From UHGV virus genome UHGV-0308106: a stretch of DNA of 55,105 nt; one strand, written 5' to 3'. How positions within the stretch are numbered: the stretch's first letter is position 1; each line of letters starts with the position of its first letter. Both the position numbers and the translations under genes were made by a program. Positions 1-55,105 of the stretch are shown in pieces. The notes beneath the pieces were generated by a model. The model was not told the DNA's origin. It made no database searches and saw only the letters and a list, made by a program, of their open reading frames with translations. This stretch comes from a virus.

Positions 1-459
1 TGATACCTCTGTAACCACAATTTTGTTTAATTATCTCAACGTGCACATTTTCTGAACATACATGCGGCACGTGAATGTGTTAAACAATAGTAGATGACTT
101 TATCCGCAGTAATCAAAGGTTTTGAGTGAGCAACTCTGCGTCAGGAAAGGGCATTTTTCCTGAATATGCTCACATCATATAAAGAAATACAGATAAAGTT
201 ATTATCTGCTTGTGGGGGTGAATGCACTGACCGACCTATAAGGAAAGGCCAAACAAGAACACGGTTGCAAAAACCGTGCCCTTAAATATTGAATCTCTAT
301 TCAGAACACTTTCTTAAATTGTCATTTGGCATATTACGAACAATTCCGCGTAAAAACGTTCTGTTACGCTAAACCCTTATCCAGCAGGCTTTCAAGGATG
401 TAAACCATAACACTCTGCGAACTAGTGTTACATTGCGTGTAGCTTTGAGTGGGCAACTT

Positions 460-498
460 TGTGTACACTTTTGTGTACCCAAAAACAAAAATGTGTAC
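460..498. repeat. Three direct TGTGTAC repeats upstream of the integrase start; candidate arm-type Int binding sites
   Basis: TGTGTAC read at 460-466, 472-478 and 492-498. Confidence 0.4.
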
Positions 499-505
499 CC
501 ATTCA

Positions 506-1699
506 ATGATCACCGACACAAAGCTCAGGAAGGCGCTCGGCAAGAAAAGAGATGATATCGAGATTATTTCTGATTCGCACGGGCTCAACGCCAGAATCAG
601 CCAGGCCGGAAAAATATCATTTTTCTATCGGTATCGCTGGGCCGGTAAAGCGGTAAAACTCAATGTTGGTGATTATCCTGCAATGAGTATCACCCAGGCA
701 AGAGAGCGTCGCCAACAATTCAGAAACTGGTTAACTGAGGGACTGGATCCGCGAGAGCAGGTGAAGCTGGATAAGCAGACCCGACAGGAAGCGATGTCCG
801 TTGCCGAAGCGTTCAATTACTGGATTGAAAGGCACTGTATCGCTAACGGGCTAGTTAAAGTCGATTACTATCGCCAGGTGTTTGAGAAACATATCGCCGA
901 ACCGATGAAGAATGTCAAAGTCGATAACACAGCGAAAATGCACTGGATCAACGTCTTCGATTCTATAGAAAGCAGGGTGATGGCTCATTACATGCTTTCG
1001 CTGTGCAAACGGGCGTTTAGGTTCTGCGTTAACAGAAGTGTGATCGCCTCAAACCCACTCGAGGGATTACTGCCATCTGATGTCGGGCAAAAGCCTAAAA
1101 AGAGAACTCGCAGGATGGACGATGACGATCTGCGCAAAATCTATCAGTGGTTGAAAAGCCATATGTCGATAGAGTCCGTTTTCCTGGTGAAATTTATTAT
1201 GCTTACCGGATGCCGTACGGCTGAGATTCGACTTAGTGAGAGATCATGGTTTCGATTGGATGATAATGAGTGGGTCGTGCCTGCGGGCAGTTATAAAACT
1301 CGGGTACATATTAGAAGGGGACTCTCAGACGCCGCCGTTAACCTGGTCAGAAATCACCTCAAGAAAATAAACACCAATCACCTGGTGACTTCACAACGTA
1401 AAATTGATGGCGGGATCAAAGATTCGCCCGTTCATTCACCTGTGGCATCCAATTACGCCCGTTCTATTTGGAATGGAACAGGTATGGCAGAGTGGTCGCT
1501 TCATGATATGAGGCGGACGATAGCCACAAATCTCTCTGAGTTAGGTTGCCCGCCGCACGTAATTGAAAAGCTGCTCGGGCATCAGATGGTGGGGGTTATG
1601 GCGCATTACAACCTTCATGACTATATCGATGATCAGAAACACTGGCTCCGCGTTTGGCAGAGCCATCTTGAAGAGATCATCGGAGAGCCCTTCAGTTAA
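506..1699 (+). CDS. int: Tyrosine integrase, P4-type (DUF4102-like N-terminus plus catalytic domain)
   Basis: N-terminus reads [23 protein letters not shown]-terminus reads HDMRRT...[12 protein letters not shown] (R..HxxR..Y). I prefer the ATG at 506 because the 449 extension overlaps the TGTGTAC repeats. Confidence 0.9.
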
Positions 1700-1938
1700 T
1701 TTATCTTCTTTTTATCCTCCCACTCTTTGATTGACTCAGAGCGCCAGCGGTTAGGGTTGCCGGGCCAGTCAGGGGGTGGGAACGGGCATACGAAGCCCCG
1801 AGGCATTGTGTCTGCACTTTGCCATGACCAAAGGGTTTTGCGTGAAATTTTGTAGCGACTGGTCAGGTCTGACGTTACCAAAATATCATCCATAGCTCTC
1901 TCCAGTTGCCCGTTCGGGCCATTCAAAATCTTTTTCAA
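1696..1938 (-). CDS. AlpA/Xis-like small HTH DNA-binding protein (probable excisionase)
   Basis: 80 aa with the motif [10 protein letters not shown]...[10 protein letters not shown]. It converges on int, and the two stops overlap at a TTAA. Confidence 0.7.
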
Positions 1939-2177
1939 CCAACCTGCCCGGGCAGGGAGCGGAGACGGCGCATGCCGGTCATCGCTGTGGCCACGTAGCT
2001 CGCCTTTCGGTTCACCACCTCCACCCAGACTTTCACGCCTTCAACCTTCACCGTATAAGTCTCTTTCATCTTGCTTCGCCCATAGTCGCCATATGTTTGC
2101 AAGTGAGCTGCCAGCGCGATGTCGCATGCTTGGCGAGCTAAAGGTGATTGCTTACTTCCTCGATTGATCAGTCGCAT
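1935..2177 (-). CDS. Hypothetical early-left protein
   Basis: 80-aa ORF whose stop overlaps the xis start (translational coupling). No family recognised. Confidence 0.6.
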   Translation of the reverse strand: MRLINRGSKQSPLARQACDIALAAHLQTYGDYGRSKMKETYTVKVEGVKVWVEVVNRKASYVATAMTGMRRLRSLPGQVG

Positions 2178-2215
2178 ATAATCTCCTTGAGGGAGGGTTA
2201 CCCCTCCCGGTTTCG

Positions 2216-3334
2216 TCAGGCCACGTATTCCGGTTTCATATCCGCCAGGGTGATGCTGAATTGATCGTGCAGTTCATCGCCTAAGTGACGCTTTGAAGAT
2301 GCAAGCATGCGCTCGGCTTCAGCGAACCGTTCGGCTGCATGCGGCTCGTCGGGCTGGGGCAGGGATTTAATAGCCTCCTCAACCTTGTTGCGTGCATCCA
2401 CTAGGTAATAACGCTTTACGGCTTTGTTTTTCAGCTCGGTGAATAGTGCGGATCCCAGCGTAGCTTTCGCCGTTTCAATGTCGGCACGCAGCGATTTGGC
2501 GCTATCCACGTCCTGAGCAGATTCGATGCGTTCGCGGAAATCATCGGCAAGAGAGTCGACATTTACCGACGATTCCTGTGCGCTTTGCGTGGTTGTGACG
2601 GTGTCACCTGAGATATCAGCCAGGCTAACGCGTTGCGGCGTTGGGTTGATCTCTTTTTCTGTGCGCTGTTCAATCTCATCAGGGGTGTACACACCAAGAA
2701 CAACTGCAGGGCAATACAGGCGCGCCCAGTATTTGAGTGCCAGATAAGCGATCTGCTGTTTCGGGTTTGATACCCAAAGTGGAGAATTACGTGTGATTAC
2801 GCTGGAGAGGAAAACAGGCTCTCCCCAGGTGATATCACTTTCACCGCGAATAACGGCACCTACCCGTACCGACAGTCCTTGTTCATCAGCACTTTCCCAA
2901 CCGCGTACCATTTCTTTCTTGTCGTACGTCCCGCCACCTTTCGCAGGCTTTTTAACGGTTATCTCGCGGCTGCTGGCACATTTCGACCAGTCGCCCTCGT
3001 ACTCATAGTGAAAGCGGCCAACGATGGCGTTTGAGCTGGAGATCACCGCATTAACCAGTTGCGCTTCGTATCCCAGGACACCGTTAACCAGGTGCGTCTT
3101 TTGCGCCACGGCGTAAGGGTTCATACCCCACTGCATCGCCTGCATGATGATGGCCATGCAGTCTGCCGGATTGCCGCGGAGGTGCTCAGGCACCGTTACG
3201 GCTGCCTGTGCCATCAACCCGGCGACAGACTGAAGCTGGGTTAAAGCCTGCACGTTGAAAATGGCATTGCTGGCTGAGATCGTGTTTGGAGTCTGCTGTT
3301 CAGCGGTTACGATATTCGTGTTTTCCATCATCAT
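2216..3334 (-). CDS. recT: RecT/Red-beta superfamily single-strand annealing protein
   Basis: Motifs MQAMQWGMNPY..GVLGYEAQL and SPLW..NPKQQIAYLALKYWARLY..GVYTPDE resemble the Bet/RecT core. It lies directly downstream of the exonuclease gene. Confidence 0.8.
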   Translation of the reverse strand: MMMENTNIVTAEQQTPNTISASNAIFNVQALTQLQSVAGLMAQAAVTVPEHLRGNPADCMAIIMQAMQWGMNPYAVAQKTHLVNGVLGYEAQLVNAVISSSNAIVGRFHYEYEGDWSKCASSREITVKKPAKGGGTYDKKEMVRGWESADEQGLSVRVGAVIRGESDITWGEPVFLSSVITRNSPLWVSNPKQQIAYLALKYWARLYCPAVVLGVYTPDEIEQRTEKEINPTPQRVSLADISGDTVTTTQSAQESSVNVDSLADDFRERIESAQDVDSAKSLRADIETAKATLGSALFTELKNKAVKRYYLVDARNKVEEAIKSLPQPDEPHAAERFAEAERMLASSKRHLGDELHDQFSITLADMKPEYVA

Positions 3335-3339
3335 TCCCC

Positions 3340-6300
3340 TTATGCCTGAGTACGCAGCGCTTCAAGGCGGCGCAGGTCGAAGTCGTTCAGTTCGTCGGTG
3401 TAGTCAGCAGTGATTGGCGCTGGCCATTCACCTGTGTCGAATCCGGTTGCGATATTGCGCATCGCTTTGCGGTACTCGAGCATACCCAGCTCCAGTAGTT
3501 CAGCGGATGCCTCGATGATGGCGATCCAGTGGTAGTTCTCGTCTTTGTTGACGAAAATCCAGAAGAACTGATCCAGCGCTGCGGTTTCGCAGTACATAGC
3601 CGCGCTCAGGTGATAATCACGTTCAATAATTTCCCGGTGTAGCCTGGCGCGCAGGCTTTCCTGCTTAACATTCCACATGCTGATGGTTTTCAGGTCAGCA
3701 CCGATACGCACGCCGTCTAGGTCGATCTCAAGATCAGGGCGCACACGAACTTCCAGTCCCGTCTCCTCGTCAAAGCCAAAGTAGCTCACCTCAACGGCGC
3801 GGCTCGGGTGGGTTAGCAGCATGCCTGCGGTCGGGTGTGCCAGAAGCGCTTTTTGAATATTCAGCGCGGTGCTCAGCTGCTGGCGGGTGACCAGCACTTT
3901 TCCTTCCGGGTTATCGCGCCAGGCATCCAGCAGTTCGTCGGCAAATACGGCATCTGGTTTGACTGCCTTCACGGCCTGGATCATGTCTGCTTTGGTACCG
4001 GACACTTTCAGTGGTGCCGGTTTCTGTGCTTCCTGAGCCACAAGGTCAGGGTTGATGATTGCCAACTGCTCCAGCAGCGCGTCACGGCTGCCGCTGGTTT
4101 TAACCGGCGGCGGCAGGGTGGCGTTGTACTCTTTAATGCATGCCTTCATTGCCGTCGCCGTCTGCTTCTGGTCACCATCAATACGCTGGAAGTCAGCTGG
4201 CAGCGCCATATAGTTCTGTGCCGTTTCTTCCAGGTTAGCGCCAAGCGGAACCTGCGGCGGCAGGGTGGCGTTGTACTCTTCCAGTAACACCTTGATGTCG
4301 TCGGCAGACAGCAGCGCCGGCAGGCTGGCATTGTGCTCATCGATAAAGGCGCGCAGGGTCGCGGCCGTTGTGAATGCGCCTTCAGGGATCACCGGTTCAA
4401 CGCTGAATTCTGCGTCCAGTAGTTCAGGCTGCAACGCCAGCGCATGCACCAAGTTGCCCATGTCCAGCACCGCTGAGCGCTCTTTGACGATGGTTTTCTC
4501 TACGTGGCGCGCATTGAAGTACATCAGCGAAACGCGCGCATCTTTCACCTGGGTTGAGCTGATGCCGTTGGCGGCGTGGTAAACCTCGTTTGGCAGCCCT
4601 TCATAGCGGCCTGGCTCGAAATAAGCGGGATAAACAACAGCTGGTTCGTCAGATTGCGCTTCTGGCTCGGTTTGTGCTGCAACTGGTTCGGTTTGGCTTA
4701 CAGAATCGCTATTTTTGGCGACAGAATCCGTATTCTGGTTTACATCGTCCTTCTGGCTGGTATCTGACTCTTCACCAGACTCCAGACTGCTTTCGCCTGG
4801 CTGTACTTCATCACCAACATTTTTTTCATCACTGACAGTTTCTTGAACCTGCACATTGCTGGTGGTTTCCGTAGCCTGTTTCGTGCCATGAGTTGCTGAG
4901 TTCTGCAGTAAAGCCGTAACATCGAATATTCCGTTGCCGACATTTTTAACCAGTTCTTGTTCGGCTTTATGTGGTTGTGCTGTCGCTTCCTCTGCGCGGC
5001 GGCGTGCTTCTTCTTCACGTACGCGTTGCAGGTTCTCTTCGTGAGTGCAGAAGGATTTGCGCGGAGACTCCTTACCTTCAGGTTGGGGAATTTCCTGTGC
5101 TGCGGGTTCAGCCTCATGCAACGGCAATAACTCGACCGCGGAATTGAACGCGGCTGTCATGGTCTGGTTAACAAATTCCAGGTGAGCGACAGGAGTTAAA
5201 TGAATATTTTCCGGTGCGATACGTACCAGGTTAAAAATAGCCGTGCGGTTAACACCCAGAACGCCTGGCTGATTGCGCAGGATGTTGCTCCATGATTTCC
5301 ATGGTTCTTCTTTTTTGGTCACGATTTCTTTAGCGCGACGAAGAATGCTGCCCGGGATCTCGAAGTGGTTGAAGTCCATAGGCAGAAGGGCACATGCAAT
5401 CTCTAAATCGAGAGTGTCAAGGGTATGGTATGTATCAGGTCCACGGTCAGTGACGTAACCGCCGTTGGCATTGGTTCCGGAATCAGTACGCTGCACACTA
5501 CTGATGCGATTACCGGCGGCCCATTCGCGAACAAGGATACCGCGGTCGATGTGATCTGTAGCGAACCACAATTTCAAAAACTGGATTAAGGTTGCGAGTT
5601 CAGGGATTTTTCCATCGACAGGGAAGACTTTCTTAACGGCATTCACGACTTTATGAATATCGTGCTCAATGGCTTTTTTGAATGCTTCCACATTCTCAGC
5701 TGCCAGCAGCAGGTTCTGGACGTACGCGTCATCGGTGTCCATCTCAAGGCGGACAATCTCATTTTTCTGCCCTGCGTCGATGTGATAGAGATATTCACCA
5801 TCACCGATGAACTGAGCCAGTACGCGCTGGCGGAATGGCAGGGTGGCAACAACGATCAGGTTCGGTTGCTGTGTCTGCTGGGATTGCTCTTCGGTATCGA
5901 CTTCACCATCAACGACGCCACCTTCTGCCCGGCCGTTCTCGTCGGTCTGGATACCGTCCTCAACAGTGAGATCTTGACCAGTTGTAACGTCAGCAGCGTT
6001 GCTGGTTTCAGTTTTGAGCAACTGCAACTTACCACTGCGCCAGTCTTCTACCAGTTGATTGCGGTCACCGGCATCGGTGTTCACCCAGTCAGACATGAAT
6101 GCAGCGATCAATCTTGGTTCGTGCTCTTCGTCTGGTGTGAAAATGTCCTTAACCGCCCGAATCATTTTCCACTCAGCATTCAGGCTGAGTTTGGCGGTCG
6201 CGGGCACATCGTTCCTTGCCACAAGCAGGCTATGGAGATATGTATTGCCTTCATCCAGTGACATTTCGCTGGCAGCCAACTGCTGCTCTTTAGTGACGTG

Positions 6301-6729
6301 GGTTTGGTATTTATCGTTCATCAGATGGACGGCAAAGCGGACCGCTGGAGTACGGTTTTCAACCGGGACAATTTCGGACGCAGTCGCATCTTCAACGATT
6401 ACGGTCGGAGTAGGTGTGTAGGGGGCGTCAACGGAACCAGTAGACACACCAGCGGCTTTTGGCAGCCAGGTGCGCCCATCGTCCTGAAGCTCGTAGCGAT
6501 CACACCAGGTAAAATCAACTTCACCTTCTTTCGGCAGACCGTCGACAACTGGGAAATCAGTGCGAATCGGTTTGGCGTAGTCCTTACCCCGACCTGTTTC
6601 GATACCTGCATCTTCCAGCGCAACATCCAGCATCAGATTGGCGCGAGCCTCGGTTTTAGCAGTGAACCAGACCACTGCATCTTGCTTTCCGGATTTCTGA
6701 GTGGCTTTAACCACATTAAAGAATTCCAT
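3340..6729 (-). CDS. recE: RecE-like exonuclease VIII: C-terminal PD-(D/E)XK nuclease with a long acidic N-terminal extension
   Basis: 1129 aa. The C-terminus reads VRVRPDLEIDLDG..ADLKT...YHLSAAMY. Paired with recT as in Rac. Confidence 0.8.
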   Translation of the reverse strand: MEFFNVVKATQKSGKQDAVVWFTAKTEARANLMLDVALEDAGIETGRGKDYAKPIRTDFPVVDGLPKEGEVDFTWCDRYELQDDGRTWLPKAAGVSTGSVDAPYTPTPTVIVEDATASEIVPVENRTPAVRFAVHLMNDKYQTHVTKEQQLAASEMSLDEGNTYLHSLLVARNDVPATAKLSLNAEWKMIRAVKDIFTPDEEHEPRLIAAFMSDWVNTDAGDRNQLVEDWRSGKLQLLKTETSNAADVTTGQDLTVEDGIQTDENGRAEGGVVDGEVDTEEQSQQTQQPNLIVVATLPFRQRVLAQFIGDGEYLYHIDAGQKNEIVRLEMDTDDAYVQNLLLAAENVEAFKKAIEHDIHKVVNAVKKVFPVDGKIPELATLIQFLKLWFATDHIDRGILVREWAAGNRISSVQRTDSGTNANGGYVTDRGPDTYHTLDTLDLEIACALLPMDFNHFEIPGSILRRAKEIVTKKEEPWKSWSNILRNQPGVLGVNRTAIFNLVRIAPENIHLTPVAHLEFVNQTMTAAFNSAVELLPLHEAEPAAQEIPQPEGKESPRKSFCTHEENLQRVREEEARRRAEEATAQPHKAEQELVKNVGNGIFDVTALLQNSATHGTKQATETTSNVQVQETVSDEKNVGDEVQPGESSLESGEESDTSQKDDVNQNTDSVAKNSDSVSQTEPVAAQTEPEAQSDEPAVVYPAYFEPGRYEGLPNEVYHAANGISSTQVKDARVSLMYFNARHVEKTIVKERSAVLDMGNLVHALALQPELLDAEFSVEPVIPEGAFTTAATLRAFIDEHNASLPALLSADDIKVLLEEYNATLPPQVPLGANLEETAQNYMALPADFQRIDGDQKQTATAMKACIKEYNATLPPPVKTSGSRDALLEQLAIINPDLVAQEAQKPAPLKVSGTKADMIQAVKAVKPDAVFADELLDAWRDNPEGKVLVTRQQLSTALNIQKALLAHPTAGMLLTHPSRAVEVSYFGFDEETGLEVRVRPDLEIDLDGVRIGADLKTISMWNVKQESLRARLHREIIERDYHLSAAMYCETAALDQFFWIFVNKDENYHWIAIIEASAELLELGMLEYRKAMRNIATGFDTGEWPAPITADYTDELNDFDLRRLEALRTQA

Positions 6730-6868
6730 GTGAGATCCTCATTTTTGGGTGTTAGAATCCCCGGACCATTGATAGCGCCCATTGGGTTAACTTTGGTTTT
6801 AATGTTGTTTCCGGTGTAACTTTGGTCGGTACCACCGGACGTAGATCCCGCCTTGCGCGGGTTTTACG

Positions 6869-7030
6869 TTAGCCTTCGTGAGCCATCTGGTCGTGCGAAG
6901 CGCAACGTTTGGAGCAATACTCTTTTTCTTTGCGCGCCAGCTGTGAGCCGTTGCGATAGAGAAGGGTGCTCTTGATTACTTCCTCCGTTTTAACCGGCTT
7001 GCCGCAATATCCGCATTTCTTGTCTAACAT
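6869..7030 (-). CDS. Small zinc-ribbon protein (YdaE-like position)
   Basis: Hand-translated 53 aa: MLDKKCGYCGKPV...YCSKRCASHDQMAHEG, with CxxC...CxxxC. It is below the ORF-track length cutoff. Confidence 0.6.
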   Translation of the reverse strand: MLDKKCGYCGKPVKTEEVIKSTLLYRNGSQLARKEKEYCSKRCASHDQMAHEG

Positions 7031-7041
7031 GACATCCTCCG

Positions 7042-7248
7042 CTAGTGGCTGAGTCCATGCCCCAGACCGTTCAGATAAACTTCAACCAGCAAATCCTTGG
7101 TGTAAGTCATTTCTACGCCGCGATGCAGATACAAACGTCCGCGAGCGTTAGCTGATGCCGTCCAGGTTGAGTCTTTGTGTTTGACGAGCATCCCCGGCTG
7201 AACTGCGCCGCGGTTTACTGTCTGTGTACCGTAGTGCTGATGAACCAT
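7042..7248 (-). CDS. KilR-like cell-division inhibitor (Rac kil family)
   Basis: MVHQHYGTQTVNRGAVQPGMLVKH..TASAN..LYL matches my recollection of Rac KilR (MIAHHFGT..PGDYVLH..ASAN..LYI). A GGAG lies before the ATG at 7248. Confidence 0.6.
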   Translation of the reverse strand: MVHQHYGTQTVNRGAVQPGMLVKHKDSTWTASANARGRLYLHRGVEMTYTKDLLVEVYLNGLGHGLSH

Positions 7249-7501
7249 GATGTTCTCCAGTTTTTCTGAGTGAACTTCGCTGGTGGTGCCGCGGCGCTGA
7301 TCTTCACGGTTGAGCGTTTTAACTCTGCAATTCACCACCGCGAAGCTCACTCTGTGCTTTGCCCTTGTCGCCAGGCTGGCGGAACGTTTCAAACCTACTG
7401 CGCGTTAATCTCACCACCTCATTCCGGTCTTCGTATGCCCCGGACGGCTTCTTCGTGGGCGTCCTGCTTTGGTGGTTGTGTTGATGGAGTAATTAAACAC
7501 A

Positions 7502-7540
7502 ATGTTTATTTGCGTGTCAACATAATGAGTGTTTTTATAT
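7502..7540 (-). promoter_or_regulatory. PL-like early-left promoter with operator motifs
   Basis: The minus strand reads TTGACA (7525-7530), a 17-nt spacer, then TTTAAT (7502-7507). CATAATG/ACAATGT motifs shared with the PR region overlap it. Confidence 0.6.
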
Positions 7541-7632
7541 AAACAAAAAGTTTAGTTGGTTGCGCTCGTTGGCACGAGTAGTATGTTTTATGGTCTATTT
7601 TGTGGTTATAAAAAAATCGATGAGGGTGAGTT

Positions 7633-7839
7633 ATGGATCGTGACGAACTGGAAGAAGACCGCGCAGCGTTTATTGCGGGGGAGATTGGTGGCGCAGTTGT
7701 CAGTCTGATAGCTAACGGGATTGTGATCAGCCGCGATGCGATTGTGGATAGTCTAGAGGCTAAGCGCAGGGTAGTGGGAAACGTCATTCACAAGTGGGTA
7801 TTGCGGGATGCGGTTGCTATGGTGAGAAAAGGGCAATAA
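7633..7839 (+). CDS. Hypothetical 68-aa protein
   Basis: A GAGGGTGA ribosome-binding site precedes the ATG. The ORF ends at a bidirectional terminator. Confidence 0.6.
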   Translation: MDRDELEEDRAAFIAGEIGGAVVSLIANGIVISRDAIVDSLEAKRRVVGNVIHKWVLRDAVAMVRKGQ

Positions 7840-7868
7840 AAAACCCAGTTCGGTAACTGGGTTATTGC
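7833..7868. terminator. Bidirectional rho-independent terminator
   Basis: AACCCAGTT-cggt-AACTGGGTT hairpin flanked by an A-run and a T-rich tract, between convergent genes. Confidence 0.7.
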
Positions 7869-7869
7869 T

Positions 7870-8295
7870 TTATTCAACAGATGATGGGGGGGTCGGTGCT
7901 TTCTTAAAGATCGACCACTGAGAAATGTAGGTCAGCAACCTTGAGCTTAACTCGAGTTCTTTTCGTAATATTTCGTCATAACGTTTTTTTGCTGCTTGCA
8001 TGGTCGCATCACTAGCGTGATTGTCATCCATAATGATCTTTAGCCTTTTCTTTTCTCGGCTTGAGCATATTGTAAATAACAGACCTGTAAATGACATTCC
8101 ACCAAAATCCTTTAACGTTTTGATTACAAAAAGAAGAATCAAAGACAGAAAAGGAACAGATCTGTAGGCCCAATCACGAAACTCACCGTCAGGAAAGAAG
8201 ATAGGAATAGCATCTGTAGCATAACCACATATGAGGGAGACAATTAGAAAAGGTAGTCCATTTTTAGCTACATTTTTAACGTTATCGTTAGCCAT
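7870..8295 (-). CDS. Membrane protein (about 3 TM helices plus a C-terminal charged helix); third gene of the repressor-linked cassette
   Basis: Hydrophobic segments LPFLIVSLICGY, VPFLSLILLFVI and FTGLLFTI. Either the ATG at 8295 (preferred) or the one at 8328 could be the start. AT-rich. Confidence 0.7.
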   Translation of the reverse strand: MANDNVKNVAKNGLPFLIVSLICGYATDAIPIFFPDGEFRDWAYRSVPFLSLILLFVIKTLKDFGGMSFTGLLFTICSSREKKRLKIIMDDNHASDATMQAAKKRYDEILRKELELSSRLLTYISQWSIFKKAPTPPSSVE

Positions 8296-8671
8296 GATTT
8301 TTTCCCGAGAACGATTTCGAGTCAACATGTAACTTTTGTGTTTTGACTACATAATACGCAAATCCAATCTTAACTAACCAATAAGCTACTGGTATGAGTG
8401 CTGCGTAAAGAGGGATATAGTACATAACCTTACCTCCTGTTAACCACACTATAACACCTAGCATCACTATTAGCGCGACAGAAAATGCTTTCAGCCCAAC
8501 ACAGCTATCAGGATGTGAAACACTGTTCCTTAGCAACAATATCCTGGATTCATCAAGTGTGTAAGGAATATCGCCAACATGATTTTCGATTTTTGGGAAG
8601 GTCTCAAATACTTCAACCCGATCAATCGAAATAATTGAGCTTGATTGATGATCTAAGCAAACTGCAGCCAC
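8288..8671 (-). CDS. Membrane protein (soluble N-terminal domain plus 2 TM helices); second gene of the cassette
   Basis: GTG start 2 nt after the upstream stop. TM segments are AFSVALIVMLGVIVWL and IPLYAALIPVAYWLV. Confidence 0.7.
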   Translation of the reverse strand: MAAVCLDHQSSSIISIDRVEVFETFPKIENHVGDIPYTLDESRILLLRNSVSHPDSCVGLKAFSVALIVMLGVIVWLTGGKVMYYIPLYAALIPVAYWLVKIGFAYYVVKTQKLHVDSKSFSGKNHG

Positions 8672-8673
8672 TG

Positions 8674-8997
8674 TTATCCCTCTCGAACCTTTAGTGATAC
8701 TCGGTTAGCAGCAAATGTGGCAATGAAACCACATTCTACACATATAACAGGGAATGCCCATATACCTCGGCCAGCTGAATGAGGTAGAGGAAGGGTAATT
8801 ATTGCAGGATAGTCTTGACTATCTTCTCGTGGAGGAACTCCCCAAAGCGTATGCTTACAAAGCGGACAGGCCATCTCGCCATGTTTTTCTTCGAGGCGTT
8901 GAAAATAATCTCGAAATTCTTGTCTTGATATTGATAGCGTCAATGCTGTTGTATTGACACTTTCCTGACTTTTTTCTTCTTCAACCTGTTCGCCCAT
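8674..8997 (-). CDS. Zinc-ribbon protein (CPLC...CVEC); first gene of the cassette
   Basis: Two CxxC pairs. ATG at 8997; the ORF track begins at an upstream TTG at 9009. Confidence 0.65.
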   Translation of the reverse strand: MGEQVEEEKSQESVNTTALTLSISRQEFRDYFQRLEEKHGEMACPLCKHTLWGVPPREDSQDYPAIITLPLPHSAGRGIWAFPVICVECGFIATFAANRVSLKVREG

Positions 8998-9108
8998 CTC
9001 AGCTCTCAATATAATGATAATTAACTGGTAAGTGAATTTTGCATATCGTTAAGATGTATCCCATTGGTACAGAAACATCTGAGGGGTAAGTAGCTTTTAA
9101 CTACCGTG

Positions 9109-9504
9109 CTACTCACCATCCCCCTTAATCCGCCGTCCCATGTACTTGGCGTACAGTTCATCGAGTTCTTTCAACCGTAGAGATACGATCCGCAACATGT
9201 TCTGTTGTTCTTCTTCGTTTGGGAGTTGATTATAGAGTTCCAACAGTCTCCGTTCGTCGTGTCTCAAACCGTCCTTAGCATCCACGTCCTGACCTAGAAC
9301 CCACTCAAGACTTACGCCTAGCGCATCGGCAAGTTTTATTGCTGAGCTTTTTCCTATCGCTCCTCTGACAAACCAGTTGTTGACTGATTGTGCGCTCACA
9401 CCACAGATTCTCGCTATATCCGCTTTGGATATGCGCTTCTTCTCGATGATTTCATTTAACCGCCGAACCTGCGGGTTATCTGTTTGGTGTGTGTTTTTTC
9501 TCAT
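9109..9504 (-). CDS. XRE-family HTH prophage repressor (CI/RacR functional analog, no S24 peptidase domain)
   Basis: HTH reads ISKADIARICGVSAQSVNNWF. Divergent from the cro-like gene across an operator region. No SD sequence before the ATG. Confidence 0.85.
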   Translation of the reverse strand: MRKNTHQTDNPQVRRLNEIIEKKRISKADIARICGVSAQSVNNWFVRGAIGKSSAIKLADALGVSLEWVLGQDVDAKDGLRHDERRLLELYNQLPNEEEQQNMLRIVSLRLKELDELYAKYMGRRIKGDGE

Positions 9505-9538
9505 ATATCAAGATTCTAAACTAAAAGTTTATCGCCTC

Positions 9539-9580
9539 AACATTCATAATGTTGACTTGAACATAAACATAATGTTTAAT
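9539..9580 (+). promoter_or_regulatory. OR/PR region: PR promoter and palindromic operators
   Basis: TTGACT (9552-9557), a 17-nt spacer, then TTTAAT (9575-9580). Palindromes AACATTCATAATGTT (9539-9553) and AAACATAATGTTT (9565-9577). Confidence 0.65.
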
Positions 9581-9607
9581 TTGGTTCGTTATTACTTGGA
9601 GCCAAAT

Positions 9608-9841
9608 ATGAAAGCACTTGATAAAGCAATATGCATCGTAGGGGGTGCAACCCGTTTAGCAGAAAAGCTCAATGTATCCCCAATGACGGTCAGTCACTGG
9701 CGTCACCGTGACAATGGATTCGTACCGGCTAACCGTGTCATTCCTATTTTCAATGCTACAGGTGTAACTCCACATGAGTTACGCCCTGATTTGTACCTCA
9801 ACCCTACGGATGGATTACCGGCTCAGGAAGCGAGGGCATAA
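9608..9841 (+). CDS. Cro/YdaS-like HTH regulator
   Basis: MKALDKAICIVGGATRLAEKLNVSPMTVSHW. I chose the ATG at 9608; the longer ORF-track start overlaps the repressor gene. Confidence 0.8.
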   Translation: MKALDKAICIVGGATRLAEKLNVSPMTVSHWRHRDNGFVPANRVIPIFNATGVTPHELRPDLYLNPTDGLPAQEARA

Positions 9842-9843
9842 CC

Positions 9844-10383
9844 ATGCAGTCACTATCACTTCATCAAAATAGCGGATATCAAACGGCTGCGATGATAAAT
9901 CGCAATCAACCTGTCTCGGTAGATAAACATGACCAGATCCGCGATGCCGTTCGTGCGTGGGCGGGTGTAGATGGTCAGGATGTCGTTTCTGCTCTGATCA
10001 TCGAAGAGTACCAGGCTCAAGGGGGAGACGAGATCACTTTCCCTGATGACCTCAGCCGACAGCGTCAGAAGCTTTTCCGCTTTCTGGATAACCATTTCAA
10101 CAGCGAACGGTACCGCGAAAACGTTCGCCAGCTGACTCCGGCAATCCTCGCTGTCCTGCCGATTGAATACCGCAATCGTCTGCTACCAGAAGACAACGTA
10201 ATGGCTCGTCTGGCAAGGCTGGAGAAGGAAACCAGCGAAGCGAAGATTGCTGTCGCAATGGATGCGCCACGTCATCAGAAGCTGAAAGAGTTGAGCGAGG
10301 GGATCGTGGAGATGTATCGCGTTGACCCTGGGTTAACCGGTCCGTTGATGGAAATGGTGCAGATTATGCTGGGGGCTATATGA
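9844..10383 (+). CDS. YdaT-like protein (CII functional-analog family)
   Basis: Lies directly after the cro-like gene. The motif EEYQAQGGDE..LTPAILAVLP resembles Rac YdaT as I recall it. Confidence 0.6.
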   Translation: MQSLSLHQNSGYQTAAMINRNQPVSVDKHDQIRDAVRAWAGVDGQDVVSALIIEEYQAQGGDEITFPDDLSRQRQKLFRFLDNHFNSERYRENVRQLTPAILAVLPIEYRNRLLPEDNVMARLARLEKETSEAKIAVAMDAPRHQKLKELSEGIVEMYRVDPGLTGPLMEMVQIMLGAI

Positions 10384-10467
10384 CCGGTTCAAAAATGGCG
10401 AAAGCCGCGGTGCTCGAACACCAACGGCTTTCAGGTGCAAAAACAGTGCGTAATTGCGGAGAACAGT

Positions 10468-11376
10468 ATGTCAAACACCGCTGAAATAATCAATTTCCCA
10501 AATAAAACCGAACAACCGGGAGGTCGTATGGCCGACCTGTCGAACGGGTATACCAAGGTCGCTAACGAGATCCAACAGCTTAAGCCTCGCCTGAGACTGT
10601 CAGGCCGGGAATGGCAATGTTTTGAGGCGGTGATCTGGCTTACCTACGGCTGGAACAAGAAACAGGACCGCGTGACAAATACGGTTATTGCCGAGCTTAC
10701 GGGCCTGAGCGATACGCATGTATCGGACGCGCTTAAGTCTCTCGCAGAACGCAAAATCATCTTTTCACAGAAGCAGGGCATGATGAAAATCGTCGGTGTA
10801 AACACTGACCTTTCAGCATGGATTTTAGACAAACCGGAAACGGGAAGAAAATTCCCGAAAACGGGAAAATCCTTCCCGAAATCAGGAATAACCTTCCCGA
10901 AAACGGTAGACACCCAATACAAGAACAAGAACAGTATTAAAAGATCTTCGTCCGAGAATTCTGACGAATCCTCTGACGCACGTCTGAAGAAATTTTTATC
11001 AACTCATCCTGAAGCTGCGGTCTACACACCATCCGGTGCGAAGTGGGGCTCTGCTGAAGACCTCGAGACAGCTAAGTGGATTTCCTCCAGGGTGAAGCTG
11101 ATTAACCCAACCTGCAAAGCCCCGGACATGACCTCCTGGTCTAACACTGTTCGCCTGATGCGCCAGATAGACGACCGGTCGCACCAGGACATCTGCGCGC
11201 TGTATGACTGGGCTAGCAAACACCACTTCTGGCAGACCAACATCCTGAGTCCCGAAAGCCTGCGTAAGCAGTGGGACAAGCTGACAATGCAGCGTAACGC
11301 CGGAGGTGAGCAGCGCGCTGTCAAGCCAGATCTGGACTTCAACAACACTGACTGGGCCTATGGGGTGATCCGATGA
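10468..11376 (+). CDS. Replication initiator, lambda O-like N-terminal domain
   Basis: GYTKVANEI...LSGREWQCFEAVIWLTYGWNKK...TVIAELTGLS. Contains internal iterons. Confidence 0.85.
   Translation: MSNTAEIINFPNKTEQPGGRMADLSNGYTKVANEIQQLKPRLRLSGREWQCFEAVIWLTYGWNKKQDRVTNTVIAELTGLSDTHVSDALKSLAERKIIFSQKQGMMKIVGVNTDLSAWILDKPETGRKFPKTGKSFPKSGITFPKTVDTQYKNKNSIKRSSSENSDESSDARLKKFLSTHPEAAVYTPSGAKWGSAEDLETAKWISSRVKLINPTCKAPDMTSWSNTVRLMRQIDDRSHQDICALYDWASKHHFWQTNILSPESLRKQWDKLTMQRNAGGEQRAVKPDLDFNNTDWAYGVIR
10832..10911. repeat. Prophage origin iterons inside the O-like gene
   Basis: TCCCGAAA(A/T)C(G/A)GG units start at 10853, 10874 and 10895, with a degenerate copy near 10834. The spacing is exactly 21 bp. 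Confidence 0.75.
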
Positions 11377-12062
11377 AATCTCTTGCAGAGCAGATGCGTA
11401 ACCACGACCGCGAGCAGATGAGCCGCATGGCCCATAACCTGCCAGAGCAGTACCAGGAGTGCGCGCCGGTCGAGCAGGTGGCGCAGGTATTCAACAAGCT
11501 GTTCAACGAGCTGCGCGCCGCGTTCCCGGCCAGCATGGCGAACTTCCGCACCCAGGAAGACCTGAACGAATTCCGCCGTCAGTGGCTGCTGGCGTTTCAG
11601 GAGAACGGGATCCACACCATGGCTCAGGTCGATGCCGGCATGCGCATTGCCCGCCGCCAGGAGCGCCCATTCCTGCCGTCGCCGGGCCAGTTCGTCGCCT
11701 GGTGCAAGCAGAGCGGCGGCGCGCTGGGCGTCAACGTTGACCAGGTGATCGCCGAATACTGGGACTGGCGTAACCGCTCGTTCGAATTCATCTCCAGCGA
11801 GCAATTTCCATGGTCGCAGCCGGTCATGTACCACATTTGCGTAGAATTGCGCCACCGCAGCACCGAGCGCCAGTTAACGCATGGTGAACTGGCACGCGAG
11901 GCAGGCGATCTGCTGGACATGTGGGAAAGGCGCGTCACCGAGGGTAAGCCAGTGCCGCCGGTACGCCGGGCTATTGCCGCACCAGCTGCCGAGCAAGGGC
12001 CGACGCCGATCCAGCTGCTGCTGGCCAAGTACAACCGCAACAAGTCGAACGGGATGGTGTGA
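11373..12062 (+). CDS. Lambda P-like replication protein (helicase loader)
   Basis: Conserved stretch FRRQWLLAFQENGI...RQERPFLPSPGQFVAWC. Overlaps the O stop. Confidence 0.85.
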   Translation: MKSLAEQMRNHDREQMSRMAHNLPEQYQECAPVEQVAQVFNKLFNELRAAFPASMANFRTQEDLNEFRRQWLLAFQENGIHTMAQVDAGMRIARRQERPFLPSPGQFVAWCKQSGGALGVNVDQVIAEYWDWRNRSFEFISSEQFPWSQPVMYHICVELRHRSTERQLTHGELAREAGDLLDMWERRVTEGKPVPPVRRAIAAPAAEQGPTPIQLLLAKYNRNKSNGMV

Positions 12063-12063
12063 C

Positions 12064-12304
12064 ATGAACATAACAATCCGTGAGCAGGTGCTGGCAGCCC
12101 TGCGCAACAACCCAGGGTTGAACAACGCCAAACTGGCAGGGCTTCCCGGAGTGGTACATCATCGATCAGGACTATCGGGGGCAGAAGTACGCGAAGGACA
12201 AGCAGGTTGCGCGTTGTGGCAACGCAGTTCCGCCGCCATTCGCCGAGGCACTGGTGAGGGCTAATTTACCGGAGCTTTGTCAGCAGAAAGAGATCGCAGC
12301 TTAA
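12064..12304 (+). pseudogene. Chimeric remnant: 5' end of an unknown gene joined out of frame to the 3' end of a C5 cytosine methyltransferase
   Basis: The ATG at 12064 gives MNITIREQVLAALRNNPGLNNAKLA. A second frame (12122-12304, no start codon) reads WQGFPEWY..ARCGNAVPPPFAEALVRAN, the methylase C-terminal motif. Confidence 0.6.
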
Positions 12305-12365
12305 TGTCCGAGTTTCAGAACATGGTGTAACAAATCCTGCTACTTCAATGACGTAGATTCAAACC

Positions 12366-12374
12366 TGATATAAT
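12366..12374 (+). promoter_or_regulatory. Extended -10 promoter (TGATATAAT) of the moron
   Basis: Read directly, about 30 nt upstream of the 12404 ORF. Confidence 0.45.
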
Positions 12375-12403
12375 TAGGCTCTTCACAACACGAGGAGCCT
12401 AAA

Positions 12404-12640
12404 ATGCACCATTACATGATCCCTATCAACGGAACTGTTCACCTGATCAAGACTGACTCTCTAATCCCTGAAGGGACTGAGTATAGCTTTGAAGGAGAAA
12501 GTCTAATCTGCGCTCATGCCACTTTTAAATCTGGGACGTATGGCTTCCTGATACCAAAGGGAAATCAGTTGAATAGAGAGCATGCGTTCTGGCATGTAAG
12601 TGGAATTCACCCTAATCCCCTGGGAATGGATAAATCGTAA
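12404..12640 (+). CDS. Hypothetical 78-aa moron protein
   Basis: GAGGAG ribosome-binding site. AT-rich. Followed by a strong hairpin (ATGCATGCCA...TGGCATGCAT, 12649-12685). Confidence 0.65.
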   Translation: MHHYMIPINGTVHLIKTDSLIPEGTEYSFEGESLICAHATFKSGTYGFLIPKGNQLNREHAFWHVSGIHPNPLGMDKS

Positions 12641-12827
12641 TCCATAATATGCATGCCATCGTCCTGAACATACGGTGGCATGCATCCGGCACTACAACAG
12701 AAACGTTAAAGTGCAAACAATACAATTCGAGCAATATTCAACCTGTCACAGATGGCGAATACCACCGCCATTTCGTGCATTCTGTGGTTTCTATTACCCA
12801 TTGCGTTAATGCTGTCCAATCATCAGC

Positions 12828-12892
12828 TCGCTGAGGCGCTGGTTAGGGCTAACCTACAGGAGCTTTGTCAGCAGAAACAAATAGCGGCGTAA
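12828..12892 (+). repeat. Second, diverged copy of the methyltransferase 3' end (direct repeat of 12240-12304)
   Basis: Hand alignment gives 54 of 65 nt identical. It encodes LAEALVRANLQELCQQKQIAA*, against FAEALVRANLPELCQQKEIAA* in the first copy. Confidence 0.7.
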
Positions 12893-12910
12893 TAAAACAT
12901 CGCTAATTCA

Positions 12911-12938
12911 ACCCGCTACGGCGGGTTTTCTTTTTTTA
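12911..12938 (+). terminator. Rho-independent terminator
   Basis: ACCCGC-tacg-GCGGGT followed by a long T-run. Confidence 0.8.
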
Positions 12939-12999
12939 CTACTGACAGAAAATTAACAATTTGTGCTCTTAAAGCGTTGATCATTTCCGCGCATAGGTA

Positions 13000-13019
13000 T
13001 ACTGTATAAAAACACAGTA
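13000..13019. promoter_or_regulatory. LexA (SOS) box upstream of the DinI-like gene
   Basis: TACTGTATAAAAACACAGTA fits the CTG-N10-CAG consensus. Confidence 0.8.
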
Positions 13020-13037
13020 AATGCAATGGGGGCCATT

Positions 13038-13271
13038 ATGAAAGTTGAATTAACCATTGATCGCATGAAAGAACTTCCTAAAGGCGCAGTACCAGCACTG
13101 GAGAAAGAACTGCTTAAGCGCCTGAATGATCACTATGACAATTGCAGGCTCACAATCCGCCGTGCCGGGGCCGATGGGTTAAGTGTTTTTGGTGGTGACA
13201 AGGACGATAAAAAGAAAATTGAATCAATCCTCCAGGATACCTGGGAAAGCGCTGACGACTGGTTTTATTAG
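13038..13271 (+). CDS. DinI-family protein
   Basis: MKVELTIDR...LSVFGGDKDDKKKIESILQDTWESADDWFY closely parallels E. coli DinI (..ILQETWESADDWF). Confidence 0.85.
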   Translation: MKVELTIDRMKELPKGAVPALEKELLKRLNDHYDNCRLTIRRAGADGLSVFGGDKDDKKKIESILQDTWESADDWFY

Positions 13272-13388
13272 AATTGCGCTTAAGGCTGGCGCGCATTTTT
13301 CAGAATACCGCAATTTGCGTAACCCTCTGATGCTGCTGCCGACAATCTTTAATCGCGTCTGTTAGTCGCTCGAAGGGAGAACATAAAT

Positions 13389-13637
13389 GTGAGTGATTCA
13401 GCTTTGCAAACGTCAGAAGACAACTGGTATGACATTGTAAGAAGGTCTGACGGCTGCGTGGTGTTTAGCTTTCCTTCATCGGGCAGGCATCTAATTTATC
13501 GCGTCAATGGCATGGTTTCTATGCGGCCTTTGCTGGATGATGAAGAGGTCTTTACTCCTAATGGTTTTATGCAGTTTATTCACCGTCTCGGCTACCGGGT
13601 AACCCCACCTTCTGATAATATGAAATCAACGGTCTGA
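13389..13637 (+). CDS. Hypothetical protein (GTG start)
   Basis: 82-aa ORF with a GGGAG ribosome-binding site upstream. Confidence 0.55.
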   Translation: MSDSALQTSEDNWYDIVRRSDGCVVFSFPSSGRHLIYRVNGMVSMRPLLDDEEVFTPNGFMQFIHRLGYRVTPPSDNMKSTV

Positions 13638-13671
13638 ACAACCGTAACCTACTGCGCCACGGAGAGAAACC

Positions 13672-14271
13672 ATGGCGCACGAACTACAACTCATCAAGCA
13701 TTCCTCAGGAATCCTGATCCCCGCTACGCCGGAGACCAGTGATTTACTGCAATCAAAAATCAAACTCGGCTCCGTACTGGTGGCTGAGTTCCGGCAGGTA
13801 CGCAACCCGGCCTTTCACCGTCGTTTCTTCGCGTTACTCAATCTCGGTTTCGAATACTGGGAACCCACCGGCGGGGCAATCTCCTCCAACGAACGCAAGC
13901 TGGTAACCGGCTATGCCAAGTTCCTTGCCTCATTCGCGGGAAGTGAAGCAGCACTCCTGGATGCTGCTGAGCAATATCTGGACCGCATCGCCGATAAGCG
14001 TACTGGTAGCATCTGCGCCTGTAAGTCATTCGATGCATATCGTGCATGGGTCACTATTGAGTCCGGCCATTACGACGCCATTCAGCTGCCTGACGGCACC
14101 CTCCGCAAACATCCCCGCAGTATCTCATTCGCAAATATGGATGAAACTGAGTTCCAGCAGCTGTACAAAGCCGCGCTCGATGTTCTGTGGCGATGGATAC
14201 TCTCCCGATCATTTCGCAGTTGTGAAGAGGCAGAAAACGCCGCCGCCCAGCTGATGAGCTTTGCGGGGTGA
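13672..14271 (+). CDS. Nin-region protein, DUF1367-like
   Basis: 199 aa in the position upstream of ybcO/rusA. The family name is from memory only. Confidence 0.7.
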   Translation: MAHELQLIKHSSGILIPATPETSDLLQSKIKLGSVLVAEFRQVRNPAFHRRFFALLNLGFEYWEPTGGAISSNERKLVTGYAKFLASFAGSEAALLDAAEQYLDRIADKRTGSICACKSFDAYRAWVTIESGHYDAIQLPDGTLRKHPRSISFANMDETEFQQLYKAALDVLWRWILSRSFRSCEEAENAAAQLMSFAG

Positions 14272-14477
14272 TGGCGATGAAATTTTCCTGGTTCCACCAT
14301 CACGAATGCACCACCGAACAGGCCGACGAGCTGGTGGAGAAATACCGGGCGCGCGGTGTAAAGACAGAGCGCAGCCTGAATCGCGACAACATCACCTGGA
14401 CCGTCAGCGCGCAATTGCCGGAAGGCGATAACGCGCCTCGCCCGAGCCGGGTATGGCAAAGCAAGGCGTGGGGGTGA
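14268..14477 (+). CDS. Hypothetical nin-region protein
   Basis: 69-aa ORF with overlapping start and stop codons on both sides. Confidence 0.6.
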   Translation: MMAMKFSWFHHHECTTEQADELVEKYRARGVKTERSLNRDNITWTVSAQLPEGDNAPRPSRVWQSKAWG

Positions 14478-14479
14478 GC

Positions 14480-14770
14480 ATGGCAAATTTACGCAAAGAG
14501 GCTCGTGGTCGTGATTGTCAGGTTCGAATTCCCGGCGTCTGCAACGGTAACCCGGAAACGTCTGTACTGGCGCACATTCGCCTGGCCGGGTTATGTGGCA
14601 CCGGAATCAAACCGCCTGATCTGATTGCCACCATTGCATGCTCTGCCTGTCACGACGAGATCGACCGCCGTACACATTTTGTCGATGCTGAGTATGCTAA
14701 AGAATGCGCGCTGGAAGGTATGGCGAGAACGCAGGTTATCTGGCTGAAAGAGGGGGTAATCAAGGCGTGA
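14480..14770 (+). CDS. ybcO: YbcO-like (DUF1364) putative nuclease
   Basis: [35 protein letters not shown] matches DLP12 YbcO as I recall it. Confidence 0.8.
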
Positions 14771-15129
14771 ATACTTACAACATCACATTGCCCTGGCCGC
14801 CGAGCAATAACCGCTACTACCGCCATAATCGCGGGCGCACGCACATCAGCGCAGAAGGGCAGGCATACCGCGATAACGTCGCCCGAATCATTAAAAACGC
14901 AATGCTGGATATCGGTCTGGCTATGCCTGTGAAAATCCGCATTGAGTGCCACATGCCGGATCGCCGTCGCCGTGACCTGGATAATCTGCAAAAGGCCGCT
15001 TTTGACGCACTCACCAAAGCAGGTTTCTGGCTGGACGATGCTCAGGTCGTTGATTATCGCGTTGTGAAGATGCCCGTTACCAAAGGTGGAAAGCTGGAAC
15101 TGACAATCACCGGGCTGGAGGCCGTATGA
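14767..15129 (+). CDS. rusA: RusA Holliday-junction resolvase
   Basis: [76 protein letters not shown] is close to identical to my recollection of E. coli RusA. GTG start. Confidence 0.95.
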
Positions 15130-15266
15130 CATTTGAATCCTGTTTTTCCGATCACCTCCGCGTTCGCTGGCAGCGGCTTCGCTTATACCACTTTCCCGGC
15201 TCTGTGCTAACGGACTACCGGATACTGAAGAATTACGTGAAAACTTATGCTGGAGAAGCGCTATGA
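15126..15266 (+). CDS. ylcG: YlcG-like small protein
   Basis: Hand-translated 46 aa: [50 protein letters not shown] overlaps at both ends. Confidence 0.6.
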
Positions 15267-16045
15267 ACCTTGAAAACACAGTGAAATACCACTTCGCTAA
15301 ATCCACACTGATTAGCGATTCTCCGCGCGCTACCGCCTCCGATTCACTGACCGGTACCGACATAATGGCTGCCATGGGCATGACGCAGGAACGCGCCGCA
15401 ATGGGTTACAGCGCCTTCCTCGGCAAGATGGGCATAAGCAATAACGACCGGGATCGGGCGATCGGTCTGCTGGCTGAGTACGCGATGACAAAATGCGACA
15501 AGGTTGCCGCACTGCGTAAGCTCGGTGCCGCGGTTAAACCTCAGGTGATGCACCAGTTGGCCACCTTCGCTTTTGAGGACTATTCCCGCAGCGCTGCCAG
15601 CGTGAAGCAGTGCGATTGTTGTGACGGTCAGGGCTTCATTGAGGCTGACGTGTTTACCAATAAATTCCGTAAGCCAGAAGGGAAAATGACCGTGTCCGGG
15701 ATGGTGAAGGTCAAAGAATCCATCAAAGTGCTATGCAAAAAGTGTAATGGCTCTGGTGTGGTTAGTGCTTCTTGCAGTGATTGCCATGGGCGCGGCAAGG
15801 CAGTGAACCAGGCTCTTACTGAGAAACAGGGCGTTCCTGTTCTGGCTGACTGTAAGCGCTGCGGAGGGCGTGGGTATGAACGACTTCCGTCGACTGAAGC
15901 CTATGCTGCTGTATGCCAGATTACTGACGCCATTAGCCTGGACACCTGGAAAAAGTCTGTTAAGCCATTCTACGACCTGCTGATCACGAAATTTGATATC
16001 GAAGAGTCCTGGGCCGAAAAACAGCTTAAGCAGATAACGCGGTAA
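15263..16045 (+). CDS. Late antiterminator Q-family protein with four CxxCxGxG zinc-finger repeats
   Basis: Lies after rusA and before the lysis genes. Zinc-finger repeats: CDCCDGQG, CKKCNGSG, CSDCHGRG, CKRCGGRG. Confidence 0.8.
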   Translation: MNLENTVKYHFAKSTLISDSPRATASDSLTGTDIMAAMGMTQERAAMGYSAFLGKMGISNNDRDRAIGLLAEYAMTKCDKVAALRKLGAAVKPQVMHQLATFAFEDYSRSAASVKQCDCCDGQGFIEADVFTNKFRKPEGKMTVSGMVKVKESIKVLCKKCNGSGVVSASCSDCHGRGKAVNQALTEKQGVPVLADCKRCGGRGYERLPSTEAYAAVCQITDAISLDTWKKSVKPFYDLLITKFDIEESWAEKQLKQITR

Positions 16046-16143
16046 CGCCTATAGCGATAGCCTATGATTTTGTCTTGGGCTATTTACTTTTCCCGAATCT
16101 GTGTTAATTTTGTCCCAACGATGGGTTAATGCCTTCGTTTCAA

Positions 16144-16176
16144 GCCCTGCGGATAACACCGTGGGGTTTTTTGCGT
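16144..16176 (+). terminator. tR'-like terminator downstream of Q (target of antitermination)
   Basis: GCCCTGCGG...CCGTGGGG hairpin (two G-U pairs) followed by TTTTTT. Confidence 0.6.
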
Positions 16177-16249
16177 TTCTGGAGACAGCAATACCAAGGT
16201 TCGAGACATTCAGGTAAAATTGATGCATTACAGGATGTGAGGTTGGGGA

Positions 16250-16819
16250 ATGAATAATCTACCCGATGATTACTTTTTGGATGCGGACGACGAACTCGTT
16301 GCTTTTCTGGAGAAGCAGGGCGAGGATTGTATACGCGAAATTCACCAGTCCAACGCACTAAACAAAGAAAATGGCCAGAAGTTATTGAGTATACTCATTG
16401 CTGGCGTGGGCTCGTCATTTTTGTTATTAACGCAACGTACAGGTTTTGATTACCTCACCGCTGGAATGTCTGTTTTTTTAGTCTACTGGGCAATGTGTGC
16501 GGCTTATCTTGTTCGCTGCGTCCTCGTTGTAAGGTCACGAGCTCTCGTGTCATCGACACCCTATGCGCTTTACCATGATGGCTATAAAGGGTTTACTGAA
16601 GATGATTACACTGGTTTTGAGTCGAAAGGATTTTCAGGAAAGCGTTCAACATTGAACGTCTTGCGGCGCTACCGGCTTGCGGATTTAACCAGAATGGCTG
16701 AAATGAGTAAAAAAGAGAATGCCAGAATAGGCCGAGAACTAGAAAGGGTAAGGATCGCTACAATCCTCACCCCTGTTTGTGCACTTGTAATCTCAGTACT
16801 TACTTACCTTTTTTTCTGA
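16250..16819 (+). CDS. Membrane protein moron between Q and the lysis genes
   Basis: 189 aa with 2 central and 1 C-terminal hydrophobic helices. GAGGTTGGGG ribosome-binding site. AT-rich. Confidence 0.7.
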   Translation: MNNLPDDYFLDADDELVAFLEKQGEDCIREIHQSNALNKENGQKLLSILIAGVGSSFLLLTQRTGFDYLTAGMSVFLVYWAMCAAYLVRCVLVVRSRALVSSTPYALYHDGYKGFTEDDYTGFESKGFSGKRSTLNVLRRYRLADLTRMAEMSKKENARIGRELERVRIATILTPVCALVISVLTYLFF

Positions 16820-16949
16820 TGTTTTCAGCAGAATCGGCAACAAAGGTATAACCTGTCCTCAGATTTCTTTCGGCTGGCTGTGGAGCCGGTTTAGGCTGTG
16901 GTGCGGGTTGAGGCTTATTTTCTCCAGATGGTTTGTTTGATTCACTCAT
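16800..16949 (-). CDS. Possible 49-aa proline-rich peptide, convergent with and overlapping the 3' end of the moron
   Basis: Hand-translated: MSESNKPSGENKPQPAPQPKPAPQPAERNLRTGYTFVADSAENIRKKGK. GGAGAA ribosome-binding site. Confidence 0.3.
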   Translation of the reverse strand: MSESNKPSGENKPQPAPQPKPAPQPAERNLRTGYTFVADSAENIRKKGK

Positions 16950-17041
16950 ATAATTCTCCATGTTTGATAGGGTTATTTTTGGCGATTTAACGATATCAAA
17001 TACAGTGATTTGCTGCTAGAGCATGCACTTATCTATAACTC

Positions 17042-17067
17042 GCCCCGGCACCCGCTGGGGCTTTTTT
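17042..17067 (+). terminator. Rho-independent terminator
   Basis: GCCCC...GGGGC stem followed by TTTTTT. Confidence 0.55.
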
Positions 17068-17183
17068 ATTTCCGGCTCACGGTAATCATCCGCTACGTGC
17101 TTTGTTGATAAATCCAACCCGTGAAGCCTGAGCCTATTTCCCCTCATACCTGAGAGGACTCACAGCAATTAAGAGGGGGCTAA

Positions 17184-17570
17184 ATGTCCGATCCAATTTC
17201 CGGTACTGGGCTGGCTGGTGGTGCCCTGACGGGTGCCAGTGTTTATGGACTGCTGACCGGAACTGATTACGGCGTTGTATTTGGCGCATTTGCAGGGGCT
17301 GTATTCTACATAGCAACAGCAGCGGATCTGAGCGCATCGCGCCGACTGGCATATTTTATCGTGTCGTATATTGCCGGGATCCTTTGCTCTGGGTTGGTTG
17401 GCTCCAAGCTGGCAAGCTTGACCGGATACAGTGATAAACCTCTGGATGCCATTGGTGCCGTAATCGTATCTGCTTTAGCCGTTAAGATCCTGACGTTCCT
17501 GAATAATCAGGATATCGGGTCGCTGGTGGCGCTCATAACGCGCCGGGGAGGTTCAGGTGGAGCTAAATGA
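17184..17570 (+). CDS. Holin-like membrane protein
   Basis: Gly/Ala-rich TM helices. First gene of the lysis cassette. Confidence 0.7.
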   Translation: MSDPISGTGLAGGALTGASVYGLLTGTDYGVVFGAFAGAVFYIATAADLSASRRLAYFIVSYIAGILCSGLVGSKLASLTGYSDKPLDAIGAVIVSALAVKILTFLNNQDIGSLVALITRRGGSGGAK

Positions 17571-17838
17571 CCCGACAGCAACTATAAACGCGCTGTTATG
17601 TGCTTGTGTTGTTATTACTCTGATGTTTTATCGTCGTGGTGATTCGCGGCATCGTCCTTGGGTTTCACGTTTAGCCTGGCTGATTACTGTTACATACAGT
17701 GCTGTTCCGTTGGCCTATCTCTGTGGGATTTATCCCCATTCCTCATGGCCCATTATCGTGGCGAATACTATTTTTCTTTCCGTGCTGGTGGCCGTCAGAG
17801 GCAACGTTGCACGCCTGGTTGATCATCTGAGGCACTAA
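17557..17838 (+). CDS. Second holin/antiholin-like membrane protein
   Basis: 93 aa with 3 TM helices, located between the holin and the endolysin. Confidence 0.65.
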   Translation: MELNDPTATINALLCACVVITLMFYRRGDSRHRPWVSRLAWLITVTYSAVPLAYLCGIYPHSSWPIIVANTIFLSVLVAVRGNVARLVDHLRH

Positions 17839-18452
17839 TGAACCAACAATTATTTCAAAAGGCGGCTGGTATCAGCGCCGGACTGGCTGTGCGCTGGTTT
17901 CAACCAGTAGATGCAGCGATGAAAGAATTCGGCATTACAGCACCCGCGGATCAGGCCATGTTCATCGCTCAGGTAGGTCATGAGTCTGGTGGCTTTAGCG
18001 CTGTAGTTGAAAATTTGAACTACACACCATCTGCGCTGGTGGCGACGTTCGGAAAGAGGATCACACAGCAGCAGGCTGATGCCCTTGGCAGAACATCCGG
18101 ACATGCAGCTCGTCAGGATGCTATTGCCAATCTGGTGTATAGCAACCGCCTGGGTAACAAAGCGCCCGGCGACGGCTGGAAATATCGCGGCAGAGGGTTA
18201 ATTCAAATCACTGGCCTCGACAATTATCGCACCTGCGGGGCTGCTCTGAAGTTAGATTTGGTGACTTCACCTGAACAACTGGAACAGGAACTACAGGCTG
18301 CGCGCTCAGCTGCATGGTTCTACACCTCTAAAGGCTGCATGATCTACGGTGCCGATATTAATCGTGTTACTCGCATCATTAACGGCGGTCTGAACGGTAT
18401 TGAGGATCGTAAGGTCCGATACAACAAGGCGCGGGCGGCGCTGCTGGTATGA
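17838..18452 (+). CDS. Endolysin, glycoside hydrolase family 19 (chitinase-like)
   Basis: MFIAQVGHESGGF...YRGRGLIQITG..NY...INGGLNG motifs. Confidence 0.9.
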   Translation: MNQQLFQKAAGISAGLAVRWFQPVDAAMKEFGITAPADQAMFIAQVGHESGGFSAVVENLNYTPSALVATFGKRITQQQADALGRTSGHAARQDAIANLVYSNRLGNKAPGDGWKYRGRGLIQITGLDNYRTCGAALKLDLVTSPEQLEQELQAARSAAWFYTSKGCMIYGADINRVTRIINGGLNGIEDRKVRYNKARAALLV

Positions 18453-18841
18453 AGATGAGTTATTGGGCGCTTATTTTAACGTTTATTGCTTGTATTGCTG
18501 GTGGTCTTGTCTGGTCAGCGAATCATTACCATGGAAAGTTTCTGGAGGAACAGCGGCGCGCTGACGATGCAGAACAGCGCGCTGATTCCTTTGAGACCAT
18601 CACCGCGAATGTCCTGCGCACCGTAGCAATAACGAACATCATTCTGGAGACAAATCAATATGCCAGGCAGCAGATCGCACTGGAGTCACAGAGAACCGAG
18701 AACGATATCAAGGCTGCTGTTGCGGATGATGATTGTGCTGTTCGTTTTGTGCCTTCTGGCGCAGTTAAGCGGCTGCACGACTACGCGAACGGTCTACGTT
18801 CCAGTTCCGGTGGTTCCGTTACCAGCCAACCTGACGGCTGA
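18449..18841 (+). CDS. i-spanin (Rz-like)
   Basis: N-terminal TM helix followed by a charged coiled region. Lies after the endolysin. Confidence 0.8.
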   Translation: MKMSYWALILTFIACIAGGLVWSANHYHGKFLEEQRRADDAEQRADSFETITANVLRTVAITNIILETNQYARQQIALESQRTENDIKAAVADDDCAVRFVPSGAVKRLHDYANGLRSSSGGSVTSQPDG

Positions 18842-19004
18842 AACACCCCAGCCAGATTTACCCGATCCGTTTACGTGGGGAGCAAGCCTTAACCTGAATG
18901 TTGCGTTGTTGTCAGCGTTAGCACAGTGCAACAGGGATAAGGCTGATATCAGGACTTTCGAGAACAACAGGGCAGGACAAACAGATGGCACGATTAAACG
19001 TTGA
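18726..19004 (+). CDS. o-spanin (Rz1-like lipoprotein), overlapped architecture
   Basis: MMIVLFVLCLLAQLSGC lipobox and a proline-rich mature part. It starts inside Rz in another frame. Confidence 0.8.
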   Translation: MMIVLFVLCLLAQLSGCTTTRTVYVPVPVVPLPANLTAETPQPDLPDPFTWGASLNLNVALLSALAQCNRDKADIRTFENNRAGQTDGTIKR

Positions 19005-19170
19005 AGTTATCCCACCAGACAGCGAGGTGCTGAACGGGATTTTTGCAGAGATTGAGCGCAAATATGCGCGTCAGCCGCTGACGCCAAAAGTAATTGATGA
19101 AATGCAACGCGAAGCGACGCGCCTTGTACGGCGAATGATAACCACAAAGGTTACGTTCGTCCGGGACTGA
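18985..19170 (+). CDS. Hypothetical 61-aa protein
   Basis: ORF only. Confidence 0.5.
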   Translation: MARLNVEVIPPDSEVLNGIFAEIERKYARQPLTPKVIDEMQREATRLVRRMITTKVTFVRD

Positions 19171-19224
19171 CATTACAGAAGCCCTTCACTGAGGGGCTTC
19201 GATAATGGAGCACTGGGATTATTC

Positions 19225-19845
19225 ATGAACAGACCACACCCACCAGCGCATTTTACGATGCCACCTGACCCGAAGCCTTACATCAGCATAATGCCCGCCA
19301 TTGACGTTGGCGAGTGGCTGAATCAGCACATCCTGAGCGATGAGGGTGACCTCTACAACCCTGACCACCAGCATTTGCTTGAAGCGGATCTGTGCTTTCT
19401 CTGGGCGTCGAACACTTTCGAGAAGAAAGGGCGGTCCGTGCTGGGGCAGGCGGAAGAAGTGGCAATGCGGGCTGGAGGCTGGCAGAAAGCGCGGATGGAG
19501 CAGCAGATGTATGAATGGTTCGGCAGGGTGCCGCAGTTCATCATCACGCTGGCCGCCGATTACTGCTCGCAATGTTCCGATCTGGAATTCTGCGCGCTGA
19601 TAGAGCACGAGCTTTATCACATCTGCCAAGCGACAGATGAATTTGGTGTGCCGAAGTTCACGCAGGAAGGGCAGCCAAAGCTGAAGCTGCGCGGCCATGA
19701 CGTGGAAGAGTTTGTGGGCGTGGTTCGCCGTTACGGTGCGAGCCGTGATGTGCAGGAAATGATTGATGCGGCGAATCAGCCAGCGGAGGTTGCTCATCTC
19801 GATATTGCCAGAGCTTGCGGGACGTGCATGCTGCGACTGGCTTAA
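19225..19845 (+). CDS. Putative phage metallopeptidase-domain protein
   Basis: HExxH motif (IEHELYH). Located before the terminase genes. Confidence 0.7.
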   Translation: MNRPHPPAHFTMPPDPKPYISIMPAIDVGEWLNQHILSDEGDLYNPDHQHLLEADLCFLWASNTFEKKGRSVLGQAEEVAMRAGGWQKARMEQQMYEWFGRVPQFIITLAADYCSQCSDLEFCALIEHELYHICQATDEFGVPKFTQEGQPKLKLRGHDVEEFVGVVRRYGASRDVQEMIDAANQPAEVAHLDIARACGTCMLRLA

Positions 19846-19875
19846 AACTGGACTGAATAAGACGAATGGTGATTT

Positions 19876-20349
19876 ATGGCTGCATTAAAACCTGATGTGA
19901 AAGCCTTCATCATTCAGTCGCTTGCGTGCTATGACACGCCGACGCAGGTGGTTGAGGCTGTCCAAAAAGAATTCGGGATCAAGATCACCCGCCAGCAGGC
20001 TGAATCTCACGACCCCACGAAGGCCAGCGGTAAGACGCTCGCCAAAAAGTGGATCGAGATGTTCCACGCTACGCGCGAACGGTTCCTGACCGAAACCAGC
20101 GACATTCCGATCGCGAACAAATCCTATCGCCTCCGCGTGCTTGACCGCATGGCAACCAAAACCGAGGGGATGAAAAACTTCTCCCTGACGGCGCAGCTGA
20201 TTGAACAGGCCGCGAAAGAGGTTGGCGACGCTTACACCAATAAGCTGAAGGTTGAAAGCACTGGCAAGGATGGCGGCCCGATCAAGACCGAGACGACCAA
20301 CCTCACCGCAGATCAGGCCGCAGAGATTTACCGCAAGATGATGGGGTGA
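19876..20349 (+). CDS. terS: Terminase small subunit (DUF2280-type), helper copy
   Basis: Lies before TerL. Has a paralog at 37662-38135. Confidence 0.75.
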   Translation: MAALKPDVKAFIIQSLACYDTPTQVVEAVQKEFGIKITRQQAESHDPTKASGKTLAKKWIEMFHATRERFLTETSDIPIANKSYRLRVLDRMATKTEGMKNFSLTAQLIEQAAKEVGDAYTNKLKVESTGKDGGPIKTETTNLTADQAAEIYRKMMG

Positions 20350-20371
20350 TAGCCGCATGTTGCGGCTATGG
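20350..20371. terminator. Hairpin between convergent terS and the HEAT gene
   Basis: TAGCCGCA-tgt-TGCGGCTA. Confidence 0.5.
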
Positions 20372-20374
20372 ATT

Positions 20375-20587
20375 CTAGGCTTGTTTTGGTCGAGTAATAC
20401 GGCCAAGAGCTTTAATTGCAGCGACTTTGACGTTGTGATTTAGATCCGAAGATAAATCAAGTAAGCGATTTACATGAGCTGGCGTTGCTGAAGCACTCTC
20501 GCCGAGAGCATAAATTGCAGACAATTTTACTTCGTTGTTAAGGTCGTTGGTTAATTCCAACAACTTAGCGCTAACTGCTGGTGTCAT
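20375..20587 (-). CDS. Mini HEAT-repeat protein (two repeats), antisense moron
   Basis: The pattern ..NNEVKLSAIYALGE.. / ..NHNVKVAAIKALGR.. occurs twice. An AGGAGG precedes the ATG at 20587. AT-rich. Confidence 0.65.
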   Translation of the reverse strand: MTPAVSAKLLELTNDLNNEVKLSAIYALGESASATPAHVNRLLDLSSDLNHNVKVAAIKALGRITRPKQA

Positions 20588-20658
20588 AAAACCTCCTGTA
20601 ATTGGTACATAAACAATATCAACTTTGTTACGCAAAAACTCAATGCCTGGAATTGTTT

Positions 20659-22281
20659 ATGCCTCTGCCGTTTGAATTCGATTTCAGAAACCCTGATTAC
20701 CAGATGGTTTTTGAATGGCGGATGGAGCGCTTACAGCGCATTCGCCAGAACCCTGAAATGCTGCCAGCACTAAAGCAGTTTTACCGCACCAACCCGGCAC
20801 AGTTCATCATCGACTGGGGTATGACTACTGACCCGCGTAACATCGATTATGGCCTGCCGGTCACAATCCCTTTTCTGCTGTTCCCGAAACAGGAAGAGTG
20901 GATTCACTGGATCATTGAGCGGCGCGAACGACTGGAGAACGGCATCACCGAAAAGAGCCGCGAAATGGGGCTCAGTTGGACCGCGATCGGGCTGGCCTGC
21001 TCGCTTTGTCTCTTCAACAAAGAAATGGTTATCGGTTTCGGCTCCCGTAAAGAGGAATACGTCGACAGCACCGGTGACCCGAAGGCGCTGTTCTGGAAGG
21101 CGCGAAAGTTCGTGGAAACACTGCCCATCGAGTTTCGTGGTTCGTGGGACGAGAAGAAGCATGCGCCGTATATGCGCGTTGAGTTTCCAGATACTGGCGC
21201 GGTTATCAAAGGCGAGGCTGGCGACAATATCGGACGTGGTGACCGTACCACGCTCTACCTGGTGGATGAAGCTGCATTCCTCCAGCGTCCTCTGTTGATT
21301 GATGCGGCGCTGTCGCAAACCACCCGTTGCCGTATTGACCTGAGCTCGGTTAATGGCATGGCGAACCCGTTCGCGCAGAAGCGCCACGGCGGAAAAATAC
21401 CAGTATTCACGTTCCACTGGCGAGATGACCCGCGCAAGGATGAAGAGTGGTATCGCAGGGAGTGCGAGAAAATCGACAATCCGGTGGTGGTGGCGCAGGA
21501 ACTTGACCTGAACTACAGCGCATCTGCGGAAGGCGTCCTGATCCCGTCCGACTGGGTACAGGCTGCCGTCGACGCGCATATCAAACTTGGTATTCAGCCA
21601 ACGGGCAAGCGACTGGGCGCGATGGACGTCGCCGACGAAGGCCGGGACAAAAATGCCTTTTCGACCCGTCACGGCTTCCTTCTGGAGAACGTGCGTGAAT
21701 GGTCCGGCGTTGGCAGCGACATTTACCAGTCTGTTGAGAAGGTCTTCGGCTTTTGCGAACAGGACAACCTCGAAGAGTTTCGCTTCGACGAGGACGGCCT
21801 GGGTGCTGGCGTTCGCGGCGATGCGCGCGCCATCAACGAACTGCGTTACGCAGCGCGCCGACCGTCAATACTCGCCACACCGTTTCGTGGTAGCGGCGCG
21901 GTATTTGATCCGGACGATGAAGCGGTGCGCGGGGACAACGGACAGGCCGCACGCCTGAACAAGGACTTCTTCGCCAACGCCAAGGCCCAGAGCTGGTGGT
22001 GGCTACGCAAGCTTTTCCAGAACACCTATCGCGCCGTGGTTGAGGGCATGGCCTACAACCCGGACGAAATCATCTCAATCAGCAGCGCCATGGCGAGCAA
22101 AGACAAACTCATCATTGAGCTGTCGCAGCCGACCTACTCCATTAATGGCGTGGGGAAAATCGTTGTTGATAAACAGCCTGATGGCACCAAGTCGCCGAAC
22201 CTCGCCGACTCGGTGATGATCAGCTACGCGCCAATGAATTCAGCCCTGAACATCTGGGAGCTGCTAGGGAGACAGGCCTGA
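20659..22281 (+). CDS. terL: Terminase large subunit
   Basis: 541 aa located before the portal gene. I prefer the start at MPLPFEFDF. Confidence 0.85.
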
Positions 22282-23750
22282 TGGCACGAAACAAACAAGC
22301 CCTGCGGCGAACGGCACAGGCCACCGCTGACGGCTACGAGAACTTCGTCGCCCGCGTTGGGATGCAGACGCCTAACCAGCATTCAGCATCGACCTACCGG
22401 GCGAACTTCACCAGCCGCAACCGCATGCTGGTGGAATGGTCATATCGCGGTTCGTGGGTTATCGGTGAAGCGGTCGACGCTATCCCGGACGATATGACCC
22501 GAAAGGGCATTCGCATCACTTCGGAGATTGACGCCAAAGACCGTGGCACCCTCGAAGCGCAACTGGATGAGTTGCAGATCTGGGATGCGCTGAACGACGT
22601 GCTGAAATGGTCGCGCCTCTACGGCGGCGCGGTCGGCTTCATCATGATCGAGGGGCAAGCACCAATGACCCCGCTGCGACTCGAAACCATTGGCGAGGGC
22701 AAGTTTAAGGGCATTCTCCCGCTCGACCGCTGGATGATTAACCCGGTGCTGACACGCCGCATTAAAGAGATGGGGCCGGACCTCGGCAAGCCTGAGTTTT
22801 ACGACGTGGTGACCACCGCAACGGGCATTCCGGCCTGGCGCATCCATCACAGCCGCCTGATCCGCTTTGATGGCGTCACGCTGCCATTCCAGCAGAAGAT
22901 GACCGAAAACGAATGGGGAATGTCGGTTGTAGAGCGTATCTGGGATCGGCTTACTGCGTTCGATAGCGCTACTGTCGGCGCGGCGCAGCTGGTCTATAAA
23001 GCGCATCTGCGTACCTATAGCGTGGAGAAGTTGCGCGAGCTTATCGCGCTTGGAGGCCCGGCGTTCGAAGCGTTGCTGAAGAACATCGACCTGATCCGCC
23101 AGTTCCAGAGCAATGAAGGTATGACGCTCATGGACTCGCGGGATAAGTTCGAAACCCACCAGTACAGCTTTAGTGGTCTGGATGACATTCTTTCGCAGTT
23201 TGCTGAGCAGATCAGCGGTGCCGTTGGTATCCCGCTGGTACGCCTGTTCGGTCAATCCCCGAAAGGCTTCTCTACTGGTGATGCAGACCTCGCCAACTAT
23301 TACGACCGGGTGAGCTCATTGCAGGAGCGCCGCTTACGACTGCCGATGCGCCGGATACTGGACATTATGCACCGCTCGGAACTCGGAAAGCCGCTGCCGG
23401 ACGATTTCACGTTTGAGTTTAACCCGCTATGGCAAATGTCAGACGTTGACCGATCAACGGTGGCCGTAAACACCACCAACGCGATCAGTACCGCGCTGGG
23501 CGACGGATTGATGACGCGTAAGGCGGCGATGACCGACCTGCGCGAAAACTCTGACGTCACCGGCATCGGGGCATCCATTACCGACGAGGATATCGAGAAT
23601 GCCGAAGACGAAGCGCCGCCAGGCATCGGCGAACTTGGCGACAAACCGCCAGAGCCGCCAGGCGGAGATCCGATATCGAACGAGCCTACGGCAGATAGCG
23701 CGGGCGGTCGGGGATATCGTAAATGGGCGCTACGATGGTTCAAACGATAG
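22281..23750 (+). CDS. Portal protein (DUF1073-type)
   Basis: 489 aa with an acidic C-terminal tail. Position is consistent with a portal. Confidence 0.85.
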   Translation: MARNKQALRRTAQATADGYENFVARVGMQTPNQHSASTYRANFTSRNRMLVEWSYRGSWVIGEAVDAIPDDMTRKGIRITSEIDAKDRGTLEAQLDELQIWDALNDVLKWSRLYGGAVGFIMIEGQAPMTPLRLETIGEGKFKGILPLDRWMINPVLTRRIKEMGPDLGKPEFYDVVTTATGIPAWRIHHSRLIRFDGVTLPFQQKMTENEWGMSVVERIWDRLTAFDSATVGAAQLVYKAHLRTYSVEKLRELIALGGPAFEALLKNIDLIRQFQSNEGMTLMDSRDKFETHQYSFSGLDDILSQFAEQISGAVGIPLVRLFGQSPKGFSTGDADLANYYDRVSSLQERRLRLPMRRILDIMHRSELGKPLPDDFTFEFNPLWQMSDVDRSTVAVNTTNAISTALGDGLMTRKAAMTDLRENSDVTGIGASITDEDIENAEDEAPPGIGELGDKPPEPPGGDPISNEPTADSAGGRGYRKWALRWFKR

Positions 23751-24372
23751 CGTCACCGAAATAATGGATGCGCTGGAGCGCTACAGCGAAATCATCACCC
23801 CCTGGGCGACTAAGGTTGCTGAGAGCTTCACCGCCGACATTGCGCGCCAGAATGAAAAGCAGTGGCGTCAGCACAGCCGGAACATCAGCGCAGAGCTGCG
23901 CAACATGGTTGACCGCGCCCCGGTAGGCCAGGTGATGAAATCCATCGTTGCCGAGCAAATTAAGTACATTAAATCGCTGCCTCTTGAGGCCGCCGATCGG
24001 GTGTATGACATTCAGAACAAAGCCATCGAGGCTGTTGTGACTGGTGGCCGCGCTGAGCCATTCGCGAAAGAGATAGCTGCGTCCGGTGACGTGTCACGCT
24101 CGCGAGCGAACCTTATCGCCCGTACCGAGCTTGGACGCGCAACCGGCGCGCTCGATCAGGCGCGTGCGCTGTCAATCGGCTCGAATGGTTATATCTGGCG
24201 TACAGCCGAAGATGGCGACGTCCGGCATTCTCATCGGGAGATGGAAGGTAAGTTTGTCGAATGGGGCCGACCTCCAACGCTTGACGGTATGACCGGTCAC
24301 GCTGGTGAGCTGCCGAACTGCCGCTGTTACAAAGAAATCGTCTTCCCCAACCCTCATTCTTATCTCGCCTGA
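23599..24372 (+). CDS. Head morphogenesis protein, Mu F / SPP1 gp7 family
   Basis: C-terminus reads YIWRTAEDGDVRHSHREMEGK..LPNCRC. The GAGGA-preceded start overlaps the portal 3' end. Confidence 0.8.
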   Translation: MPKTKRRQASANLATNRQSRQAEIRYRTSLRQIARAVGDIVNGRYDGSNDSVTEIMDALERYSEIITPWATKVAESFTADIARQNEKQWRQHSRNISAELRNMVDRAPVGQVMKSIVAEQIKYIKSLPLEAADRVYDIQNKAIEAVVTGGRAEPFAKEIAASGDVSRSRANLIARTELGRATGALDQARALSIGSNGYIWRTAEDGDVRHSHREMEGKFVEWGRPPTLDGMTGHAGELPNCRCYKEIVFPNPHSYLA

Positions 24373-24386
24373 ATCGCAGGTAAACC

Positions 24387-25619
24387 ATGAAATATTTTTT
24401 CAATACCCGGCTGGGGGAAACCCGCTATCAGCTGGCTGACGGCTCGCTGTTGTGTAAAGACGTGCCGATAGGTCGAACGGGTAAGCAGCTCTACGGCGCT
24501 GCCGATCTGCCAAACCTCAAACCCGACAAGCTCGGTGAGATAGTCGTAACGCGTTCTCCTGAGCAGGTATTCCATCCGGCCACGCTCGCCTCATTCGAAG
24601 GGATGAGCATCACGATCCTGCATCCTGAAGATGAAAACGGGAATGTGCGGCTGGTAAATCCCGAGAACTGGAAAGAGCTTGCGGTCGGGCATTTTCAGAA
24701 CGTTCGGCGCGGGACTGGTGACCAGTCTGATTTGATGCTGGCAGACCTTATCGTCAAAGACGAAAGCGCCATTCAGCTTATCGAAGATGGTCTGCGCGAA
24801 GTGTCGTGCGGCTATGACGCGGAGTACGAGCAGACCGAGCCAGGTAAAGCCGAGCAGGTCGATATTACCGGAAACCATGTGGCTCTTGTCCCTAAAGGCA
24901 GAGCCGGAAATCGTTGTGCAATTGGAGACAGAGACACAATGGCAAATCAAAAGAAAAGCTGGTGGACCCGCATGCGCACGGCCATCAAAACGGGTGACGC
25001 TGACACCATGAACGAACTGCTGGACTCTGCGCCAGCGGCGGTAACGGGTGACGAAGGGGATCTGCCGAGCGGCGTTAACCTCAACATTAACCTTTCACCG
25101 CAGCAACCATTGCCGGACAAAAAGCCGGAAATGGGCGGAGATCCAACCGGCGACGGCGAGGACGATATCAAAACCTTGCTCAAAGCCCTGCTGGCTAAGC
25201 TCGAAGGAACTGCGACGGGCGATAACGACAATAAGCCTGACGAAAAAGACAAAAAAGATCCGACCGGCGACGGCGAGGACGACGAAGAGGAAACCACGAT
25301 TACCGGTGACTCTGCCTATCGTGCCGAGGTTATCGTCCCGGGTATCGATCTGAGCCGTAAGGTGAAACCGACCGCGTTCAAACGTGATGTGCTGGCTGCC
25401 GCTGACAAAACACTGGTTCGCCAGGTTGTCGGTGATGCGGATATCCGCAAATTGCCCAAGCAATCGGTAGATATGGCGTTTAACGCCGTGTCAGAGATTG
25501 CCAAAGGGCGAAACACCCGCAGCACCACGGGCGATGCACAACGTCCAAATATGGGCATGACCAGCATCGCTTCCCTGAACAAACAAAACGCCGACTTCTG
25601 GTCTAACCGCAAAGGATAA
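24387..25619 (+). CDS. Scaffold protein (DUF2213-type)
   Basis: N-terminal domain, acidic DPTGDGEDD repeats, and a C-terminus reading TTGDAQRPNMGMTSIASLNKQNADFWSNRKG. Confidence 0.8.
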   Translation: MKYFFNTRLGETRYQLADGSLLCKDVPIGRTGKQLYGAADLPNLKPDKLGEIVVTRSPEQVFHPATLASFEGMSITILHPEDENGNVRLVNPENWKELAVGHFQNVRRGTGDQSDLMLADLIVKDESAIQLIEDGLREVSCGYDAEYEQTEPGKAEQVDITGNHVALVPKGRAGNRCAIGDRDTMANQKKSWWTRMRTAIKTGDADTMNELLDSAPAAVTGDEGDLPSGVNLNINLSPQQPLPDKKPEMGGDPTGDGEDDIKTLLKALLAKLEGTATGDNDNKPDEKDKKDPTGDGEDDEEETTITGDSAYRAEVIVPGIDLSRKVKPTAFKRDVLAAADKTLVRQVVGDADIRKLPKQSVDMAFNAVSEIAKGRNTRSTTGDAQRPNMGMTSIASLNKQNADFWSNRKG

Positions 25620-25627
25620 TCCAATGA

Positions 25628-25648
25628 CTGCATATCTGTACCTTATGC
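25628..25648. repeat. Candidate attL of the satellite
   Basis: CTGCATATCTGTACCTTATGC compared with 38350-38370 TTGCATTCCTGTACCGGATGC: 16 of 21 nt match, with a shared CTGTACC core. Confidence 0.55.
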
Positions 25649-25833
25649 AACTAATATCTATTAATCAGTGCGTTATCGTTCGGAATCATACTGCGTTACT
25701 GGCCTGAACCATAAAAATGACACTCCGAACATGTGCGGATTTATTCGCCGGATTTCGCTTTGATTCGGTACGTGAGGGACTAGAGCGAGAATCATGCGCC
25801 GTTTGCATTACATGGTAGCCAGAGAGGTGTTGA

Positions 25834-27063
25834 ATGATTGTTAGGCCACTAACTAACGTCGAAGTGAAAAGCGCGAAGGCACAGGGCAAGGATTTCAGTT
25901 TGCACGATGGTTTCGGTTTGTTGCTTTACATCACAAGCCGGGGCGGTAAGTCATGGCGTTTTCGGTATGTACACCCGGTAACGAAGAAGAGACAAACCTA
26001 TACCATTGGAAGATACCCGGAGTTTACTTTGTCCGAAGCGAGGGAGGAACGTTCGAAACTGCGCCGTATGGTAGCGCGGGGGATAGATCCGAACGAAGTC
26101 AAAAAAGATACCAGGAATGAACAGCGTAAAATGTACGCGCAGTCATTTCAGGCCGTTGCCGATGAATGGCTAAAAATCAAGATTAAAGAAGGTGCGAGAA
26201 GCAACACGCTTGAATCGCACAATGTGACGTTGAAGCATCTTTCCACGATTTTTAGGCATACCACAGTACATAAAATAAACGCAGCCGATACTATTCAGGC
26301 TTTTAAACCTTTCAGGGAAAGGCCATCAACGCTTACGAAAATGGTTATTACCATCAACGCCATAATGGATTATGCGGTAAATATTGGGGTTATTGAGCAC
26401 AACCCACTATCGAAAATTGGTAAAGCATTCCCGGCTGAAAAAAACGAACCAAGAGCGACTTTACAGAAAGAGCGGTTGCCAGAATTTTTAAGCGCATGGA
26501 ACGAGTTGAGCTTATGGGAGCCATCAAAGCTGGCATTATTATTTCAGATCATTACGATGGTCCGACCTTCGGAAGCTGGCGGCGCTCTCTGGAATGAGAT
26601 TGATTTTGATAATTCAATCTGGCAAATCCCTGCAAGCCGGATGAAAGGAAAGCGCCCCCACGTAGTCCCATTATCGAGCCAGGCTATAAACGTGCTTAAA
26701 GAGGCCGAAAAGTGGAAGCGCTGCGATTATGTTTTCCCCTCATGGCGAAAAGAAAATAAGCCGATCTCACGATGTGCGACTCAGGCCGGAATACACAAAA
26801 CGTCGTTTAAAGGAATGATTGTTCCTCATGGGTTCAGGGCGTTGGCATCTACAGTTTTAAATGACGAGGGGTTCAACCCTGATGTGATTGAGGCTGCACT
26901 CGCTCACAAAAGCGCCGATGCGATTCGAAATGTTTATAACCGTAGCGACTATCTGGAAAAACGCCGGGTTTTAATGCAATGGTGGGGGGACTTTATCGAG
27001 GCCGCAGAGCGTGGAGAGATACTGGAGACCAGCGGCGATAAGGGCTTAAGGCTGGTTGTGTAG
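25834..27063 (+). CDS. int: Satellite tyrosine integrase, P4-type
   Basis: LHDGFGLLLYITSRGGKSWRFRY..., HGFRALAST, LAHKSADAIRNVY. Confidence 0.9.
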   Translation: MIVRPLTNVEVKSAKAQGKDFSLHDGFGLLLYITSRGGKSWRFRYVHPVTKKRQTYTIGRYPEFTLSEAREERSKLRRMVARGIDPNEVKKDTRNEQRKMYAQSFQAVADEWLKIKIKEGARSNTLESHNVTLKHLSTIFRHTTVHKINAADTIQAFKPFRERPSTLTKMVITINAIMDYAVNIGVIEHNPLSKIGKAFPAEKNEPRATLQKERLPEFLSAWNELSLWEPSKLALLFQIITMVRPSEAGGALWNEIDFDNSIWQIPASRMKGKRPHVVPLSSQAINVLKEAEKWKRCDYVFPSWRKENKPISRCATQAGIHKTSFKGMIVPHGFRALASTVLNDEGFNPDVIEAALAHKSADAIRNVYNRSDYLEKRRVLMQWWGDFIEAAERGEILETSGDKGLRLVV

Positions 27064-27104
27064 GGCATATCCATTTTTGGATAATTATGATTTCAAACGG
27101 GAAT

Positions 27105-27130
27105 AGCTGGCTTTAAGCCAGCTTTTTTTA
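27105..27130 (+). terminator. Rho-independent terminator after the satellite int
   Basis: AGCTGGCTT-t-AAGCCAGCT followed by a T-run. Confidence 0.8.
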
Positions 27131-27206
27131 TGCCCAAAGCTAACCGGAATGCGTTTTTTTTTATTCAAATCATATATAATCATATCGAATATATACGGAG
27201 GTTTTT

Positions 27207-27419
27207 ATGTCTATAAGTGGCGGTGATATTCTGCTAAAAGGTGAAGTGAAAGCGCGTTTACGTTATCGCTCAGACTCGTCATTCTACGAGTTTCTAAAAG
27301 ACGAGAAAAACGGCTTTCCAATGCCTTTTAAAGTCGGTGGGCGTAACTGCTGGTATGAAGATGAAGTAGATGCCTGGATAAGTAAACAAAGCGAGAAGCG
27401 CGGGATCTGCACATCATGA
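27207..27419 (+). CDS. alpA: AlpA-family regulator/excisionase-like protein
   Basis: LLKGEVKARL..FPMPFKVGGRNCWYEDEVDAWI. Confidence 0.8.
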   Translation: MSISGGDILLKGEVKARLRYRSDSSFYEFLKDEKNGFPMPFKVGGRNCWYEDEVDAWISKQSEKRGICTS

Positions 27420-27440
27420 ATGTTTGCAGATTTGGGAAAG

Positions 27441-27477
27441 AGGGCTTGCTAACGGCTATCCGGGCAAGCCCTTTTTA
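27441..27477. terminator. Bidirectional terminator
   Basis: AGGGCTTGC...GCAAGCCCT followed by TTTTT. Confidence 0.75.
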
Positions 27478-27558
27478 TTGTCAGTGGTGGGGATCTGTAA
27501 CTTACGGCCACCAGCGCCGGTAATCACCTTCTGGCTGGTGGCTTCACTGGCATGGCTA

Positions 27559-27918
27559 TTACGCTGCCGCATCATCTGAATTGAATTCAATGTGAATTCG
27601 GTCATAAGGCAGCACGATTTTTTCGCCGTCTTTGTCCAGAACGCCGCCGTTAAGCAGTGACTGAACATCGTTATAAACACCGCGAAAATCACGGTTAACA
27701 ATGCGTGATAGTTCGCGGATTGATACGGCTTGCGCTCCCTCCATCGCTTTGATGATCTGCCAGCGGTTAGGGGCAAGCATAGTTTTAGCCAGTTGTTCTA
27801 CAGTGGGAAAAATCAGTTCGGAACCGATGAAATCCCCGTTCATTGCGCGGGAGGCGTCGGACATTGCCACCCGGAAAGCATCATCAACGGTCATTACTCT
27901 GACGGTCAGCACTCGCAT
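27559..27918 (-). CDS. wHTH DNA-binding protein, putative antitoxin (TumA-like)
   Basis: ..RWQIIKAMEGAQAVSIRELSRIVNRDFRGVYNDVQSL.. GGAGG ribosome-binding site. Starts 4 nt after the upstream gene. Confidence 0.7.
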   Translation of the reverse strand: MRVLTVRVMTVDDAFRVAMSDASRAMNGDFIGSELIFPTVEQLAKTMLAPNRWQIIKAMEGAQAVSIRELSRIVNRDFRGVYNDVQSLLNGGVLDKDGEKIVLPYDRIHIEFNSDDAAA

Positions 27919-27922
27919 GGTA

Positions 27923-28204
27923 TTACCTCCTCAACAGGTTTATGTCAGCCTGAAAGCTGGCGATCAGGTTCTCAATGGTGGTGAATGTCACCGGATATTC
28001 CCGATCATGGATGTGTTTGTGGTCGCCTTTGCCACGTTCGTTGTCGTAACGCATGACGCACTCGCCATCTACGATGTAGGCCAGACTGTACTTGTATTGG
28101 TGCTGGCTACCTAAAATTGCCGGGTCTACTTCCAGAATGCGGATCGAGGCGAAAGCGTTATCAGCTATCTGGATACGGCGGTTCATCAACTCAACAGCGG
28201 GCAT
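27923..28204 (-). CDS. DUF6516/TumE-like putative toxin
   Basis: YKYSLAYIVDGECVMRYDNERGKGDHKHI motif, recognised from memory. AAGGAG ribosome-binding site. Confidence 0.6.
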   Translation of the reverse strand: MPAVELMNRRIQIADNAFASIRILEVDPAILGSQHQYKYSLAYIVDGECVMRYDNERGKGDHKHIHDREYPVTFTTIENLIASFQADINLLRR

Positions 28205-28220
28205 TGGCTTATCTCCTTGT

Positions 28221-28270
28221 TGATGTAAATAATAACATCACAAACGAATGATGTAAATGATTACATCATT
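28221..28270. promoter_or_regulatory. Two palindromic operators upstream of the TA-like operon
   Basis: TGATGTAAATAATAACATCA (28221-28240) and AATGATGTAAATGATTACATCATT (28247-28270). Confidence 0.55.
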
Positions 28271-28679
28271 GCGGGTAAGTTACCGATGGCATGAACGGTT
28301 CGCTGCTGGTGGCTCTCGATCTCCTGAAAGCTCAGGATATTGCCGGGCATGATTTTAATCGGCGGACTTTTCGGCCGATTGAATACGGGCAGTTCGCTCC
28401 CTGTGTATCGGCTTCGTTTCTGGATGATTCGCGTTTCGTTTCTGGTGAATTCGCATTCGCAATTTGTCCGCGAAGCCTTATCAGGCCTGATTTGAGCGGT
28501 GCTCTCTCTTTGCGAATTCGCAGTTCCATTTCGCACTTTGATTCGCAGTTTTCAAATGTTCCCATTCCGGGGACACGGACGATTAGACAGGTGTTACAAA
28601 CGTTGGTGGTGAAATATCTTCTTGCGCTGGCGGGCACGGTGTGGTTATGATTATTTCGCACCTCACAAAACGGGTGCCG

Positions 28680-28905
28680 GGCGTGAGAACCCGGATAAGG
28701 TCAAAGGCGACAACAGACGCCTATCGCGTCTTTTTTTTGTCGCAATGTCAGTACCCCCATATGTAGCGGCGCAGATCCGCGCACAGAATCAATGGTGGCT
28801 CTGGCAGGGCAGCTTTCGGGCTGGCCGGTTCCCTTTGACGCCGGTATTCTCACCCCTGTCAGTGTCACCACCCTTTAGAGCGTGAGAACTCAGGTGGTGG
28901 CTCCT
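28680..28905 (+). ncRNA. Candidate c4/CI-like antisense-RNA immunity region upstream of the icd-like gene
   Basis: TTCTCAC (28847-28853) and CACCACC (28866-28872) are complementary to GTGAGAA (28882-28888) and GGTGGTG (28893-28899), which lie just 5' of the icd ribosome-binding site. GCGTGAGAAC occurs twice (28681 and 28880). A terminator hairpin plus T8 lies at 28716-28738. Confidence 0.3.
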
Positions 28906-28931
28906 TAAATTAGTCAAAGGAGATCATCATC

Positions 28932-29129
28932 ATGATGACTATCCCTACCCTCGCTCAAACAAAATTCACCTGGCGCTTTCTCGCGCTGAATCGCCACGAT
29001 AAAAAAGCCAAACCTTGCCGTCTGTCCGTTGAGGCTGCGACCGAACGCGAAGCCCGCCGCATCCTTGCGCCGCACTTTATTTTGTCTCTGGCCGCACGTC
29101 TGCCAGTGCCGGAGGTGCGTCATGTTTAA
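28932..29129 (+). CDS. Icd-like cell-division inhibitor family protein
   Basis: FLALNRHDKKAKPCRLSVEAATEREARRILAPHFILSLAARLPV. AAGGAG ribosome-binding site. Confidence 0.65.
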   Translation: MMTIPTLAQTKFTWRFLALNRHDKKAKPCRLSVEAATEREARRILAPHFILSLAARLPVPEVRHV

Positions 29130-30000
29130 CCTCCAGACACTGACAGCTAAAGCCCGTGAGCTGCGCGGCAACGTCGTTAAAGCGGCGAGCACAAAGGGAA
29201 GTCGCACCATGACTCCTGTCTATGACCGTGACGAGCAGCGCAAGCTACGCGAGCGCATCCAGCAGACACAGCCCGATTGGGTGTTGCTCTGGTGGGATAT
29301 TGCGACCGTAACCGGCTGGCGTACCAGCGACGTTTGCAACCTGCGCTATTCCTGCGTCAATTGGGAAACGGGGCAGGCGACAATTATCGTTGCCAAGCAG
29401 ACCAAAGCCGCCGAAGCGCGGGCAACCCGCAAAGGTATTGAAATTGTGCGCCAGCAGCGCAAGGACGCCGCGCGGCTCGCCGCTGACCATATCGCCTACA
29501 TGAAGTGGGATAGTATCGGTTGTGACGAACTGGCCGCCGATATGAACGACGAGGAACAGGCGATTGTGTTCGGGCTGGTGGCAAAGGCTGACGTCAAGCA
29601 CGACACCAAACAGTTACCGCCCGGCATTATCAAGCGGCTGCGTGACCGTCAGGATCGGAATCTGGTGGAGGACGACCTGGTATTTTCACGCTCTCAAATC
29701 GAAAGTAACCGTTGTCAACGTCTGGAAGGTAGCGTTACTCGCCAAACCATCTGGCGCAAACTTCATGGCGTCATGGCGTGGTTTACCCGTTTCATTAACG
29801 CTAAATTGCGCCTGAGCGCGTACTCAAGCCGAAAAATAGCAGCCTTTAATCTTATGTCCGCAGGTGGCGAACAGGGATTATTGGTGGCTTCTGAAATGCT
29901 GGGGCATAGCAACCCGGCGATAACTCGCACTTACCTTCAATTAGGCAGCAAAGCCGCCGCTATCCAGTCCCGTTTAGCAATGGAGGTGTGCCATGCGTAA
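29122..30000 (+). CDS. Tyrosine-recombinase-fold protein (atypical)
   Basis: TGWRTSD (R), YSSRK in place of HxxR, and LGHSNPAITRTYLQ (H..Y). GGAGGTG ribosome-binding site. Confidence 0.6.
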   Translation: MFNLQTLTAKARELRGNVVKAASTKGSRTMTPVYDRDEQRKLRERIQQTQPDWVLLWWDIATVTGWRTSDVCNLRYSCVNWETGQATIIVAKQTKAAEARATRKGIEIVRQQRKDAARLAADHIAYMKWDSIGCDELAADMNDEEQAIVFGLVAKADVKHDTKQLPPGIIKRLRDRQDRNLVEDDLVFSRSQIESNRCQRLEGSVTRQTIWRKLHGVMAWFTRFINAKLRLSAYSSRKIAAFNLMSAGGEQGLLVASEMLGHSNPAITRTYLQLGSKAAAIQSRLAMEVCHA

Positions 30001-30172
30001 TCTCTTTCATATCACTGGCTACGCCGTCAATAAACGCGGCCTGACAGTCGGTTTTAGCTATCTCATCGACGCCGAGGACGCCATGCAGGCAAAAGTTAAT
30101 GCCATTGCTGAGGCGAAAGACGATGAACTCACCCACGTATCTATTGCCCGTATTCTGGAGGTGGCAGCATGA
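29993..30172 (+). CDS. Hypothetical 59-aa protein
   Basis: Hand-translated, beginning MRNLFHITGYAVNKRG. GGAGG ribosome-binding site. ATGA overlap with the next gene. Confidence 0.55.
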   Translation: MRNLFHITGYAVNKRGLTVGFSYLIDAEDAMQAKVNAIAEAKDDELTHVSIARILEVAA

Positions 30173-30381
30173 GCAAAGTATCCCTGGCCGATTCAACCTG
30201 CCGTATCCAACAGGCGCAGGAAGTCCTGTCTCTCTGGCTTGAGGCGACGAATAAAAACGATAGCGGCACGGCTAAATTAATCGGCGCAATCATTTCCCTT
30301 CTGGATGGTATCCCCGAATTGATGGATTCAGTAGAGGATGAATTGGCTGGCATGGACTTAAAAGCGATGGATAAAGCATGA
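30169..30381 (+). CDS. Hypothetical 70-aa protein
   Basis: Translationally coupled ORF. Confidence 0.6.
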   Translation: MSKVSLADSTCRIQQAQEVLSLWLEATNKNDSGTAKLIGAIISLLDGIPELMDSVEDELAGMDLKAMDKA

Positions 30382-31004
30382 GCAACGTAGAGAAATTCAC
30401 ACCGGGAAATGCCGACTTATTACACGCCGAAGCCACACCGCACGGCGTAAACATCATGACCCGCAATGATGCCGGGATGTATGAGCATGTAGCCATTATC
30501 ACCTATGAGAGCGCTGTAAGCCGTCTGGATGCGGGAGAGTACGACGATACGCCAGATATCGGCTACGCCATTCATTTTGCCGTTGCTGATGGCGGGGCGC
30601 GTGGCTGGTTCGACTTTACCGCGCAGCATGAAGTAACCATGTGGCGCTGGCTGATTGCTGCGACGTTCGTTTCTGAGATGAAGCGCGAAAACGGCACAAC
30701 CTCCGTCACGGAGGCTGACGGCACAACATCGCAGGTGGCGATTTACTCCAATGGTAATGCGGGCATGGTGATTTACCCGTTTGCTGAACGGCTGGCGATG
30801 GCGAACAACATCGAGGGCGCAATGATTGAGCGATACGGCGTCGAACAGGGTACGGAAAAAGCCATTGTGTTTTATCAGGCCATGCTGGATACGGAGCGCG
30901 GCGAGCTTACCCCGTTCGGACGTGAAACGCTGGCAGAGCTACACGATCACTTCATTGCTGATCTGGATGAAAACGGCTGGCCTGAAATGCCAGCGGCGCA
31001 CTGA
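30378..31004 (+). CDS. Hypothetical 208-aa protein
   Basis: Coupled ORF upstream of the primase gene. Confidence 0.65.
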   Translation: MSNVEKFTPGNADLLHAEATPHGVNIMTRNDAGMYEHVAIITYESAVSRLDAGEYDDTPDIGYAIHFAVADGGARGWFDFTAQHEVTMWRWLIAATFVSEMKRENGTTSVTEADGTTSQVAIYSNGNAGMVIYPFAERLAMANNIEGAMIERYGVEQGTEKAIVFYQAMLDTERGELTPFGRETLAELHDHFIADLDENGWPEMPAAH

Positions 31005-31016
31005 GGGAGCGACACA

Positions 31017-33797
31017 ATGCGTAATATCGACCTTATCCGCGAAGTGACCAGCGCCGCAGCAGGGCGCTGGCCTTATGTGCTGGCTGGGTTGTCTATCGAC
31101 GTGCCTGATTCATCGCGCCGCCATTCTCCATGCCCTGCATGTGGTGGAAAAGACCGTTTCAGATTCGACGACAACGGGCGCGGTAGCTTTATCTGCAACC
31201 AGTGTGGCGCTGGTGACGGGCTGGATTTAATCAAGCGGGTTAACAACTGCGACACTACGGAGGCGGCACAGCTTGCCGCTGACGTGCTGGGTATTGATTA
31301 CCGGGCAGCGCAATCCGACCCGGTGGCAGCGAGCCATATAAGGGAGCAACTGGAAGCTGACCGCCAGCAGCGTGAGCAGGAGCGCCAGAAACAGGCAGCA
31401 GGGGACGCAGAGCAGCGAAGGGCTACGTTTGCCCGTCTGTATGCCGGAATGCGCCAGAGTGCCACACAGGGCGAATCTGATTACCTGCAATCAAAAGGGC
31501 TGACCGGGTTTAACTATCCGGTTATGCCTGATGGTTCGTTATTGCTGGAGCTGGTGGACGAATCCGGCGCAGTGGCAGCAGCGCAAACCATTACACCGCA
31601 GGGAGAGAAGCGACTCCTGACAGGTTCAGCAAAGCGCGGGGCATATCACGCCGTAAACGCGCCAGAATCGCCGCAGAGCGTTTTAATTGCCGAGGGGCTG
31701 GCGACGGCCCTTTCAGTTCACCTGATGCGCCCGGACGCGCTGGCAGTGGCAGCAATTGACGCGGGCAACCTGCTACCCGTTGCCGAAGTGATGCGCCGGA
31801 AGTACCCACAGGCACAAATCATCATTGCCGCAGATAACGACCAGATGGGCGAAAGTGACGGAATTAAAGGAGTGAAAGTTAACACTGGCAAGGAGGCCGC
31901 AGAGAAAGCCGCGAAAGCCGTTTCTGGCTGGGTTTCCATGCCACCAGTGGACTATAAAGCGGACTGGAACGACTACCACCAGCAATACGGCCTCGAAGCG
32001 GCCACAGCAGCATTTAACGACTCAATGTATCAACCGGAGGGTAAGAAAGTGGGTGCGACACTGACAGCTATCGACGGCGGCAAGAAAAAACTTGGTATCG
32101 ACGACGATCTGAAACCGCGAGTAGAGAGCCGTGCGGATGGCATTCACTGGATCACCCCGAAAGTGGACAAAGACACAGGAGAAATTATCAATACCGAGGC
32201 GTGGCTATGCTCTCCGCTGGAGATTGCTGGTGCGGGGAGTGATAACGCCAGACAGCGCTTTCTGATCCTGCGTTGGGACGTCCCCGGCAACCGGGGGCAA
32301 GTTACCCGTGCGCTTCCATGGGAGGACATTGGCGACCGTGAGGGATGGCGCACGCTGAAAAACGGCGGTGTCAGTGTGACAACCAAACCATCGTTGCGGG
32401 CAATTCTGGCCGACTGGCTGCAGCGAACTGGTAGCGGCAAGGAATGGCAGATCAGCCACACCACAGGCTGGCACAACGGGGCGTACATCATGCCGGATGG
32501 TGATGTTATTGGTGAGCCAGAGATACCGCTGTTATTCAGTGGTCGGAGTGCGGCGGCTGGTGGCTATACCGTCAGTGGAACGCCGGAAAGCTGGCGTGAT
32601 TCGGTGGCGCGTCTTGCGCTGGGAAACCCGTCAATGATGCTGGGCGTTGCTGCTGCGCTTTCTGCGCCGCTGATCGGGCTTGTTGGCGCTGACGGGTTCG
32701 GCGTGCATCTTTTCGAGCAGTCCAGCGCAGGGAAGACAACCACCGCCAACATTGCCAGCAGTTTATACGGTGAACCGGATGCCTTGCGCCTTACCTGGTA
32801 CGGTACAGCGCTGGGTATCGCCAACGAAGCGGAAGCGCATAACGACAGCCTGTTACCGCTGGATGAAGTGGGGCAGGGCAGTAGCGCCAAAGACGTTGCT
32901 ACGTCTGCTTACACGCTGTTTAACGGTGCCGGAAAGCTACAGGGGGCCAAGGAGGGCGGCAACCGTGAGTTAAAGCGCTGGCGCACCGTGGCGATCAGTA
33001 CCGGGGAAATGGACATTGAGACGTTTCTTTCTGCTGGTGGGCTGAAAGTTAAGGCCGGGCAACTGGTGCGATTGCTTAATTTACCGATGGAGAAATCAGT
33101 AACGCACCATGAGTACCAGAACGGGAAGCAACACGCCGACGCACTCAAAGAGGCTTACCAGACGAACCACGGAGCCGCAGGCCGTGAATGGATTAAATGG
33201 CTTGCAGGCCACCAGCAGGAGGCAAAACAAGCTGTCAGGGCGGCGCAAGAGCGCTGGCGCAGTCTTATCCCCGCTGATTATGGCGAACAGGTTCATCGTG
33301 TCGGTGAGCGGTTCGCCATTCTGGAGGCGGCGCTGGTGCTGGGGATGCCTGTCACTGGTTGGGGGGAGCAGGAAAGTCGGGACGCTATCCAGCATGGCTT
33401 TAATGCTTGGGTAAAAGAGTTTGGCACGGGGAACCGTGAGCATAAGCAGATCATCGAGCAGGCAGAGGCGTTTCTTAATGCCTACGGCATGAGCCGTTTC
33501 GCGCCGTTCCCGTATAGCCCGGCTGACATGCCGATCCGGGATTTAGCCGGATACCGTCAGAAAGGTGAGCATGACGAAAGCCCCGTAGTGTTCTACACCT
33601 TTCCGGCTGCGTTCGAAAAGGAGATAGCGCAGGGCTTTAATGCGAAACAGTTTGCCCGTGTGCTGGCCGGGGCTGGGGTACTGAAACCGCCAGCCAGCGG
33701 AAGGGGATATCAGCGTAAATCCCCGCGAATTGATGGACGCCAGATAAACGTTTATGTGCTCCAGCTACGACCCGACGAGATAGAGGGCGAAGAATAA
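31017..33797 (+). CDS. Primase-helicase (P4 alpha-like): zinc ribbon, Toprim and P-loop helicase
   Basis: CPACGGKDRFRFDD..CNQCG; LIAEGLATALS..AADND; Walker A SSAGKTT. Confidence 0.9.
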   Translation: MRNIDLIREVTSAAAGRWPYVLAGLSIDVPDSSRRHSPCPACGGKDRFRFDDNGRGSFICNQCGAGDGLDLIKRVNNCDTTEAAQLAADVLGIDYRAAQSDPVAASHIREQLEADRQQREQERQKQAAGDAEQRRATFARLYAGMRQSATQGESDYLQSKGLTGFNYPVMPDGSLLLELVDESGAVAAAQTITPQGEKRLLTGSAKRGAYHAVNAPESPQSVLIAEGLATALSVHLMRPDALAVAAIDAGNLLPVAEVMRRKYPQAQIIIAADNDQMGESDGIKGVKVNTGKEAAEKAAKAVSGWVSMPPVDYKADWNDYHQQYGLEAATAAFNDSMYQPEGKKVGATLTAIDGGKKKLGIDDDLKPRVESRADGIHWITPKVDKDTGEIINTEAWLCSPLEIAGAGSDNARQRFLILRWDVPGNRGQVTRALPWEDIGDREGWRTLKNGGVSVTTKPSLRAILADWLQRTGSGKEWQISHTTGWHNGAYIMPDGDVIGEPEIPLLFSGRSAAAGGYTVSGTPESWRDSVARLALGNPSMMLGVAAALSAPLIGLVGADGFGVHLFEQSSAGKTTTANIASSLYGEPDALRLTWYGTALGIANEAEAHNDSLLPLDEVGQGSSAKDVATSAYTLFNGAGKLQGAKEGGNRELKRWRTVAISTGEMDIETFLSAGGLKVKAGQLVRLLNLPMEKSVTHHEYQNGKQHADALKEAYQTNHGAAGREWIKWLAGHQQEAKQAVRAAQERWRSLIPADYGEQVHRVGERFAILEAALVLGMPVTGWGEQESRDAIQHGFNAWVKEFGTGNREHKQIIEQAEAFLNAYGMSRFAPFPYSPADMPIRDLAGYRQKGEHDESPVVFYTFPAAFEKEIAQGFNAKQFARVLAGAGVLKPPASGRGYQRKSPRIDGRQINVYVLQLRPDEIEGEE

Positions 33798-33821
33798 AAC
33801 ACACATACGAGATGTTTTTTT

Positions 33822-34114
33822 GTTGGTTCAGTTGGTTCAGTAACTATTTAATTAAGATAAGTATATGTATTTAATATATTTCTATACCCATAAGTGAACC
33901 AACACTGAACCAACAAATACCCATTTTGAACCAACAAATGCCGCTATTGAACCAACGCCCTTTTCTGGCTGGCCTGTAAATCTTTCCCACTGAACCAACA
34001 CGAAAATAGCGTTTGTTGGTTCAAAACAAGGCTTTGTTGGTTCACTCCTCAAGAAATAATCCTTACAAAACAACAATCTTTACAAATTGAACCAACTGAA
34101 CCAACTGAACCAAC
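33822..34114. repeat. Satellite replication origin: 12 copies of TGAACCAAC plus an AT-rich tract
   Basis: Forward copies at 33895, 33906, 33927, 33948, 33991, 34088, 34097 and 34106. Inverted copies at 33822, 33831, 34015 and 34036. AT-rich tract at 33841-33890. Confidence 0.8.
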
Positions 34115-34221
34115 ATGTTTTTGTTTATCTATAGAGTTTTTTCGGAGAGTAATTACGAATTTGGAGGGGCATCGCCTAAGCGACAGTATGCGGAAACGGC
34201 AACTTTGCGGAGCGGAAAAGA

Positions 34222-34252
34222 AAAAGCCCGCGCTGGAGAGGCGAGGGCTTTT
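34222..34252 (+). terminator. Rho-independent terminator
   Basis: AAAGCCC...GGGCTTT followed by a T-rich tail. Confidence 0.6.
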
Positions 34253-34397
34253 GTTAACCATGTTTATGCAATCACACAATGGTGGATCACCGTCATAGTA
34301 CCACGTCGATTTATCATTTCAATGTACGCAATGATGTTTACTAATATTGCAATTTATGCAATGATCAGAATTTAAACAACGCAAAAGGTTATGAACA

Positions 34398-34961
34398 ATG
34401 AAACAGATAACCAATGTTAATCTGGAAAGTGATAACGCTGGTGGTACAGTCGAGGTGACTTACTCCGATGATACGTTCGAAAGGCTGACCTGTTCGCTGC
34501 CTGTGGCTCTCGTCATTGCGAACCTTGCAACGACGCTTAAGCAGGAACGTGCAACACGCATTGCAACCGGCGACCGCCTGCGCCGGATGTATACCCGCGA
34601 TAGTGACATGATTACCCGCAGCGGCAGCGGCGCTTCTACGACCTCCACCGCGCCAACGTCAATGGACGCTGAATTTATGCGCCTGGTACGCGCTGTAGCA
34701 CCAAAGTATGACAACGCCCTTCCTGATACCGATCCTCGCCTTGTTGCGCTTGATGTGCTGCGTTACGCACCCGCTGAGGCATTCAGTGCGGTACACCCGA
34801 CCCCGCTATCAGAGATTCAGCTTGATCAGGCTATCGACGTTCTGGAACAGGTTGGCGACTACATGCGAGTTAACAACGTTTCACCGAAGATTCTCACCAC
34901 AGGCGACGCCATTCGCAGCATTAACACCGACAACGCCAGTTTCTGGCATCGCACGAAGTAA
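34398..34961 (+). CDS. Satellite protein ending in a helper-scaffold-like tail (candidate alternative scaffold / capsid-size redirector)
   Basis: The C-terminus TTGDAIRSINTDNASFWHRTK parallels the helper scaffold TTGDAQRP..SLNKQNADFWSNRKG. Confidence 0.7.
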   Translation: MKQITNVNLESDNAGGTVEVTYSDDTFERLTCSLPVALVIANLATTLKQERATRIATGDRLRRMYTRDSDMITRSGSGASTTSTAPTSMDAEFMRLVRAVAPKYDNALPDTDPRLVALDVLRYAPAEAFSAVHPTPLSEIQLDQAIDVLEQVGDYMRVNNVSPKILTTGDAIRSINTDNASFWHRTK

Positions 34962-34973
34962 GGAGCAATGAGC

Positions 34974-35162
34974 ATGGCTATTTATGACCCGAAATTAGCA
35001 GCAGGAAACCCGCAAAGCGCCGGGCGTAAACTCTTTGGCCGTGAACAGGCCGAGCAATTGCGGATGCGTAACAACTTCAACAACGAATGCCGCAATCTGG
35101 AAAAAGTCAACGAAGCGAATGCAAAGTTCTGGAGTGAACAGGATGAAAAAGCCAAACGTTAA
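34974..35162 (+). CDS. Small protein carrying a second scaffold-tail-like motif
   Basis: ..LEKVNEANAKFWSEQDEKAKR. An AAGGAG lies 9 nt before the ATG at 34974. Confidence 0.55.
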   Translation: MAIYDPKLAAGNPQSAGRKLFGREQAEQLRMRNNFNNECRNLEKVNEANAKFWSEQDEKAKR

Positions 35163-35310
35163 GCCGGTATTACTCTCTGGCGACCAGTTCGCCGCAATCT
35201 GCAAGATCCAGGAGCGCGAACGCCAGCGCTCCGATATTGGCGTAGCGCCGTCTGTCCATCAAATTGCCCGTGGGCTGGTGGCGAAAGCGCTGGCATCAAT
35301 TCAGGAATAA
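35143..35310 (+). CDS. Hypothetical 55-aa protein, possibly a small DNA-binding protein
   Basis: MKKPNVKPVLLSGDQFAAICKIQERER..SVHQIARGLVAKAL. The RHH-like reading is speculative. Confidence 0.45.
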   Translation: MKKPNVKPVLLSGDQFAAICKIQERERQRSDIGVAPSVHQIARGLVAKALASIQE

Positions 35311-35315
35311 CGACT

Positions 35316-36383
35316 ATGTCATATAACTGGATGCGCCATTTCGAGCTACAGCTCATCGATGAGAATGGCAAAGGAATTAGCCTTAGTGATTTCAAAGTTA
35401 CCTTTGATATAGAGCGTAACGATAACAAATGGCCAGCTGTTGCGACGGTCAAGATCTACAACCTTTCACCAACTACTCAGAACCGTATTATGCAACGTGA
35501 GTTTGCCAAAATTGTGTTGATAGCGGGGTATGATGGTCGTGCGCAGGATGTAAGGGCAAGTGATGTGGGGATTGCACGTGAAATATCAGCAAGCGAAGTG
35601 GGCCAGGCTAACGGCGCAAACTACGGAGTCATTTTCAGCGGTGATATCCGCTTCACTGTGACCGGAAAAGATAACCCTGTCGATTCATGGGTACAGGTGC
35701 AGGCTTGTGACTCTGTGGAGGCGTTTACCAGCGCATTTATCAACACCACTATCAGCAAAGGCTACACCACAGAAGATATTTATGTTGAGCTTATGAAAAG
35801 GCTGGAACCTTACGGCATTTCTCGCGGTATTGTTCCTGAATTCCCGGCAACGGTATTTCCTCGCGGTCGAGCCCTCTTTGGCTATGTCCATAACTATCTC
35901 GATGAAGTGGCCGCGCAGTGCAAAGCCACTTGGCAATTCAACTATGGAAAAGTCGATATTGTTCCCAGAGACAAGGCCACTCATGAAGCTGTGGTTCTCA
36001 ACGCTAATACCGGGCTTATCGGTATGCCTCAGCAGACCATCGGTGCGGGTGTGAATGTCAAATGCCTGATTAACTCACGGATTCACCTGAACGGGCTTAT
36101 CCAACTGGATCAGGCTTCGGTATATCGTAGCGCCTTATCTGCGGATCAAATTGCCCAAGCTGGTGGGCCAATTTCGGTGGAAAGCCAAAACGGAAACCTT
36201 GTCACTACTGGATTAACGCAGAGTCCGGCGAGCATTGCTACCGATGGTATCTATAAGGTTCGGTATATCAGTTACACGGGCGACACGCGCGGTCAAGCGT
36301 GGTATATGGATCTGGCGTGTGAGGCTCGCGGGAATTCTGATTTATTTTCAAGTTCATTTATGAATAAGCAGAGTGAAGAATGA
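35316..36383 (+). CDS. Baseplate hub protein, satellite paralog of 47472-48536
   Basis: Colinear over its full length with the helper protein (MSYNWMRHFELQL.. against MSLNWMRHFELQL..). Roughly 60% identical by eye. Confidence 0.8.
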   Translation: MSYNWMRHFELQLIDENGKGISLSDFKVTFDIERNDNKWPAVATVKIYNLSPTTQNRIMQREFAKIVLIAGYDGRAQDVRASDVGIAREISASEVGQANGANYGVIFSGDIRFTVTGKDNPVDSWVQVQACDSVEAFTSAFINTTISKGYTTEDIYVELMKRLEPYGISRGIVPEFPATVFPRGRALFGYVHNYLDEVAAQCKATWQFNYGKVDIVPRDKATHEAVVLNANTGLIGMPQQTIGAGVNVKCLINSRIHLNGLIQLDQASVYRSALSADQIAQAGGPISVESQNGNLVTTGLTQSPASIATDGIYKVRYISYTGDTRGQAWYMDLACEARGNSDLFSSSFMNKQSEE

Positions 36384-36724
36384 AGAAGATTATTTTACTG
36401 ATTGGTTTATTGGGCGCATCTGGAAGTCATGCTGCGCAGGTTATTACCATGCAGTGCGGAAACTTTCGCTTTGAGATGATAGAAAACTCGATGGCGAGAA
36501 TTAATGGTGAGTATGTAACATCTCAGAAAATTACAGAGTTCGGACAGAACGGGGCAAAAGTAGAAATGACGCTTATGCCTGCCAGCGATGGGAATCTGTA
36601 TGGGTTTGAATACATCCATCCTGACGGTAGCAAAAAGCGCTGGCTGAATGTTGAGCTTATCCGCACCAATATGAATCAGGCGCGGATCATTGGCTCGTTT
36701 GATTGTAAGCGCGTGAAGGGGTAA
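36380..36724 (+). CDS. Secreted small protein, satellite paralog of 48549-48893
   Basis: Signal peptide ending SHA/AQ. Conserved QCGxF near the mature N-terminus and DC(K/R)(R/K)VK at the C-terminus. Confidence 0.7.
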   Translation: MKKIILLIGLLGASGSHAAQVITMQCGNFRFEMIENSMARINGEYVTSQKITEFGQNGAKVEMTLMPASDGNLYGFEYIHPDGSKKRWLNVELIRTNMNQARIIGSFDCKRVKG

Positions 36725-36732
36725 GGGGAATC

Positions 36733-37395
36733 ATGCCATTCATTCGACCCGCAAATGAGCAGGATGTAACACAGCTTGTTCAGGACAATGCTAAAGCATC
36801 TGTAACCAATGCGTTACCTGGCATTATTCGTTCGTTCGATCCCGAAACTGTCACCTGCGATGTTGATATAGCCATTACGGCAAGAATGACGAAGGCTGGC
36901 ACAATGGGTGAAGATTTCCAGTATGAGTCCGTCCGCTATCCGATTCTTAACGATTTGCCTGTGGTTTTTCCGCGCGGGGGCGGAGTTACGCTTACTTTCC
37001 CGGTTAAAGATGGTGATGAATGCCTCATCGTATTCTCTTCGCGTTCGATTGATTTCTGGTGGCAGAACGGCGGTGTGCAGGAGCGAGCTGATGGGCGTAT
37101 TTTAGATCTGTCTGATGCGTTCGTTATTCCTGGCCCCCAATCACAGGTAAAGAAGATATCCAATATCAGTACCAACGCTGCGCAGCTGCGTACAGATGAT
37201 GGAGCGGCATTTGTAGAGGTGTCCGCTGGTGGAGCCATTACTATTACCAGCTCTCAAATCACCCTTAACGGGCCCGTGCAGGTAAACGGAACGATCACTT
37301 CCACTGGCGACCAAACGGCCAACGGTATCAGCCAGATTAACCATACCCACGGCGGCGTACAATCAGGCGGCAGCAACACAGGAAAACCACAATGA
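36733..37395 (+). CDS. Central tail spike (Gp138-N / gpV-like), satellite paralog of 49430-50170
   Basis: PGIIRSFDPETVTC..FPRGGG.TLTFPVK.GDECL..DFWWQ.GGVQ, and an apex reading HTHGGVQSGG. Confidence 0.8.
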   Translation: MPFIRPANEQDVTQLVQDNAKASVTNALPGIIRSFDPETVTCDVDIAITARMTKAGTMGEDFQYESVRYPILNDLPVVFPRGGGVTLTFPVKDGDECLIVFSSRSIDFWWQNGGVQERADGRILDLSDAFVIPGPQSQVKKISNISTNAAQLRTDDGAAFVEVSAGGAITITSSQITLNGPVQVNGTITSTGDQTANGISQINHTHGGVQSGGSNTGKPQ

Positions 37396-37571
37396 GCAAT
37401 ATTGAAAAACTGAAACCAGAAGAAAGCGGATCCAGCCAGAATGGTAAGGTTCGTACCTGGCTGGATGATATCAACGGGCAGCCGGAACCAGATGGTATTG
37501 GCAGCTTCGGTGAGAGTGCGATCTGCGAAGAATCACGCACAGCGGAAACCATGCGAAATAACGTAGGGTGA
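37392..37571 (+). CDS. Hypothetical acidic 59-aa protein
   Basis: Hand-translated, beginning MSNIEKLKPEESGSSQNGKV. ATGA overlap with the spike stop. Confidence 0.45.
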   Translation: MSNIEKLKPEESGSSQNGKVRTWLDDINGQPEPDGIGSFGESAICEESRTAETMRNNVG

Positions 37572-37598
37572 CGGTCAGATGACGTGATCTGTAACTTT

Positions 37599-37640
37599 AA
37601 GTAGCGGTGCAGGGGCAGAACTCAGCACGCTACTTTTATT
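37599..37640 (+). terminator. Hairpin plus T-rich tail before the satellite terS
   Basis: AAGTAGCG...CGCTACTT followed by TTATTTT. Confidence 0.5.
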
Positions 37641-37661
37641 TTCTTTGTCAAAAGGTGAACA

Positions 37662-38135
37662 ATGGCGGCATTACCAACAATGGCTAAGGTTATGATTATT
37701 CAATCATTAGCTTGCTACGAACCCCCTTCCAGAATCGTTGAGCTTGTAAAACAAGATTTTGGCATCGTCGTTACCCGGCAGCAGATATCGGCCTACAACC
37801 CTGAAAATACAATGGCAAAAAATCTTAGCCAAAAATGGGTAGAACTCTTTAATCACACTCGCGCCCGCTTCCAGAGTGAAATATCCGAGATCCCTATCGC
37901 TAACAAAGCGTACCGGCTGCGTATGCTCGATCGCATGGCTAACCGTGCAGAGGCAATCAAGAATTACGCATTAACAGCGCAGCTTATTGAACAGGCCGCG
38001 AAAGAGTGCGGGGACGCTTACACCAACAAATTAAAGGTTGAAACAACGGGTAAAGATGGTGGTCCGATCAGAACGGAAACAACGAACTTAACCGCCGAAG
38101 AAGCCGGGGAGGCATACCGCAAATTTATGGGATAA
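37662..38135 (+). CDS. terS: Terminase small subunit (DUF2280-type), satellite paralog
   Basis: Same length (157 aa) as the helper TerS. The C-terminal half is close to identical (LTAQLIEQAAKE.GDAYTNKLKVE.TGKDGGPI.TETTNLTA) and the N-terminal part is diverged. Confidence 0.8.
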   Translation: MAALPTMAKVMIIQSLACYEPPSRIVELVKQDFGIVVTRQQISAYNPENTMAKNLSQKWVELFNHTRARFQSEISEIPIANKAYRLRMLDRMANRAEAIKNYALTAQLIEQAAKECGDAYTNKLKVETTGKDGGPIRTETTNLTAEEAGEAYRKFMG

Positions 38136-38349
38136 CCACCAGCGCCGTGACACGTCACACGCAAAAATAGCACCGCCCATTAATGGGCTGGTGGCACAGC
38201 TTGCATATTGAAATTCCCTGTAAATCTTACAGATCTGGTATTGAGTAACTTACCCCATTCAGCGCCATACATCACAGAGCAGCCTATGGACTACACACAA
38301 AATCAGGCTGCAAATAAATCCTTATATTTCAGTTGATTAAATAATAGCC

Positions 38350-38370
38350 TTGCATTCCTGTACCGGATGC
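38350..38370. repeat. Candidate attR of the satellite
   Basis: Partner of 25628-25648. It overlaps the resumed reading frame of the cement gene. Confidence 0.55.
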
Positions 38371-38849
38371 CTGTTGGCATTGCCGGGGCTATCTCTCGCC
38401 CGCAGGACTTAACCGTCGAACCGGTGATCCTTAAATCCGCTAACGCCTTCGCTGCCTATGGTCTGGCTGGCAAATATGACGCTGACGGCTTTTTCGTGCC
38501 GCTGGCGGACGGTGACACCGCCGACAAGGTGAAGGGGATCTACGTTCGTCCGTATCCGACCACATCGCAGCCAGACATGGTTCGCCAGGTGGGGACGGAT
38601 AAGAACTTCCCGGGTGACGCCATGAAGCGTGGCTACATGACCGTTAATCTCGGTTCTGATTTTGATGCCAGCACCATCAAAAAAGGCGACCCGGTATACG
38701 TTGTCGTCTCCACTGATGAATCCATAAAAGTGCCGCTGGGCGGCTTCATGTCCACGTCCGTCAGTGGCAAAAACGTGGCGCTGACCAACGCCGAATTCAC
38801 AGGGGCCGGTGACGCTAACGGCAATGTAGAAATCTCCTGGAAGATTTAA
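38367..38849 (+). CDS. Capsid cement/decoration protein, with its native 5' end apparently displaced by the insertion
   Basis: Lies between the scaffold and the major capsid gene. There is no SD before the ATG at 38367. The frame upstream reads AFLYR, matching MTAYLY.. at 25624. Confidence 0.7.
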   Translation: MPVGIAGAISRPQDLTVEPVILKSANAFAAYGLAGKYDADGFFVPLADGDTADKVKGIYVRPYPTTSQPDMVRQVGTDKNFPGDAMKRGYMTVNLGSDFDASTIKKGDPVYVVVSTDESIKVPLGGFMSTSVSGKNVALTNAEFTGAGDANGNVEISWKI

Positions 38850-38860
38850 GGAACAGACAA

Positions 38861-39802
38861 ATGATTACTTTTGATCAGGCAACCGTAGATAGCTCCGGTG
38901 CCTTTCTCATCGGGGAGCTGGAGCGACTCGACCAGACGCTGAACCTGCCTCTGGTGGGGTACACCTGGACCCGAGATATTCAACTGCGTGAAGACGTGTC
39001 TATCGCAGATGACATTTCCAGCTGGACGAATACCAGCTTCGCCGCTGCGGGTACTGGTGCAAATCCGAATGGTAAAAACTGGGTAGGCAAAGACTCCACC
39101 GCTATTGCTGGCGTGAACGTGGATATCAGCAAAGACGGCAATCCACTGAACCTCTGGGGTATGGAACTGGGCTGGACCGTTGTAGAGCTGGCAGCTGCTC
39201 AGCAGGTAGGCCGCCCGATTGATACCCAGAAGTACGACGGGATGCAGCTCAAATGGCAGATGGACAACGACGAGCAGGTTTACATCGGTGATGACGCACT
39301 CGGCCTGAAAGGTCTGGCAAACCTCGTCGGTGTGACGCTGAACAACGCGCCGAAGACCTGGGCGAACTCAACCAACGACGAGATCCTCGATAGCGTGAAC
39401 AGCATTCTGTCTAATGCCTGGGCAGCATCCGGTTATTCCATCGTGCCTTCTGATCTGCGCATTCCGCCAGAGCAGTATTCACTGCTGGCGAGCCGTAAGG
39501 TTTCCGAAGCGGGTAACCAGTCACTGCTGACCTATCTGGCTGTGAACACTATCGCTTTCCACCAGAACGGCGTTCCGCTTGAAATCAAAGCGGTCAAATG
39601 GCTGAAAGGGCGTGGGGTTGGCGGTAAAGACCGTATGATCGCCTACACCAACGACAAGAAATACGTGCGCTATCCGCTGGTGCCGTTGCAGAGCGTTCCT
39701 GTCCAGTATCGCGGTCTGTATCAGATTGCGACCTACTACGGCAAGCTCGGTGCGGTTGAGCCAGTGTACAAAGAAACCCTGTCCTACGTGGACGGTATCT
39801 GA
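38861..39802 (+). CDS. Major capsid protein (DUF2184-type)
   Basis: 313 aa. Position and family are recalled from the DUF2213-cement-capsid gene order. Confidence 0.8.
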   Translation: MITFDQATVDSSGAFLIGELERLDQTLNLPLVGYTWTRDIQLREDVSIADDISSWTNTSFAAAGTGANPNGKNWVGKDSTAIAGVNVDISKDGNPLNLWGMELGWTVVELAAAQQVGRPIDTQKYDGMQLKWQMDNDEQVYIGDDALGLKGLANLVGVTLNNAPKTWANSTNDEILDSVNSILSNAWAASGYSIVPSDLRIPPEQYSLLASRKVSEAGNQSLLTYLAVNTIAFHQNGVPLEIKAVKWLKGRGVGGKDRMIAYTNDKKYVRYPLVPLQSVPVQYRGLYQIATYYGKLGAVEPVYKETLSYVDGI

Positions 39803-39843
39803 TAACCAGAACGGCCCCGAAAGGGGCCAGAAGGGAACTGAAA

Positions 39844-40233
39844 ATGGCGAAAGAAAAGCTGGTTACCATCCATGTTCACACCCCGTTTACGCTGACGCTC
39901 GGCGATCAGTCAAAAAGGGAGTTTGGCCGGGGACGGCATAACGTACCGGAAGAGGTCGCGTCGCACTGGTTCACCCAGGCGCACTCCGAGCTTTCCGAAA
40001 GCGTGATTAGCGACACCGATGATCTGCAACCCATTATCGACAGCCTGCAAGCTCAGATTGCCGACAAAGATAAGCAGATTATCGATAAAGATCAGTTGAT
40101 TGCCGATCTGCGAGAAGCGCTGCTCAAGCTGCAAGAGCAGAACGACAGCCTGCAAGCGCAGATTGCTGCCGCCCAGACTGGCGGTAATGGGGCGAAAGAT
40201 GCCAAAGAATCAAAGCCTGCCAACAGTAAGTGA
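39844..40233 (+). CDS. Hypothetical coiled-coil head-associated protein
   Basis: Q/D/K-rich heptad region in the C-terminal half. Confidence 0.65.
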
Positions 40234-40606
40234 TTTTCGGCGCGACTTTCCACAGTTTGCTGACCCTGCCAAATATCCCGAAGCACAAATCCAGTTTCGT
40301 CTGAATCTGGCTGATGTGCTGCTGAGCGAAAACGTCACCGGCAAAGAGTTGTTTCCGTACTTTGTCGAGTTGTTCGTGGCTCACTACATGACGCTCTGGG
40401 CGGCAGATAGCCGGGCAATGCTCGTCGGCGGCCCGGGTGGCTCAACCAATGGTGTTCAGTCCTCCAAGTCCGTTGACAAGGTAAGCGTCAGCTATGACAC
40501 CAGCGCGACGCTAAACCCTGACGCAGGCTTCTGGAATAACACCCGATATGGCGCTGAATTTTATCAGCTGATCACGATGTTCGGTGCGGGCGGTCGCCAG
40601 CTATGA
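40199..40606 (+). CDS. Head-tail connector/adaptor protein (DUF4054-like)
   Basis: [27 protein letters not shown]. Confidence 0.7.
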
Positions 40607-41157
40607 GTTTCAAAAGTGGTGTAACAACGAGGGTTGATAACGCTCAGGCCATTCTGGATGCGCTCCGGTCGCTAACCAAAAAGGATGTGCTGGTGGGCAT
40701 CCCGGAAGAAGACAGCGAGCGTGAGGATGTTCCGTTTGGTAATGCCGGGATCGGTTACGTCAACGAATACGGCTCACCAGCGCAAAACATACCCCCACGC
40801 CCGCACCTGATCCCCGGCGTTAAATCCGTAGAGGAACAGACGGTGCCGCAGCTCAAAGCAGCGGCGCAGGCTGCGCTTGATGGAAATGCGGCGGGTGCGG
40901 AAAGAGCGCTTAACCGCGCCGGAACGCTGGCCGCGAATGGTGTCAGGCGTTACATGACCATTACCGGCTTTACACCGCTTGCTGATAGCACCGTTGAAGC
41001 ACGCGCACGCCGTGGGCGCAAAGGGGCAAAAGAGGAACTTGCGCGGCGCGCTGCTGGTGAGTCTCCTGGAACCGATCTGGTGAAACCGCTAATCGACACC
41101 GGGCAATATCGCAGAGCTATTACCCATATTGTGAGGGATAAAGATGCCGACTCTTGA
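40603..41157 (+). CDS. Head completion / neck protein
   Basis: Coupled ORF in the neck module. Confidence 0.65.
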
Positions 41158-41533
41158 TGTAACAGACGTGCTTTTTGACCCCGATTTTTGCGACTTCAAC
41201 CTGTGGGTAACGCGTCGCGCGCAAACGGTGGACGATGACGGGATCGGCAGCGACAGCGAAGTTAAAACGCAGTTTGCCGGGGTTGTTACTGTTGACCGCT
41301 CCCTGGAAAACCGCCGCATGCAGGCCGGGCAGGTTATCAGCGGCGCGATTCTCATCGTGACAACTGAGCGGCTGACGCAGGGGCAGACTGGCCGTGATGC
41401 CGATATCGTGACGTATCAGAACCGTGATTATCGCGTGACATTCGTCGACCCGTATACGGCTTACGGTGCTGGCTTCGTCCAGGCTCATTGTGAATTACTG
41501 CCGTTTGATGGGGGAACTCCCATTGAGCAATAA
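41144..41533 (+). CDS. Neck/tail-joining protein
   Basis: Coupled ORF. Confidence 0.65.
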   Translation: MPTLDVTDVLFDPDFCDFNLWVTRRAQTVDDDGIGSDSEVKTQFAGVVTVDRSLENRRMQAGQVISGAILIVTTERLTQGQTGRDADIVTYQNRDYRVTFVDPYTAYGAGFVQAHCELLPFDGGTPIEQ

Positions 41534-42071
41534 CACCAGCACAGAGCGCGGCTGGCTGATACCAACCAGTGGCGATCCGGATTATGACGAAGCGCTCGAC
41601 AGGCTGCTAAGCCAGTGGATGCGCAATGTTTCCGGCTTGCCGTCTGGAATGGTTCGTCCGCGCTGGCAGAAAAATCAGCCGCCACAGCCACCCGTTGAAA
41701 CGAACTGGTGCGCGTTTGGCGTTACCGGGTTGCTCATTGATAACAACCCTGCATTCACCAATCAGACCGACGAGGGCGCTCAGCTCTGGCGGCATGAAAC
41801 GTTCGAGTGCATGGCGTCGTTCTATGGCCCGGCTGGTATGTCTTATGCGTCCCGTTTTCGCGATGGCATATCTGTCCCGCAAAACAATGCTGAGCTGAAC
41901 GCGCTTGGTTTGTCTCTGGGCGACTATACCGGTCTGACCCCTTTCCCCGAACTTATCAACCAGCAATGGGTTCGCCGCTACGACATGACGGTGCGCCTGC
42001 GCCGGAAGGTCGTGCGCGAGTACGGCATTAAATCGCTGGTGGAAGCGCCAGTCACCTTTTTTGGAGAATAA
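41508..42071 (+). CDS. Tail terminator/neck protein candidate
   Basis: ORF immediately before the sheath gene. The start is uncertain (ATG at 41508 or TTG at 41523). Confidence 0.6.
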   Translation: MGELPLSNNTSTERGWLIPTSGDPDYDEALDRLLSQWMRNVSGLPSGMVRPRWQKNQPPQPPVETNWCAFGVTGLLIDNNPAFTNQTDEGAQLWRHETFECMASFYGPAGMSYASRFRDGISVPQNNAELNALGLSLGDYTGLTPFPELINQQWVRRYDMTVRLRRKVVREYGIKSLVEAPVTFFGE

Positions 42072-42074
42072 ACT

Positions 42075-43235
42075 ATGACGCAGGGCTTACCTGTATCCAA
42101 CGTTGTAAACGTTGATGTGATCATCTCGCCGAAAGCGGCTACTGGTCGTAACTTCGGCGCGCTGCTGATCCTCGGTTCTTCCACTGTCATTCCGGTGCAG
42201 GAGCGCGTTCGCCTTTATGCGTCTGTTGAGGACATTGGCGAGGACTTCGGAGTCGACAGCCCGGAATATGAAGCGGCGCAGGTTTTCTTCAGCCAGTCGC
42301 CGAAGCCGACGCAGGTTTATGTTGGCCGCTGGGCGAAGACGCTGACCTCTTCCGAAGGTGGAAGCGTGGAAACCATCGTGCAAGCTGTTAATGCCTGCCT
42401 GCAGTATACCAACTGGTATGGGCTGGTTGTCGCTGATGATGTTGCTGATGGCGATGATGTGCTTGATGCTGACGACGTGATTGAGGTTGCTAAACTCATC
42501 GAAGCGTCCAGCCTGAGCCGCATTTTCGGGGTAACGTCAGCCGACGCTGAGATCATCAGCACGACTTCGACGACCGATGTTGCGTCTAAATTAAAGGCCG
42601 GTAAGTATACCCGTACCTTTATTCAATATTCCACCAGCAGCCCTTATGCGGCGGTTTCAGCTTTCGGTCGCGCGTTTACTGTCAATTTCAACGGCAGCAA
42701 TACTACCATTACCCTGAAATTCAAACAGGAACCGAGCGTAACCTACGAAACGCTGACGGTAGGACAGGCGGCGGCTGTGGATGCGAAGAATGCGAACGTG
42801 TTCGTGTACTACGCCAACGACACGGCGATCCTGCAACAGGGTGTCATGGCGAACGGTGACTTCTTCGACGAGCGCCACGGGCTCGACTGGTTGCAGAACT
42901 ACGTTCAGACCAACCTCTATAACCTGCTTTACACCAGCACCACCAAAATTCCGCAGACTGATGCCGGTGTGACCCGTCTGCTTTCCAACGTTGAACAGTC
43001 CATGGATCAGTCCGTCACGAATGGTCTGGTAGCGGCTGGCGTGTGGAATGGTGGCCCTATCGGACAGCTGAATTCCGGCGATACGCTGACCAAAGGCTAT
43101 TACGTGTATGCGCAACCGCTGTCCGAACAGGCGCAGGCCGACCGCGAAGCGCGCAAAGCACCGTTAATCCAGGTGGCCTGTAAGCTGGCTGGCGCAGTTC
43201 ATTATGCCGATGTGCAGATCAACGTGGTTCGCTAA
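42075..43235 (+). CDS. Tail sheath protein (DUF3383-type)
   Basis: 386 aa. Position and recalled family. Confidence 0.8.
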
Positions 43236-43245
43236 GGAGCGATAA

Positions 43246-43686
43246 ATGGCAACTTATTCTTTTCTCGATGTAACCGCGTCGCTCACCGGGCCGACCGGAG
43301 TTATCGATCTTGGTCAGGGTTCTGCGAACTCTGAGGAAGGTATCACCCAGACTATGGGCGGCAACAAGAACACCATGACCATCGGTGCCGATGGCGAAGT
43401 GATGCACAGCCTGCACGCCGATAAGTCAGGCACCATTACGGTGACGCTGCTGAAAACCTCCCCGGTGAACAAGAAGCTGTCTCTGGCGTATAACGCGCAA
43501 AGCCAGTCCTCTGCCACCTGGGGAAATAACGTGATCGTCATTCGCAACACGGCATCGGGTGATATTTCTACTGCGCGTTCGTGTGCATTCCAGAAACAGC
43601 CTGATTTCAATAACGCCAAAGAGGGCGGAACCGTAGCCTGGGTATTCGATTGCGGCAAGATTGACCAGCTGCTCGGGGAGTTTTAA
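43246..43686 (+). CDS. Tail tube protein (DUF3277-type)
   Basis: 146 aa, directly after the sheath gene. Confidence 0.8.
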   Translation: MATYSFLDVTASLTGPTGVIDLGQGSANSEEGITQTMGGNKNTMTIGADGEVMHSLHADKSGTITVTLLKTSPVNKKLSLAYNAQSQSSATWGNNVIVIRNTASGDISTARSCAFQKQPDFNNAKEGGTVAWVFDCGKIDQLLGEF

Positions 43687-43689
43687 CGC

Positions 43690-44115
43690 ATGGAATTCGA
43701 AATTAAAGGCGTGAAATATCGCACCGCAAAGCTCAGCGTTTTCGAACAGCTGAAGGTGTCCCGAAAGCTGTTGCCGGTGCTGGCCGGGATGGTTTCTGAC
43801 TTCCGGAGCGTTCAGGAGAAGATCAGCAGCAAAGACACCGAAGGCGCGATGGCTACCATCCTGCCAAAGATTGCCAATGCTGTGTCCGATCTGAGCGATG
43901 GCGACGTTGACGCTATCCTGTTCCCCTGCCTTTCCGTTGTTTCACGCGAGCACATGAAAGGCTGGGTGCCGGTCTGCCAGCATGGCGAAATGGCGTTTGA
44001 CGATATCGACCTGCTGACCATGCTGCAACTGGTGGCGCGGGTGGTCGCCGACTCGCTGGGAAATTTTTTGCAAGGACTCCCTACCAGCGAGACGCCCACC
44101 CCGCCAGCGGAATAA
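43690..44115 (+). CDS. Tail assembly chaperone (short product)
   Basis: Lies between the tube and the tape measure genes. Confidence 0.75.
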   Translation: MEFEIKGVKYRTAKLSVFEQLKVSRKLLPVLAGMVSDFRSVQEKISSKDTEGAMATILPKIANAVSDLSDGDVDAILFPCLSVVSREHMKGWVPVCQHGEMAFDDIDLLTMLQLVARVVADSLGNFLQGLPTSETPTPPAE

Positions 44116-44303
44116 CCTTCAACAGCCTGCCGGGCGGTGAAGACTTTATTCTTCGTCCGGCGCTTGCCTTCCATATTGACCAGAAAGACCTTAACAGCGG
44201 TGCGGTAGACCTCTGCCGTATCGCGCTTCTCAATGACTACCTCGACATGCGCGAGGATAACGACGCCCGGGTAGATAAATGGAGAGCGGCCAATGAGCGG
44301 TAA
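43690..44303 (+). CDS. Tail assembly chaperone, -1 frameshift-extended product
   Basis: Slippery run AAATTTTTTG at 44061-44070. The -1 frame is open from 44001 to 44303 and has no start codon before the slippery run. Confidence 0.6.
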
Positions 44304-46560
44304 CGCAGATACGATTAAAGACTTCCTTGTTTCGCTGGGATTCGATATCGATCAGGCTGGCGCTAATAAGTTTGAAGCCGTGCTGAAAGGCGTTACCGCA
44401 AACGTTCTGAAGGTCGGCGCGGTGGTGGAAGGCGCAGCGCTGAGCATTGTCGGATTTACCACCCAGATCGCGAATGGTCTGGATAAAATTTACTGGGCAT
44501 CCCAACGGACGGGGGCCAGCGTCCAGGGCATCAAAGCGCTGGGCTATGCCGCGTCGCAAACCGGTGCCAGCGCCGAGTCGGCCATGTCCTCCCTCGAAGG
44601 GCTGGCCGGTTTCATGCGTAGCAATCCGGGGGCGGAAGGCTTCCTGAACCGTCTTGGTGTCCAGACCCGAGATGCCAGCGGAAAGATGCGTGATACTGCG
44701 GCCATCTTTACTGGCGTTGGGCAAAAGCTCAACAACATGCCGTATTACCGCGCGAAGCAATACGCGCAGATGCTTGGCATCGATGAAAACACGCTGATGG
44801 CGATGCGGCGCGGCATGAATGGCTTTACCGCCGATTACCAGTCTATGCTGCAAAAGACTGGGTTCAACGCTGATAAGGCGGCTGTGCAGTCCAATAAATT
44901 CATGACGTCCATGCGCGGGCTTACGTCGCTGTTCGGCATTATGCGGGACAAGATCGGCTCAAACCTCGCTGGTGGTCTTGCTGGTTCGCTGGACAGCCTG
45001 CGGCGGCGCATCCTCGACAACTTCCCGAAGATTGAAGAGACGCTGACCAGAGTTATTAAAGGCGTGATCTGGCTTGCGAACGCCTTCACGCGAATGGCGT
45101 GGCGGCTCATACAGGGCGCTGGCTCTGTCATTGACTGGTGGAAGCGTCTTGACGATGGCAGTAAAAATCTGCTGAAAATATTCGGTGCTCTACTTGTCGC
45201 ATGGCGTCTGCTTAATTCTGCGTTCCTGAAATCCCCGATTGGAATTATCACCACGCTGATTCTGGCGATCGGATTACTCTATGACGATTATCAGACGTGG
45301 AAAGAAGGCGGTAAAAGCCTGATTGACTGGTCCAAGTGGGAGCCTGCAATAGAAAAGGCGAAAAAGGCAATTCTCTGGCTGCGCGATAAGCTTCTGGGGC
45401 TGAAAGATTCTGTTGGTGGATGGCAGAACTCGCTGGAAATTTTGGCTACTTTCATCGCTGGGGTATGGGTAACAAAAGTATTGGGAGCATTCGCAAAAAT
45501 ATCCGGTCTTCCGATACCTCCATGGCTTAAATTATGGGGAGCGTATGCTGGTTACCTGGTTTCAGATCGTGAAAACATAAAAGCCAGTGCTAAATCATCT
45601 TTGGACTATACCAAAAGGAACATTGGTGATGCTCTTGCTACGGTTGGCATCAAAACCGACCTTGGGCGAAAAGATGTTAGCGAGGTAAGAGAATGGCCCG
45701 CATGGATGGATTGGCTGCATGGTGGCCCAGGTAAGATTATTCGTCAGGCGCAAAGCAATGGCGTCGTTTATGGCGATAATGTTCAGCCTGACATTCCCGG
45801 GGCGGAACAGCATGTTCGTAGTAATGAAATTGCCCCGCATGAAAGAGATGAAATAAAAAACCGTCAGCAGGCTGCTAATGGTTATCTTGAAAAAATCTCA
45901 GACGGGATTGCCAAAATCGGTAATTTATTTTTCTCCCCGGCTGGAGCTGCTGAAATCTCTCCAAATATATCGGGTGACCCCTCCCAGTTTGCGCAATCAG
46001 TCAAACGTCCACAGGCCACAGCCCAGGGCAAAGTATTGCTCGACTGGATGGGGCCAATGTTCAATAAACTTGAGTCGCTTTATCAACTTCCAGCTGGTCT
46101 ATTGAAAAGTGTGGCGATAACCGAGTCAGGTGGTAACCAGTTCGCCATGTCCGGCGCGGGTGCAAAGGGGCTGTTCCAGTTCATGGATGGCACGGCGCGA
46201 GACATGGGCCTGCGTGGTAACGATGTGTTCGACCCGGAAAAGTCAGCTCAGGCAGCCGCTAAGTACCTTAGCCAGCTATTGCGGCAGAACGGCGGAGACC
46301 TTAGCAAAGCACTTGCATCATATAACTGGGGAATCGGGAACGTTCAACGTTATGGAATGGGGCTAATGCCGCAGGAAACGCGCAATTACATTCCGAAAGT
46401 AATGAGCAATATGCCCACCAGCGCCCCGGTGATTCAGCAGGAAACGAACATTAACATCCACGGCGTTTCCGATCCTCGCGAAGCTGCCCGTTTGACTGTT
46501 GACCGTCAAAAGGGTGTGAATTCACAGTTAACCCAGCAACTCCCCGCAGGACCGAGATAA
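44293..46560 (+). CDS. Tape measure protein with a C-terminal lytic transglycosylase domain
   Basis: 755 aa. ..ITESGGNQFAMSGAGAKGLFQFM..YNWGIGN. Confidence 0.9.
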   Translation: MSGNADTIKDFLVSLGFDIDQAGANKFEAVLKGVTANVLKVGAVVEGAALSIVGFTTQIANGLDKIYWASQRTGASVQGIKALGYAASQTGASAESAMSSLEGLAGFMRSNPGAEGFLNRLGVQTRDASGKMRDTAAIFTGVGQKLNNMPYYRAKQYAQMLGIDENTLMAMRRGMNGFTADYQSMLQKTGFNADKAAVQSNKFMTSMRGLTSLFGIMRDKIGSNLAGGLAGSLDSLRRRILDNFPKIEETLTRVIKGVIWLANAFTRMAWRLIQGAGSVIDWWKRLDDGSKNLLKIFGALLVAWRLLNSAFLKSPIGIITTLILAIGLLYDDYQTWKEGGKSLIDWSKWEPAIEKAKKAILWLRDKLLGLKDSVGGWQNSLEILATFIAGVWVTKVLGAFAKISGLPIPPWLKLWGAYAGYLVSDRENIKASAKSSLDYTKRNIGDALATVGIKTDLGRKDVSEVREWPAWMDWLHGGPGKIIRQAQSNGVVYGDNVQPDIPGAEQHVRSNEIAPHERDEIKNRQQAANGYLEKISDGIAKIGNLFFSPAGAAEISPNISGDPSQFAQSVKRPQATAQGKVLLDWMGPMFNKLESLYQLPAGLLKSVAITESGGNQFAMSGAGAKGLFQFMDGTARDMGLRGNDVFDPEKSAQAAAKYLSQLLRQNGGDLSKALASYNWGIGNVQRYGMGLMPQETRNYIPKVMSNMPTSAPVIQQETNINIHGVSDPREAARLTVDRQKGVNSQLTQQLPAGPR

Positions 46561-47162
46561 TGGATATTTTATCAGCGATTTTTCGCCAGCAATCACGGCG
46601 AATTGGCCTGCTGATCCCCAGCGTGGTCGTTTCCGAAAAGCATTCTGATGCGCTCGAAATTACTGAGCACCCGGTGGAGAAGCCAACAACGAATAGCGCC
46701 TCGGGTTTCATCGCCGATCATGCGTATAAGCGCCCCAGCGAAGTCACAATGGAATGCGGCTTCGCTGGGGGCGGTTCGTTGCTGGACTTCATTGATACAT
46801 CTTCAATCGGCCTCAGCGCCGGACTGAGCCCGAAAGAGACCTATCAGCAACTGCTGGATCTCCAGTCCTCCCGGGTGCCGTTCGATGTGGTGACCGGGAA
46901 GCGGGTGTACAGCAATATGCTGGTGAGAGCCATCGAGGTGACAACGGACAAAACCAGCGAGAACGTGCTGAACTGCACGCTTACCCTGCGTGAAGTGATC
47001 ATGTCGCAAACGCAGAGCGTTAGCGTTGCTGATAAATCAGATATGCAGGATGGCGTCAGCACATCGGCGGTGCAAAATTCCGGGACGAAATCCACTACAC
47101 CGCCAAACGAATCTTTGCTGAGCCAGCTGGGCGGAAGCGTTACATCAGCATTCGGGGGATGA
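46560..47162 (+). CDS. Baseplate/tail-tip structural protein
   Basis: Coupled ORF after the tape measure gene. Confidence 0.7.
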   Translation: MDILSAIFRQQSRRIGLLIPSVVVSEKHSDALEITEHPVEKPTTNSASGFIADHAYKRPSEVTMECGFAGGGSLLDFIDTSSIGLSAGLSPKETYQQLLDLQSSRVPFDVVTGKRVYSNMLVRAIEVTTDKTSENVLNCTLTLREVIMSQTQSVSVADKSDMQDGVSTSAVQNSGTKSTTPPNESLLSQLGGSVTSAFGG

Positions 47163-47163
47163 T

Positions 47164-47469
47164 ATGCAGTTTAACGAAATACCGCTTTCTCCTGACAATC
47201 AGCAGTTCCGCGTTTTGCTGGGCAATACTACGTATACGCTCAGGATCATCTGGCGCGATGCGGCTGGTTGGATTATGGACGTGATGGATAGCGGCGGTGC
47301 CGCGCTTCTCTCTGGCGTACCTCTACTGACCGGCGTGAACCTTTTACGACAATTTCCACAGCTTGGCATTGATGGTGCGCTGGTGGTGGCGACCGATAAG
47401 GGCGCACCAGACGAGCCCACCAAAACCAACCTCGGCACATACAGCCACCTCATTTTCGTGCAGGAGTAG
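47164..47469 (+). CDS. Baseplate-associated protein
   Basis: 101-aa ORF. Confidence 0.65.
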   Translation: MQFNEIPLSPDNQQFRVLLGNTTYTLRIIWRDAAGWIMDVMDSGGAALLSGVPLLTGVNLLRQFPQLGIDGALVVATDKGAPDEPTKTNLGTYSHLIFVQE

Positions 47470-47471
47470 AA

Positions 47472-48536
47472 ATGTCTCTTAACTGGATGCGCCATTTTGA
47501 GTTGCAGCTGTTGGACCAGAACGGGCAGGGTATTTCCCTGTCTGATTTTAAGGTCACGTTCCAGATCGAGTGGGCAGATACACGCTGGCCGCGCGTGGCA
47601 AACGTGAAAATTTACAACCTTTCGACCGATACCACGAACAAGATACTGGGGCAGGAGTTTGCAAAAATTCGCATCATTGCCGGGTATGACGGTATTGCGC
47701 CGGATGTTGATGCGAGCCAGGTTGGTGTCGCCCGGGAGATTTCACCAGACCAGGTAGGGCAGGTGAACGGTCAGAACTACGGCCTGATATTTGACGGTGA
47801 TATTCGCTTCACCGTCACCGGGAAGGACAACATCACCGATTCCTGGGTGCTGATTCAGGCCATCAGTAACCACGAAGCGTTCCTCTACGCGACTACCATC
47901 ACCACGCTTGCCGCTGGCTATACCGTTGCGGATCTGCACCGGGCGACGATGCAGGATTTCAACGCGTTCGGCGTGACACAGGGCATTACCGGCGATTTTC
48001 CTGATACCGTGTTTCCTCGTGGCCGCGCGATTTACTCATCCAGCCGCAACGTGATGGATAATATTGCTGCGCAGTGCAAAGCGACATGGCAACTGGTGGA
48101 TGGTCAGGTCCAGATGGTGCCGGAGGATAAATATATTCACGAAGCCATTGTGTTGAATGCCAATACTGGCCTGATCGGTATGCCGCAACAAACGATGGGC
48201 GGCGGAGTAAACGTGCGGTGCCTGATAAACCCAAACATCCGTATTAATGGTCTTATCCAGCTCGATCAGGCTTCGGTGTACCGCGCCACGCTCGGCAATA
48301 GCGAAATAGCACAGTCGCCCGGGCGTATCACCGAAACAGAAGAGAACGGCAACCGTGTGCTGACCGGCACGACGTCACAGGCTGCCAGCATTGCGACGGA
48401 TGGCGTTTATATCGTCAAAGCTATCGACTATACTGGCGACACCAGAGGTCAGGCGTGGTACATGGATTTGATGTGTTTTGCGCGTGGCGCTCGTGATCTT
48501 TATAGCCCGAAAGCAATGCAAGGGACGACGAATTAG
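47472..48536 (+). CDS. Baseplate hub protein, helper copy
   Basis: Paralog of 35316-36383. Confidence 0.8.
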   Translation: MSLNWMRHFELQLLDQNGQGISLSDFKVTFQIEWADTRWPRVANVKIYNLSTDTTNKILGQEFAKIRIIAGYDGIAPDVDASQVGVAREISPDQVGQVNGQNYGLIFDGDIRFTVTGKDNITDSWVLIQAISNHEAFLYATTITTLAAGYTVADLHRATMQDFNAFGVTQGITGDFPDTVFPRGRAIYSSSRNVMDNIAAQCKATWQLVDGQVQMVPEDKYIHEAIVLNANTGLIGMPQQTMGGGVNVRCLINPNIRINGLIQLDQASVYRATLGNSEIAQSPGRITETEENGNRVLTGTTSQAASIATDGVYIVKAIDYTGDTRGQAWYMDLMCFARGARDLYSPKAMQGTTN

Positions 48537-48548
48537 TGAGGTGGGGCC

Positions 48549-48893
48549 GTGAGACATTTACTTTGCACTGTTACCGTGTTCGCGGTGCTTATATCAGCAC
48601 CCGCTTTTGCGGATCAGCAATGTGGTGATTTTAAAATCCATTGGGCAGATGATGGCTTAGCCAGAATCAATGGCGCAAAGCCAGAAATGCAAAAAATCAC
48701 CTTCCTGAAAAACAAAGGCGATTATAACAATATCAAGATGGATTGGCGTATGGCTACCGATCAGCCTGGAAGATGGGTTGGTCTTGAGTACATCAATCGA
48801 AACGGCAAAGCCATTCTCAACGCACAGTGGTTGCAAGCCAGCATGGATTCGCCGCGTCAGTATGCAACATACGACTGCCGAAAAGTAAAATAG
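48549..48893 (+). CDS. Secreted small protein, helper copy (GTG start)
   Basis: Signal peptide ending AFA/DQ. Conserved Cys pair. GAGGTGG ribosome-binding site. Confidence 0.7.
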   Translation: MRHLLCTVTVFAVLISAPAFADQQCGDFKIHWADDGLARINGAKPEMQKITFLKNKGDYNNIKMDWRMATDQPGRWVGLEYINRNGKAILNAQWLQASMDSPRQYATYDCRKVK

Positions 48894-48911
48894 CCCGCCA
48901 GATAGGCGGGC
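48893..48911. terminator. Hairpin terminator shared by convergent genes
   Basis: GCCCGCC-agata-GGCGGGC. The tail on the minus strand is T-rich. Confidence 0.6.
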
Positions 48912-48916
48912 ATGCG

Positions 48917-49207
48917 TCAAAAATATTGAGCTTTAATTATAATAAACACAATAATTACGAACAGGATGTTTCTAATTATTTTTTGCTTATGAGTAAGTTG
49001 TTTTTTTTCTGTCGATTTCCCGGGAGAGTAAAGGTTAGTGGTATGCGACAGCCCCGTGCCGGGAAGGCCATTTGTCATCTTTACGCCTTTTTTCCCGATG
49101 TTAATGGTGGAACCTTTACCACCAATTGAAGTGCTTACTCCGCTTTTACTAATGTTGATCGCGAGTCCGGGCGCAATCCGGATTCTTTTACGAAATCTAA
49201 ATCCCAT
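48917..49207 (-). CDS. DUF4236-domain protein with a C-terminal TM helix (antisense moron)
   Basis: MGFRFRKRIRIAPGLAINISKSGVSTSIGGKG..GLPGTGLS. The tail reads ILFVIIVFIII. Confidence 0.75.
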   Translation of the reverse strand: MGFRFRKRIRIAPGLAINISKSGVSTSIGGKGSTINIGKKGVKMTNGLPGTGLSHTTNLYSPGKSTEKKQLTHKQKIIRNILFVIIVFIIIKAQYF

Positions 49208-49394
49208 TTGTTACTCCTGTAGTCAATAATGCGATGGTGCAGGTCCACTCTATGGCGGCTTCATGGCTGAAATTGATTTTCAATGCTTACTTGTTGCAAA
49301 CATATCCTAATACACCTTGTGAATGTGTGCCATTGCAGCGGAAAAGCCTTACTTCACACTGATGTAGCTTAGTTACTAAGAGATAATTGATACC

Positions 49395-49418
49395 AAACCA
49401 GCTTCGGCTGGTTTTTTT
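49395..49418 (+). terminator. Rho-independent terminator just before the spike gene
   Basis: AAACCAGC-ttcg-GCTGGTTT followed by TTTT. Confidence 0.75.
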
Positions 49419-49429
49419 ATGGGGGTTTT

Positions 49430-50170
49430 ATGCCAATTCCAACTCAATCACAGATCGGCGGTGAGCAGCAGACCGCGCAGGCCATTGCCGATTCGGTGTC
49501 GACCCAGATGCGCGTAGCGATGCCCGGCATCATTCAGTCGTTCGATCCTGAGACTGTTACCTGCACAGTAGAGGTGGCGCTACGCGGTATTGTTGGCGAT
49601 GGATCCACCGAATTAAAACCGCTGGTGGATGTGCCGGTCATCTTCCCGCGCGGCGGCGGTTGCACGCTGACCTTTCCGGTAAAAGAAGGCGACGAGTGCC
49701 TCCTGATTTTTGCTGACCGTTGCATCGATTTTTGGTGGCAGAGCGGCGGCGTTCAGGAGACCGTCGACCCGCGCCAGCATGACTTATCTGATGCGTTCGC
49801 CATCGTTGGCCCGCAGTCGCAAGCACGGAAAATCAGCGGTATCAGTACCAGCGCCGCGCAGCTGCGAACCGATGATGGTGCGGCGTTTGTAGAAGTCGCC
49901 GCAGGACATAACATCACCATTAAAACACCGGGCCAGCTTACAGCTACGGCTGAAGGTGGAACGACAATCACATCCCCGACTATCACGCTGAACGGCAACG
50001 TAACGATTAATGGCAACTTGTCTCAGGGAATGGGCGAAAGCGGCGGTACTGCGACGATGCTTGGGCCGGTGACGGTAACGAATGACGTAACAGCTTCTGG
50101 TATCAGTGTCGCCACGCATAAACATGGCGGAGTACAGACTGGCGGGGGAACTACCGGAGGGCCGCAATAA
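49430..50170 (+). CDS. Central tail spike (Gp138-N / gpV-like), helper copy
   Basis: Same N-terminal core as 36733-37395. Longer beta-helix-like C-terminus with an apex reading HKHGGVQTGG. Confidence 0.85.
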   Translation: MPIPTQSQIGGEQQTAQAIADSVSTQMRVAMPGIIQSFDPETVTCTVEVALRGIVGDGSTELKPLVDVPVIFPRGGGCTLTFPVKEGDECLLIFADRCIDFWWQSGGVQETVDPRQHDLSDAFAIVGPQSQARKISGISTSAAQLRTDDGAAFVEVAAGHNITIKTPGQLTATAEGGTTITSPTITLNGNVTINGNLSQGMGESGGTATMLGPVTVTNDVTASGISVATHKHGGVQTGGGTTGGPQ

Positions 50171-50523
50171 TGCGATACCGTCGCGAAGATACTGAAGGCG
50201 ATTACACTTTCGGCCAGGGTGACGATACTTTCCTTATCGACAGTCCGGAATGTGTCGCCCAGGCCGTAAAAACCCGTTTCGAGCTGTGGCGCGGTCAGTG
50301 GTTTCTCGATCTGACGGAAGGCACGCCGTATGTTCAGTCAGTGCTTGGGAAGCAGCGATCAGATGTCTACATCCTGGCTATACGCGAACGCATACAGGAT
50401 ACACCGGGCGTTCTGTCGATTCTTTCCTTCGATACCAATTATGACGGCACCAGCCGTCGCGTCACCTTCACTTCCTCCATTGACACAATCTACGGCCAGA
50501 CGACTGTAACAAGCGAGGCATAA
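50170..50523 (+). CDS. Baseplate wedge protein (gp25/W-like position)
   Basis: 117 aa, between the spike and the J-like gene. Confidence 0.7.
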   Translation: MRYRREDTEGDYTFGQGDDTFLIDSPECVAQAVKTRFELWRGQWFLDLTEGTPYVQSVLGKQRSDVYILAIRERIQDTPGVLSILSFDTNYDGTSRRVTFTSSIDTIYGQTTVTSEA

Positions 50524-51723
50524 ATGGCTTTGAACCTCGACACGCTGGGGCTATCGGCAACGGTAACCGCCCAGGGGATTAGTGCGCCTGATTACCAGAC
50601 AATCCTAGATACACTGACCAGCTATTTCAGGCAGATTTACGGTAGTGATGCCTACCTCGAACCAGACAGCAAAGACGGGCAGATGGTCGCGCTGGTGGCT
50701 CTTGCCGTGCATGACGCTAACAACACCGCTATCGGGATCTACAACTCTTTTTCACCGACGACAGCGCAGGCCGCAGCGCTTAGCAGCAATGTGAAAATTA
50801 ACGGGATCACGCGAAAAGTAGCGACAAACTCTACTGCTGACCTTCTGTTAACCGGTACGGCAGGCACGACTATCACGAATGGCTCCGCACGGGATAAAAA
50901 CGGCATTATCTGGAATTTTCCCGCAAGTGTAGCGATCGGCGTTGATGGTACTGTGCTGGTGACGGCCACATGTGCGAATAGCGGTTCGGTTGCGGCGCTG
51001 GCCGGGACTATTACCACTATCAACACCCCGACCCGAGGTTGGGTGTCGGTAACCAATCCAGTTGCGGCTACTGTCGGTTCACCAGCCGAAACCGACGCAG
51101 AGCTGCGCATTCGGCAGGGGCAAAGCGTCGCGCTACCATCGATCACACCGTTTGAAGGTGTCGACGGTGCTATCGCTAATGTTGCTGGCGTGACACGTCA
51201 CAAACTATATGAGAACGACACTGGGGCAACCGACAGCAACGGGCTGCCGCCACACTCTATTTCCGCCATCGTCGATGGAGGGGATGTTACCGAGATAGCC
51301 CAAACAATCCGGGGGAGTAAAGGGCAGGGAACCGCAACTTACGGTACAACTTCTGTCACCGTGCCGGATACTTACGGTAATCCTCACGTCATCAGTTTTT
51401 CGCGTTCTACCGATGTGCCAATTTTTGTAGCCATTACCCTGAAAGTTTTTACCGGGTATACATCTCAAATCGGCGAGCAGATAAAACAGGCTGTTGCCGA
51501 TTATATAAATGGCCTGGCAATTGGCGATGACGTTCTGCTGAGTCGTATTTATTCCCCGGCAAACCTTGGCGTGGTAAGCGGAGGCAGTGCTCGCTATTAC
51601 GACATTCAGGAGCTGCTCATCGGCAAATCCTCTGACTCAGTCGCAAGCGGAAATATCGATATTGCTTATGACGAATCTGCGTCATGCGTTGCGAGTCACG
51701 TCACTATCACGGTGACCTCATGA
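50524..51723 (+). CDS. Baseplate J-like protein
   Basis: 399 aa with the motif ..AETDAELRIRQ.. Confidence 0.85.
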   Translation: MALNLDTLGLSATVTAQGISAPDYQTILDTLTSYFRQIYGSDAYLEPDSKDGQMVALVALAVHDANNTAIGIYNSFSPTTAQAAALSSNVKINGITRKVATNSTADLLLTGTAGTTITNGSARDKNGIIWNFPASVAIGVDGTVLVTATCANSGSVAALAGTITTINTPTRGWVSVTNPVAATVGSPAETDAELRIRQGQSVALPSITPFEGVDGAIANVAGVTRHKLYENDTGATDSNGLPPHSISAIVDGGDVTEIAQTIRGSKGQGTATYGTTSVTVPDTYGNPHVISFSRSTDVPIFVAITLKVFTGYTSQIGEQIKQAVADYINGLAIGDDVLLSRIYSPANLGVVSGGSARYYDIQELLIGKSSDSVASGNIDIAYDESASCVASHVTITVTS

Positions 51724-52400
51724 GCAAATACACCGAACTGATCACTAACTACCATGCTACCAAGCCACTCTTTTTTGACCATATAGATCTGAGCACCCGC
51801 CCGCTGATTGATGTGTCCAGCACTATGTCAGGGCTTGTAACAGCCTTCGATATCGATACGGCGGTTGGCGTGCAACTCGATATCCTCGGCCTGTGGATTG
51901 GGCGTAGTCGTATAGTCAGCCAGCCAATTAGCGGCGTTTATTTCAGCTGGGACACTGACGGGCTCGGATATGACCAGGGCATCTGGCAAGGGCCATATGA
52001 TCCTGATTCTGGCTATACGACGCTGAGTGATGAGACGTACCGCATCATTCTGAAAGCGAAAATCGCTATCAACAACTGGGATGGTCGGAACGACTCTCTG
52101 CCTCCCATCCTTGACGCTGCTACCGCAGGCTCTGGACTGAAGATGCAGATCGTCGATAACCAGGACATGACGATATCGGTCTGGGTTTTTCCCGAGACTG
52201 ATATTTCTGATGTGTCACTCGAACTGATAGCCGCTATCAAACAGGGTTATCTCACCGTTAAAGCTGCTGGTGTATGGGCTGGCGGCGTTGAAACACCCTC
52301 AGTCGAAACACCGTCCGAAGGAACAAAATTCTTTGGATTTGACATGGATAACGAATACATCGCCGGTTTTAATGACGGCGCATGGGGGAGATTACTTTAA
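51720..52400 (+). CDS. Baseplate / fibre-attachment protein (gpI position, DUF2612-like)
   Basis: ATGA overlap with the J-like gene. Confidence 0.7.
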   Translation: MSKYTELITNYHATKPLFFDHIDLSTRPLIDVSSTMSGLVTAFDIDTAVGVQLDILGLWIGRSRIVSQPISGVYFSWDTDGLGYDQGIWQGPYDPDSGYTTLSDETYRIILKAKIAINNWDGRNDSLPPILDAATAGSGLKMQIVDNQDMTISVWVFPETDISDVSLELIAAIKQGYLTVKAAGVWAGGVETPSVETPSEGTKFFGFDMDNEYIAGFNDGAWGRLL

Positions 52401-53026
52401 TGGCTGGAACTAATGATTTTAAAGCGTTTGCGACAGATGCTAATGCAAATGTTACCTCGCAGGAGGAATGGGAGACGCTAACCGCACTGAAGAAAGGATT
52501 CTCCTCGGGTAAAGCATCCAGCGCACAGGTCAGTAAAGCGCTGCGCCAACCGTCGACGATGGCGGCTGTACTGGGGCAGTTTATCGCGAACGCCGAACTG
52601 GACGCGCTCGATGATGGTGACGTTGATGGACTGGTGGCAAAGCTGGCGACAGCGATTACCACAAACCTTGGTTTAGGAGAAGCGGCGAAAAGGGATGTGG
52701 GCACAGGAGATAATCAGATACCGGATATGGGAGCATTCGCTTCTGGTTCGGGATGGTTCAGGCTACCAGGTGGATATATTGTTCAGTTTGGCACTTTTTC
52801 AGGAAACACGACCCGCTTTATCAGTGGACACTTCCCTATACCATTCCCTAATCAGCCGATGGTTTCAGTCAGTGTTATGTCTGATGCCGTTCAGTCAGAC
52901 CCGTCGAATCCTGCCCCGCAGGTTTTGTCTGTAAATTTTGAACATATCAGTAATTCAGCGTGGCGTGTGGCAACCAGTGATATCTCACAGCAATACAGAT
53001 TCAGTTATATTTCGATAGGACGGTAG
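52400..53026 (+). CDS. Tail fibre: constant N-terminal part plus the currently expressed variable C-terminus
   Basis: MAGTNDFKAFATDANANVTSQEEW.. The recombination site lies inside the gene at 52656-52681. Confidence 0.85.
   Translation: MAGTNDFKAFATDANANVTSQEEWETLTALKKGFSSGKASSAQVSKALRQPSTMAAVLGQFIANAELDALDDGDVDGLVAKLATAITTNLGLGEAAKRDVGTGDNQIPDMGAFASGSGWFRLPGGYIVQFGTFSGNTTRFISGHFPIPFPNQPMVSVSVMSDAVQSDPSNPAPQVLSVNFEHISNSAWRVATSDISQQYRFSYISIGR
52656..52681. repeat. Left inversion crossover site (gix/cix-like)
   Basis: TTACCACAAACC-TT-GGTTTAGGAGAA. Inverted partner at 54472-54497. Confidence 0.8.
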
Positions 53027-53028
53027 AA

Positions 53029-53469
53029 ATGCAGAAATATATTTTCAGTGCCGATAAAAATGCGTTTTTCCCTGTGGAGCTTAAAATCGCTTATCAGGAA
53101 TCCGGCGAATGGCCCGATGATGGAATCGAAATTGACGACACTGTTGCCGCCGAATTTATGAAGGAAGCACCAGAAGGAAAATACAGAGGTGTCATCGACG
53201 GAATGCCAGCATGGATTGATATTCCACCGCCAACTCATGAGGAACAAATTGCCGCAGCCGAACTGGAAAAGCAGCAATTGATTAATCAGGCCAACGATTA
53301 TATGAACAGTAAACAATGGCCTGGTAAAGCGGCTATTGGTCGTCTGAAAGGTGACGAGCTGGCGCAATATAATTTGTGGCTGGATTATCTGGACGCACTG
53401 GAGCTGGTCGATACTTCCGGTGCGCCAGATATTGAATGGCCTACACCTCCGGCAGTTCAGGCCAGATGA
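53029..53469 (+). CDS. Tail fibre assembly chaperone (Tfa), expressed orientation
   Basis: 146 aa. C-terminus reads ..LWLDYLDALELVDTSGAPDIEWP. Confidence 0.85.
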   Translation: MQKYIFSADKNAFFPVELKIAYQESGEWPDDGIEIDDTVAAEFMKEAPEGKYRGVIDGMPAWIDIPPPTHEEQIAAAELEKQQLINQANDYMNSKQWPGKAAIGRLKGDELAQYNLWLDYLDALELVDTSGAPDIEWPTPPAVQAR

Positions 53470-54049
53470 CATCCGGCGCGGTGCTGGTATCTGTTGCCGT
53501 CACCGCGTCAATGTAATCCAGCACAGCGTTAAGGCGGGTTGTTTCTGCCTGCGTCAGTTTACGTCCGGCCTGCAATTTCAGTTGAATCAGACTGATGGAA
53601 GCCATAGCAGCATCAATCAGCGACTGGCGCTGTGCTTCTGCCGCGTCTACTGCGGCGCTATATTGTGCCTCGGTATCGGTCACCCATTTCTCTCCATCCC
53701 ATTTATCGTATGGCGTTAATGGGGCGATAGTGGTGGTTCCTTCCGGGTATTCTCCCAACTGTGAAATAGTCACAGGTTTGCCAGTAGCCGTGCTGTAAAC
53801 GGTTTCGCCGCGATGGTCTGCAACGTATTCCCAACCGGTCAAATCAGCCGTCCGGCAGACAGCAAAGCCGTCCTTTTTGCTGATTGGCGCATCCACGCAT
53901 GAATTGCCTGGAACGCCAACGCCAACGGGAAGATATTCTAACGATGCGGAAGTAAACTCCATCGTTTCTCCGTTGTAGTTGTAAACAGTGATAAAGCCAG
54001 CTTCCGTGGCGAACCCGTTTTCATCCAGGGTGATTTCTTTTGTGGTCAT
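53441..54049 (-). CDS. Alternative tail fibre assembly chaperone (silent orientation)
   Basis: C-terminus reads ..LNAVLDYIDAVTATDTSTAPDVIWP. Confidence 0.8.
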   Translation of the reverse strand: MTTKEITLDENGFATEAGFITVYNYNGETMEFTSASLEYLPVGVGVPGNSCVDAPISKKDGFAVCRTADLTGWEYVADHRGETVYSTATGKPVTISQLGEYPEGTTTIAPLTPYDKWDGEKWVTDTEAQYSAAVDAAEAQRQSLIDAAMASISLIQLKLQAGRKLTQAETTRLNAVLDYIDAVTATDTSTAPDVIWPELPEV

Positions 54050-54486
54050 TATACTGCCCTTACAATGTAGTTGAATGCAATGTTGCGCGGACGGGTTTCT
54101 GAACCACCTGGCGCGTTGGTCGCTATAGTTTTCAAGTTAATTCTCGCGCCAGTGGCATCAGCCCCCACGACGTATGGGCCGCCCGTTCCGTCTGGACCAG
54201 TCGCCCCCCATATTTCTTGGAAATAGTGGTCGTGGGCTTTAAACGTATCACTTTGTAACGAAAGGATTGTTCGCCCTGAATCCACACCACGCCCGTCATC
54301 CCAGCCACGAATGAATTCACCGCGTAAATCAGGCAATTTATTTGTCGGGTAAGCCTTTGCCAGTTCCGGGTATTCTTCAGCAGAAAAATCCGCACCATTG
54401 CATTTCAGCCAGCCTGTTGGCGGTGTGGCTGAAGGCCACGGAACAGGCACCCCAACAGGTAATGCTGAGCCTTCTCCCAAACCAAC
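54049..54486 (-). other. Alternative tail-fibre C-terminal segment (collar-type), promoterless until inversion
   Basis: ..GLGEGSALPVGVPVPWP..GWLKCNG..PDLRGEFIRGWDDGRG. It joins in frame at the GLGE crossover. Confidence 0.8.
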
Positions 54487-54497
54487 CTTTTTTATAA
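54472..54497. repeat. Right inversion crossover site
   Basis: TTCTCCCAAACC-AA-CCTTTTTTATAA. Its reverse complement is TTATAAAAAAGG-TT-GGTTTGGGAGAA. Confidence 0.8.
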
Positions 54498-54556
54498 CCA
54501 TCAAAAATCTGGTGATGCTTCGCCGTTTCTCCTGTTTTCATAACAGGAGAAATCCC

Positions 54557-55105
54557 ATGATTTACGGTTATGCCCGAGTATCAACAAACCACCAGGACAC
54601 TGAATTGCAACTAACGGCGCTCAAGTCAGCGGGTTGTGAGAAAATTTTTGAAGAGCATGCCAGCGGGAGGAAATCGAATCGGCCGGTTCTAAAACGGCTG
54701 ATCGCCACTATGCAGCCGGGGGATGAACTGGTGGTCTGGAAGCTGGACAGGATAGGCCGCAACGTTCTGCATGCGCTGTTGATGTTCCAGCAGTTACAGG
54801 AAAAGGGTATCAACTTCCGCAGTATTACCGATGGCGTGGATCTCAAAACAGCCAGCGGCCGCTATAACTTTCGTAACATCCTTTCCGCAGCACAATATGA
54901 ATCTGATCTTAATAGCGAACGTACCTTAGCAGGGCTGGCCGTAGCCAGGGCAAAAGGGCGAGTTGGTGGTCGCAGGCCTAAGTTCACGGATGAGCAATGG
55001 TGGGAAATGGGGGAGCGGATGGCAACCGGTGAATCACGACAAAGCGTATCAAAAACATATGGAGTAGGGCTCTCAACTCTGTATAAAAAGTTTCCAGCTA
55101 GCTGA
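54557..55105 (+). CDS. Serine DNA invertase (Hin/Gin/Cin/Pin family)
   Basis: MIYGYARVSTNHQDTELQ...VWKLDRIGRN...GRRPKF. Confidence 0.95.
   Translation: MIYGYARVSTNHQDTELQLTALKSAGCEKIFEEHASGRKSNRPVLKRLIATMQPGDELVVWKLDRIGRNVLHALLMFQQLQEKGINFRSITDGVDLKTASGRYNFRNILSAAQYESDLNSERTLAGLAVARAKGRVGGRRPKFTDEQWWEMGERMATGESRQSVSKTYGVGLSTLYKKFPAS

Follow-up and report, generated by a model that had tools for sequence, protein, structure and literature searches.

In phage lambda, the rexA and rexB genes follow the repressor gene cI, and their products (RexAB) cause abortive infection with membrane depolarisation upon infection. The slot co-expressed with the repressor has been the source of RexAB and later of BstA, and most of the cargo carried there is uncharacterised. 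T4 Imm, HK97 gp15 and P22 SieA block the DNA entry of other phages and do not kill the cell. The concept of prophage defence hotspots was described for P2/P4 prophages and for BstA, encoded downstream of the BTP1 repressor (PMC9122126, PMC8585504).

The window (the whole stretch of 55,105 nucleotides analysed, UHGV virus genome UHGV-0308106) is an E. coli Rac-like lambdoid prophage, including a left arm with integrase, RecT, a 1129-aa RecE, YdaE and Kil, and a right arm with Cro/YdaS-like, YdaT/CII-like and O/P replication genes. Between both arms, three minus-strand genes (g1, g2 and g3) fill the interval from the repressor stop to an intrinsic terminator (Table 1). An earlier note on this DNA had described three tightly packed genes directly behind a CI-like repressor and on its strand, which was corroborated by the open reading frames, by RefSeq (107-, 127- and 141-aa genes annotated likewise in a 100 % identical E. 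coli chromosome), by the 2 nt separating the g1 stop from the g2 start and by the 8-nt overlap between g2 and g3 (ATGGCTAA). The location of the first gene was right, but the segment end given for it (9009) corresponds to an upstream in-frame TTG, and the ATG start of g1 places the end at 8997 on the minus strand. The AT-richness reported for the segment is real (GC of 0.40 in the cassette versus 0.52 in the window; GC3 of 0.25-0.35 in the cassette genes versus 0.51 in the repressor), and the terminator was rightly called bidirectional.

Table 1 Coordinates of the cassette and of the surrounding immunity region in the window.
Feature	Position	Strand	Characteristics
OL-like operator cluster and PL-like promoter	7492..7554	.	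Palindromes at 7494-7508, 7517-7530 and 7540-7554; putative function
PL-like promoter candidate	7520-7492	-	TTGACA at 7520-7515, 17-nt spacer, TTTAAT at 7497-7492; near-consensus, read directly from the sequence
Intrinsic terminator, bidirectional	7842..7863	.	9-bp stem, scores on both strands; ends the repressor-g1-g2-g3 unit
Replaceable cargo segment	7847..9109	-	Covers the cassette, its upstream spacer and the larger part of the terminator
g3, 141 aa	7870..8295	-	Two TM helices; start overlaps the g2 stop
g2, 127 aa	8288..8671	-	GTG start; N-domain and TM hairpin
g1, 107 aa	8674..8997	-	ATG start; predicted four-Cys zinc ribbon, cytoplasmic
Spacer between repressor and g1, 111 nt	8998..9108	-	Without terminator; part of the swapped unit
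Immunity repressor, 131 aa	9109..9504	-	HTH_3 (2.9e-8), Phage_CI_repr (1.6e-5); phrog_8 and phrog_4
PRM-like promoter candidate for the repressor	9540-9513	-	TTGAGG-16-TAGAAT; overlaps the right palindrome cluster
OR-like operator cluster and PRM-like repressor promoter	9517..9578	.	AAACATTATGTTTA-type palindromes at 9517-9530 and 9564-9578; putative function

The cassette resembles lambda cI-rexA-rexB in that it is located downstream of the repressor and co-oriented with it, between OL and OR and with a terminator at its end, and in that it combines a soluble component with membrane components. It differs from rexAB in having three genes instead of two, and in the size and topology of the products: RexA is a cytoplasmic protein of 279 aa, whereas g1 has 107 aa; RexB has 144 aa and four TM segments, compared to the two firm TM segments present in each of g2 and g3. 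As a general-knowledge comparison, the cassette shares with SieB (lambda/P22), P22 SieA, HK97 gp15 and T4 Imm the presence of small prophage-encoded inner-membrane proteins; unlike it, these are single proteins without a zinc-ribbon partner, and the one compared in sequence, lambda SieB, is unrelated. The likeness to the P2/P4 hotspots and to BstA is that one fixed position in the prophage, between conserved flanks, takes interchangeable cargo; the differences are the phage group (Rac-like/lambdoid), the slot, the unrelated proteins, and a cargo absent from PADLOC.

Palindromes of the AAACATTATGTTTA type were found at three sites in 7494-7554 and two in 9517-9578, compared to a single weak match elsewhere in the 55 kb. 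As these operator-like palindromes bracket the repressor and the cassette, the latter lies within the immunity region (the OL-OR interval), as rexAB does in lambda. The PL-like promoter overlaps the left palindrome cluster and faces kil, ydaE and recE (leftward), and the repressor gene is divergent from the Cro/YdaS-like and YdaT/CII-like genes. The number of promoter-like sites was not above that of shuffled sequence; the weak promoter-like site detected in the spacer (9036-9008) was no better than those obtained from shuffled sequence, and the spacer itself is not conserved among homologous cassettes. From the repressor through g3, the minus strand has a single terminator-like site, that at 7842-7863, and none separates the repressor from g1; the Rfam search gave no RNA family near threshold. 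With no terminator in between, transcription from the repressor promoter most likely runs on through the cassette, which would then be expressed in the lysogen. Silencing of this AT-rich cargo by H-NS may occur, which would count against lysogenic expression. At the other end of the unit, a GC hairpin followed by a T-run was found directly after g3 in all 10 homologous cassettes examined. The repressor of the window (9109-9504, minus strand) is short, with an HTH only and without the S24 autocleavage domain, so that induction of the prophage presumably depends on an antirepressor or takes some other route. Cassette relatives were found behind both short HTH-only and LexA-like repressors.

The segment carrying the cassette is replaceable. 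In the sister prophage L002, homology to the window ends at 7846 and resumes at 9110 (repressor stop), with flanks 96-99 % identical, and the slot holds other cargo in L002, L003 and L053, behind repressors at least 98 % identical in DNA. The segment thus has the conserved flanks, unrelated inserts, atypical composition and own terminator of a moron inserted in a cargo hotspot. The alternative cargos include a 149-aa soluble protein with a 136-aa coiled-coil protein bearing a C-terminal TM segment, and a 101-aa soluble protein with a 217-aa coiled-coil/TM protein. The two-gene cargos are located at L002 3465-4327 and L003 3458-4422; one of the proteins ends in a long (AP)n repeat, and their matches were weak (XhlA/SlyX/holin-like) except for a strong one to phrog_5820 (no assigned function, E 1.1e-45). 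In E. coli WEM25 (L053 2065-3454), the genes located behind the same repressor encode the small membrane protein YoaK, HicA/HicB and an acidic 141-aa protein.

Homologues are scarce: a collection of 5.8 billion proteins contains 6, 13 and 17 clusters (90 % identity) for the three proteins, and these belong to Klebsiella, Kluyvera, Cedecea and Enterobacter. The alignments of the three proteins have 34 to 41 invariant columns each, the pairwise dN/dS values of g1, g2 and g3 are 0.03-0.22 (dS being saturated), and all three open reading frames were intact in eight of the eight divergent loci tested; g1, g2 and g3 are real genes under purifying selection and not chance open reading frames. Their order was kept in all the loci found (E. 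coli, Klebsiella, Kluyvera, Cedecea, Enterobacter and Yersinia-type phages), and it persists even in the Yersinia-type phages, where the identities fall to 42, 34 and 49 %. A repressor on the same strand precedes the cassette in every related locus with upstream sequence present, and its family varies (123-131-aa HTH or 212-251-aa HTH+S24). Between the repressor and g1 there is sometimes a tiny YoaK open reading frame (Cedecea, L004 5648-5746) or one extra gene (L035). The sequenced Escherichia phage PHB10 also carries the cassette, annotated as hypothetical proteins. The distribution is sparse: the cassette was present in 5 of 5426 complete E. coli genomes, and profile scans of the GTDB species representatives with g2 and g3 revealed no genome encoding either. 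These facts fit an accessory operon that the lysogen expresses and that selection maintains as a functional unit of three proteins. The rexAB-like position proposed in the earlier note is likewise sustained by the bracketing palindromes, by the lack of an intervening terminator, by the repressor located upstream in the related loci, and by the exchange of cargo, HicAB included, in this slot.

The protein g1 has an acidic N-terminus, one helix and, as had been noticed beforehand in this 107-aa protein, two CxxC pairs: CPLC at residues 44-47 and CVEC at residues 86-89. The four cysteines (C44, C47, C86 and C89) are the only invariant columns among 45 g1-family sequences. The AF2 model (pLDDT 71.7) has strands at residues 67-70, 78-86 and 92-96, positions which locate the second CxxC pair at the turn between the last two strands. 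Two conserved CxxC pairs at the ends of beta-hairpins are the features of a zinc ribbon, and metal binding by g1 is predicted. The 127-aa g2 has an N-domain of about 60 aa, predicted as cytoplasmic and including an invariant PKIENxxGDIPY, followed by two clear hydrophobic segments forming a TM hairpin with a 4-residue turn, in agreement with the two TM helices originally assigned to it. The hairpin turn is invariant (GGK-VMYYIPLY; family form LxGG(K/R)VMYYIPLY), basic residues flank the hairpin on both sides, from which an N-in/C-in topology is predicted, and the GTG start is matched by an ATG at the identical position in the homologues. In the case of g3, the length of 141 aa held, but the three TM helices initially counted were an overstatement: there are clear TM segments at residues 14-35 and 46-65, followed by a hydrophobic helix of 13 residues, too short for a firm third TM segment. 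Beyond it, g3 has a basic stretch (REKKRLK), a C-terminal helix of amphipathic character and a tail rich in Pro. The most invariant stretch of g3 is PxG(E/D)xR(D/E)WAYR. The most conserved parts of both g2 and g3 are the predicted periplasmic turns.

None of the three proteins had been recognised in the earlier note, and the remote-homology and defence-system searches gave the same outcome. Pfam and NCBIfam scans of g1, g2 and g3 revealed nothing above threshold, toxin and antitoxin domains included; PADLOC-DB v2 gave zero families at E values up to 1; sequence searches of the PDB with the cassette proteins gave no match; and the only match in PHROGs was that of the C-terminal zinc knuckle of g1 to phrog_4293 (E 4e-7), a phage protein family without known function, which is weak, partial and confined to 25 aligned residues. 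Fold searches gave nothing informative; in one of them, g1 matched MqsA with a non-significant E value of 0.3. The profile comparisons (hhalign) gave probabilities of 0.07-0.14 % for g1 and g2 against RexA, 1 % (g3) and 0.1 % (g2) against RexB, and 1.5 % and 0.2 % against lambda SieB; the identity of the cassette proteins as homologues of RexA, RexB or SieB was consequently rejected. No description of such a cassette was found in the literature searched, in which the three RefSeq accessions were not mentioned, nor were they present in the DefensePredictor supplements. Judged by their sequences, the proteins belong to none of the known prophage exclusion systems, although the slot and logic of the cassette are the same.

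The g1 family is wider than the cassette. A profile search among 1.84 billion representatives retrieved 46 clusters, nearly all of them stand-alone proteins of 84-117 aa. The loci of distant members were drawn from viral contigs, high-GC and Yersinia-type ones, and a single related match names a host, being a Pseudomonas syringae phage. Three partner arrangements were found: the PsA type, in which the g1-like gene is followed by genes for a protein of 141-150 aa (N-domain plus TM hairpin) and for a 107-109-aa membrane protein, the architecture of the window; the PsB type, with a single protein of 158-184 aa that combines an N-domain with a TM segment and a coiled coil; and the Yersinia type, with two soluble proteins of 90-105 and 124-135 aa, e.g. 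in the sequenced phage vB_YenM_30.14. The same-strand upstream gene was an HTH+S24 repressor in eight of the nine loci tested, and a Yersinia-type cassette (L011) and a canonical one (L034) have near-identical repressors upstream. When partner proteins were compared across the cassette types by HMM search, no homology was detected. The occurrence of distant g1 relatives behind CI-type repressors and with differing partners fits a shared cytoplasmic module combined with exchangeable effectors.

Three conserved genes located in the slot where lambda keeps rexAB make the cassette a candidate anti-phage system; such a role does not follow from position alone. Phage exclusion is the most likely role of the cassette in our judgement. 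The full reading, which we hold tentatively and give slightly less than an even chance, is that of a prophage moron operon in the immunity region, likely expressed in the lysogen by read-through from the repressor promoter, whose product excludes other phages. In this model, g1 would be a cytoplasmic zinc-ribbon sensor or adaptor which senses or relays a phage cue and binds g2 at its cytoplasmic N-domain; together with g3, g2 would form a small inner-membrane complex; and a trigger from the infecting phage would lead this complex to compromise the membrane, in a Rex-like abortive infection (the mechanism that we prefer), or alternatively to block genome entry. The lysogenic expression, the protein-protein contacts, the anti-phage role and the membrane damage of this model are what we infer from the locus.

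Entry block is a serious rival to a triggered pore, since conservation in both g2 and g3 is highest at the predicted periplasmic turns, a pattern that agrees with entry block no less than with a pore. Pure envelope superinfection exclusion, in which g2 and g3 would stop DNA entry at the inner membrane without killing and g1 would be an assembly or regulatory factor, is unlikely, yet it is the strongest of the competing explanations: the two proteins are small and most invariant at those turns, and the cassette lies in a region presumed to be expressed in the lysogen, but known entry blockers have no conserved cytoplasmic zinc-ribbon partner, there is no homology to SieB, and the soluble g1 partners of the Yersinia type, lacking a TM segment, cannot act at the membrane. 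We consider improbable a toxin-antitoxin-like addiction module that stabilises the prophage, with toxic membrane proteins neutralised by g1 or g2. The presence of HicA/HicB in the same slot of strain WEM25, the tight translational coupling of g1, g2 and g3 and the loose resemblance of g1 to zinc-binding antitoxins (at the non-significant fold score given above) are consistent with it, whereas Pfam, NCBIfam and PADLOC gave no toxin-antitoxin family and an equal conservation of three genes is atypical of type II modules. Toxin-antitoxin activity and abortive infection are not mutually exclusive, so that this explanation overlaps with the preferred one.

The association of the g1 family with CI-type repressors across very different phages, while the partners change, would also be expected if g1 worked with the repressor as an accessory of the lysis-lysogeny switch, e.g. 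with g2 and g3 sensing the envelope or membrane to modulate induction or establishment. There is little probability in this proposal: a requirement for lysogenic expression would account for the linkage just as well, and the switch does not need g1, since sister prophages with a repressor about 98-99 % identical in DNA lack it and carry unrelated cargo. A comparably small chance is left for lysogenic conversion apart from phages (e.g. tolerance of stress or bacteriocins, or altered envelope physiology). Such roles are, as general background, frequent among prophage morons, and two of the three proteins are in the membrane; on the other hand, no similarity to known conversion, immunity or transport families was found, and the rarity, the patchy strain distribution and the turnover of cargo, including the type II toxin-antitoxin pair HicA/HicB, fit conflict systems better.

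A broader proposal, possible but doubtful, is that the g1 zinc-ribbon family marks a new modular class of repressor-coupled phage modules, a new prophage-borne abortive-infection family in which a sensor/adaptor expressed with CI is combined with interchangeable effectors. The effectors would be of three kinds: a TM-hairpin protein accompanied by a small membrane protein, one protein with TM segment and coiled coil, or a pair of soluble proteins. The class would extend over temperate phages of Enterobacterales and high-GC phage contigs. The main value of the locus is in this g1-centred modular family as a concrete and cheap experimental lead. The cassette is a compact (1.26 kb), directly clonable candidate, with a conserved three-gene synteny and unrelated to catalogued systems; should it prove anti-phage, it would contribute a new system acting at the membrane, along with naturally occurring sensor/effector swaps from which the triggering of such systems could be dissected. 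Otherwise, it would still have to be explained why the g1 family is so tightly linked to CI repressors.

Several other genes are worth recording. The 124-135-aa partner of the Yersinia-type cassettes (L011 4297-4979 of vB_YenM_30.14; L037, L040-L042) has a conserved WWHYH(I/V)G...D(R/K)TSE...HY...LDYHPPF and belongs to phrog_5954 (no assigned function); it had no match in Pfam, NCBIfam, PADLOC or the PDB, and it is possibly an enzymatic or toxin-like effector. Family scans of the Yersinia-type and high-GC partner proteins and of the alternative cargo gave just function-less PHROGs and weak coiled-coil/holin/spanin noise. Within the OL-OR interval of the window, a 68-aa soluble open reading frame (7633-7839, plus strand; phrog_3975, no assigned function, E 1.4e-33) is convergent with the cassette, and the two have the terminator in common. 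It is 96 % conserved in DNA in the sister prophage L002, a different 64-aa open reading frame takes its place in L003, and its absence beside the cassette in the Klebsiella and PHB10 loci marks it as a backbone gene rather than part of the cassette; the stretch 7633-7839 has a strong GC skew (+0.4). Further right, a predicted 189-aa membrane protein (16250-16819, plus strand; phrog_11870, no assigned function, E 5.6e-84) is encoded directly downstream of the Q-like antiterminator (15263-16045), that is, in the late-operon moron slot downstream of Q where Stx phages keep their toxin genes.

Follow-up and report, generated by a model that had tools for sequence, protein, structure and literature searches.

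A predicted phage satellite within the first codons of the cement gene of its helper prophage

Satellites that reside in late genes of their helper prophages (HE-PICIs) were reported in 2023, in a survey that comprised 491 elements at 14 sites, spread over nine late-gene cognates (Tommasini, Mageeney & Williams 2023, NAR Genom Bioinform; PMC10111431). According to the published model, the interrupted late gene is expressed only after excision of the satellite; in measurements on the element 11capE, the composite first excised and replicated, and the satellite was excised afterwards (PMC10111431). The survey of HE-PICI integrases used a cut-off of 400 bits to the 11capE Int; the attP of these elements carries a doubled tgTGTATTGCa motif, ~81 bp upstream and ~132 bp downstream of the attP centre, and clade-specific tropism for prophage late genes was proposed (PMC10111431).

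The element analyzed here lies in the UHGV virus genome UHGV-0308106 (hereinafter the window, i.e. the whole stretch of 55,105 nucleotides that was analyzed) and resembles HE-PICIs in several respects. Comparison with empty sites places it within a late gene of the helper, namely the cement gene (codons 5-7), which is flanked by the scaffold and capsid genes; its link to the helper is apparent from the small terminase (TerS), baseplate hub and spike, with 64%, 63% and 51% identity to the helper genes, respectively; int, alpA and the primase gene are all on the + strand, co-oriented with the interrupted late gene; the attP provides no gene-restoring replacement; and the element consists of four zones, namely int-alpA, immunity RNAs (C4/isrK), primase, and variable captured helper late genes. 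The logic proposed for it also agrees, with the gene off until excision, and passive replication and late transcription. In contrast to the HE-PICI integrases, the satellite Int scores only 69 bits in BLASTP against the 11capE Int of E. coli NRG857c (22% identity), and the gene it targets encodes the cement protein of a SEN34/E217-type head module. The site, at the 5'-end, separates the translation start from the gene body, whereas HE-PICIs split the gene mid-way; the satellite encodes a homologue of TerS, pointing to pac-type redirection, while packaging of 11capE presumably relies on cos; and baseplate genes are present here, compared to capsid genes there. The doubled motif is missing here: not even a single exact TGTATTGC occurs within the satellite, and the reconstructed attP contains just two isolated one-mismatch half-sites, neither doubled nor at the published distances. 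The available parts of the main text and supplements of PMC10111431 contain neither the att sequences nor the names cement, DUF2184, DUF2213 and DUF2280, and no other paper linking a satellite to a cement gene was found in a literature search. Compared with those parts of the source, the helper-embedded lifestyle was already known, and the unrelated integrase and the previously unreported target gene are new.

Three other described systems share individual features with this locus. P4 shares the integrase type (Arm-DNA-bind_3), a large primase-helicase, a C4/CI-type immunity RNA paired with an isrK/seqA-like partner and a length near one third of that of the helper genome, and an Icd-like ORF is present in relatives; however, the integration site of P4 is a chromosomal tRNA-Leu gene and does not lie in its helper, the helper here is not P2-like, and no homologues of Sid, Psu or Delta were detected in Pfam/PHROG scans of the satellite ORFs, several of which received no assignment. 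In pac-type SaPIs (SaPI1, SaPIbov1), the satellite TerS is likewise homologous to that of the helper and presumed to redirect the helper large terminase, whereas these elements are Gram-positive, occupy chromosomal sites, are induced via repressor/antirepressor interactions and have no cis link to the helper. Regulated gene integrity, or active lysogeny (skin in sigK, phi10403S in comK), also involves precise excision that rebuilds an interrupted gene at a defined time; here, however, the interrupted gene belongs to the helper phage, and the satellite, not the host cell, would benefit from the switch.

The helper prophage and the satellite

The helper is a lambdoid, SEN34-like temperate myovirus prophage. 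Its genes encode, among others, an integrase, RecE/RecT, a CI-like repressor, O and P, the Q antiterminator and holin/lysin functions, and the late genes follow the order DUF2280 TerS, large terminase (TerL), portal, MuF-like, DUF2213 scaffold, cement, capsid and an E217-type contractile tail. The Q gene is located upstream of the + strand late operon, which is uninterrupted up to the satellite.

15263-16045, + strand: Q-type late antiterminator (Pfam Antiterm PF03589, E = 2e-45)
19876-20349, + strand: helper small terminase, DUF2280 (Pfam DUF2280, E = 9e-50)
24387-25619, + strand: scaffold/protease-like gene, DUF2213 (PHROG 1961/12864 and Pfam DUF2213), the last helper gene before the insertion
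38861-39802, + strand: major capsid gene (Pfam Major_capside, E = 7e-82), with its own SD sequence AAGGA at -6.1 kcal/mol

Without the satellite, the window amounts to ~42.4 kb, close to the isolated relatives (40.7-43.3 kb), and the 55-kb composite reaches ~130% of the 41-43-kb genomes of these relatives. All satellite and helper late ORFs examined in the window are intact. The following features were assigned within the insert.

25834-27063, + strand: tyrosine integrase with a P4-type arm domain (Pfam Arm-DNA-bind_3, Phage_int_M, Phage_integrase)
27105-27123, + strand: intrinsic terminator after int (8-bp stem followed by a T7 run)
27207-27419, + strand: AlpA-like regulator, candidate excisionase (Pfam Phage_AlpA, 20.5 bits, under the 21-bit cut-off)
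27559-28204, - strand: TumE toxin/HVO_A0114 pair (Pfam TumE, E = 7.5e-16; HVO_A0114, E = 1e-18)
28658-28736, + strand: isrK RNA (Rfam RF01394, 61.3 bits, above the gathering score)
28788-28875, + strand: C4 RNA (Rfam RF01695, 78.8 bits, above the gathering score)
31017-33797, + strand: primase/helicase with Zn-ribbon, Toprim and DUF927 (Pfam and PHROG 1139)
35316-37395, + strand: captured late genes, i.e. baseplate hub, 114-aa protein and gpV-type spike (helper homology)
37662-38135, + strand: small terminase homologue, DUF2280 (64% identical to the helper TerS)

With int, alpA and primase genes in 12.7 kb and no full set of virion genes, the gene content is that of general Gram-negative PICI/P4-like elements, and, judged by this content, the insert is classified as a phage satellite of the Gram-negative PICI/P4 kind, with this type of prophage as its helper. 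Capsid, portal, TerL and cement genes were not found in the satellite by Pfam/PHROG scans and protein queries; in particular, there is no second cement gene, the cement query having matched the examined loci only at the attR gene body. The integrase, co-oriented with the helper late operon, shows to the helper Int the same 22% identity as to the 11capE Int. The AlpA assignment, below threshold in Pfam, coincides with the PGAP name of the identical protein of E. coli ET791 ('AlpA family transcriptional regulator'). The two RNAs, isrK and C4, form a P4-type immunity pair.

The captured late genes are homologous to helper genes at 47472-48536 (hub, 63% amino acid identity), 48549-48893 (114-aa protein, 34%) and 49430-50170 (spike, 51%). 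Between the satellite and helper TerS, identity is 48% over residues 1-60 and 74% over residues 61-157, a pattern that, given the general architecture of small terminases, is consistent with changed DNA specificity and retained contact with the large terminase.

Several other features of the satellite were observed. Tail-tip genes are unusual in a satellite and might alter the tail tip of satellite particles. The TumE/HVO_A0114 pair, located between alpA and the immunity RNAs, is kept in several relatives and is likely to be addiction or defence cargo. A second tyrosine recombinase-like ORF is found at 29029-30000; every relative examined has kept it, with a length of 291-292 aa. Directly 3' of the satellite TerS, at 38136-38200, lies a long hairpin (CCACCAGC...GCTGGTGG, inner GCCCATTAATGGGC) that scores as a terminator on the minus strand only; it would block antisense transcription from the helper side, not + strand read-out into the cement gene.

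The integration site and the start of the cement gene

The features of the two junctions are as follows.

25612-25616 and 25624-25626, + strand: native SD sequence AAGGA and native cement start codon; the annotations of WEM25, CH468, SEN34 and yong1 begin the gene at this ATG
25624-25707, + strand: stub ORF at attL (six native cement codons, 21 satellite codons and a stop)
25636-25642, no strand: attL core CTGTACC, corresponding to cement codons 5-7, from the alignment of attL, attR and five empty sites
25643-38364, + strand: embedded satellite of 12,722 bp, missing from ~335 E. coli genomes and four isolated phages with joined flanks
38358-38364, no strand: attR core CTGTACC, from the same alignment of attL, attR and empty sites; reconstructed attP context TTGCAT-TC-CTGTACC-TT-ATGCAA
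38367-38849, + strand: cement-gene body, open only from the internal Met8 (160 of 167 codons), with no SD; matches XM1_gp53_minor_capsid and Phage_cement

When each flank was compared by megablast to 5426 complete E. coli genomes, 338 proved to carry the left flank and 339 the right; apart from four genomes, those with the flanks (~335) lack the insert, and their matches end at 25642-25648 and resume at 38351-38360. Thus, the breakpoints are real. A single metagenome contig spans the whole satellite at 99.7% identity. A tRNA scan of the window yielded zero tRNA genes, ruling out an att site of the tRNA type.

Uninterrupted relatives (E. coli prophages and phages SEN34, Omnitron, yong1 and 606R2) read AAGGA-N7-ATGACTGCATATCTGTACCGGATGCC or close variants. 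The loci of E. coli WEM25 and CH468 are caaAGGAtaatccaATGACTGCATATCTGTACCGGATGCCTGTTGGC, as are those of SEN34 (a Brunovirus) and Omnitron, and phages yong1 and 606R2 carry close variants of the uninterrupted sequence. The empty sites in WEM25, CH468, SEN34, Omnitron and yong1 are ATGACTGCATATCTGTACCGGATGCCTG, encoding MTAYLYRMPVG, and the scaffold gene directly adjoins the cement gene in the empty-site genomes. In the window, the scaffold-like gene ends with TAA, AAGGA is located 7 nt 5' of the ATG at 25624, and the imperfect direct repeats at 25628-25648 and 38350-38370, identical in 16/21 positions, enclose the CTGTACC core. Starting from the native ATG, the stub ORF at the left junction encodes MTAYLYLMQLISINQCVIVRNHTALLA (27 codons, stop at 25705-25707). 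At the right junction, the cement frame reads stop (TGA)-LNNSLAFLYRMPVGIAG, that is, LNNSLAFLYR and then MPVGIAG.

Most of what the sequence-only reading had claimed for this site is borne out: the two 21-nt repeats with their core at the breakpoints, the ribosome-binding site and ATG of the left junction, the separation of the cement body from the scaffold side by ~12.7 kb, and an intact protein starting with MTA(Y/F)LYRMPVG. The att core, which was to be delimited by aligning empty sites of relatives, comes out as CTGTACC in codons 5-7. A stub of 26 codons had been given, one short of the actual count. The possibility raised in that reading that the true junctions map elsewhere is contradicted by the insert-free E. 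coli genomes.

In the reconstructed attP core, TTGCAT-TC-CTGTACC-TT-ATGCAA, a 6-bp inverted repeat flanks a 7-bp overlap, and the corresponding arrangement in attB is TGCAT-AT-CTGTACC-GG-ATGC; the satellite attB and attP are ATATCTGTACCGGATG and ATTCCTGTACCTTATG, respectively. Two direct copies of CGGATTT (window 25738-25760) are located 95-115 bp to the right of the attP core, and GGATTTAT recurs inverted 47 bp to the left of it (window 38311-38318). These repeats, which differ from the published HE-PICI motif, are candidates for arm-type sites of the integrase.

The product of the interrupted gene is a cement/minor capsid protein by profile, fold and gene position. The matches to the two Pfam profiles reach 109.3 and 80.8 bits (cut-offs of 27), and XM1_gp53_minor_capsid and Phage_cement align from cement residues 1 and 3, respectively; the top Foldseek matches of its model are capsid chains, 7kmx_a (XM1) and 8hdt_G (Pam3); and the gene is located directly 5' of the major capsid gene. 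A sequence search of the intact protein against PDB produced no significant match.

By sequence comparison, the upstream ATG (25624) is the true cement start. It is the start annotated by PGAP and by phage depositors, and its location, 4 nt past the scaffold stop codon, is typical of operon packing. The anti-SD duplex energy is -5.4 kcal/mol at this ATG vs +0.9 kcal/mol at the ATG at 38367, which belongs to the weakest 7% of ATGs in the window and, as the sequence-only reading held, has no SD. An N-terminal extension of 7-11 residues is present in >105 of the best 120 cluster representatives (60-98% identity), and only three of these start with MPVG; the alternative that homologues start at the methionine of MPVGIAG, raised in the same reading, is thus at odds with the comparison. 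The extension follows the pattern x-x-(Y/L/F)-L-(Y/K)-R before MPVGIAG, and, in an alignment of 30 homologues (61-92% identity), R7 and M8 are invariant and L5 is conserved in at least 90%. In phage 606R2 the protein begins with MNNVFLYR, so that FLYR is kept despite different nucleotides and a different start context. Residues 1-15 of the AlphaFold model have pLDDT <50. One database cement protein that starts at MPVG comes from a metagenome assembly containing a frameshift, in which another gene lies upstream and no satellite is recognisable.

In RefSeq, PGAP gives the truncated 160-aa ORF the usual name 'structural cement protein Gp24' and does not mark it as a pseudogene (L098 14269-14751; L099 14182-14664), and the disruption of the gene is therefore invisible in this annotation.

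Distribution and recombination at the site

At the megablast level, the integrase was found in 4/5426 complete E. coli genomes, always at this cement site, and the same holds for every copy detected (at least 98.5% identical) in E. coli, Apirhabdus and metagenomes. No variation was observed in attL among the 11 loci covering it, i.e. the window, E. coli ET791, Apirhabdus (Apirhabdus apintestini) and eight IMG/VR contigs. The exact 160-aa truncated product occurs in 75 blocks of a protein-contig collection, with the satellite upstream in 10/10 of the matches listed. None of the distant integrase relatives (up to 41% identity) in GTDB genomes and IMG/VR adjoins scaffold or cement genes, and the closest integrases in phage records are 38-39% identical to the satellite Int.

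Both partners vary across these loci. Among the satellites, the primase is 80-98% and AlpA 84-100% identical, and the late zone contains TerS only, up to five baseplate genes, or a DUF5681 gene instead; among the helpers, the scaffold is 92-99.8% identical. This variation argues for repeated site-specific events or for long co-residence. The baseplate genes, none to five per relative, include Dit-like and Pam3_gp18 genes (L094; L097 5978-9055). Signs of decay were observed as well, namely IS5 in the satellite of ECONIH5 (L098 12345-13325), the lack of annotated TerS and AlpA in ABWA45 (L099), a split helper dnaB and a KilA-N gene with an internal stop in ET791 (L003 1697-4123 and 9491-9988), and a frameshifted int with a fragmented primase in Apirhabdus (L008 10001-17378).

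A search with the right arm of the satellite and the core identified seven attR junctions and two attP junctions, the latter with the sequence ...CATTCCTGTACC followed by TTATGCAACTAAT (CATTCCTGTACC followed by TTATGCAAC). One attP junction is at the end of the IMG/VR contig IMGVR_UViG_3300045988_113726 (L080), and the other is in OGVK01015064.1 (L085), an independent metagenome contig of 1 kb; it derives from a diverged relative, with similarity confined to the att region. Because the identity at the core extends over only 7 bp, these junctions cannot be assembly chimeras of attL and attR, and hence excised circles or Int-made tandems exist in nature. The contigs point to an element that recombines at this site, although they could reflect tandem copies rather than free circles.

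Late expression and alternative readings

The cement gene is cut off from its ribosome-binding site, ATG and six codons, and the satellite supplies no replacement: attR provides ..LAFLYR in frame, with neither a start codon nor an SD before Met8. Given that the start is at attL, the body is at attR and there is no second cement gene, the full-length gene can form only after precise excision at CTGTACC. The claim of the sequence-only reading that the capsid genes are detached from their translation start holds for cement, and not for the major capsid gene, which keeps its own SD.

Convincing + strand terminators in the satellite number only two, at 27105-27123 and 28715-28731, the latter being the terminator of isrK; in total, 20 terminator-like sites were found vs 16.6 +/- 4.1 expected from shuffled sequences, i.e. 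not above expectation, so that the 'several terminators' previously invoked are an overstatement. Between the satellite TerS and the cement gene, the scan scored no terminator on the + strand, and between attL and int no sigma-70-like promoter; the latter would fit helper late transcription driving int. The lambda Q protein makes RNA polymerase resistant to terminators. With a lambda-type Q available from the helper, late transcription would, by analogy, probably pass the two convincing terminators, so that neither these nor the distance of 12.7 kb need shut off the downstream late genes. The interpretation given in the sequence-only reading was essentially right for cement and overstated for capsid and the downstream genes, considering the SD of the capsid gene and the helper Q.

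Taken as a whole, the junctions are likely to be the attL and attR of a P4/PICI-type satellite that was inserted by its own Int in codons 5-7 of the helper cement gene, such that excision rebuilds the gene. Under the proposed mechanism, the tyrosine integrase of the satellite would have inserted the element in the orientation of the helper late operon. Upon induction, the whole composite would excise and replicate; Q-modified late transcription, having passed the scaffold gene, would enter int and alpA and continue across the rest of the satellite; and Int and AlpA would then excise the satellite, rebuilding the cement gene. The satellite small terminase, with its diverged N-terminal and conserved C-terminal part, would direct the helper large terminase to satellite DNA. 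Headful packaging could not take the whole helper until the satellite leaves, since the composite is ~130% of the genome size of the relatives.

Some truncated cement protein could be made from the invariant Met8, and one alternative is that the site is a near-neutral safe harbour, where enough cement is produced from Met8, Q carries transcription through, and late expression is not meaningfully throttled. This is compatible with the predicted disorder of residues 1-15 in the monomer model, the acceptance of the 160-aa ORF as a normal cement protein by PGAP, the presence of Q and the SD of the capsid gene, but appears unlikely in view of the weak, SD-less ATG at 38367 (+0.9 kcal/mol, weakest 7%), the invariant R7 and highly conserved L5 in the lost segment, and the size of the composite, which would still be ~30% over that of the helper genome; translational coupling at 38367 is unlikely because the nearest upstream in-frame stop is 31 nt away. 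A further alternative, in which the MPVG methionine is the true start and the element occupies an intergenic spacer, disrupting no gene, we regard as highly improbable: gene callers accept the 160-aa ORF opened by the ATG at 38367, and three of the best 120 representatives start there, but the extension is present in >105 of them, L5 and R7 are conserved even where the nucleotides differ, as in 606R2, only the upstream ATG is preceded by an SD, the Pfam alignments begin at residues 1-3, and the spacing of 4 nt from the scaffold stop is that of an operon.

Conceivably, the composites could be a dead end, i.e. defective prophages that are vertically inherited and have no regulated excision cycle. 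Three of the four complete E. coli carriers show signs of decay, the Apirhabdus copy has damaged int and primase genes, and virions were not recovered for the published 11capE/50icd pair (PMC10111431). We consider this doubtful, even more so than adequate cement synthesis from Met8, because attP junctions come from two independent datasets, Int is 98.5-100% conserved with an identical attL while the scaffolds differ by up to 8% and the primases by up to 20%, and the examined satellite and helper late ORFs are intact in the window. Insertion by the satellite's own Int, with the cement gene rebuilt by excision, accordingly remains the preferred reading. A broader proposal, advanced here tentatively and with less than even confidence, is that helper embedding evolved independently at least twice, here with an integrase lineage unrelated to the HE-PICI clade, that the cement initiation region acts as an on/off switch set by excision, and that these satellites, with a small terminase of their own and up to five baseplate/spike genes, may build particles whose tail tip is satellite-specified.

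The locus offers a tidy experimental system: a single small gene is switched through the loss of just its ribosome-binding site, start codon and six codons, phages related to the helper have been isolated (SEN34, Omnitron, 606R2), and carrier strains with complete genomes are available. With the truncated cement ORF called normal by standard annotation, such composites pass as ordinary 55-kb prophages, and the findings suggest that surveys based on integrase similarity would undercount helper-embedded satellites. The element shares the lifestyle of the HE-PICIs without belonging to their clade or carrying their motif, which would mean that helper embedding arose convergently and is not peculiar to one lineage.

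Follow-up and report, generated by a model that had tools for sequence, protein, structure and literature searches.

A 12.7-kb block within the head operon of a prophage is a facultative, site-specific insertion, and its gene content suggests that it is probably a helper-embedded satellite dependent on this prophage lineage. The block lies in UHGV virus genome UHGV-0308106, all 55,105 nucleotides of which (the window) were analyzed. The helper is a temperate prophage that combines lambdoid early genes (a CI-like repressor, an O-like replication protein and a Q antiterminator) with an E217/SEN34-like myovirus virion. An earlier note, made from the sequence alone, had read the block as a self-contained satellite-like element in its presumed helper, and the comparative evidence supports this central reading.

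Insertion site, empty sites and relatives

The block follows the helper portal, MuF and DUF2213 protease-scaffold genes, the last of these being the final helper gene ahead of the insertion, and the head operon restarts beyond it with the cement gene and then the major capsid gene (Table 1). Alignment with the empty site of E. coli S1 defines an element of 12,722 bp between two copies of CTGTACC; the ends proposed earlier (25628-38370) fall within about 10 nt of these aligned cores. The left core lies within codons 2-6 of the cement gene, whose ATG is at 25625. According to the junction alignment, integration costs the cement gene (167 aa in the intact E. coli S1 orthologue) the initial 7 codons together with the ribosome-binding site, but does not destroy it.

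Table 1. Features of the element and of the flanking helper head genes (window coordinates).
Feature	Position	Strand	Evidence
Helper portal	22281-23750
Helper MuF	23599-24372
Helper DUF2213 head protease-scaffold	24387-25619	+	Pfam PF09979; PHROG head maturation protease
attL core CTGTACC	25636-25642	+	Junction alignment vs E. coli S1 empty site
Primary tyrosine integrase (arm-binding, central, catalytic domains)	25834-27063	+	PF13356, PF22022, PF00589; phrog_1
Terminator-like hairpin and T-run, immediately 3' of integrase gene	27105-27123	+	Consensus scan only
AlpA-like small HTH protein	27207-27419	+	PF05930, 20.5 bits vs cutoff 21 (borderline)
HVO_A0114-type TA partner	27559-27918	-	PF25212
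TumE toxin	27923-28204	-	PF20126
isrK-family RNA (P4 seqA relative), ends in terminator	28658-28736	+	Rfam RF01394, 61.3 bits vs gathering score 50
C4-family RNA (P4 CI immunity RNA relative)	28788-28875	+	Rfam RF01695, 78.8 bits vs gathering score 45
Icd-like gene	28932-29129	+	NCBIfam NF033153, E = 1.4e-22
int2, second tyrosine recombinase, ~293 aa	29119-30000	+	PF00589 only
phrog_1515 protein, replication zone	30378-31004	+	PHROG match, E = 2.2e-49
Primase-helicase (Zn-ribbon, Toprim, DUF927)	31017-33797	+	PF08273, PF13362, PF06048; phrog_1139 DNA primase, E = 3.7e-186
Origin-like iteron array, 12 x TGAACCAAC	33822-34114	8 on +, 4 on -	Exact pattern search
187-aa satellite-specific protein, last helix ends ...IRSINTDNASFWHRTK	34398-34961	+	Motif scan
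64-aa protein, same motif near C-terminus (...KVNEANAKFWSEQ...)	34968-35162	+	Motif scan
Baseplate hub paralogue	35316-36383	+	phrog_196; blastp, 63% identical to helper hub 47472-48536
114-aa protein, N-terminal signal-like segment, two conserved Cys	36380-36724	+	phrog_3443; 31% identical to helper gene 48549-48893, same relative position
Central spike with Apex motif	36733-37395	+	PF18352, PF18946, PF21930; blastp, 51% identical to helper spike 49430-50170
DUF2280 small terminase (TerS) paralogue	37662-38135	+	PF10045; blastp, 64% identical to helper TerS 19876-20349
attR core CTGTACC	38358-38364	+	Junction alignment vs E. coli S1 empty site
Helper cement gene, 5'-trimmed by insertion	38367-38849	+	PF22758 Phage_cement, match starts at profile position 9
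Helper DUF2184 major capsid gene	38861-39802

We found the same junction empty in close relatives. In both Citrobacter phage Omnitron (98.9% identity) and E. coli S1, the scaffold stop lies 4 nt from the cement ATG, and among 5,426 complete E. coli genomes the scaffold-cement junction is uninterrupted in 336 and occupied in 4. The adjacency of scaffold and cement genes in related prophages, which the earlier note had suggested looking for, is therefore found in Omnitron and the 336 genomes; the block, carried by only four E. coli, is not fixed in all close relatives. One alternative is that the block belongs to this phage lineage as a fixed or ancestral component, such as a large moron or accessory module, and is not a separate mobile element. 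The block has the same orientation as the helper late operon and several of its genes are paralogous to phage genes, as this alternative would have it; however, the empty sites refute it, and the block's own integrase, the 7-bp core at both ends, the existence of an attP junction and the tRNA-Thr location of these core genes in E. coli G5, where another integrase accompanies them, also speak against it, leaving it practically no credence.

The attP junction, in which the right end is joined to the left, occurs in two metagenome-derived contigs, ENA OGVK01015064.1 and IMGVR_UViG_3300045988_113726, terminally in the latter; in one of the two the match spans only about 60-90 nt either side of the core, and tandem integration, instead of free circles, could be the source of these junctions.

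Integrases at least 99% identical to that of the element sit at the same junction, with varying cargo, in 13 other sequences (E. coli ABWA45, ECONIH5, EC2001 and ET791, Apirhabdus, and 8 IMG/VR contigs), and the arrangement is therefore not due to chance. We considered whether the cement-gene position could nevertheless be an accidental, off-target integration by an island that normally resides in the chromosome. Helper-embedded satellites known as HE-PICIs do at times integrate off target (PMC10111431), and for the Klebsiella relatives, whose integrases are 97-100% identical, the usual location is an MFS transporter gene of the chromosome, the helper capsid gene being occupied in only some cases. 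Against this, the cement site is the location of all 14 copies of the present integrase, window included, across several hosts and with different cargo, and no chromosomal copy was found in the 5,426 E. coli genomes. In addition, five integrase relatives with 51-64% identity were sampled, and each of them directly follows phage late genes of the same orientation, suggesting that a second clade also favors late genes. We consider accidental integration extremely unlikely.

Regulatory, replication and captured helper genes

The integrase, the toxin-antitoxin-like pair and the Icd-like gene named in the earlier note were all recovered as Pfam or NCBIfam matches. Its AlpA call stands as a match to the right family, although a borderline one; the protein is 100% conserved in many relatives, its gene adjoins int, as in Gram-negative PICIs, and it is presumed to act as an excision and regulatory factor. 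The TumE/HVO_A0114 pair (27559-28204) is accessory cargo that is missing in some relatives. Int2 is 95-99% identical in amino-acid sequence across all relatives; Pfam returned no match between it and the PF13356 Arm-DNA-binding or PF22022 Phage_int_M families. A promoter scan predicted no sigma-70-like promoter upstream of the primary integrase, and no arm-type integrase site, pac site or late promoter was identified.

In the replication zone, we found exactly the 12 iterons reported earlier, against 0.49 occurrences of TGAACCAAC expected for the whole window; one further copy lies elsewhere. The description of the primase-helicase as alpha-type needs correction, since its helicase half is DUF927 and not the D5_N/Pox_D5 of P4 alpha.

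The late zone carries the diverged copies of helper morphogenesis genes that the earlier note had recognized (identities in Table 1). The best phage-record match of the satellite hub is in the helper lineage, at only 62%, and satellite hubs are 61-100% identical to one another. What had been called a PICI-like TerS is indeed a TerS, more exactly a paralogue of the DUF2280 protein that the helper itself encodes, with 48% identity over residues 1-60 and 74% over residues 61-157. In the usual TerS layout, which we assume for the satellite protein, the N-terminus recognizes DNA and the C-terminus contacts TerL; the N-terminal third weakly matches a winged-HTH family (PF14090, residues 13-41), at an E of 0.015 that falls short of the family cutoff. 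By sequence comparison, the satellite TerS, hub and spike are old, diverged helper paralogues.

As the earlier note had stated, the block holds no capsid, portal, TerL, sheath or tube genes: none of these families was found among 22 ORFs compared with Pfam, 20 of them also with PHROGs. The element must therefore borrow these components. Because myovirus heads and tails assemble separately, satellite particles would have no exclusive use of a tail tip encoded by the satellite. ABWA45-type relatives are without the TerS paralogue and several relatives are without the hub-spike cassette, indicating that these genes are not essential to the family.

The element might instead be an island that uses the prophage as a landing site or vehicle, passive or decaying, without packaging of its own in helper-derived particles. 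The lack of an identified packaging site and of TerS in some relatives would fit such an island, as would the failure to recover virions of the embedded satellite 11capE (PMC10111431). Nevertheless, the TerS, hub and spike paralogues are intact though long diverged, and two proteins with the scaffold-tail motif described below are encoded by genes kept in every relative. Size also argues for a packaged satellite: at 12.7 kb the element has 0.30 times the length of Omnitron (41.9 kb), seven embedded relatives span 12.2-15.1 kb, and element sizes thus cluster around one third of the helper genome. With Omnitron as the helper size, the composite would reach about 130% of the helper genome, beyond the roughly 10% excess that lambda tolerates, a lambda figure that may not be this helper's. 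A passive island is, in our judgment, decidedly unlikely.

Scaffold-tail mimics and a proposed life cycle

The helper DUF2213 scaffold ends in ...SIASLNKQNADFWSNRKG, which bears a motif copied by the satellite. The pattern N..NA.FW occurs exactly 3 times in 110,206 six-frame codons, each time at or near a C-terminus: that of the helper scaffold, of the 187-aa protein and of the 64-aa protein. Similarly, in profile comparison only the last 24 residues of the 187-aa protein align with the helper scaffold, and they do so with its C-terminus. The scaffold-tail mimics of the earlier note are thus real as sequence matches. The two genes are adjacent in every relative, and where the helper tail changes in the Klebsiella branch, the satellite tails change at the same positions. 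The 187-aa protein matched no Pfam, PHROG or NCBIfam family, and a search of 50,697 phage records gave no homologue of it; its predicted model (mean pLDDT 68.6) had no Foldseek PDB match below E = 0.2. From the short motif on which the case for mimicry rests, we propose that the 187-aa protein may be a scaffold competitor and capsid-size factor.

Alternatively, the element could be a real satellite whose 187-aa protein regulates transcription, with capsid size unchanged and multimers packaged in full-size helper capsids, as happens for PICMIs and some PICIs. The protein's NCBI family label is 'XRE family transcriptional regulator', its predicted model has a helical central domain with no likeness to a known scaffold, and three element copies (38 kb) approximate one helper genome. 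However, Pfam and NCBIfam gave no HTH model match for it and no PDB regulator resembled it by fold; its sole similarity is the extreme C-terminal tail common to the helper scaffold and the 64-aa protein, and its gene heads the late operon, beside structural genes. We therefore regard a regulator as rather unlikely.

Under the preferred reading of a packaged, helper-dependent satellite, a P4/PICI-type integrative element of 12.7 kb would have entered the start of the cement gene by tyrosine-integrase recombination at the 7-bp core. Upon helper induction, Q-modified late transcription from the head genes would enter the element, pass its terminators and P4-type RNA immunity, and by read-through express int, AlpA, the primase and the late operon. 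Such cis-control by helper late transcription is supported by the Q-like antiterminator and by the lack of a promoter-like site upstream of int. Excision would restore the cement gene and release a circle, which would use the 12-iteron origin for replication, and the satellite TerS would recruit helper TerL to satellite DNA. By analogy with CpmB of SaPI1, the scaffold-tail mimics might then shift assembly to small capsids holding about 30% of the helper genome, a step that we put forward tentatively, with slightly more doubt than confidence. Finally, the cassette of hub, periplasmic protein and spike might replace the tail-tip core, one possibility being that it favors entry into helper lysogens, the sole cells that hold attB; any specific role assigned to this cassette is improbable as it stands.

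Comparison with known satellites

Helper-embedded satellites (HE-PICIs) were first described in 2023 by Tommasini, Mageeney and Williams, who reported 491 of them, distributed over 14 sites within lambdoid-prophage late genes, and, for Eco567.11capE, measured excision after replication of the composite (PMC10111431). The earlier statement that the block matches no satellite family was therefore overstated, as the element fits the four-zone Gram-negative PICI layout that HE-PICIs share: int/AlpA, a dynamic zone with C4/isrK, primase plus origin, and a late zone of diverged helper genes. Control in cis through helper late transcription is proposed for both. The element nevertheless lies outside the HE-PICI integrase clade, because its integrase is only 22% identical to that of 11capE (69 bits, where PMC10111431 used a cutoff of 400 bits); identity to the Klebsiella satellite integrases is 56-57%. 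The doubled TGTATTGC attP motif of HE-PICIs is absent from the element, and its core CTGTACC was not found in the att-site files of PMC10111431. Moreover, the helper virion is an E217/SEN34-like myovirus here and lambda-like there, the insertion falls at the 5' end of a cement gene, and where HE-PICIs have capsid and decoration genes in their late zone, the element has TerS, tail-tip genes and scaffold-tail mimics.

With P4 the element shares an AlpA-type regulator, an Icd-like gene and RNAs of the C4 and isrK families (which detect P4 CI and seqA). Both are about 12 kb long, have a myovirus helper and encode a fused primase-helicase close to an iteron origin, and the integrase of the element, going by the integrase tree of PMC10111431, would likewise belong to the broad P4/PICI group. 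Unlike in P4, the helicase is DUF927 and the helper is not P2-like; Psu, Delta and Sid were not found in the block, no scanned block ORF matched the Ash/epsilon family, and in place of the external Sid cage we propose an internal scaffold competitor.

SaPI1, whose helper is 80alpha, similarly has its own TerS paralogue, presumably paired with helper TerL, and a size of about one third of the helper genome; its small protein CpmB carries the helper scaffold's C-terminal capsid-binding tail and competes with the 80alpha scaffold for the same capsid-protein site (PMC5644958). The element differs from SaPI1 in being unrelated in sequence, in its Gram-negative host, in its helper-embedded instead of chromosomal site, in RNA-based immunity in place of Stl, and in its tail-tip genes.

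Gram-negative PICIs such as EcCICFT073, which redirects packaging via Rpp, resemble the element in their int-alpA start, unidirectional genes, primase with downstream origin, right-end packaging gene and 10-15 kb size. EcCICFT073 differs in its chromosomal site and lack of tail genes, and it is without terS (PMC10111431). Like cf-PICIs, the element encodes some of its own virion parts and takes the rest from the helper, but for the tail tip in reverse: cf-PICIs make their own capsid, portal, protease and connectors and depend on stolen tails, whereas the element encodes hub and spike and neither capsid nor portal. We found its hijacking genes in no described satellite. The novelty is thus narrower than the earlier note had claimed and, from the sequence comparisons, appears to lie in the integrase clade, the myovirus-type helper, the att site, and the pair of scaffold-tail mimics plus the tail-tip cassette.

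Insertion site and mobility of the element

We compared a 22-kb query spanning the region with relatives and found matches to its two flanks only, both in the satellite-free Citrobacter phage Omnitron (98.9% identity) and in many E. coli prophages, where these flanks are adjacent; in E. coli S1, 4 nt separate the scaffold stop from the cement ATG. Alignment of both junctions with the empty site of S1 bounds the insertion by copies of CTGTACC at 25636 and 38358, and the element is therefore 12,722 bp long. This confirms the observation, made in the earlier note, of a block within an interrupted head operon of the helper prophage. Codons 2-6 of the cement gene contain the att core. In the integrated state, the cement ORF restarts at the eighth codon (M8), lacking both a start codon farther upstream and a Shine-Dalgarno sequence, and its product has 160 aa in the window versus 167 aa in the intact orthologue.

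The scaffold-cement adjacency seen in Omnitron and S1 recurs as an uninterrupted junction in 336 of 5,426 complete E. coli genomes, and four further genomes of that set (ABWA45, ECONIH5, EC2001 and ET791) have the junction occupied. Fixation of the block in all close relatives, which the earlier note had named as the outcome that would speak against a satellite, is not what these counts indicate. Apirhabdus apintestini and eight IMG/VR contigs likewise have an integrase at least 99% identical at this junction, and the cargo differs among copies at the cement junction that share the integrase at this level. In E. coli G5, satellite core genes accompany an unrelated integrase (32% identity) and adjoin tRNA-Thr; core genes also occur in other contexts in Citrobacter.

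We searched for attP with a 19-nt probe specific for the right-end/left-end junction. One match lies at the end of IMGVR_UViG_3300045988_113726, whose assembly covers, in order, helper sequence, attL, the complete satellite and attP; the second lies in the ENA metagenome contig OGVK01015064.1, with about 60-90 nt matching on each side. These junctions demonstrate that an excised or tandem form of the element exists. The comparative pattern shows the element to be a facultative, site-specific mobile insertion.

A further 19-mer match, in Ga0131853_10247877, was dropped as a chance hit because its flanks were without similarity. The IMG/VR metagenome 3300045988 contains three different helper-satellite composites with distinct cargo (contigs 056744, 080056 and 113726, the last being the one that ends in the attP junction); contig 080056 (55,303 bp) closely resembles the window without being identical to it.

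Gene content of the element and its helper

The features of the element and of the surrounding helper are collected in the table. All satellite genes lie on the + strand, the TA pair excepted. Much of the gene content listed in the earlier note held up, namely the integrase, the TA pair, the Icd-like gene and the 12 iterons; AlpA is borderline, and the helicase part of the primase-helicase proved to be DUF927, not the P4 D5 type. We found no capsid, portal, TerL, sheath or tube genes in the block, these families being absent on scan, so that, as had been claimed, most virion parts would have to come from the helper. The element has autonomous integration, immunity and replication modules of its own. 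The C4 and isrK families are those that detect P4 CI RNA and P4 seqA, respectively (PMC10111431).

Features of the satellite element and of the helper genes around it, in window coordinates
Feature	Coordinates	Strand	Remark
Helper integrase	449-1699		
Helper Q-like antiterminator	15263-16045		
Helper TerS	19876-20349	+	head gene order
Helper TerL	20602-22281	+	head gene order
Helper portal	22281-23750	+	head gene order
Helper MuF	23599-24372	+	head gene order
Helper DUF2213 protease-scaffold	24387-25619	+	last head gene 5' of the block
int, primary integrase	25834-27063	+	arm-binding, central and catalytic domain matches
Terminator-like hairpin	27105	+	directly 3' of int
AlpA-like HTH gene	27207-27419	+	borderline, 20.5 bits against a cutoff of 21
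TumE toxin and HVO_A0114-type partner	27559-28204	-	dynamic zone
isrK-family RNA	28658-28736	+	RF01394, 61.3 bits, above gathering score
C4-family RNA	28788-28875	+	RF01695, 78.8 bits, above gathering score
Icd-like gene		+	dynamic zone; family match
int2, tyrosine recombinase	29119-30000	+	no arm-binding or central-domain match
phrog_1515 protein		+	replication zone; PHROG match
Primase-helicase	31017-33797	+	Zn-ribbon, Toprim and DUF927 domain matches
Iterons, 12 exact copies of TGAACCAAC	33822-34114		0.49 expected for the whole window
187-aa protein	34398-34961	+	late zone; no family
64-aa protein	34968-35162	+	late zone
Baseplate hub		+	late zone
114-aa protein (phrog_3443)	36380-36724	+	late zone; signal-like N-terminus
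Central spike		+	late zone; Apex motif
59-aa ORF		+	late zone, listed between spike and TerS
DUF2280 small terminase (TerS)	37662-38135	+	late zone
Helper cement gene	38367-38849	+	PF22758 Phage_cement; head genes resume
Helper DUF2184 major capsid gene	38861-39802	+	3' of the cement gene
Helper sheath	42075-43235		
Helper 114-aa protein (phrog_3443)	48549-48893		

Between the TumE gene and the RNA genes (window 28221-28268) lie two 20-nt near-palindromes, TGATGTAAATAATAACATCA and TGATGTAAATGATTACATCA, which are 28 nt apart, overlap divergent promoter-like sites and probably form the operator of the TA pair. The second recombinase, int2 (about 293 aa), lies 3' of the Icd-like gene and is retained even where the primary integrase has been swapped. 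Across satellites (L004, L007, L017-L019 and L034-L037) its amino-acid identity is 95-99%; its DNA is only 87-92% identical and the neighbouring primase about 80%. That the protein is far more conserved than its own DNA or the primase points to very strong purifying selection, and its role may be multimer resolution or action on helper DNA. PADLOC detected no defence genes among the window's TA pair, phrog_1515 protein, periplasmic protein and int2, nor among the ABWA45/ECONIH5 cargo that replaces the hub-spike cassette.

The early genes of the helper also include RecT and an exonuclease, a CI-like repressor and an O-like replication protein. Its virion module is E217/Pam3-like, with cement, sheath, tape measure, Dit-like, Pam3 gp18-like plug, hub, spike and further baseplate genes. 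Comparison with Omnitron (window 1-20000) reveals a mosaic helper: the virion and lysis region shares 93-99% identity with that phage, and most of the early region (integrase, RecT/exonuclease, repressor, O-like protein and Q) has no nucleotide match to it.

Late-zone paralogues and the scaffold-tail motif

The claim that the late operon holds diverged copies of helper morphogenesis genes was borne out: satellite and helper copies are 64% identical for TerS, 63% for the hub, 51% for the spike and 31% for the signal-bearing 114-aa protein, and the paralogues are arranged in helper gene order. Counted from the alignment, the two TerS proteins share 48% identity over residues 1-60 and 74% over residues 61-157; the N-terminal third gives a weak winged-HTH match (PF14090, E = 0.015, under the family cutoff). 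The identity pattern fits an altered DNA specificity with a kept contact to the helper TerL. Among 50,697 phage records, no hub was more than 62% identical to the satellite hub, the best match being from the helper lineage, and satellite hubs are mutually 61-100% identical; these values mark the cassette as an old satellite-borne lineage and not a recent capture.

The hub-spike cassette is dispensable, as its slot is filled otherwise in some relatives. ABWA45-type relatives lack the TerS paralogue, and the genes for the 187-aa and 64-aa proteins are the only late-zone genes kept in every relative. What lies between the 64-aa gene and TerS varies (L003 14846-15565; L005 14260-16798; L006, L009 10925-13300): hub and spike in the window; in L006 and L009, a longer cassette with Dit-like and gp18-like genes added; and in ABWA45/ECONIH5, a weakly 'peptidase M41'-like protein or unassigned genes plus IS5.

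Between hub and spike, satellite and helper alike encode a 114-aa phrog_3443 protein whose N-terminus resembles a signal segment and in which two cysteines are conserved. Finding a secreted protein within a tail-tip cassette brings superinfection-exclusion proteins to mind, and we suggest, with low confidence, that it might act in exclusion. Equally speculative is the idea, in which we place little confidence, that the diverged tail tip lets particles enter helper lysogens, the sole cells that bear attB. Since heads and tails of myoviruses assemble separately, the cassette could not be private to satellite particles. Our literature search on satellites with baseplate or spike genes, or tied to SEN34-like phages, returned nothing relevant.

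The motif N..NA.FW occurs exactly three times in the window (six frames, 110,206 codons): at the C-termini of the helper protease-scaffold and the 187-aa protein, and close to that of the 64-aa protein. When the 187-aa and scaffold families were compared profile to profile, the last 24 residues alone aligned, at a low probability owing to their shortness. The 187-aa family comprises 40 clusters across Enterobacterales, and no homologue was found in phage genomes. The corresponding C-termini in the Klebsiella branch are ...IAGMNQAAQEFWSKRG for the scaffold of the GZ7-like helper and ...AIGDAAKKAWGRK or ...AIGDSAKKFWSKK for the satellite proteins; an uncalled small ORF carries ...NINQSNKDFWEQKK. 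There, the Asn of 'NA' is replaced in the helper scaffold and in the large satellite protein alike, which provides modest evidence of co-variation.

The structural model of the 187-aa protein, of moderate confidence (mean pLDDT 68.6), predicts a small beta-sheet and a long helix, then a disordered linker and a helical domain, with the motif on a terminal helix. A Foldseek search of the PDB with this model gave no match below E = 0.2, and so no backing for either a scaffold or an HTH regulator. NCBI labels the family 'XRE family transcriptional regulator' (clusters P0002-P0037), a name unsupported by Pfam, NCBIfam or PDB fold.

Proposed mechanism, late-gene sites and relation to known satellites

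No promoter-like site was found upstream of int, and the helper encodes a Q; we thus infer that late transcription modified by Q crosses from the scaffold gene into the element. This transcription would pass the terminators after int and within isrK, and the read-through would switch on int and AlpA together with the replication genes and the late operon. Once excised, the element would leave an intact cement gene behind and replicate as a circle from its iteron origin; the satellite TerS would steer the helper TerL to satellite DNA, and the two tail-mimic proteins would redirect capsid size. The nearest functional precedent for the mimic pair is SaPI1 CpmB. The size ratio of 0.30 (12.7 kb for the element versus 41.9 kb for Omnitron) fits a CpmB-type model, seven embedded relatives measure 12.2-15.1 kb, and the pair would offer a directly testable Gram-negative counterpart of SaPI CpmB. 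The cis-regulatory logic of this scheme is the one that has been proposed and partly measured for Eco567.11capE (11capE), a published helper-embedded PICI (HE-PICI) (PMC10111431). The reconstructed attP contains no repeats of at least 8 nt (arm-type integrase sites); repeats of TAYGCAATGAT, which precede the satellite late operon, are absent at the helper late genes, and no shared late-promoter motif was found. Comparative evidence supports the satellite reading well, the steps after integration being the inferred part, and points to long-term adaptation to the present helper lineage.

Embedding would give the parasite direct cis-control, in that the helper has its intact virion gene only after the satellite leaves, and helper late transcription could switch the embedded satellite on. 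Satellite-borne hub and spike genes raise the question of whether satellites can alter the entry apparatus besides the capsid. Helper-satellite composites also make predicted prophages too long: at 55 kb, the window looks like one phage and really comprises two elements.

Of 1,646 relatives of int, we sampled several at 51-64% identity. Those of Klebsiella pneumoniae satellites (56-57%) are found in the DUF2184 capsid gene at about codon 131, with core TGAAGTGGAA, and more commonly in a chromosomal MFS gene. Among the five non-Klebsiella cases, P0043 (64%, Enterobacter) lies 3' of a sheath-initiator baseplate gene, P0050 (56%, Citrobacter braakii) and P0052 (56%, Pantoea) each lie 3' of a small terminase gene with a 1.1-kb gap, P0071 (51%, Salmonella) lies 3' of a truncated GpA-type large terminase gene, and P0080 (51%, E. 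coli) lies between head-completion and baseplate genes. P0080, the one of the five checked at both ends, has helper late genes on both sides in E. coli SA53-3, within a Stx2a-converting prophage, and its integrase scores only 90 bits against that of 11capE. These positions suggest a second integrase clade with the same prophage late-gene tropism. If a second, unrelated clade prefers late genes, in myovirus-type helpers, then embedding would be a recurrent strategy and not the peculiarity of one lineage.

The SA53-3 satellite (NZ_CP076279.1 1436-1448 kb, L050), flanked by head-completion and P2-like baseplate genes, encodes a major capsid protein, a decoration protein and a small terminase of its own. 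Among the Klebsiella loci L034-L037 (L035 and L036 being from K. pneumoniae CP084818 and CP143280), relatives of the satellite lie in the major capsid gene of GZ7-like prophages. Copies with integrases 97-100% identical lie in the chromosomal MFS transporter gene, apparently the commoner site (20 of the 24 contigs read).

The earlier note had matched the element to no known satellite family; in this it missed an arrangement already known, as embedded satellites, the HE-PICIs, were described by Tommasini, Mageeney and Williams in 2023 (PMC10111431). These number 491 satellites at 14 sites in lambda late-gene cognates, share the orientation of the helper, without a gene-restoring attP; the clade is delimited by TBLASTN scores of at least 400 bits to the 11capE integrase, and its attP carries doubled TGTATTGC about 81 bp upstream and 132 bp downstream of the attP centre (PMC10111431). 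Our element resembles HE-PICIs in lying within a helper prophage gene, that for cement, with empty sites in relatives. It also has all four ordered zones of HE-PICIs and Gram-negative PICIs (PMC10111431): integration (int/AlpA-like), dynamic (TA pair, isrK/C4 and Icd-like), replication (primase and iterons) and late (TerS, hub, spike and scaffold-tail genes). It differs in its integrase, which has 22% identity and 69 bits to that of 11capE (from E. coli NRG857c), below the 400-bit cutoff. Near the ends of the element we found no tandem of TGTATTGC, only single one-mismatch matches at chance frequency; the reconstructed attP has no repeat of this type, and no Bro-N domain was found in the window copy. 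The available part of the supplementary files of PMC10111431 holds no match to the att core of the element, the occupied-genome accessions, DUF2213 or DUF2184. What sets the element apart from the HE-PICIs published so far is its integrase clade, its myovirus-type helper and its site in the cement gene.

P4-like satellites, as SatelliteFinder treats them, have a Psu-Delta-Sid operon, an integrase, an AlpA-type regulator, Ash/epsilon and an alpha primase-helicase (PMC10085698). Because Psu, Sid and Ogr/Delta gave no match in 22 block ORFs (Pfam; 20 also PHROGs), the element is not P4-like in this sense; at most 3-4 of seven components are present, counting int, the borderline AlpA and a primase-helicase in which DUF927 replaces the D5 type. 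No Ash match was obtained in any scanned window ORF; the annotation of the ECONIH5 relative does list an 'ash family protein'. Likeness to P4 lies in the predicted CI-RNA-type (C4) immunity RNA, the Icd-like gene and the fused primase-helicase plan. Whereas classical PICIs are defined by having no structural genes and a chromosomal site unused by prophages, the element encodes a baseplate hub and central spike and lies inside a prophage. Classical PICIs are also induced, replicated and packaged at high frequency by a specific helper phage; for the element, the attP junctions in two environmental contigs bear on this indirectly. Unlike cf-PICIs, it is without major capsid, portal, protease and head-tail connector families of its own, and it is not a cf-PICI.

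We found neither the scaffold-tail mimic pair nor the tail-tip cassette in any described satellite. One encompassing reading, which we hold only tentatively and consider rather unlikely to be right in full, is that the element belongs to a satellite lineage, so far undescribed, of E217/SEN34-like temperate myoviruses, new in its embedding origin, its scaffold-tail mimics and its own tail tip. Embedding would then have originated a second time, in a clade unrelated to HE-PICIs that hops among cement, major capsid, baseplate, terminase and tail sites; capsid assembly would be hijacked by a protein pair copying the C-terminal tail of the protease-scaffold fusion; and, with its own long-diverged hub, periplasmic protein and spike, this would be the first satellite to alter the penetration device, which may admit its particles to helper lysogens that exclude the helper's tail tip. 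The nearest functional precedent for the mimic pair is SaPI1 CpmB. The size ratio of 0.30 (12.7 kb for the element versus 41.9 kb for Omnitron) fits a CpmB-type model, seven embedded relatives measure 12.2-15.1 kb, and the pair would offer a directly testable Gram-negative counterpart of SaPI CpmB.

Follow-up and report, generated by a model that had tools for sequence, protein, structure and literature searches.

Does the spacer of about 700 bp in front of a small Icd-like gene (28205-28931 of the window, the whole 55,105-nt stretch of viral DNA analysed here) carry an antisense RNA immunity switch, and which of its short complementary segments would make the contacts? C4/CI antisense immunity is textbook knowledge for P1 and P4, and an earlier note on this DNA had proposed a P1 c4/P4 CI-style switch at this place, a proposal borne out by the Rfam matches, the match to P4, the NCBIfam assignment of the downstream ORF and the covariation of the contacts. 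With a probability of roughly 85%, the region represents a complete P4-type 'IsrK-C4' (seqA-CI-seqC) RNA immunity module upstream of satellite replication genes, and, as judged from its sequence, the module appears to be an ordinary, intact representative of the known P1/P4 C4/CI antisense-RNA immunity system. The analysis establishes the sequence elements, the family membership, the synteny and covariation across all contacts.

The earlier note had suggested a scan with covariance models for the C4/CI families. Run over the whole window at the Rfam gathering threshold, the scan was clearly positive and returned exactly two matches, C4 at 78.8 bits and isrK at 61.3 bits, which are adjacent and both on the plus strand. 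A standard Rfam scan suffices to annotate the C4 locus, which belongs to a known kind of system. C4-type RNAs are stable molecules of ~70-80 nt that are processed from a longer transcript, with RNase P acting at the 5' end, and that confer immunity and repress the genes downstream. The C4 part of the locus contains the following features:

28788..28875, + strand: C4/CI antisense RNA (Rfam RF01695, 78.8 bits against a gathering score of 45, E = 8e-14, model positions 1-87 of 87)
28832..28839, + strand: b' CCTTTGAC, in the loop of C4 hairpin 2, the true P1-type b', equivalent to P1 b' TCACTAAC
28847..28853, + strand: a' TTCTCAC, in the single-stranded junction past hairpin 2, the same as in P4
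28866..28872, + strand: c' CACCACC, made up of the closing stem's 3' strand and two tail bases; it pairs with 28793-99 in the Rfam structure and is also complementary to c2

In the Rfam structure, C4 folds into a closing stem and two hairpins with a single non-canonical pair in the window, and a covariance model of our own scored the same RNA at 103.9 bits. Minus-strand matches of that model at 23-24 bits only mirror the palindromic fold and were discarded. Judging by the ends annotated for P1 c4, to which the sequence was aligned, mature C4 is predicted to be 79 nt long and to span ~28794-28872. The earlier note had placed the motifs TTCTCAC (28847), CACCACC (28866), GTGAGAA (28882), GGTGGTG (28893) and AAGGAG (28917) correctly, and had taken the two heptamer pairs for the a and b contacts of P1. 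This assignment stands for TTCTCAC/GTGAGAA, which is the true a'/a2 pair, but it fails for CACCACC, which we rejected as b' because it belongs, as the 3' strand, to the stem that closes C4, the actual b' being located in the hairpin-2 loop.

Upstream of C4 lies a short leader with its own putative promoter and terminator:

28622..28651, + strand: putative constitutive promoter of the immunity transcript (-35 TTGCGC at 28622-27, 18-nt spacer, -10 TATGAT at 28646-51)
28658..28736, + strand: isrK/P4 seqA-type leader RNA (Rfam RF01394, 61.3 bits against a gathering score of 50, model positions 1-77 of 77)
28683..28689, + strand: a1 GTGAGAA, in the loop of leader hairpin 2, complement of a'
28700..28707, + strand: b1 GTCAAAGG, in the leader linker, 17 nt past a1 start-to-start, complement of the b' loop
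28715..28738, + strand: Rho-independent terminator closing the short leader RNA (stem AGACGC/GCGTCT plus T8), inside the isrK match and also found by a separate scan

The leader is laid out as hairpin 1 (28658-77), hairpin 2 (28677-94), a single-stranded linker and the intrinsic terminator, and the equivalent place in P4 scores 60.8 bits with the isrK model. Across the related loci tested, isrK was found together with C4 in 16 of 18. The predicted transcription start at ~28658 falls where the isrK match begins, and -10-like hexamers lie equally far from the leader hairpin in P4 (TATAGT) and D6 (TATATT); these hexamers and the position form the basis of the promoter call, which suggests a putative equivalent of P4 PLE at 28622-28651. 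By consensus this promoter is weak, and a strict sigma-70 consensus scan missed it. The hairpin and T8 terminator noticed earlier are present, the hairpin at 28715-28731 and the T8 run at 28731-38, and we take this terminator to occupy the position of P4 t1. Likewise, the target repeat described upstream is real: GCGTGAGAAC occurs at 28681 and again at 28880, with no other copy in the 55-kb window. The b'/b1 duplex has a calculated energy of -15.2 kcal/mol. A second Rfam model for this part of the system, c4-a1b1 (RF03163), scored 18.0 bits at 28645-28697, below its gathering threshold of 46.7, in a match that overlaps the first two isrK hairpins; P4 itself reached 44.1 bits with this model, just under the threshold. 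Despite the low c4-a1b1 score, both a1 and b1 are present, and isrK describes the region better.

Between C4 and the Icd-like gene, the complementary elements recur in front of the translation start:

28882..28888, + strand: a2 GTGAGAA, 7 nt past the C4 match, at a position equivalent to that of the curated P1 a2
28893..28899 and 28901..28906, + strand: c2 GGTGGTG and anti-SD CTCCTT, together the 5' side of a predicted leader hairpin enclosing the Shine-Dalgarno sequence and the first AUG
28913..28920, + strand: b2 GTCAAAGG, overlapping the Shine-Dalgarno sequence AAGGAG at 28917-22
28932..29129, + strand: Icd-like/P4 Kil-like ORF of 65 aa (NCBIfam NF033153, 79.5 bits against a cut-off of 25)

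The a'/a2 and b'/b2 duplexes were calculated at -9.2 and -13.4 kcal/mol, respectively. GTGAGAA and GGTGGTG had been described as the targets beside the ribosome-binding site, yet neither of them touches it, whereas b2, which the earlier note had missed, does. No further tandem of a and b elements besides a1/b1 and a2/b2 was found in the 55-kb window, including the surrounding prophage. Another copy of GGTGGTG at 28605 was considered as an upstream target of c' and rejected, as upstream complements of c' occurred in 6% of own and 13% of cross-locus comparisons with no conserved c1; the near-identical locus L004 lacks this copy, and L009 retains it although its c' differs.

In the predicted fold of 28876-28960, c2 and CTCCTT pair with AAGGAG and the start region AUCAUCAUCAUG to form a long hairpin. 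Across 26 distinct leaders folded without C4, the Shine-Dalgarno sequence was paired with a mean predicted probability of 0.99, and c2 paired with the segment from b2 to the AUG with a probability of 0.51, as opposed to 0.19 in shuffles, the value for the window being 0.97. The translation start of the Icd-like ORF is thus predicted to be closed by default, which would fit the read-through isrK transcripts of Salmonella, which are transcribed yet not translated (PMC4825925). This intrinsic hairpin is predicted to hide the Shine-Dalgarno sequence with no C4 present, which weakens the case for an added effect of b'/b2 pairing on translational repression.

The Icd-like ORF begins 57 nt past C4 on the same strand, from which we infer co-transcription, and is the first gene of an operon that reaches the primase (31017-33797); it overlaps the next ORF by 8 nt (29122 versus 29129). 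The protein is 44-46% identical to its P4 and D6 homologs and 33% identical to P1 Icd, and tblastn searches with it matched P4 at 8180-8365 (the kil position), N15 cA and PY54 icd as well as phiKO2. No Pfam family matched this ORF.

Are the complementary segments maintained by selection? An alignment of Icd-like proteins served to gather 80 loci from viral contigs, and C4 was placed in them by a covariance model for which just the window, P4 and D6 were used, because the structure was lost when P1 c4 was added to a MAFFT alignment. In 61 of these 80 viral loci C4 preceded icd by ~55 nt, and the loci with C4, together with the window, P4, D6 and P1, gave 36 unique sequences. All 36 have a perfect 7-nt complement of a' 2-8 nt past the RNA and a second one 82-160 nt upstream, and 35 have a 7-9-nt complement of b' at +31 to +38 that ends in the Shine-Dalgarno sequence and another ~16 nt past a1. 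As a cross-locus control, elements were matched to the flanks of loci bearing a different element: complements of a' were then found in ~5% as opposed to 100% with the locus's own flanks, those of b' in 2-5% as opposed to 97% (for b1, 4.7% as opposed to 97%, counting runs of at least 7 nt), and the downstream c'/c2 complement in 11% as opposed to 94%. The targets themselves are diverse, with 9 distinct a and 14 distinct b sequences in 23 a/b combinations among the 36 unique loci.

In an alignment of 31 sequences, 97.6% of the cells of the a/b contacts were paired, compared with 84.1% after shuffling (0 of 500 shuffles reached the observed value), and the proportion dropped to 34-48% when the partner was slid by 1-3 columns. 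The c'/c2 contact had 95.3% paired cells, and 23-64% when slid. Compensatory changes were counted for each contact: 6 of 7 pairs carry them in a, 6 of 9 in b and likewise 6 of 9 in c'/c2. Within the C4 cloverleaf, 95.5-99.8% of the helix cells were paired over the 31 sequences, and 13 of 27 pairs showed compensatory change. The complementarity is far beyond chance, and its covariation reveals selection on pairing.

The few unpaired a/b cells correspond to a one-column register shift in three rows of the alignment.

Loci L007-L009 share the 5' end of the window's leader and encode 95-97% identical Icd proteins, yet carry a full P1/P7-like a/b/c set, and are natural mosaics in which specificity was swapped. 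Near-identical copies of the module itself were found in several IMG/VR contigs.

Processing, termination, translational block and decoy action would all operate here by analogy with the homologous systems. Transcription would start at ~28658 from the promoter at ~28622-51, and most transcripts would stop at the leader terminator at 28738. The read-through RNA would carry C4, which would be cut out as a stable RNA of ~79 nt (~28794-28872) displaying both b', in the hairpin-2 loop, and a', in the junction, in single-stranded form. By analogy with P4, C4 binding to a1/b1 of the nascent leader would strengthen termination, which would provide both autoregulation and an initial barrier; by analogy with P1, C4 binding to a2/b2 would cover the Shine-Dalgarno sequence of the Icd-like ORF and block its translation, and the untranslated read-through RNA would be terminated ahead of the replication genes and the primase. 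The short leader RNA with a1 and b1 may in turn titrate C4 as a decoy, as shown for Salmonella IsrK.

Some readings would do without an RNA module altogether. That the ~700-bp gap encodes a protein repressor, an ORF of 87-119 aa with the RNA features being incidental, seems next to impossible: ORFs of this size, up to 119 aa, are indeed present in 28205-28931, and old P4 records and PHROGs label the region and the Icd-like ORF 'transcriptional repressor', as P4 cI itself was once annotated, but none of the spacer ORFs matched an NCBIfam family, in two E. coli genomes, H3 and H5, PGAP calls no gene over the matched spacer parts (window ~28205-28596), and the 87-aa ORF merely crosses the structured RNAs. 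Compared with the 95%-identical L009, moreover, the 119-aa ORF shows a frame-breaking 1-nt indel at 28529 and substitutions distributed 9:8:3 across codon positions 1:2:3, a non-coding pattern. On the basis of the NCBIfam and PGAP results and of the L009 indel and substitution pattern, a coding role of the spacer was rejected, and the earlier statement that it contains no credible ORF holds as far as it is testable with these comparisons. Hardly more credible would be a non-functional relic, or chance complementarity within a decaying island. The exact allele is not present in species-representative genomes, as might be said in its favour; the full-length, high-scoring covariance-model matches with a single non-canonical pair, the integrity of all five complementary elements, the near-identical copies across several IMG/VR contigs and the selection on pairing revealed by covariation all speak against it.

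Other readings accept the module and divide the work differently. Gifsy-1 IsrK-type logic, in which the leader RNA (28658-28738) would be the main activator in trans that refolds the C4 part of the read-through transcript, with C4 mainly a cis element or target, is possible, and we lean against it. The leader belongs to the isrK family by its Rfam match, Salmonella IsrK turns on translation of a silent read-through transcript in trans with a processed STnc1160 RNA downstream (PMC4825925), and the predicted intrinsic closure of the translation initiation region fits a need for activation; on the other hand, the closest homolog by sequence is P4, in which the immunity role is ascribed to CI (PMC3632133, PMC10111431), and a2/b2 show covariation with C4 just as tight as that of a1/b1, something for which an activator-only model has no need. 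The activator model of IsrK and the repressor model of C4 are not mutually exclusive. We think it unlikely that the system is purely P1-type, with C4 acting at a2/b2 solely as a translational block on the Icd-like ORF, with downstream polarity, and with a1/b1 and the terminator serving the precursor only. The position of b2 on the Shine-Dalgarno sequence is as in P1, and the 8-nt overlap between the Icd-like and the next ORF is compatible with translational coupling, but a1/b1 are kept and covary in every locus, the terminator follows directly past a1/b1 as in P4, and the Shine-Dalgarno sequence is predicted to be sequestered already without C4.

Within the preferred P4-type IsrK-C4 reading, the c'/c2 complementarity, which covaries as described above, raises a further question. 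It might be a third functionally selected contact outside the P1 a/b model that gates C4 maturation or opens the leader hairpin, an interpretation that we hold to be speculative and rather improbable. Either c2, in the 3' trailer, would compete with the acceptor-like stem of C4 and thereby gate maturation of C4 from its precursor, or the c'/c2 pairing would help C4 to open the leader hairpin, giving b' access to b2. In P4, trimming of the 3' end is reportedly necessary before RNase P cleavage, a requirement that gating of maturation would fit. The complement is also present in P4 and is weak in P1, where the longest exact run is 5 nt. The c'/c2 pairing may already be contained in the original P4 seqB/seqC definition, of which a literature search found no openly available description. 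Together with its tie to the hairpin that buries the Shine-Dalgarno sequence, this contact is the only mildly novel thread of the locus.

Where does the module reside? It lies inside a 12.7-kb island (~25649-38350) without capsid genes, and with its int, alpA and primase genes this island makes the label 'satellite' used in the earlier note a reasonable one. The island starts with an integrase, an AlpA-like gene, a toxin-antitoxin pair and the RNA module with the Icd-like ORF, continues with a tyrosine-recombinase-like ORF, small ORFs and a Zn-ribbon/Toprim/DUF927 primase, and ends with paralogs of a baseplate hub, a spike and a DUF2280 (TerS-like) protein. These three paralogs are 53-64% identical to their counterparts in the surrounding prophage, and the possibility that the duplicated phage genes reflect an assembly artefact was rejected because the copies are just 53-64% identical. 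On either side of the island the DNA matches Citrobacter phage Omnitron at 97-99% and Salmonella phage SEN34 at 88-90% identity, and in both phages the two flanks are contiguous. Both junctions carry a 14-bp imperfect direct repeat, TGCAT(AT/TC)CTGTACC, in the first codons of a capsid-cement gene, and the same junction was found in 8 IMG/VR contigs; no tRNA gene marks the attachment site. The exact 47-nt pattern from a' to a2 had no match in species-representative genomes, so the host is indicated only through the flanks, a 98.7% match to a Citrobacter braakii phage suggesting its identity.

The discovery value of the locus is small, since two Rfam families cover the system, which is known in P4-like prophages and in helper-embedded satellites; both the IsrK-C4 system and its presence in the latter are already published. 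The analysis does permit confident annotation of the leader RNA, the C4 RNA, the five target and effector elements and the Icd-like ORF. The comparison set, in turn, forms a natural covariation series in which the 9 a and 14 b target sequences occur in 23 combinations, indicating that immunity specificity is modular and reassorts between satellites. Given that the window's allele has the a element of P4 with another b, it might help to find out which of the contacts determines specificity, and the covarying c'/c2 contact and the always-closed translation start offer cheap, testable extensions of the standard model.

Among known systems, P4, whose immunity region runs PLE - seqA/t1 - CI RNA - seqC - kil/eta and on to the alpha primase, shares an identical order of elements and the same three Rfam matches, namely C4, which corresponds to CI (8420-8507), isrK (8615-8692) and c4-a1b1 (8653-8705), with 79.7% identity over the aligning part, which amounts to 39% of the 491-nt query in two pieces. 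The a element is shared exactly (a' UUCUCAC; a1/a2 GUGAGAA), the first ORF is Kil/Icd-like and 45% identical, and the operon closes with a Zn-ribbon/Toprim primase that is related to P4 alpha only through its N-terminal third, at 35% identity. By contrast, b is GUCAAAGG here and UUCACAGG in P4, and c is GGUGGUG here and GGCGAUAGC in P4, so that with a the same and b and c different, specificity is probably only partly shared. IsrK has been equated with seqA, and C4 with CI, in P4-like prophages (PMC3632133). According to summaries in two papers, P4 CI is processed from a constitutive leader transcript and pairs with seqA and seqC, causing premature termination (PMC4825925, PMC10111431), and P4 derepression involves translation of eta from a late promoter, as set out in the second (PMC10111431). 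Here no eta-like ORF runs across the leader and C4, an in-frame TAG being located at 28911-13, and the alpA-like gene is not adjacent, with an opposite-strand TumE/HVO_A0114 toxin-antitoxin pair intervening; the P4 derepression route therefore cannot apply as such. The AlpA-like protein itself scored 20.5 bits against a cut-off of 21 and is 38% identical over 48 aa to P4 ORF88.

Further differences concern the element as a whole. The helicase part of the primase is DUF927 here, the integrase is 31% identical to that of P4, and the insertion site is a prophage gene, not a tRNA gene as in P4. Of the strict P4-like core set (psu, delta, sid, epsilon, alpA, integrase and alpha), psu, sid and delta had no match among the island ORFs tested, and with Psu, Sid and Delta absent from this set of ORFs the island is not a P4-like satellite sensu stricto.

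With P1/P7 immI, the locus shares the RNA family, the location of a' in the junction and of b' in the hairpin-2 loop, an a2 just past the RNA and a b2 on the Shine-Dalgarno sequence of icd. The a1/b1 repeat upstream, the curated order a1-b1-c4-a2-b2-icd and an Icd-like first ORF are likewise common to both. In the curated P1 record, a' is CTGTCAA and a2 lies 3 nt past the c4 RNA, and the record annotates the a2/b2 contacts as repressing icd-ant translation. Unlike P1/P7, the island has no ant gene, a tyrosine-recombinase-like ORF standing in its place; the P1 leader lacks an isrK-type match in the form found here, and the P1/P7-like leaders of L007 and L009 fall below the isrK gathering score; and whereas the P1 promoters bear a C1 operator, none is evident here. 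The P1-like phages RCS47, JL22 and D6 align at 73-76% identity from the leader through C4 into the first part of icd.

The Gifsy-1 IsrK - STnc1160/orf45 - anrP locus shares an isrK-family leader, terminator read-through, a processed RNA downstream and a silent read-through transcript (PMC4825925), and for the isrK family Hfq binding, accumulation of the short RNA and read-through that gives an mRNA have been reported (PMC4825925). The downstream genes, however, are an anti-repressor and, indirectly, an antiterminator in Gifsy-1, and Icd-like and replication genes here, and the published model casts IsrK as an activator, without giving the downstream RNA the role of a C4 repressor. In the secondary immunity (cA) region of N15, phiKO2 and PY54, a C4-type RNA also lies directly 5' of an Icd-like ORF, but the match covers C4 and icd only, with the leader unaligned by blastn, and the hosts of the module are linear plasmid prophages.

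The Rfam C4 and isrK profiles match both GN-PICIs and HE-PICIs (PMC10111431), and the helper-embedded architecture was published in 2023 by Tommasini, Mageeney and Williams (PMC10111431). Inserted in the capsid-cement gene of a SEN34/Omnitron-like prophage, the present island appears to have this helper-embedded PICI architecture: it lies inside a prophage late gene, is co-oriented with it and is flanked by an att identity block, and it contains the four zones of such elements, int/alpA, a dynamic zone with the immunity RNAs, the primase and the captured late genes. It differs from the published set, which targets cognates of lambda late genes, in that it occupies the capsid-cement site of a SEN34/Omnitron-like myovirus.

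The immunity regions of L007-L009, three related Icd-like loci collected from viral contigs, are mosaic (positions ~1170-1500), being near-identical to the window in the 5′ end of the leader and in Icd but carrying a P1/P7-like cassette comprising a1/b1, the antisense RNA C4 and a2/c2/b2. Because these regions are mosaic, their sequences indicate that the whole specificity cassette is swapped between related islands by recombination. In the P4-like locus L067 (positions 1362-1507), the a and c elements are intact and the b′ loop TATCCTATGACG is unmatched, with a best b2 of only 4 nt and a best b1 of 5 nt; L067 may represent a variant that has altered or escaped immunity.

Both C4 and the leader RNA isrK are absent from 19 loci (L010-L027 and L031; positions ~1170-1500), and the two of these scanned gave no Rfam match at the gathering score. 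Their Icd-like proteins are 74–94% identical to that of the window in 17 of the 19 (L010-L026), 70% in L027 and 54% in L031. At these loci, a divergently transcribed gene and operator-like repeats flanking a TTGACA promoter are found, together with a single short conserved hairpin (GAAGCCCGGCAGTG...CTAACCGGGC CTCTGACCACC) immediately 5′ of icd. The C4-less loci thus control the same icd gene by different means.

Several further features surround the switch within the island:

27559-28204, minus strand: TumE-toxin/HVO_A0114 gene pair, inside the island
28221-28268: two 20-nt near-palindromes, TGATGTAAATAATAACATCA and TGATGTAAATGATTACATCA
28413-28456: 22-nt tandem repeat, TTCGTTTCTGGATGATTCGCGT / TTCGTTTCTGGTGAATTCGCAT
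28455-28464, 28516-28525 and 28541-28550: three copies of ATTCGCA(A/G)TT
29122-30000: tyrosine-recombinase-like ORF of 292 aa (Phage_integrase, E = 1e-10)

The near-palindromes overlap a promoter-like minus-strand site immediately 5′ of the TumE-toxin/HVO_A0114 pair and are probably the operator of this toxin-antitoxin module of the island. The tandem repeat and the ATTCGCA(A/G)TT copies are iteron-like and lie in the spacer 5′ of the leader promoter, a spacer common to the window and L009 only (95%); such repeats could form an origin or a regulator-binding array. Downstream, the recombinase-like ORF starts 8 nt ahead of the Icd-like stop, in the place that ant occupies in P1, and its E. coli relatives are labelled 'integrase' or adjoin an 'ash family protein'.

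The right end of the island (35316-37395 and 37662-38135) carries diverged paralogs of surrounding prophage genes (47472-50170 and 19876-20349), with amino acid identities between the two copies of 62% for the baseplate hub, 53% for the spike and 64% for the DUF2280/TerS-like protein. These paralogs look like captured helper late genes, of which the TerS-like copy could redirect packaging. Between its TerS-like gene and large terminase, the prophage itself has 308 bp (20351-20658) that are missing in phage Omnitron. On the minus strand, as read by eye, this segment bears an apparent RBS and a putative small ORF of ~70 codons, and it appears to be a moron-like insertion.

The 12.7-kb island carrying the RNA switch (25649-38350; junctions 25629-25648 and 38351-38370) interrupts a SEN34/Omnitron-like myovirus prophage within the first codons of a capsid-cement gene (PF22758); the head protease/scaffold gene lies on one side of it and the major head gene on the other. 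Its junctions are marked by an imperfect direct repeat of 14 bp, TGCAT(AT/TC)CTGTACC, and the island is oriented in the same direction as the late operon of the prophage. This layout agrees with the published architecture of helper-embedded PICIs (HE-PICIs; PMC10111431), although the helper here is a myovirus.

Follow-up and report, generated by a model that had tools for sequence, protein, structure and literature searches.

Two adjacent satellite proteins share the C-terminal motif of their helper's head scaffold and are candidate alternative scaffolds

Two neighbouring proteins of a prophage satellite, one of 187 aa and one of 62/64 aa, each reproduce in sequence the C-terminal module of the helper phage's head protease/scaffold, and three protein families with no other relationship conserve this module. 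The module, common to all three proteins near their C-termini, reads as an amphipathic helix with the form Φ-x-x-Φ-N-x-x-N/A-x-x-F-W. By analogy with known satellites, it is plausible that the two proteins act as alternative scaffolds that shrink the helper capsid. The window, by which we mean the whole stretch of DNA analysed, comprises 55,105 nucleotides of virus genome UHGV-0308106 and contains a temperate myovirus prophage of the SEN34 / Omnitron / yong1 type together with the satellite.

Results

A helper-dependent satellite within the head genes of a myovirus prophage

The following genes of the helper prophage bear on the analysis; its tail genes lie 3' of the major capsid gene, after the satellite interruption, the cement gene and the capsid gene.

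19876-20349: helper DUF2280 gene, just upstream of TerL
20602-22281: helper TerL
22281-23750: helper portal
23599-24372: helper Mu-F-like minor head protein
24387..25619, + strand: helper DUF2213 head protease/scaffold, 410 aa (Pfam DUF2213, E = 9e-42; PHROG head maturation protease)
25566-25601: C-terminal motif IASLNKQNADFW of the helper scaffold
38367-38849, + strand: helper cement gene, its first 7 codons and ribosome-binding site lost to the insertion
38861-39802, + strand: helper major capsid gene

The satellite is located between the scaffold and cement genes, with its integration point about 25 nt beyond the 3' end of the scaffold gene. In E. coli WEM25 the site is empty and reads ..GGATAATCCAATGACTGCATATCTGTACC|GGATGCCTG.., and CTGTACC is present at both junctions of the window element; the satellite therefore lies in codon 7 of the cement gene, whose start codon and ribosome-binding site were removed by the insertion. 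Of 338 E. coli genomes carrying a prophage of this type, 334 had the cement gene directly after the scaffold gene and 4 carried the insertion at the same site. The features of the satellite are as follows.

25643..38364, + strand: whole satellite, 12,722 bp, with direct repeats CTGTACC at 25636-25642 and 38358-38364
25834-27063, + strand: integrase (Pfam)
27207-27419, + strand: AlpA-like excisionase/regulator (Pfam)
28658-28736, + strand: isrK-like RNA (Rfam, 61 bits, above the gathering score)
28788-28875, + strand: C4 antisense RNA (Rfam, 79 bits, above the gathering score)
31017..33797, + strand: primase/helicase with Zn-ribbon, Toprim and DUF927 domains (Pfam)
33820..34115: about 12 iterons, TGAACCAAC / GTTGGTTCA, between the primase and 187-aa genes (read from the sequence)
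34398..34961, + strand: gene of the 187-aa protein
34968..35162, + strand: gene of the small protein, 64 aa as the listed open reading frame, probably 62 aa with its start at 34974
35143..35310, + strand: 55-aa basic conserved protein, overlapping the end of the small-protein gene
35316..37571, + strand: tail-tip gene block, from the hub to a 59-aa open reading frame (Pfam and PHROG matches)
35316-36383, + strand: baseplate hub, 63% identical to helper 47472-48536
36380-36724, + strand: 114-aa protein, 31% identical to helper 48549-48893
36733-37395, + strand: spike, 51% identical to helper 49430-50170
After the spike, within 35316..37571, + strand: 59-aa open reading frame
37662..38135, + strand: DUF2280 protein, 64% identical to helper 19876-20349

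The satellite also contains a second recombinase-like gene. The isrK-like and C4 antisense RNA families are associated with P1/P7/P4-type immunity regions, and the iteron cluster at 33820-34115 is, from its sequence, probably the replication origin. The hub, the 114-aa protein, the spike and the DUF2280 protein are diverged copies of helper genes. The DUF2280 protein is a probable small-terminase-like packaging specificity factor; its helper homologue in EC2001 is annotated as terminase small subunit, and Salmonella L102 carries Terminase_2 at the position of the satellite DUF2280 gene. The 55-aa protein gave no match in Pfam and has orthologues at the same position in EC2001 and in Salmonella L090 and L102. 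The genes of the 187-aa, 62/64-aa and 55-aa proteins, the hub, the 114-aa protein, the spike and the 59-aa open reading frame form a tightly packed operon of genes that overlap or almost touch, followed after a short gap by DUF2280. This close packing of the pair before the hub, spike and TerS-like genes argues for an assembly rather than a regulatory function. The sequence TTTATGCAAT, which occurs twice just upstream of the 187-aa gene, was considered as a shared promoter motif and dropped, as it was not enriched in the window (5 matches against 4.7 expected).

No capsid, portal, TerL, sheath or tube gene was found in the satellite, and Pfam and PHROG scans of its open reading frames, with a few small ones left out, gave no matches to sid, psu or delta. 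Given the integrase/AlpA/primase/iteron unit, the direct repeats, the empty sites, the lack of major structural genes and the relatives at other sites, the segment 25643-38364 is a genuine helper-dependent satellite. Its 12,722 bp amount to about 30% of the size of related helper phages (40.7-43.7 kb), as a preliminary description of this DNA had estimated, and the ratio matches those of SaPI1/80alpha and P4/P2. The size ratio, the TerS-like gene and the place of the pair in a structural operon fit a redirection of capsid size.

The scaffold tail motif recurs in both satellite proteins

The preliminary description had proposed that both satellite proteins share the C-terminal motif of the scaffold, and all the coordinates and sequences it gave for the three proteins were correct. 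In BLASTP, the scaffold matched the 187-aa protein only at the C-termini of both, with 13/30 residues identical (TTGDA...N..NA.FW, E = 0.003), and matched the 64-aa protein with 6/16 residues identical (E = 0.018). Because single BLASTP comparisons were weak, profile, pattern and hhalign tests were added. The pattern [ILMV]..[ILMV]N..[NA]..[FILY]W, which was partly set after seeing the data, matched exactly 3 of the 1,290 six-frame open reading frames of the window (78,679 residues), against 0.046 matches by chance, and none of 2,000 shuffles reached three. The matching frames were those of the scaffold (25566-25601), the 187-aa protein (TTGDAIRSINTDNASFW, 34911-34946, preceded by TTGDA as in the scaffold) and the 64-aa protein (LEKVNEANAKFWSEQ, 35097-35132).

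A helper-tail profile, made from four helper-type scaffold tails with no satellite sequence, was searched against the same 1,290 open reading frames and ranked the scaffold first, the 64-aa frame second (E = 3.8e-4) and the 187-aa frame third (E = 0.2). In the reciprocal searches, the scaffold was recovered by the small-protein tail profile (E = 0.013) and the small protein by the 187-aa tail profile (E = 0.007); between the scaffold-tail profile and the small protein, the best non-self match was reciprocal. When families were compared by hhalign, the small-protein family aligned with the scaffolds at P = 2e-4 (EAAKARNN opposite SEIAKGRN) and the 187-aa family at P = 6e-4 over 52 columns (VGDYMKANN opposite VSEIAKGRN), both alignments reaching the C-termini. 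The pairwise statistics are modest (E or P from 1e-2 to 2e-4, on short segments), and from these sequence comparisons a three-way sharing of the motif by chance is unlikely. The C-terminal alignments and the profile search thus bore out the proposed similarity.

Its extent had to be redrawn in part. Similarity between the scaffold and the satellite proteins is confined to their last 20-50 residues; they are otherwise unrelated, as had been stated, and Pfam found the DUF2213 domain (PF09979) in neither satellite protein. The hhalign alignments extend upstream, however, and the similarity therefore reaches further upstream than first thought, in the 187-aa protein possibly over about 50 residues rather than about 20. 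The restriction to the extreme C-termini held for the BLASTP match between the scaffold and the 187-aa protein, but not for the small protein, whose motif is not at its extreme end because 9 residues come after it.

The motif tryptophan is conserved in the helper scaffolds

The tail was found to be conserved in the scaffolds of SEN34 type (SIASLNKQNADFWSNRKG), yong1 (SISDLNKANAEFWANRKG), Mulock and Klebsiella prophages (TIAGMNQAAQEFWSKRG), Burkholderia Magia (TIADINEQNRKFWAGQSNQ, scaffold end ..IADINEQNRKFWAGQ) and Bordetella IFTN9 (TAAEINARNRAHWDGRSAK). Within the clade of SEN34, Mulock, Magia and IFTN9 scaffolds the tryptophan of the motif is invariant, though overall identity is only 35-57%, and the FW tail is absent from the more distant DUF2213 scaffolds Pam3, ZF40, JD001 and DE15. 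The tail diversity was gathered from phage records and loci, because the scaffold's last 105 residues, used as a homologue query, returned gene fragments only; a viral-contig scan with the scaffold returned relatives that were all at least 96% identical. In the scaffold, 187-aa and small-protein families alike, the motif tryptophan is among the few invariant columns.

The 187-aa protein belongs to a narrow family and carries the motif on a predicted C-terminal helix

The 187-aa family comprised 40 clusters at 90% identity, all from Enterobacterales. A profile search of 1.84 billion representative proteins returned only 15 clusters, all of this same narrow family, and gave no link to any known family; the protein itself had no Pfam, NCBIfam or PDB-sequence match. 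Its AF2 model, of moderate confidence (pLDDT 68), predicted three strands followed by a long helix (residues 34-70); a disordered linker then leads to a helical domain (91-159), and the motif is held by a separate, flexible C-terminal helix (168-183) predicted with low confidence. Foldseek found nothing in the PDB at E <= 0.001 for this model. W183 is one of 14 invariant columns in the family, and the motif tryptophan was invariant or near-invariant down to about 30% identity. P0084, for example, ends ..LEGINEANRKFWNRG, and the motif is best kept in the most divergent members, which end ..RINKINADNDKFWNKGNQ and ..LEGINEANRKFWNRGKQS. In the Klebsiella clade, R or A, not a hydrophobic residue, precedes the tryptophan.

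The conserved helical domain, globular in the model, would suit a protein that is carried as cargo, with the tail loading the 187-aa protein, and perhaps the small one, into helper heads for delivery, for example as an establishment or anti-defence factor. In other HK97-fold systems, C-terminal tails of scaffolds or proteases are known to target proteins to the capsid, as with the HK97 protease tail, P22 scaffold fusions and encapsulin cargo peptides, and such a signal would account for the same sequence facts. It would leave the second, tail-only protein unexplained, however, and no enzymatic or DNA-binding domain was found in the 187-aa protein by Pfam, NCBIfam, Foldseek or PDB-sequence searches; we regard a cargo signal as improbable.

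Many members of the 187-aa family bear the NCBI name 'XRE family transcriptional regulator', which would favour a reading in which the pair has no assembly function, the 187-aa protein being a transcription regulator or the resemblance having arisen by chance or surviving as a functionless relic of scaffold 3' sequence captured earlier. We consider this very improbable in any of its forms. Against the regulator, no HTH_3 / XRE helix-turn-helix was detected by Pfam or NCBIfam (even at E <= 1), in the AF2 model or by Foldseek against the PDB, and the name has no detectable basis. The evidence on chance and on a relic comes from the relatives, described below.

The small protein consists largely of the tail module

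The small protein gave no Pfam, PHROG, NCBIfam, PDB-sequence or PDB-fold match. Its predicted structure has a disordered N-terminus and one long alpha-helix (residues 23-61, pLDDT 82), and R34 and W55, the latter in the motif, are the only invariant columns of the family. On this model the protein would be hardly more than a tail module on one helix, which would suit an interference decoy. In that case the tail would let one or both proteins take up the docking site of the scaffold tail or the recognition site of the protease, stop the helper procapsid from assembling or maturing and lower helper yield with no change of capsid size, the satellite being packaged as a multimer in normal heads. 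The fusion of protease and scaffold in the helper protein means that a mimic of the tail could titrate the protease as well, and a satellite of about one third of the helper size could fill a full head as a trimer. Interference of this kind accounts for the same sequence facts as size redirection, and the data do not separate the two. However, the conservation of two proteins, one with a sizeable conserved 187-aa body, suggests more than simple competition, and we judge interference without size change to be unlikely.

The gene pair is a core module of a satellite family and its tails show suggestive co-variation with those of the helpers

A scan of species-representative genomes found 3 loci only. 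The relatives examined are integrase/AlpA/primase elements of about 11-15 kb, as estimated from gene coordinates, in Escherichia, Citrobacter, Salmonella, Klebsiella, Hafnia and Rahnella. Some were found at the same site as the window element, in other E. coli strains and in one Apirhabdus genome; in E. coli G5 the element is integrated at tRNA-Thr, and in Klebsiella inside an MFS transporter gene. Many members are lodged within helper head genes: the window element interrupts the cement gene at codon 7, and the relatives in prophages of Klebsiella and Hafnia type interrupt the major capsid gene midway. With such insertions, helper capsid production would depend on satellite excision. The primase of the Klebsiella relatives has Zn_Ribbon_Prim, Toprim, D5_N and Pox_D5 domains, which we take to be the architecture of P4 alpha. 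Some members additionally carry Dit, plug or tape-measure genes.

The 187-aa and small-protein genes stood side by side in all relatives examined, irrespective of integration site or accessory genes, including a Rahnella element that lacks baseplate genes and elements that have Terminase_2 instead of DUF2280; the pair is thus a core module of the satellite family. These relatives also bear on chance and on a relic. The statistics for the motif are based on short segments, which leaves room for chance, and integration about 25 nt downstream of the scaffold gene means that imprecise excision could in principle capture scaffold sequence. However, three matches were never obtained in the 2,000 shuffles, and the motif is clearly conserved in both satellite families, across genera and at unrelated sites (tRNA-Thr, the MFS transporter gene and the capsid gene). 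The two genes lie mid-element rather than at the scaffold-proximal end. Because they are internal to the element and conserved in elements at unrelated sites, a captured scaffold 3' end was rejected as the sole explanation.

Tails of helpers and satellites showed suggestive co-variation in sequence. SEN34-type helpers (TTGDA...NKQNADFW) host satellites whose 187-aa protein has TTGDA...N[TA]DNASFW; TTGDA was found only in SEN34-/yong1-type helpers and in 187-aa proteins of the Escherichia/Citrobacter/Salmonella type, and the Klebsiella-type partners lack it. Klebsiella FW-type helpers (..GMNQAAQEFW) host small proteins ending ..NINQSNKDFW, and one IW-type helper (..ADINKAAKEIW), the sole IW-type case with an adjacent helper, hosts a rare small protein with ..QDINKVNKDIW. 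Two LW-type helpers shared contigs with satellites that encode FW-type small proteins, and the co-variation is therefore not strict; a strict correspondence of the residue before the tryptophan (F, I or L) was rejected.

Discussion

A model for the action of the tail-mimic pair

The copied tail is probably a docking motif, as its conservation in sequence suggests, and its target would somewhat more likely than otherwise be the helper coat protein. In the scaffolds of P22, phi29, P2 (gpO) and herpesviruses, coat binding is a function of the C-terminal end. A change of capsid size as the outcome, drawn by analogy with known satellites, is possible and rather tentative. We propose that, on helper induction, the pair would be expressed from the satellite's morphogenetic operon, and that the copied tail would dock both proteins at the procapsid site normally taken by the scaffold tail; this site is most probably on the inner surface of the major capsid protein (38861-39802). 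As competitors of the helper scaffold or as substitutes for it, they would there redirect shell assembly towards a small, probably T=4, capsid that would fit the 12.7-kb satellite and exclude the approximately 42-kb helper, with the satellite's TerS-like DUF2280 protein directing packaging. To this reading as a whole, a tail-mimic pair that docks in the helper procapsid and redirects assembly to small capsids, we give slightly less than even credence.

A contrary point comes from Pa193 gp24 (PDB 9B40), the sole solved DUF2213 scaffold, in which the capsid contact seen is an internal helix-turn-helix (residues 286-326) that touches the five-fold vertex (PMC11456595). In a profile alignment, this helix-turn-helix corresponded approximately to helper residues 255-280 (DDIKTLLKALLAKLEGTA) and not to the tail. 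Pa193 also has unassigned helices of about 16 residues beneath the hexons (PMC11456595).

Comparison with known satellites

The closest parallel to the proposed pair is SaPI1 CpmB, a helical dimer (72 residues) that has almost the same C-terminal helix-and-hook as the 80alpha scaffold; CpmB and the scaffold bind the same coat site, and CpmB forces T=4 shells (PMC5644958). The preliminary description had drawn this analogy accurately, as a C-terminal coat-binding motif is indeed shared there (PMC5644958). As in SaPI1 and 80alpha gp46, a small helical satellite protein has only the C-terminal motif of the helper scaffold in common with it; as with CpmB and CpmA, two adjacent satellite genes are involved, and the satellite is about one third of the helper size. 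In contrast, the SaPI1 motif is RIIK in a helix-and-hook and the present one is Φ-x-x-Φ-N-x-x-N-x-x-F-W, the host here is Gram-negative, the helper is a myovirus with a DUF2213 protease-scaffold fusion, and both satellite proteins carry the tail, a likeness known here at the level of sequence. No homology of the satellite proteins to CpmB was found by Pfam, PHROG, PDB sequence or Foldseek, and any relation would be one of analogy, not common descent.

Like P4, the element is an Enterobacterales satellite that encodes an integrase, an alpha-type primase, an AlpA/Vis-like protein and an immunity RNA of the C4/CI type. It has about one third of the size of its helper, and that helper, like P2 (gpO), is a temperate myovirus with a protease-fusion scaffold. 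The element differs in that sid, psu and delta were not found among the frames scanned, the helper is of the SEN34/Mulock type rather than P2-like, and it has TerS-like and baseplate genes, both of which P4 lacks; P4 Sid is a scaffold of the external kind and is unlike the scaffold of its helper. Gram-negative PICIs (EcCICFT073) and capsid-forming PICIs share the integrase/AlpA/primase backbone and an own packaging-specificity gene. PICIs of the EcCICFT073 type redirect packaging (Rpp) without capsid remodelling. Capsid-forming PICIs have their own capsid and take only tails, whereas the present element has no capsid genes and carries tail-tip genes and scaffold-tail mimics instead. TcaP, an external scaffold, belongs to the PLE satellite of phage ICP1. 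TcaP remodels the helper coat into small capsids (PMC10002752), which is the kind of action by a satellite protein proposed here. Unlike the present proteins, it does not copy the tail of an internal scaffold of the helper.

Novelty and significance

To our knowledge, only a handful of capsid-hijacking mechanisms are understood, namely Sid, CpmAB, Ccm, TcaP and Rcm. CpmB already exemplifies the principle of tail sharing. No description of the proteins, the motif, the helper type or the satellite family was found in the literature searched, the coverage of which was incomplete, and none there of tail-tip genes or of insertion into helper capsid genes for other satellites. The elements may, with considerable doubt, represent an undescribed family of Enterobacterales satellites with a P4-like replication/immunity backbone that takes over SEN34/Mulock-type myoviruses at three points: the capsid (two scaffold-tail mimics), packaging (an own TerS-like protein) and the tail tip (an own hub and spike).

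If confirmed, the pair would add to CpmB a second instance of scaffold-tail mimicry that evolved independently. It would be the first in Gram-negative bacteria and the first against a protease-scaffold fusion, and would suggest that copying the docking peptide of the helper scaffold is a general route of piracy. The findings also point to a candidate functional docking motif in the widespread, poorly characterised DUF2213 scaffold family. The invariant tryptophan offers a target for point mutants, and lysogens with the system and complete genomes include E. coli EC2001, ET791, ABWA45 and ECONIH5.

Insertion sites of the satellite and its relatives

The satellite, a 12,722-bp element (25643-38364) inside the SEN34-type helper prophage, was integrated at codon 7 of the helper cement (Gp24-like) gene (38367-38849) and was oriented like the helper late operon.

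25636-25642 and 38358-38364: satellite junctions

The insertion removed the start codon and ribosome-binding site of the cement gene, and split the scaffold gene off from the cement and capsid genes. Satellite excision is probably required for helper head production. In Klebsiella- and Hafnia-type satellite relatives, the insertion was in the middle of the helper major capsid gene, which was split at approximately codon 131, near residues ..QLKW. An MFS transporter gene was a second location of the same Klebsiella satellite type (L003, L006).

L005, 2516-2977 and 15175-15735: insertion of satellite relatives into the helper major capsid gene (also in loci L119, L120 and L122-L126)

Probable capsid contact and tail polymorphism of the helper scaffold

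The helix of Pa193 gp24, a solved DUF2213 scaffold, that plugs the capsid five-fold vertex (PDB 9B40) aligned with a segment of the helper scaffold.

Window ~25150-25230: helper scaffold segment DDIKTLLKALLAKLEGTA, residues ~255-280

Besides its C-terminal tail, the helper scaffold probably contacts the capsid through at least the DDIKTLLKALLAKLEGTA segment. Among Klebsiella-type helper prophages (L146-L221), the residue preceding the scaffold tail's invariant W differed by lineage (FW, LW and IW in 37, 20 and 18 loci, respectively), a natural polymorphism that could serve for probing docking specificity.

Satellite copies of helper tail-tip and TerS-like genes

The satellite carried diverged copies, with 31-64% identity, of the helper baseplate hub, 114-aa protein, spike and TerS-like DUF2280 protein.

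35316-37395 and 37662-38135: satellite copies
47472-50170 and 19876-20349: helper counterparts

Dit-like and plug genes were extra in the EC2001 and Klebsiella relatives, as was a 661-aa tape-measure-like gene in the Salmonella relative L090 (10910-12895). DUF2280 was replaced by Terminase_2 in one relative (L102). The literature searched contained no description of a satellite supplying tail-tip parts.

Other features of the satellite

35143-35310, + strand: conserved 55-aa basic protein (MKKPNVKPVLLSGDQFAAICKIQERERQ...)
28658-28736 and 28788-28875, + strand: isrK and C4 antisense RNA matches (Rfam)
29122-30000, + strand: 292-aa protein containing part of a tyrosine-recombinase domain

The gene for the 55-aa protein, which had no family match, overlapped the end of the small-protein gene (34968-35162) and had counterparts at that position in the relatives from E. 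coli and Salmonella and in L102. In the left arm, both RNA matches exceeded their gathering scores. These families are part of P1/P7/P4-type immunity regions; given that affiliation, the left arm would contain a P4-like immunity region. Alongside the terminal integrase, the 292-aa protein was kept in all satellite relatives.

The region separating the primase gene from the gene for the 187-aa protein (34398-34961) contained approximately 12 direct and inverted copies of TGAACCAAC at 33820-34115. This cluster is the probable origin of satellite replication. It was followed at ~34205-34245 by a terminator-like hairpin, and TTTATGCAAT occurred twice (34263 and 34353) immediately upstream of the 187-aa gene.
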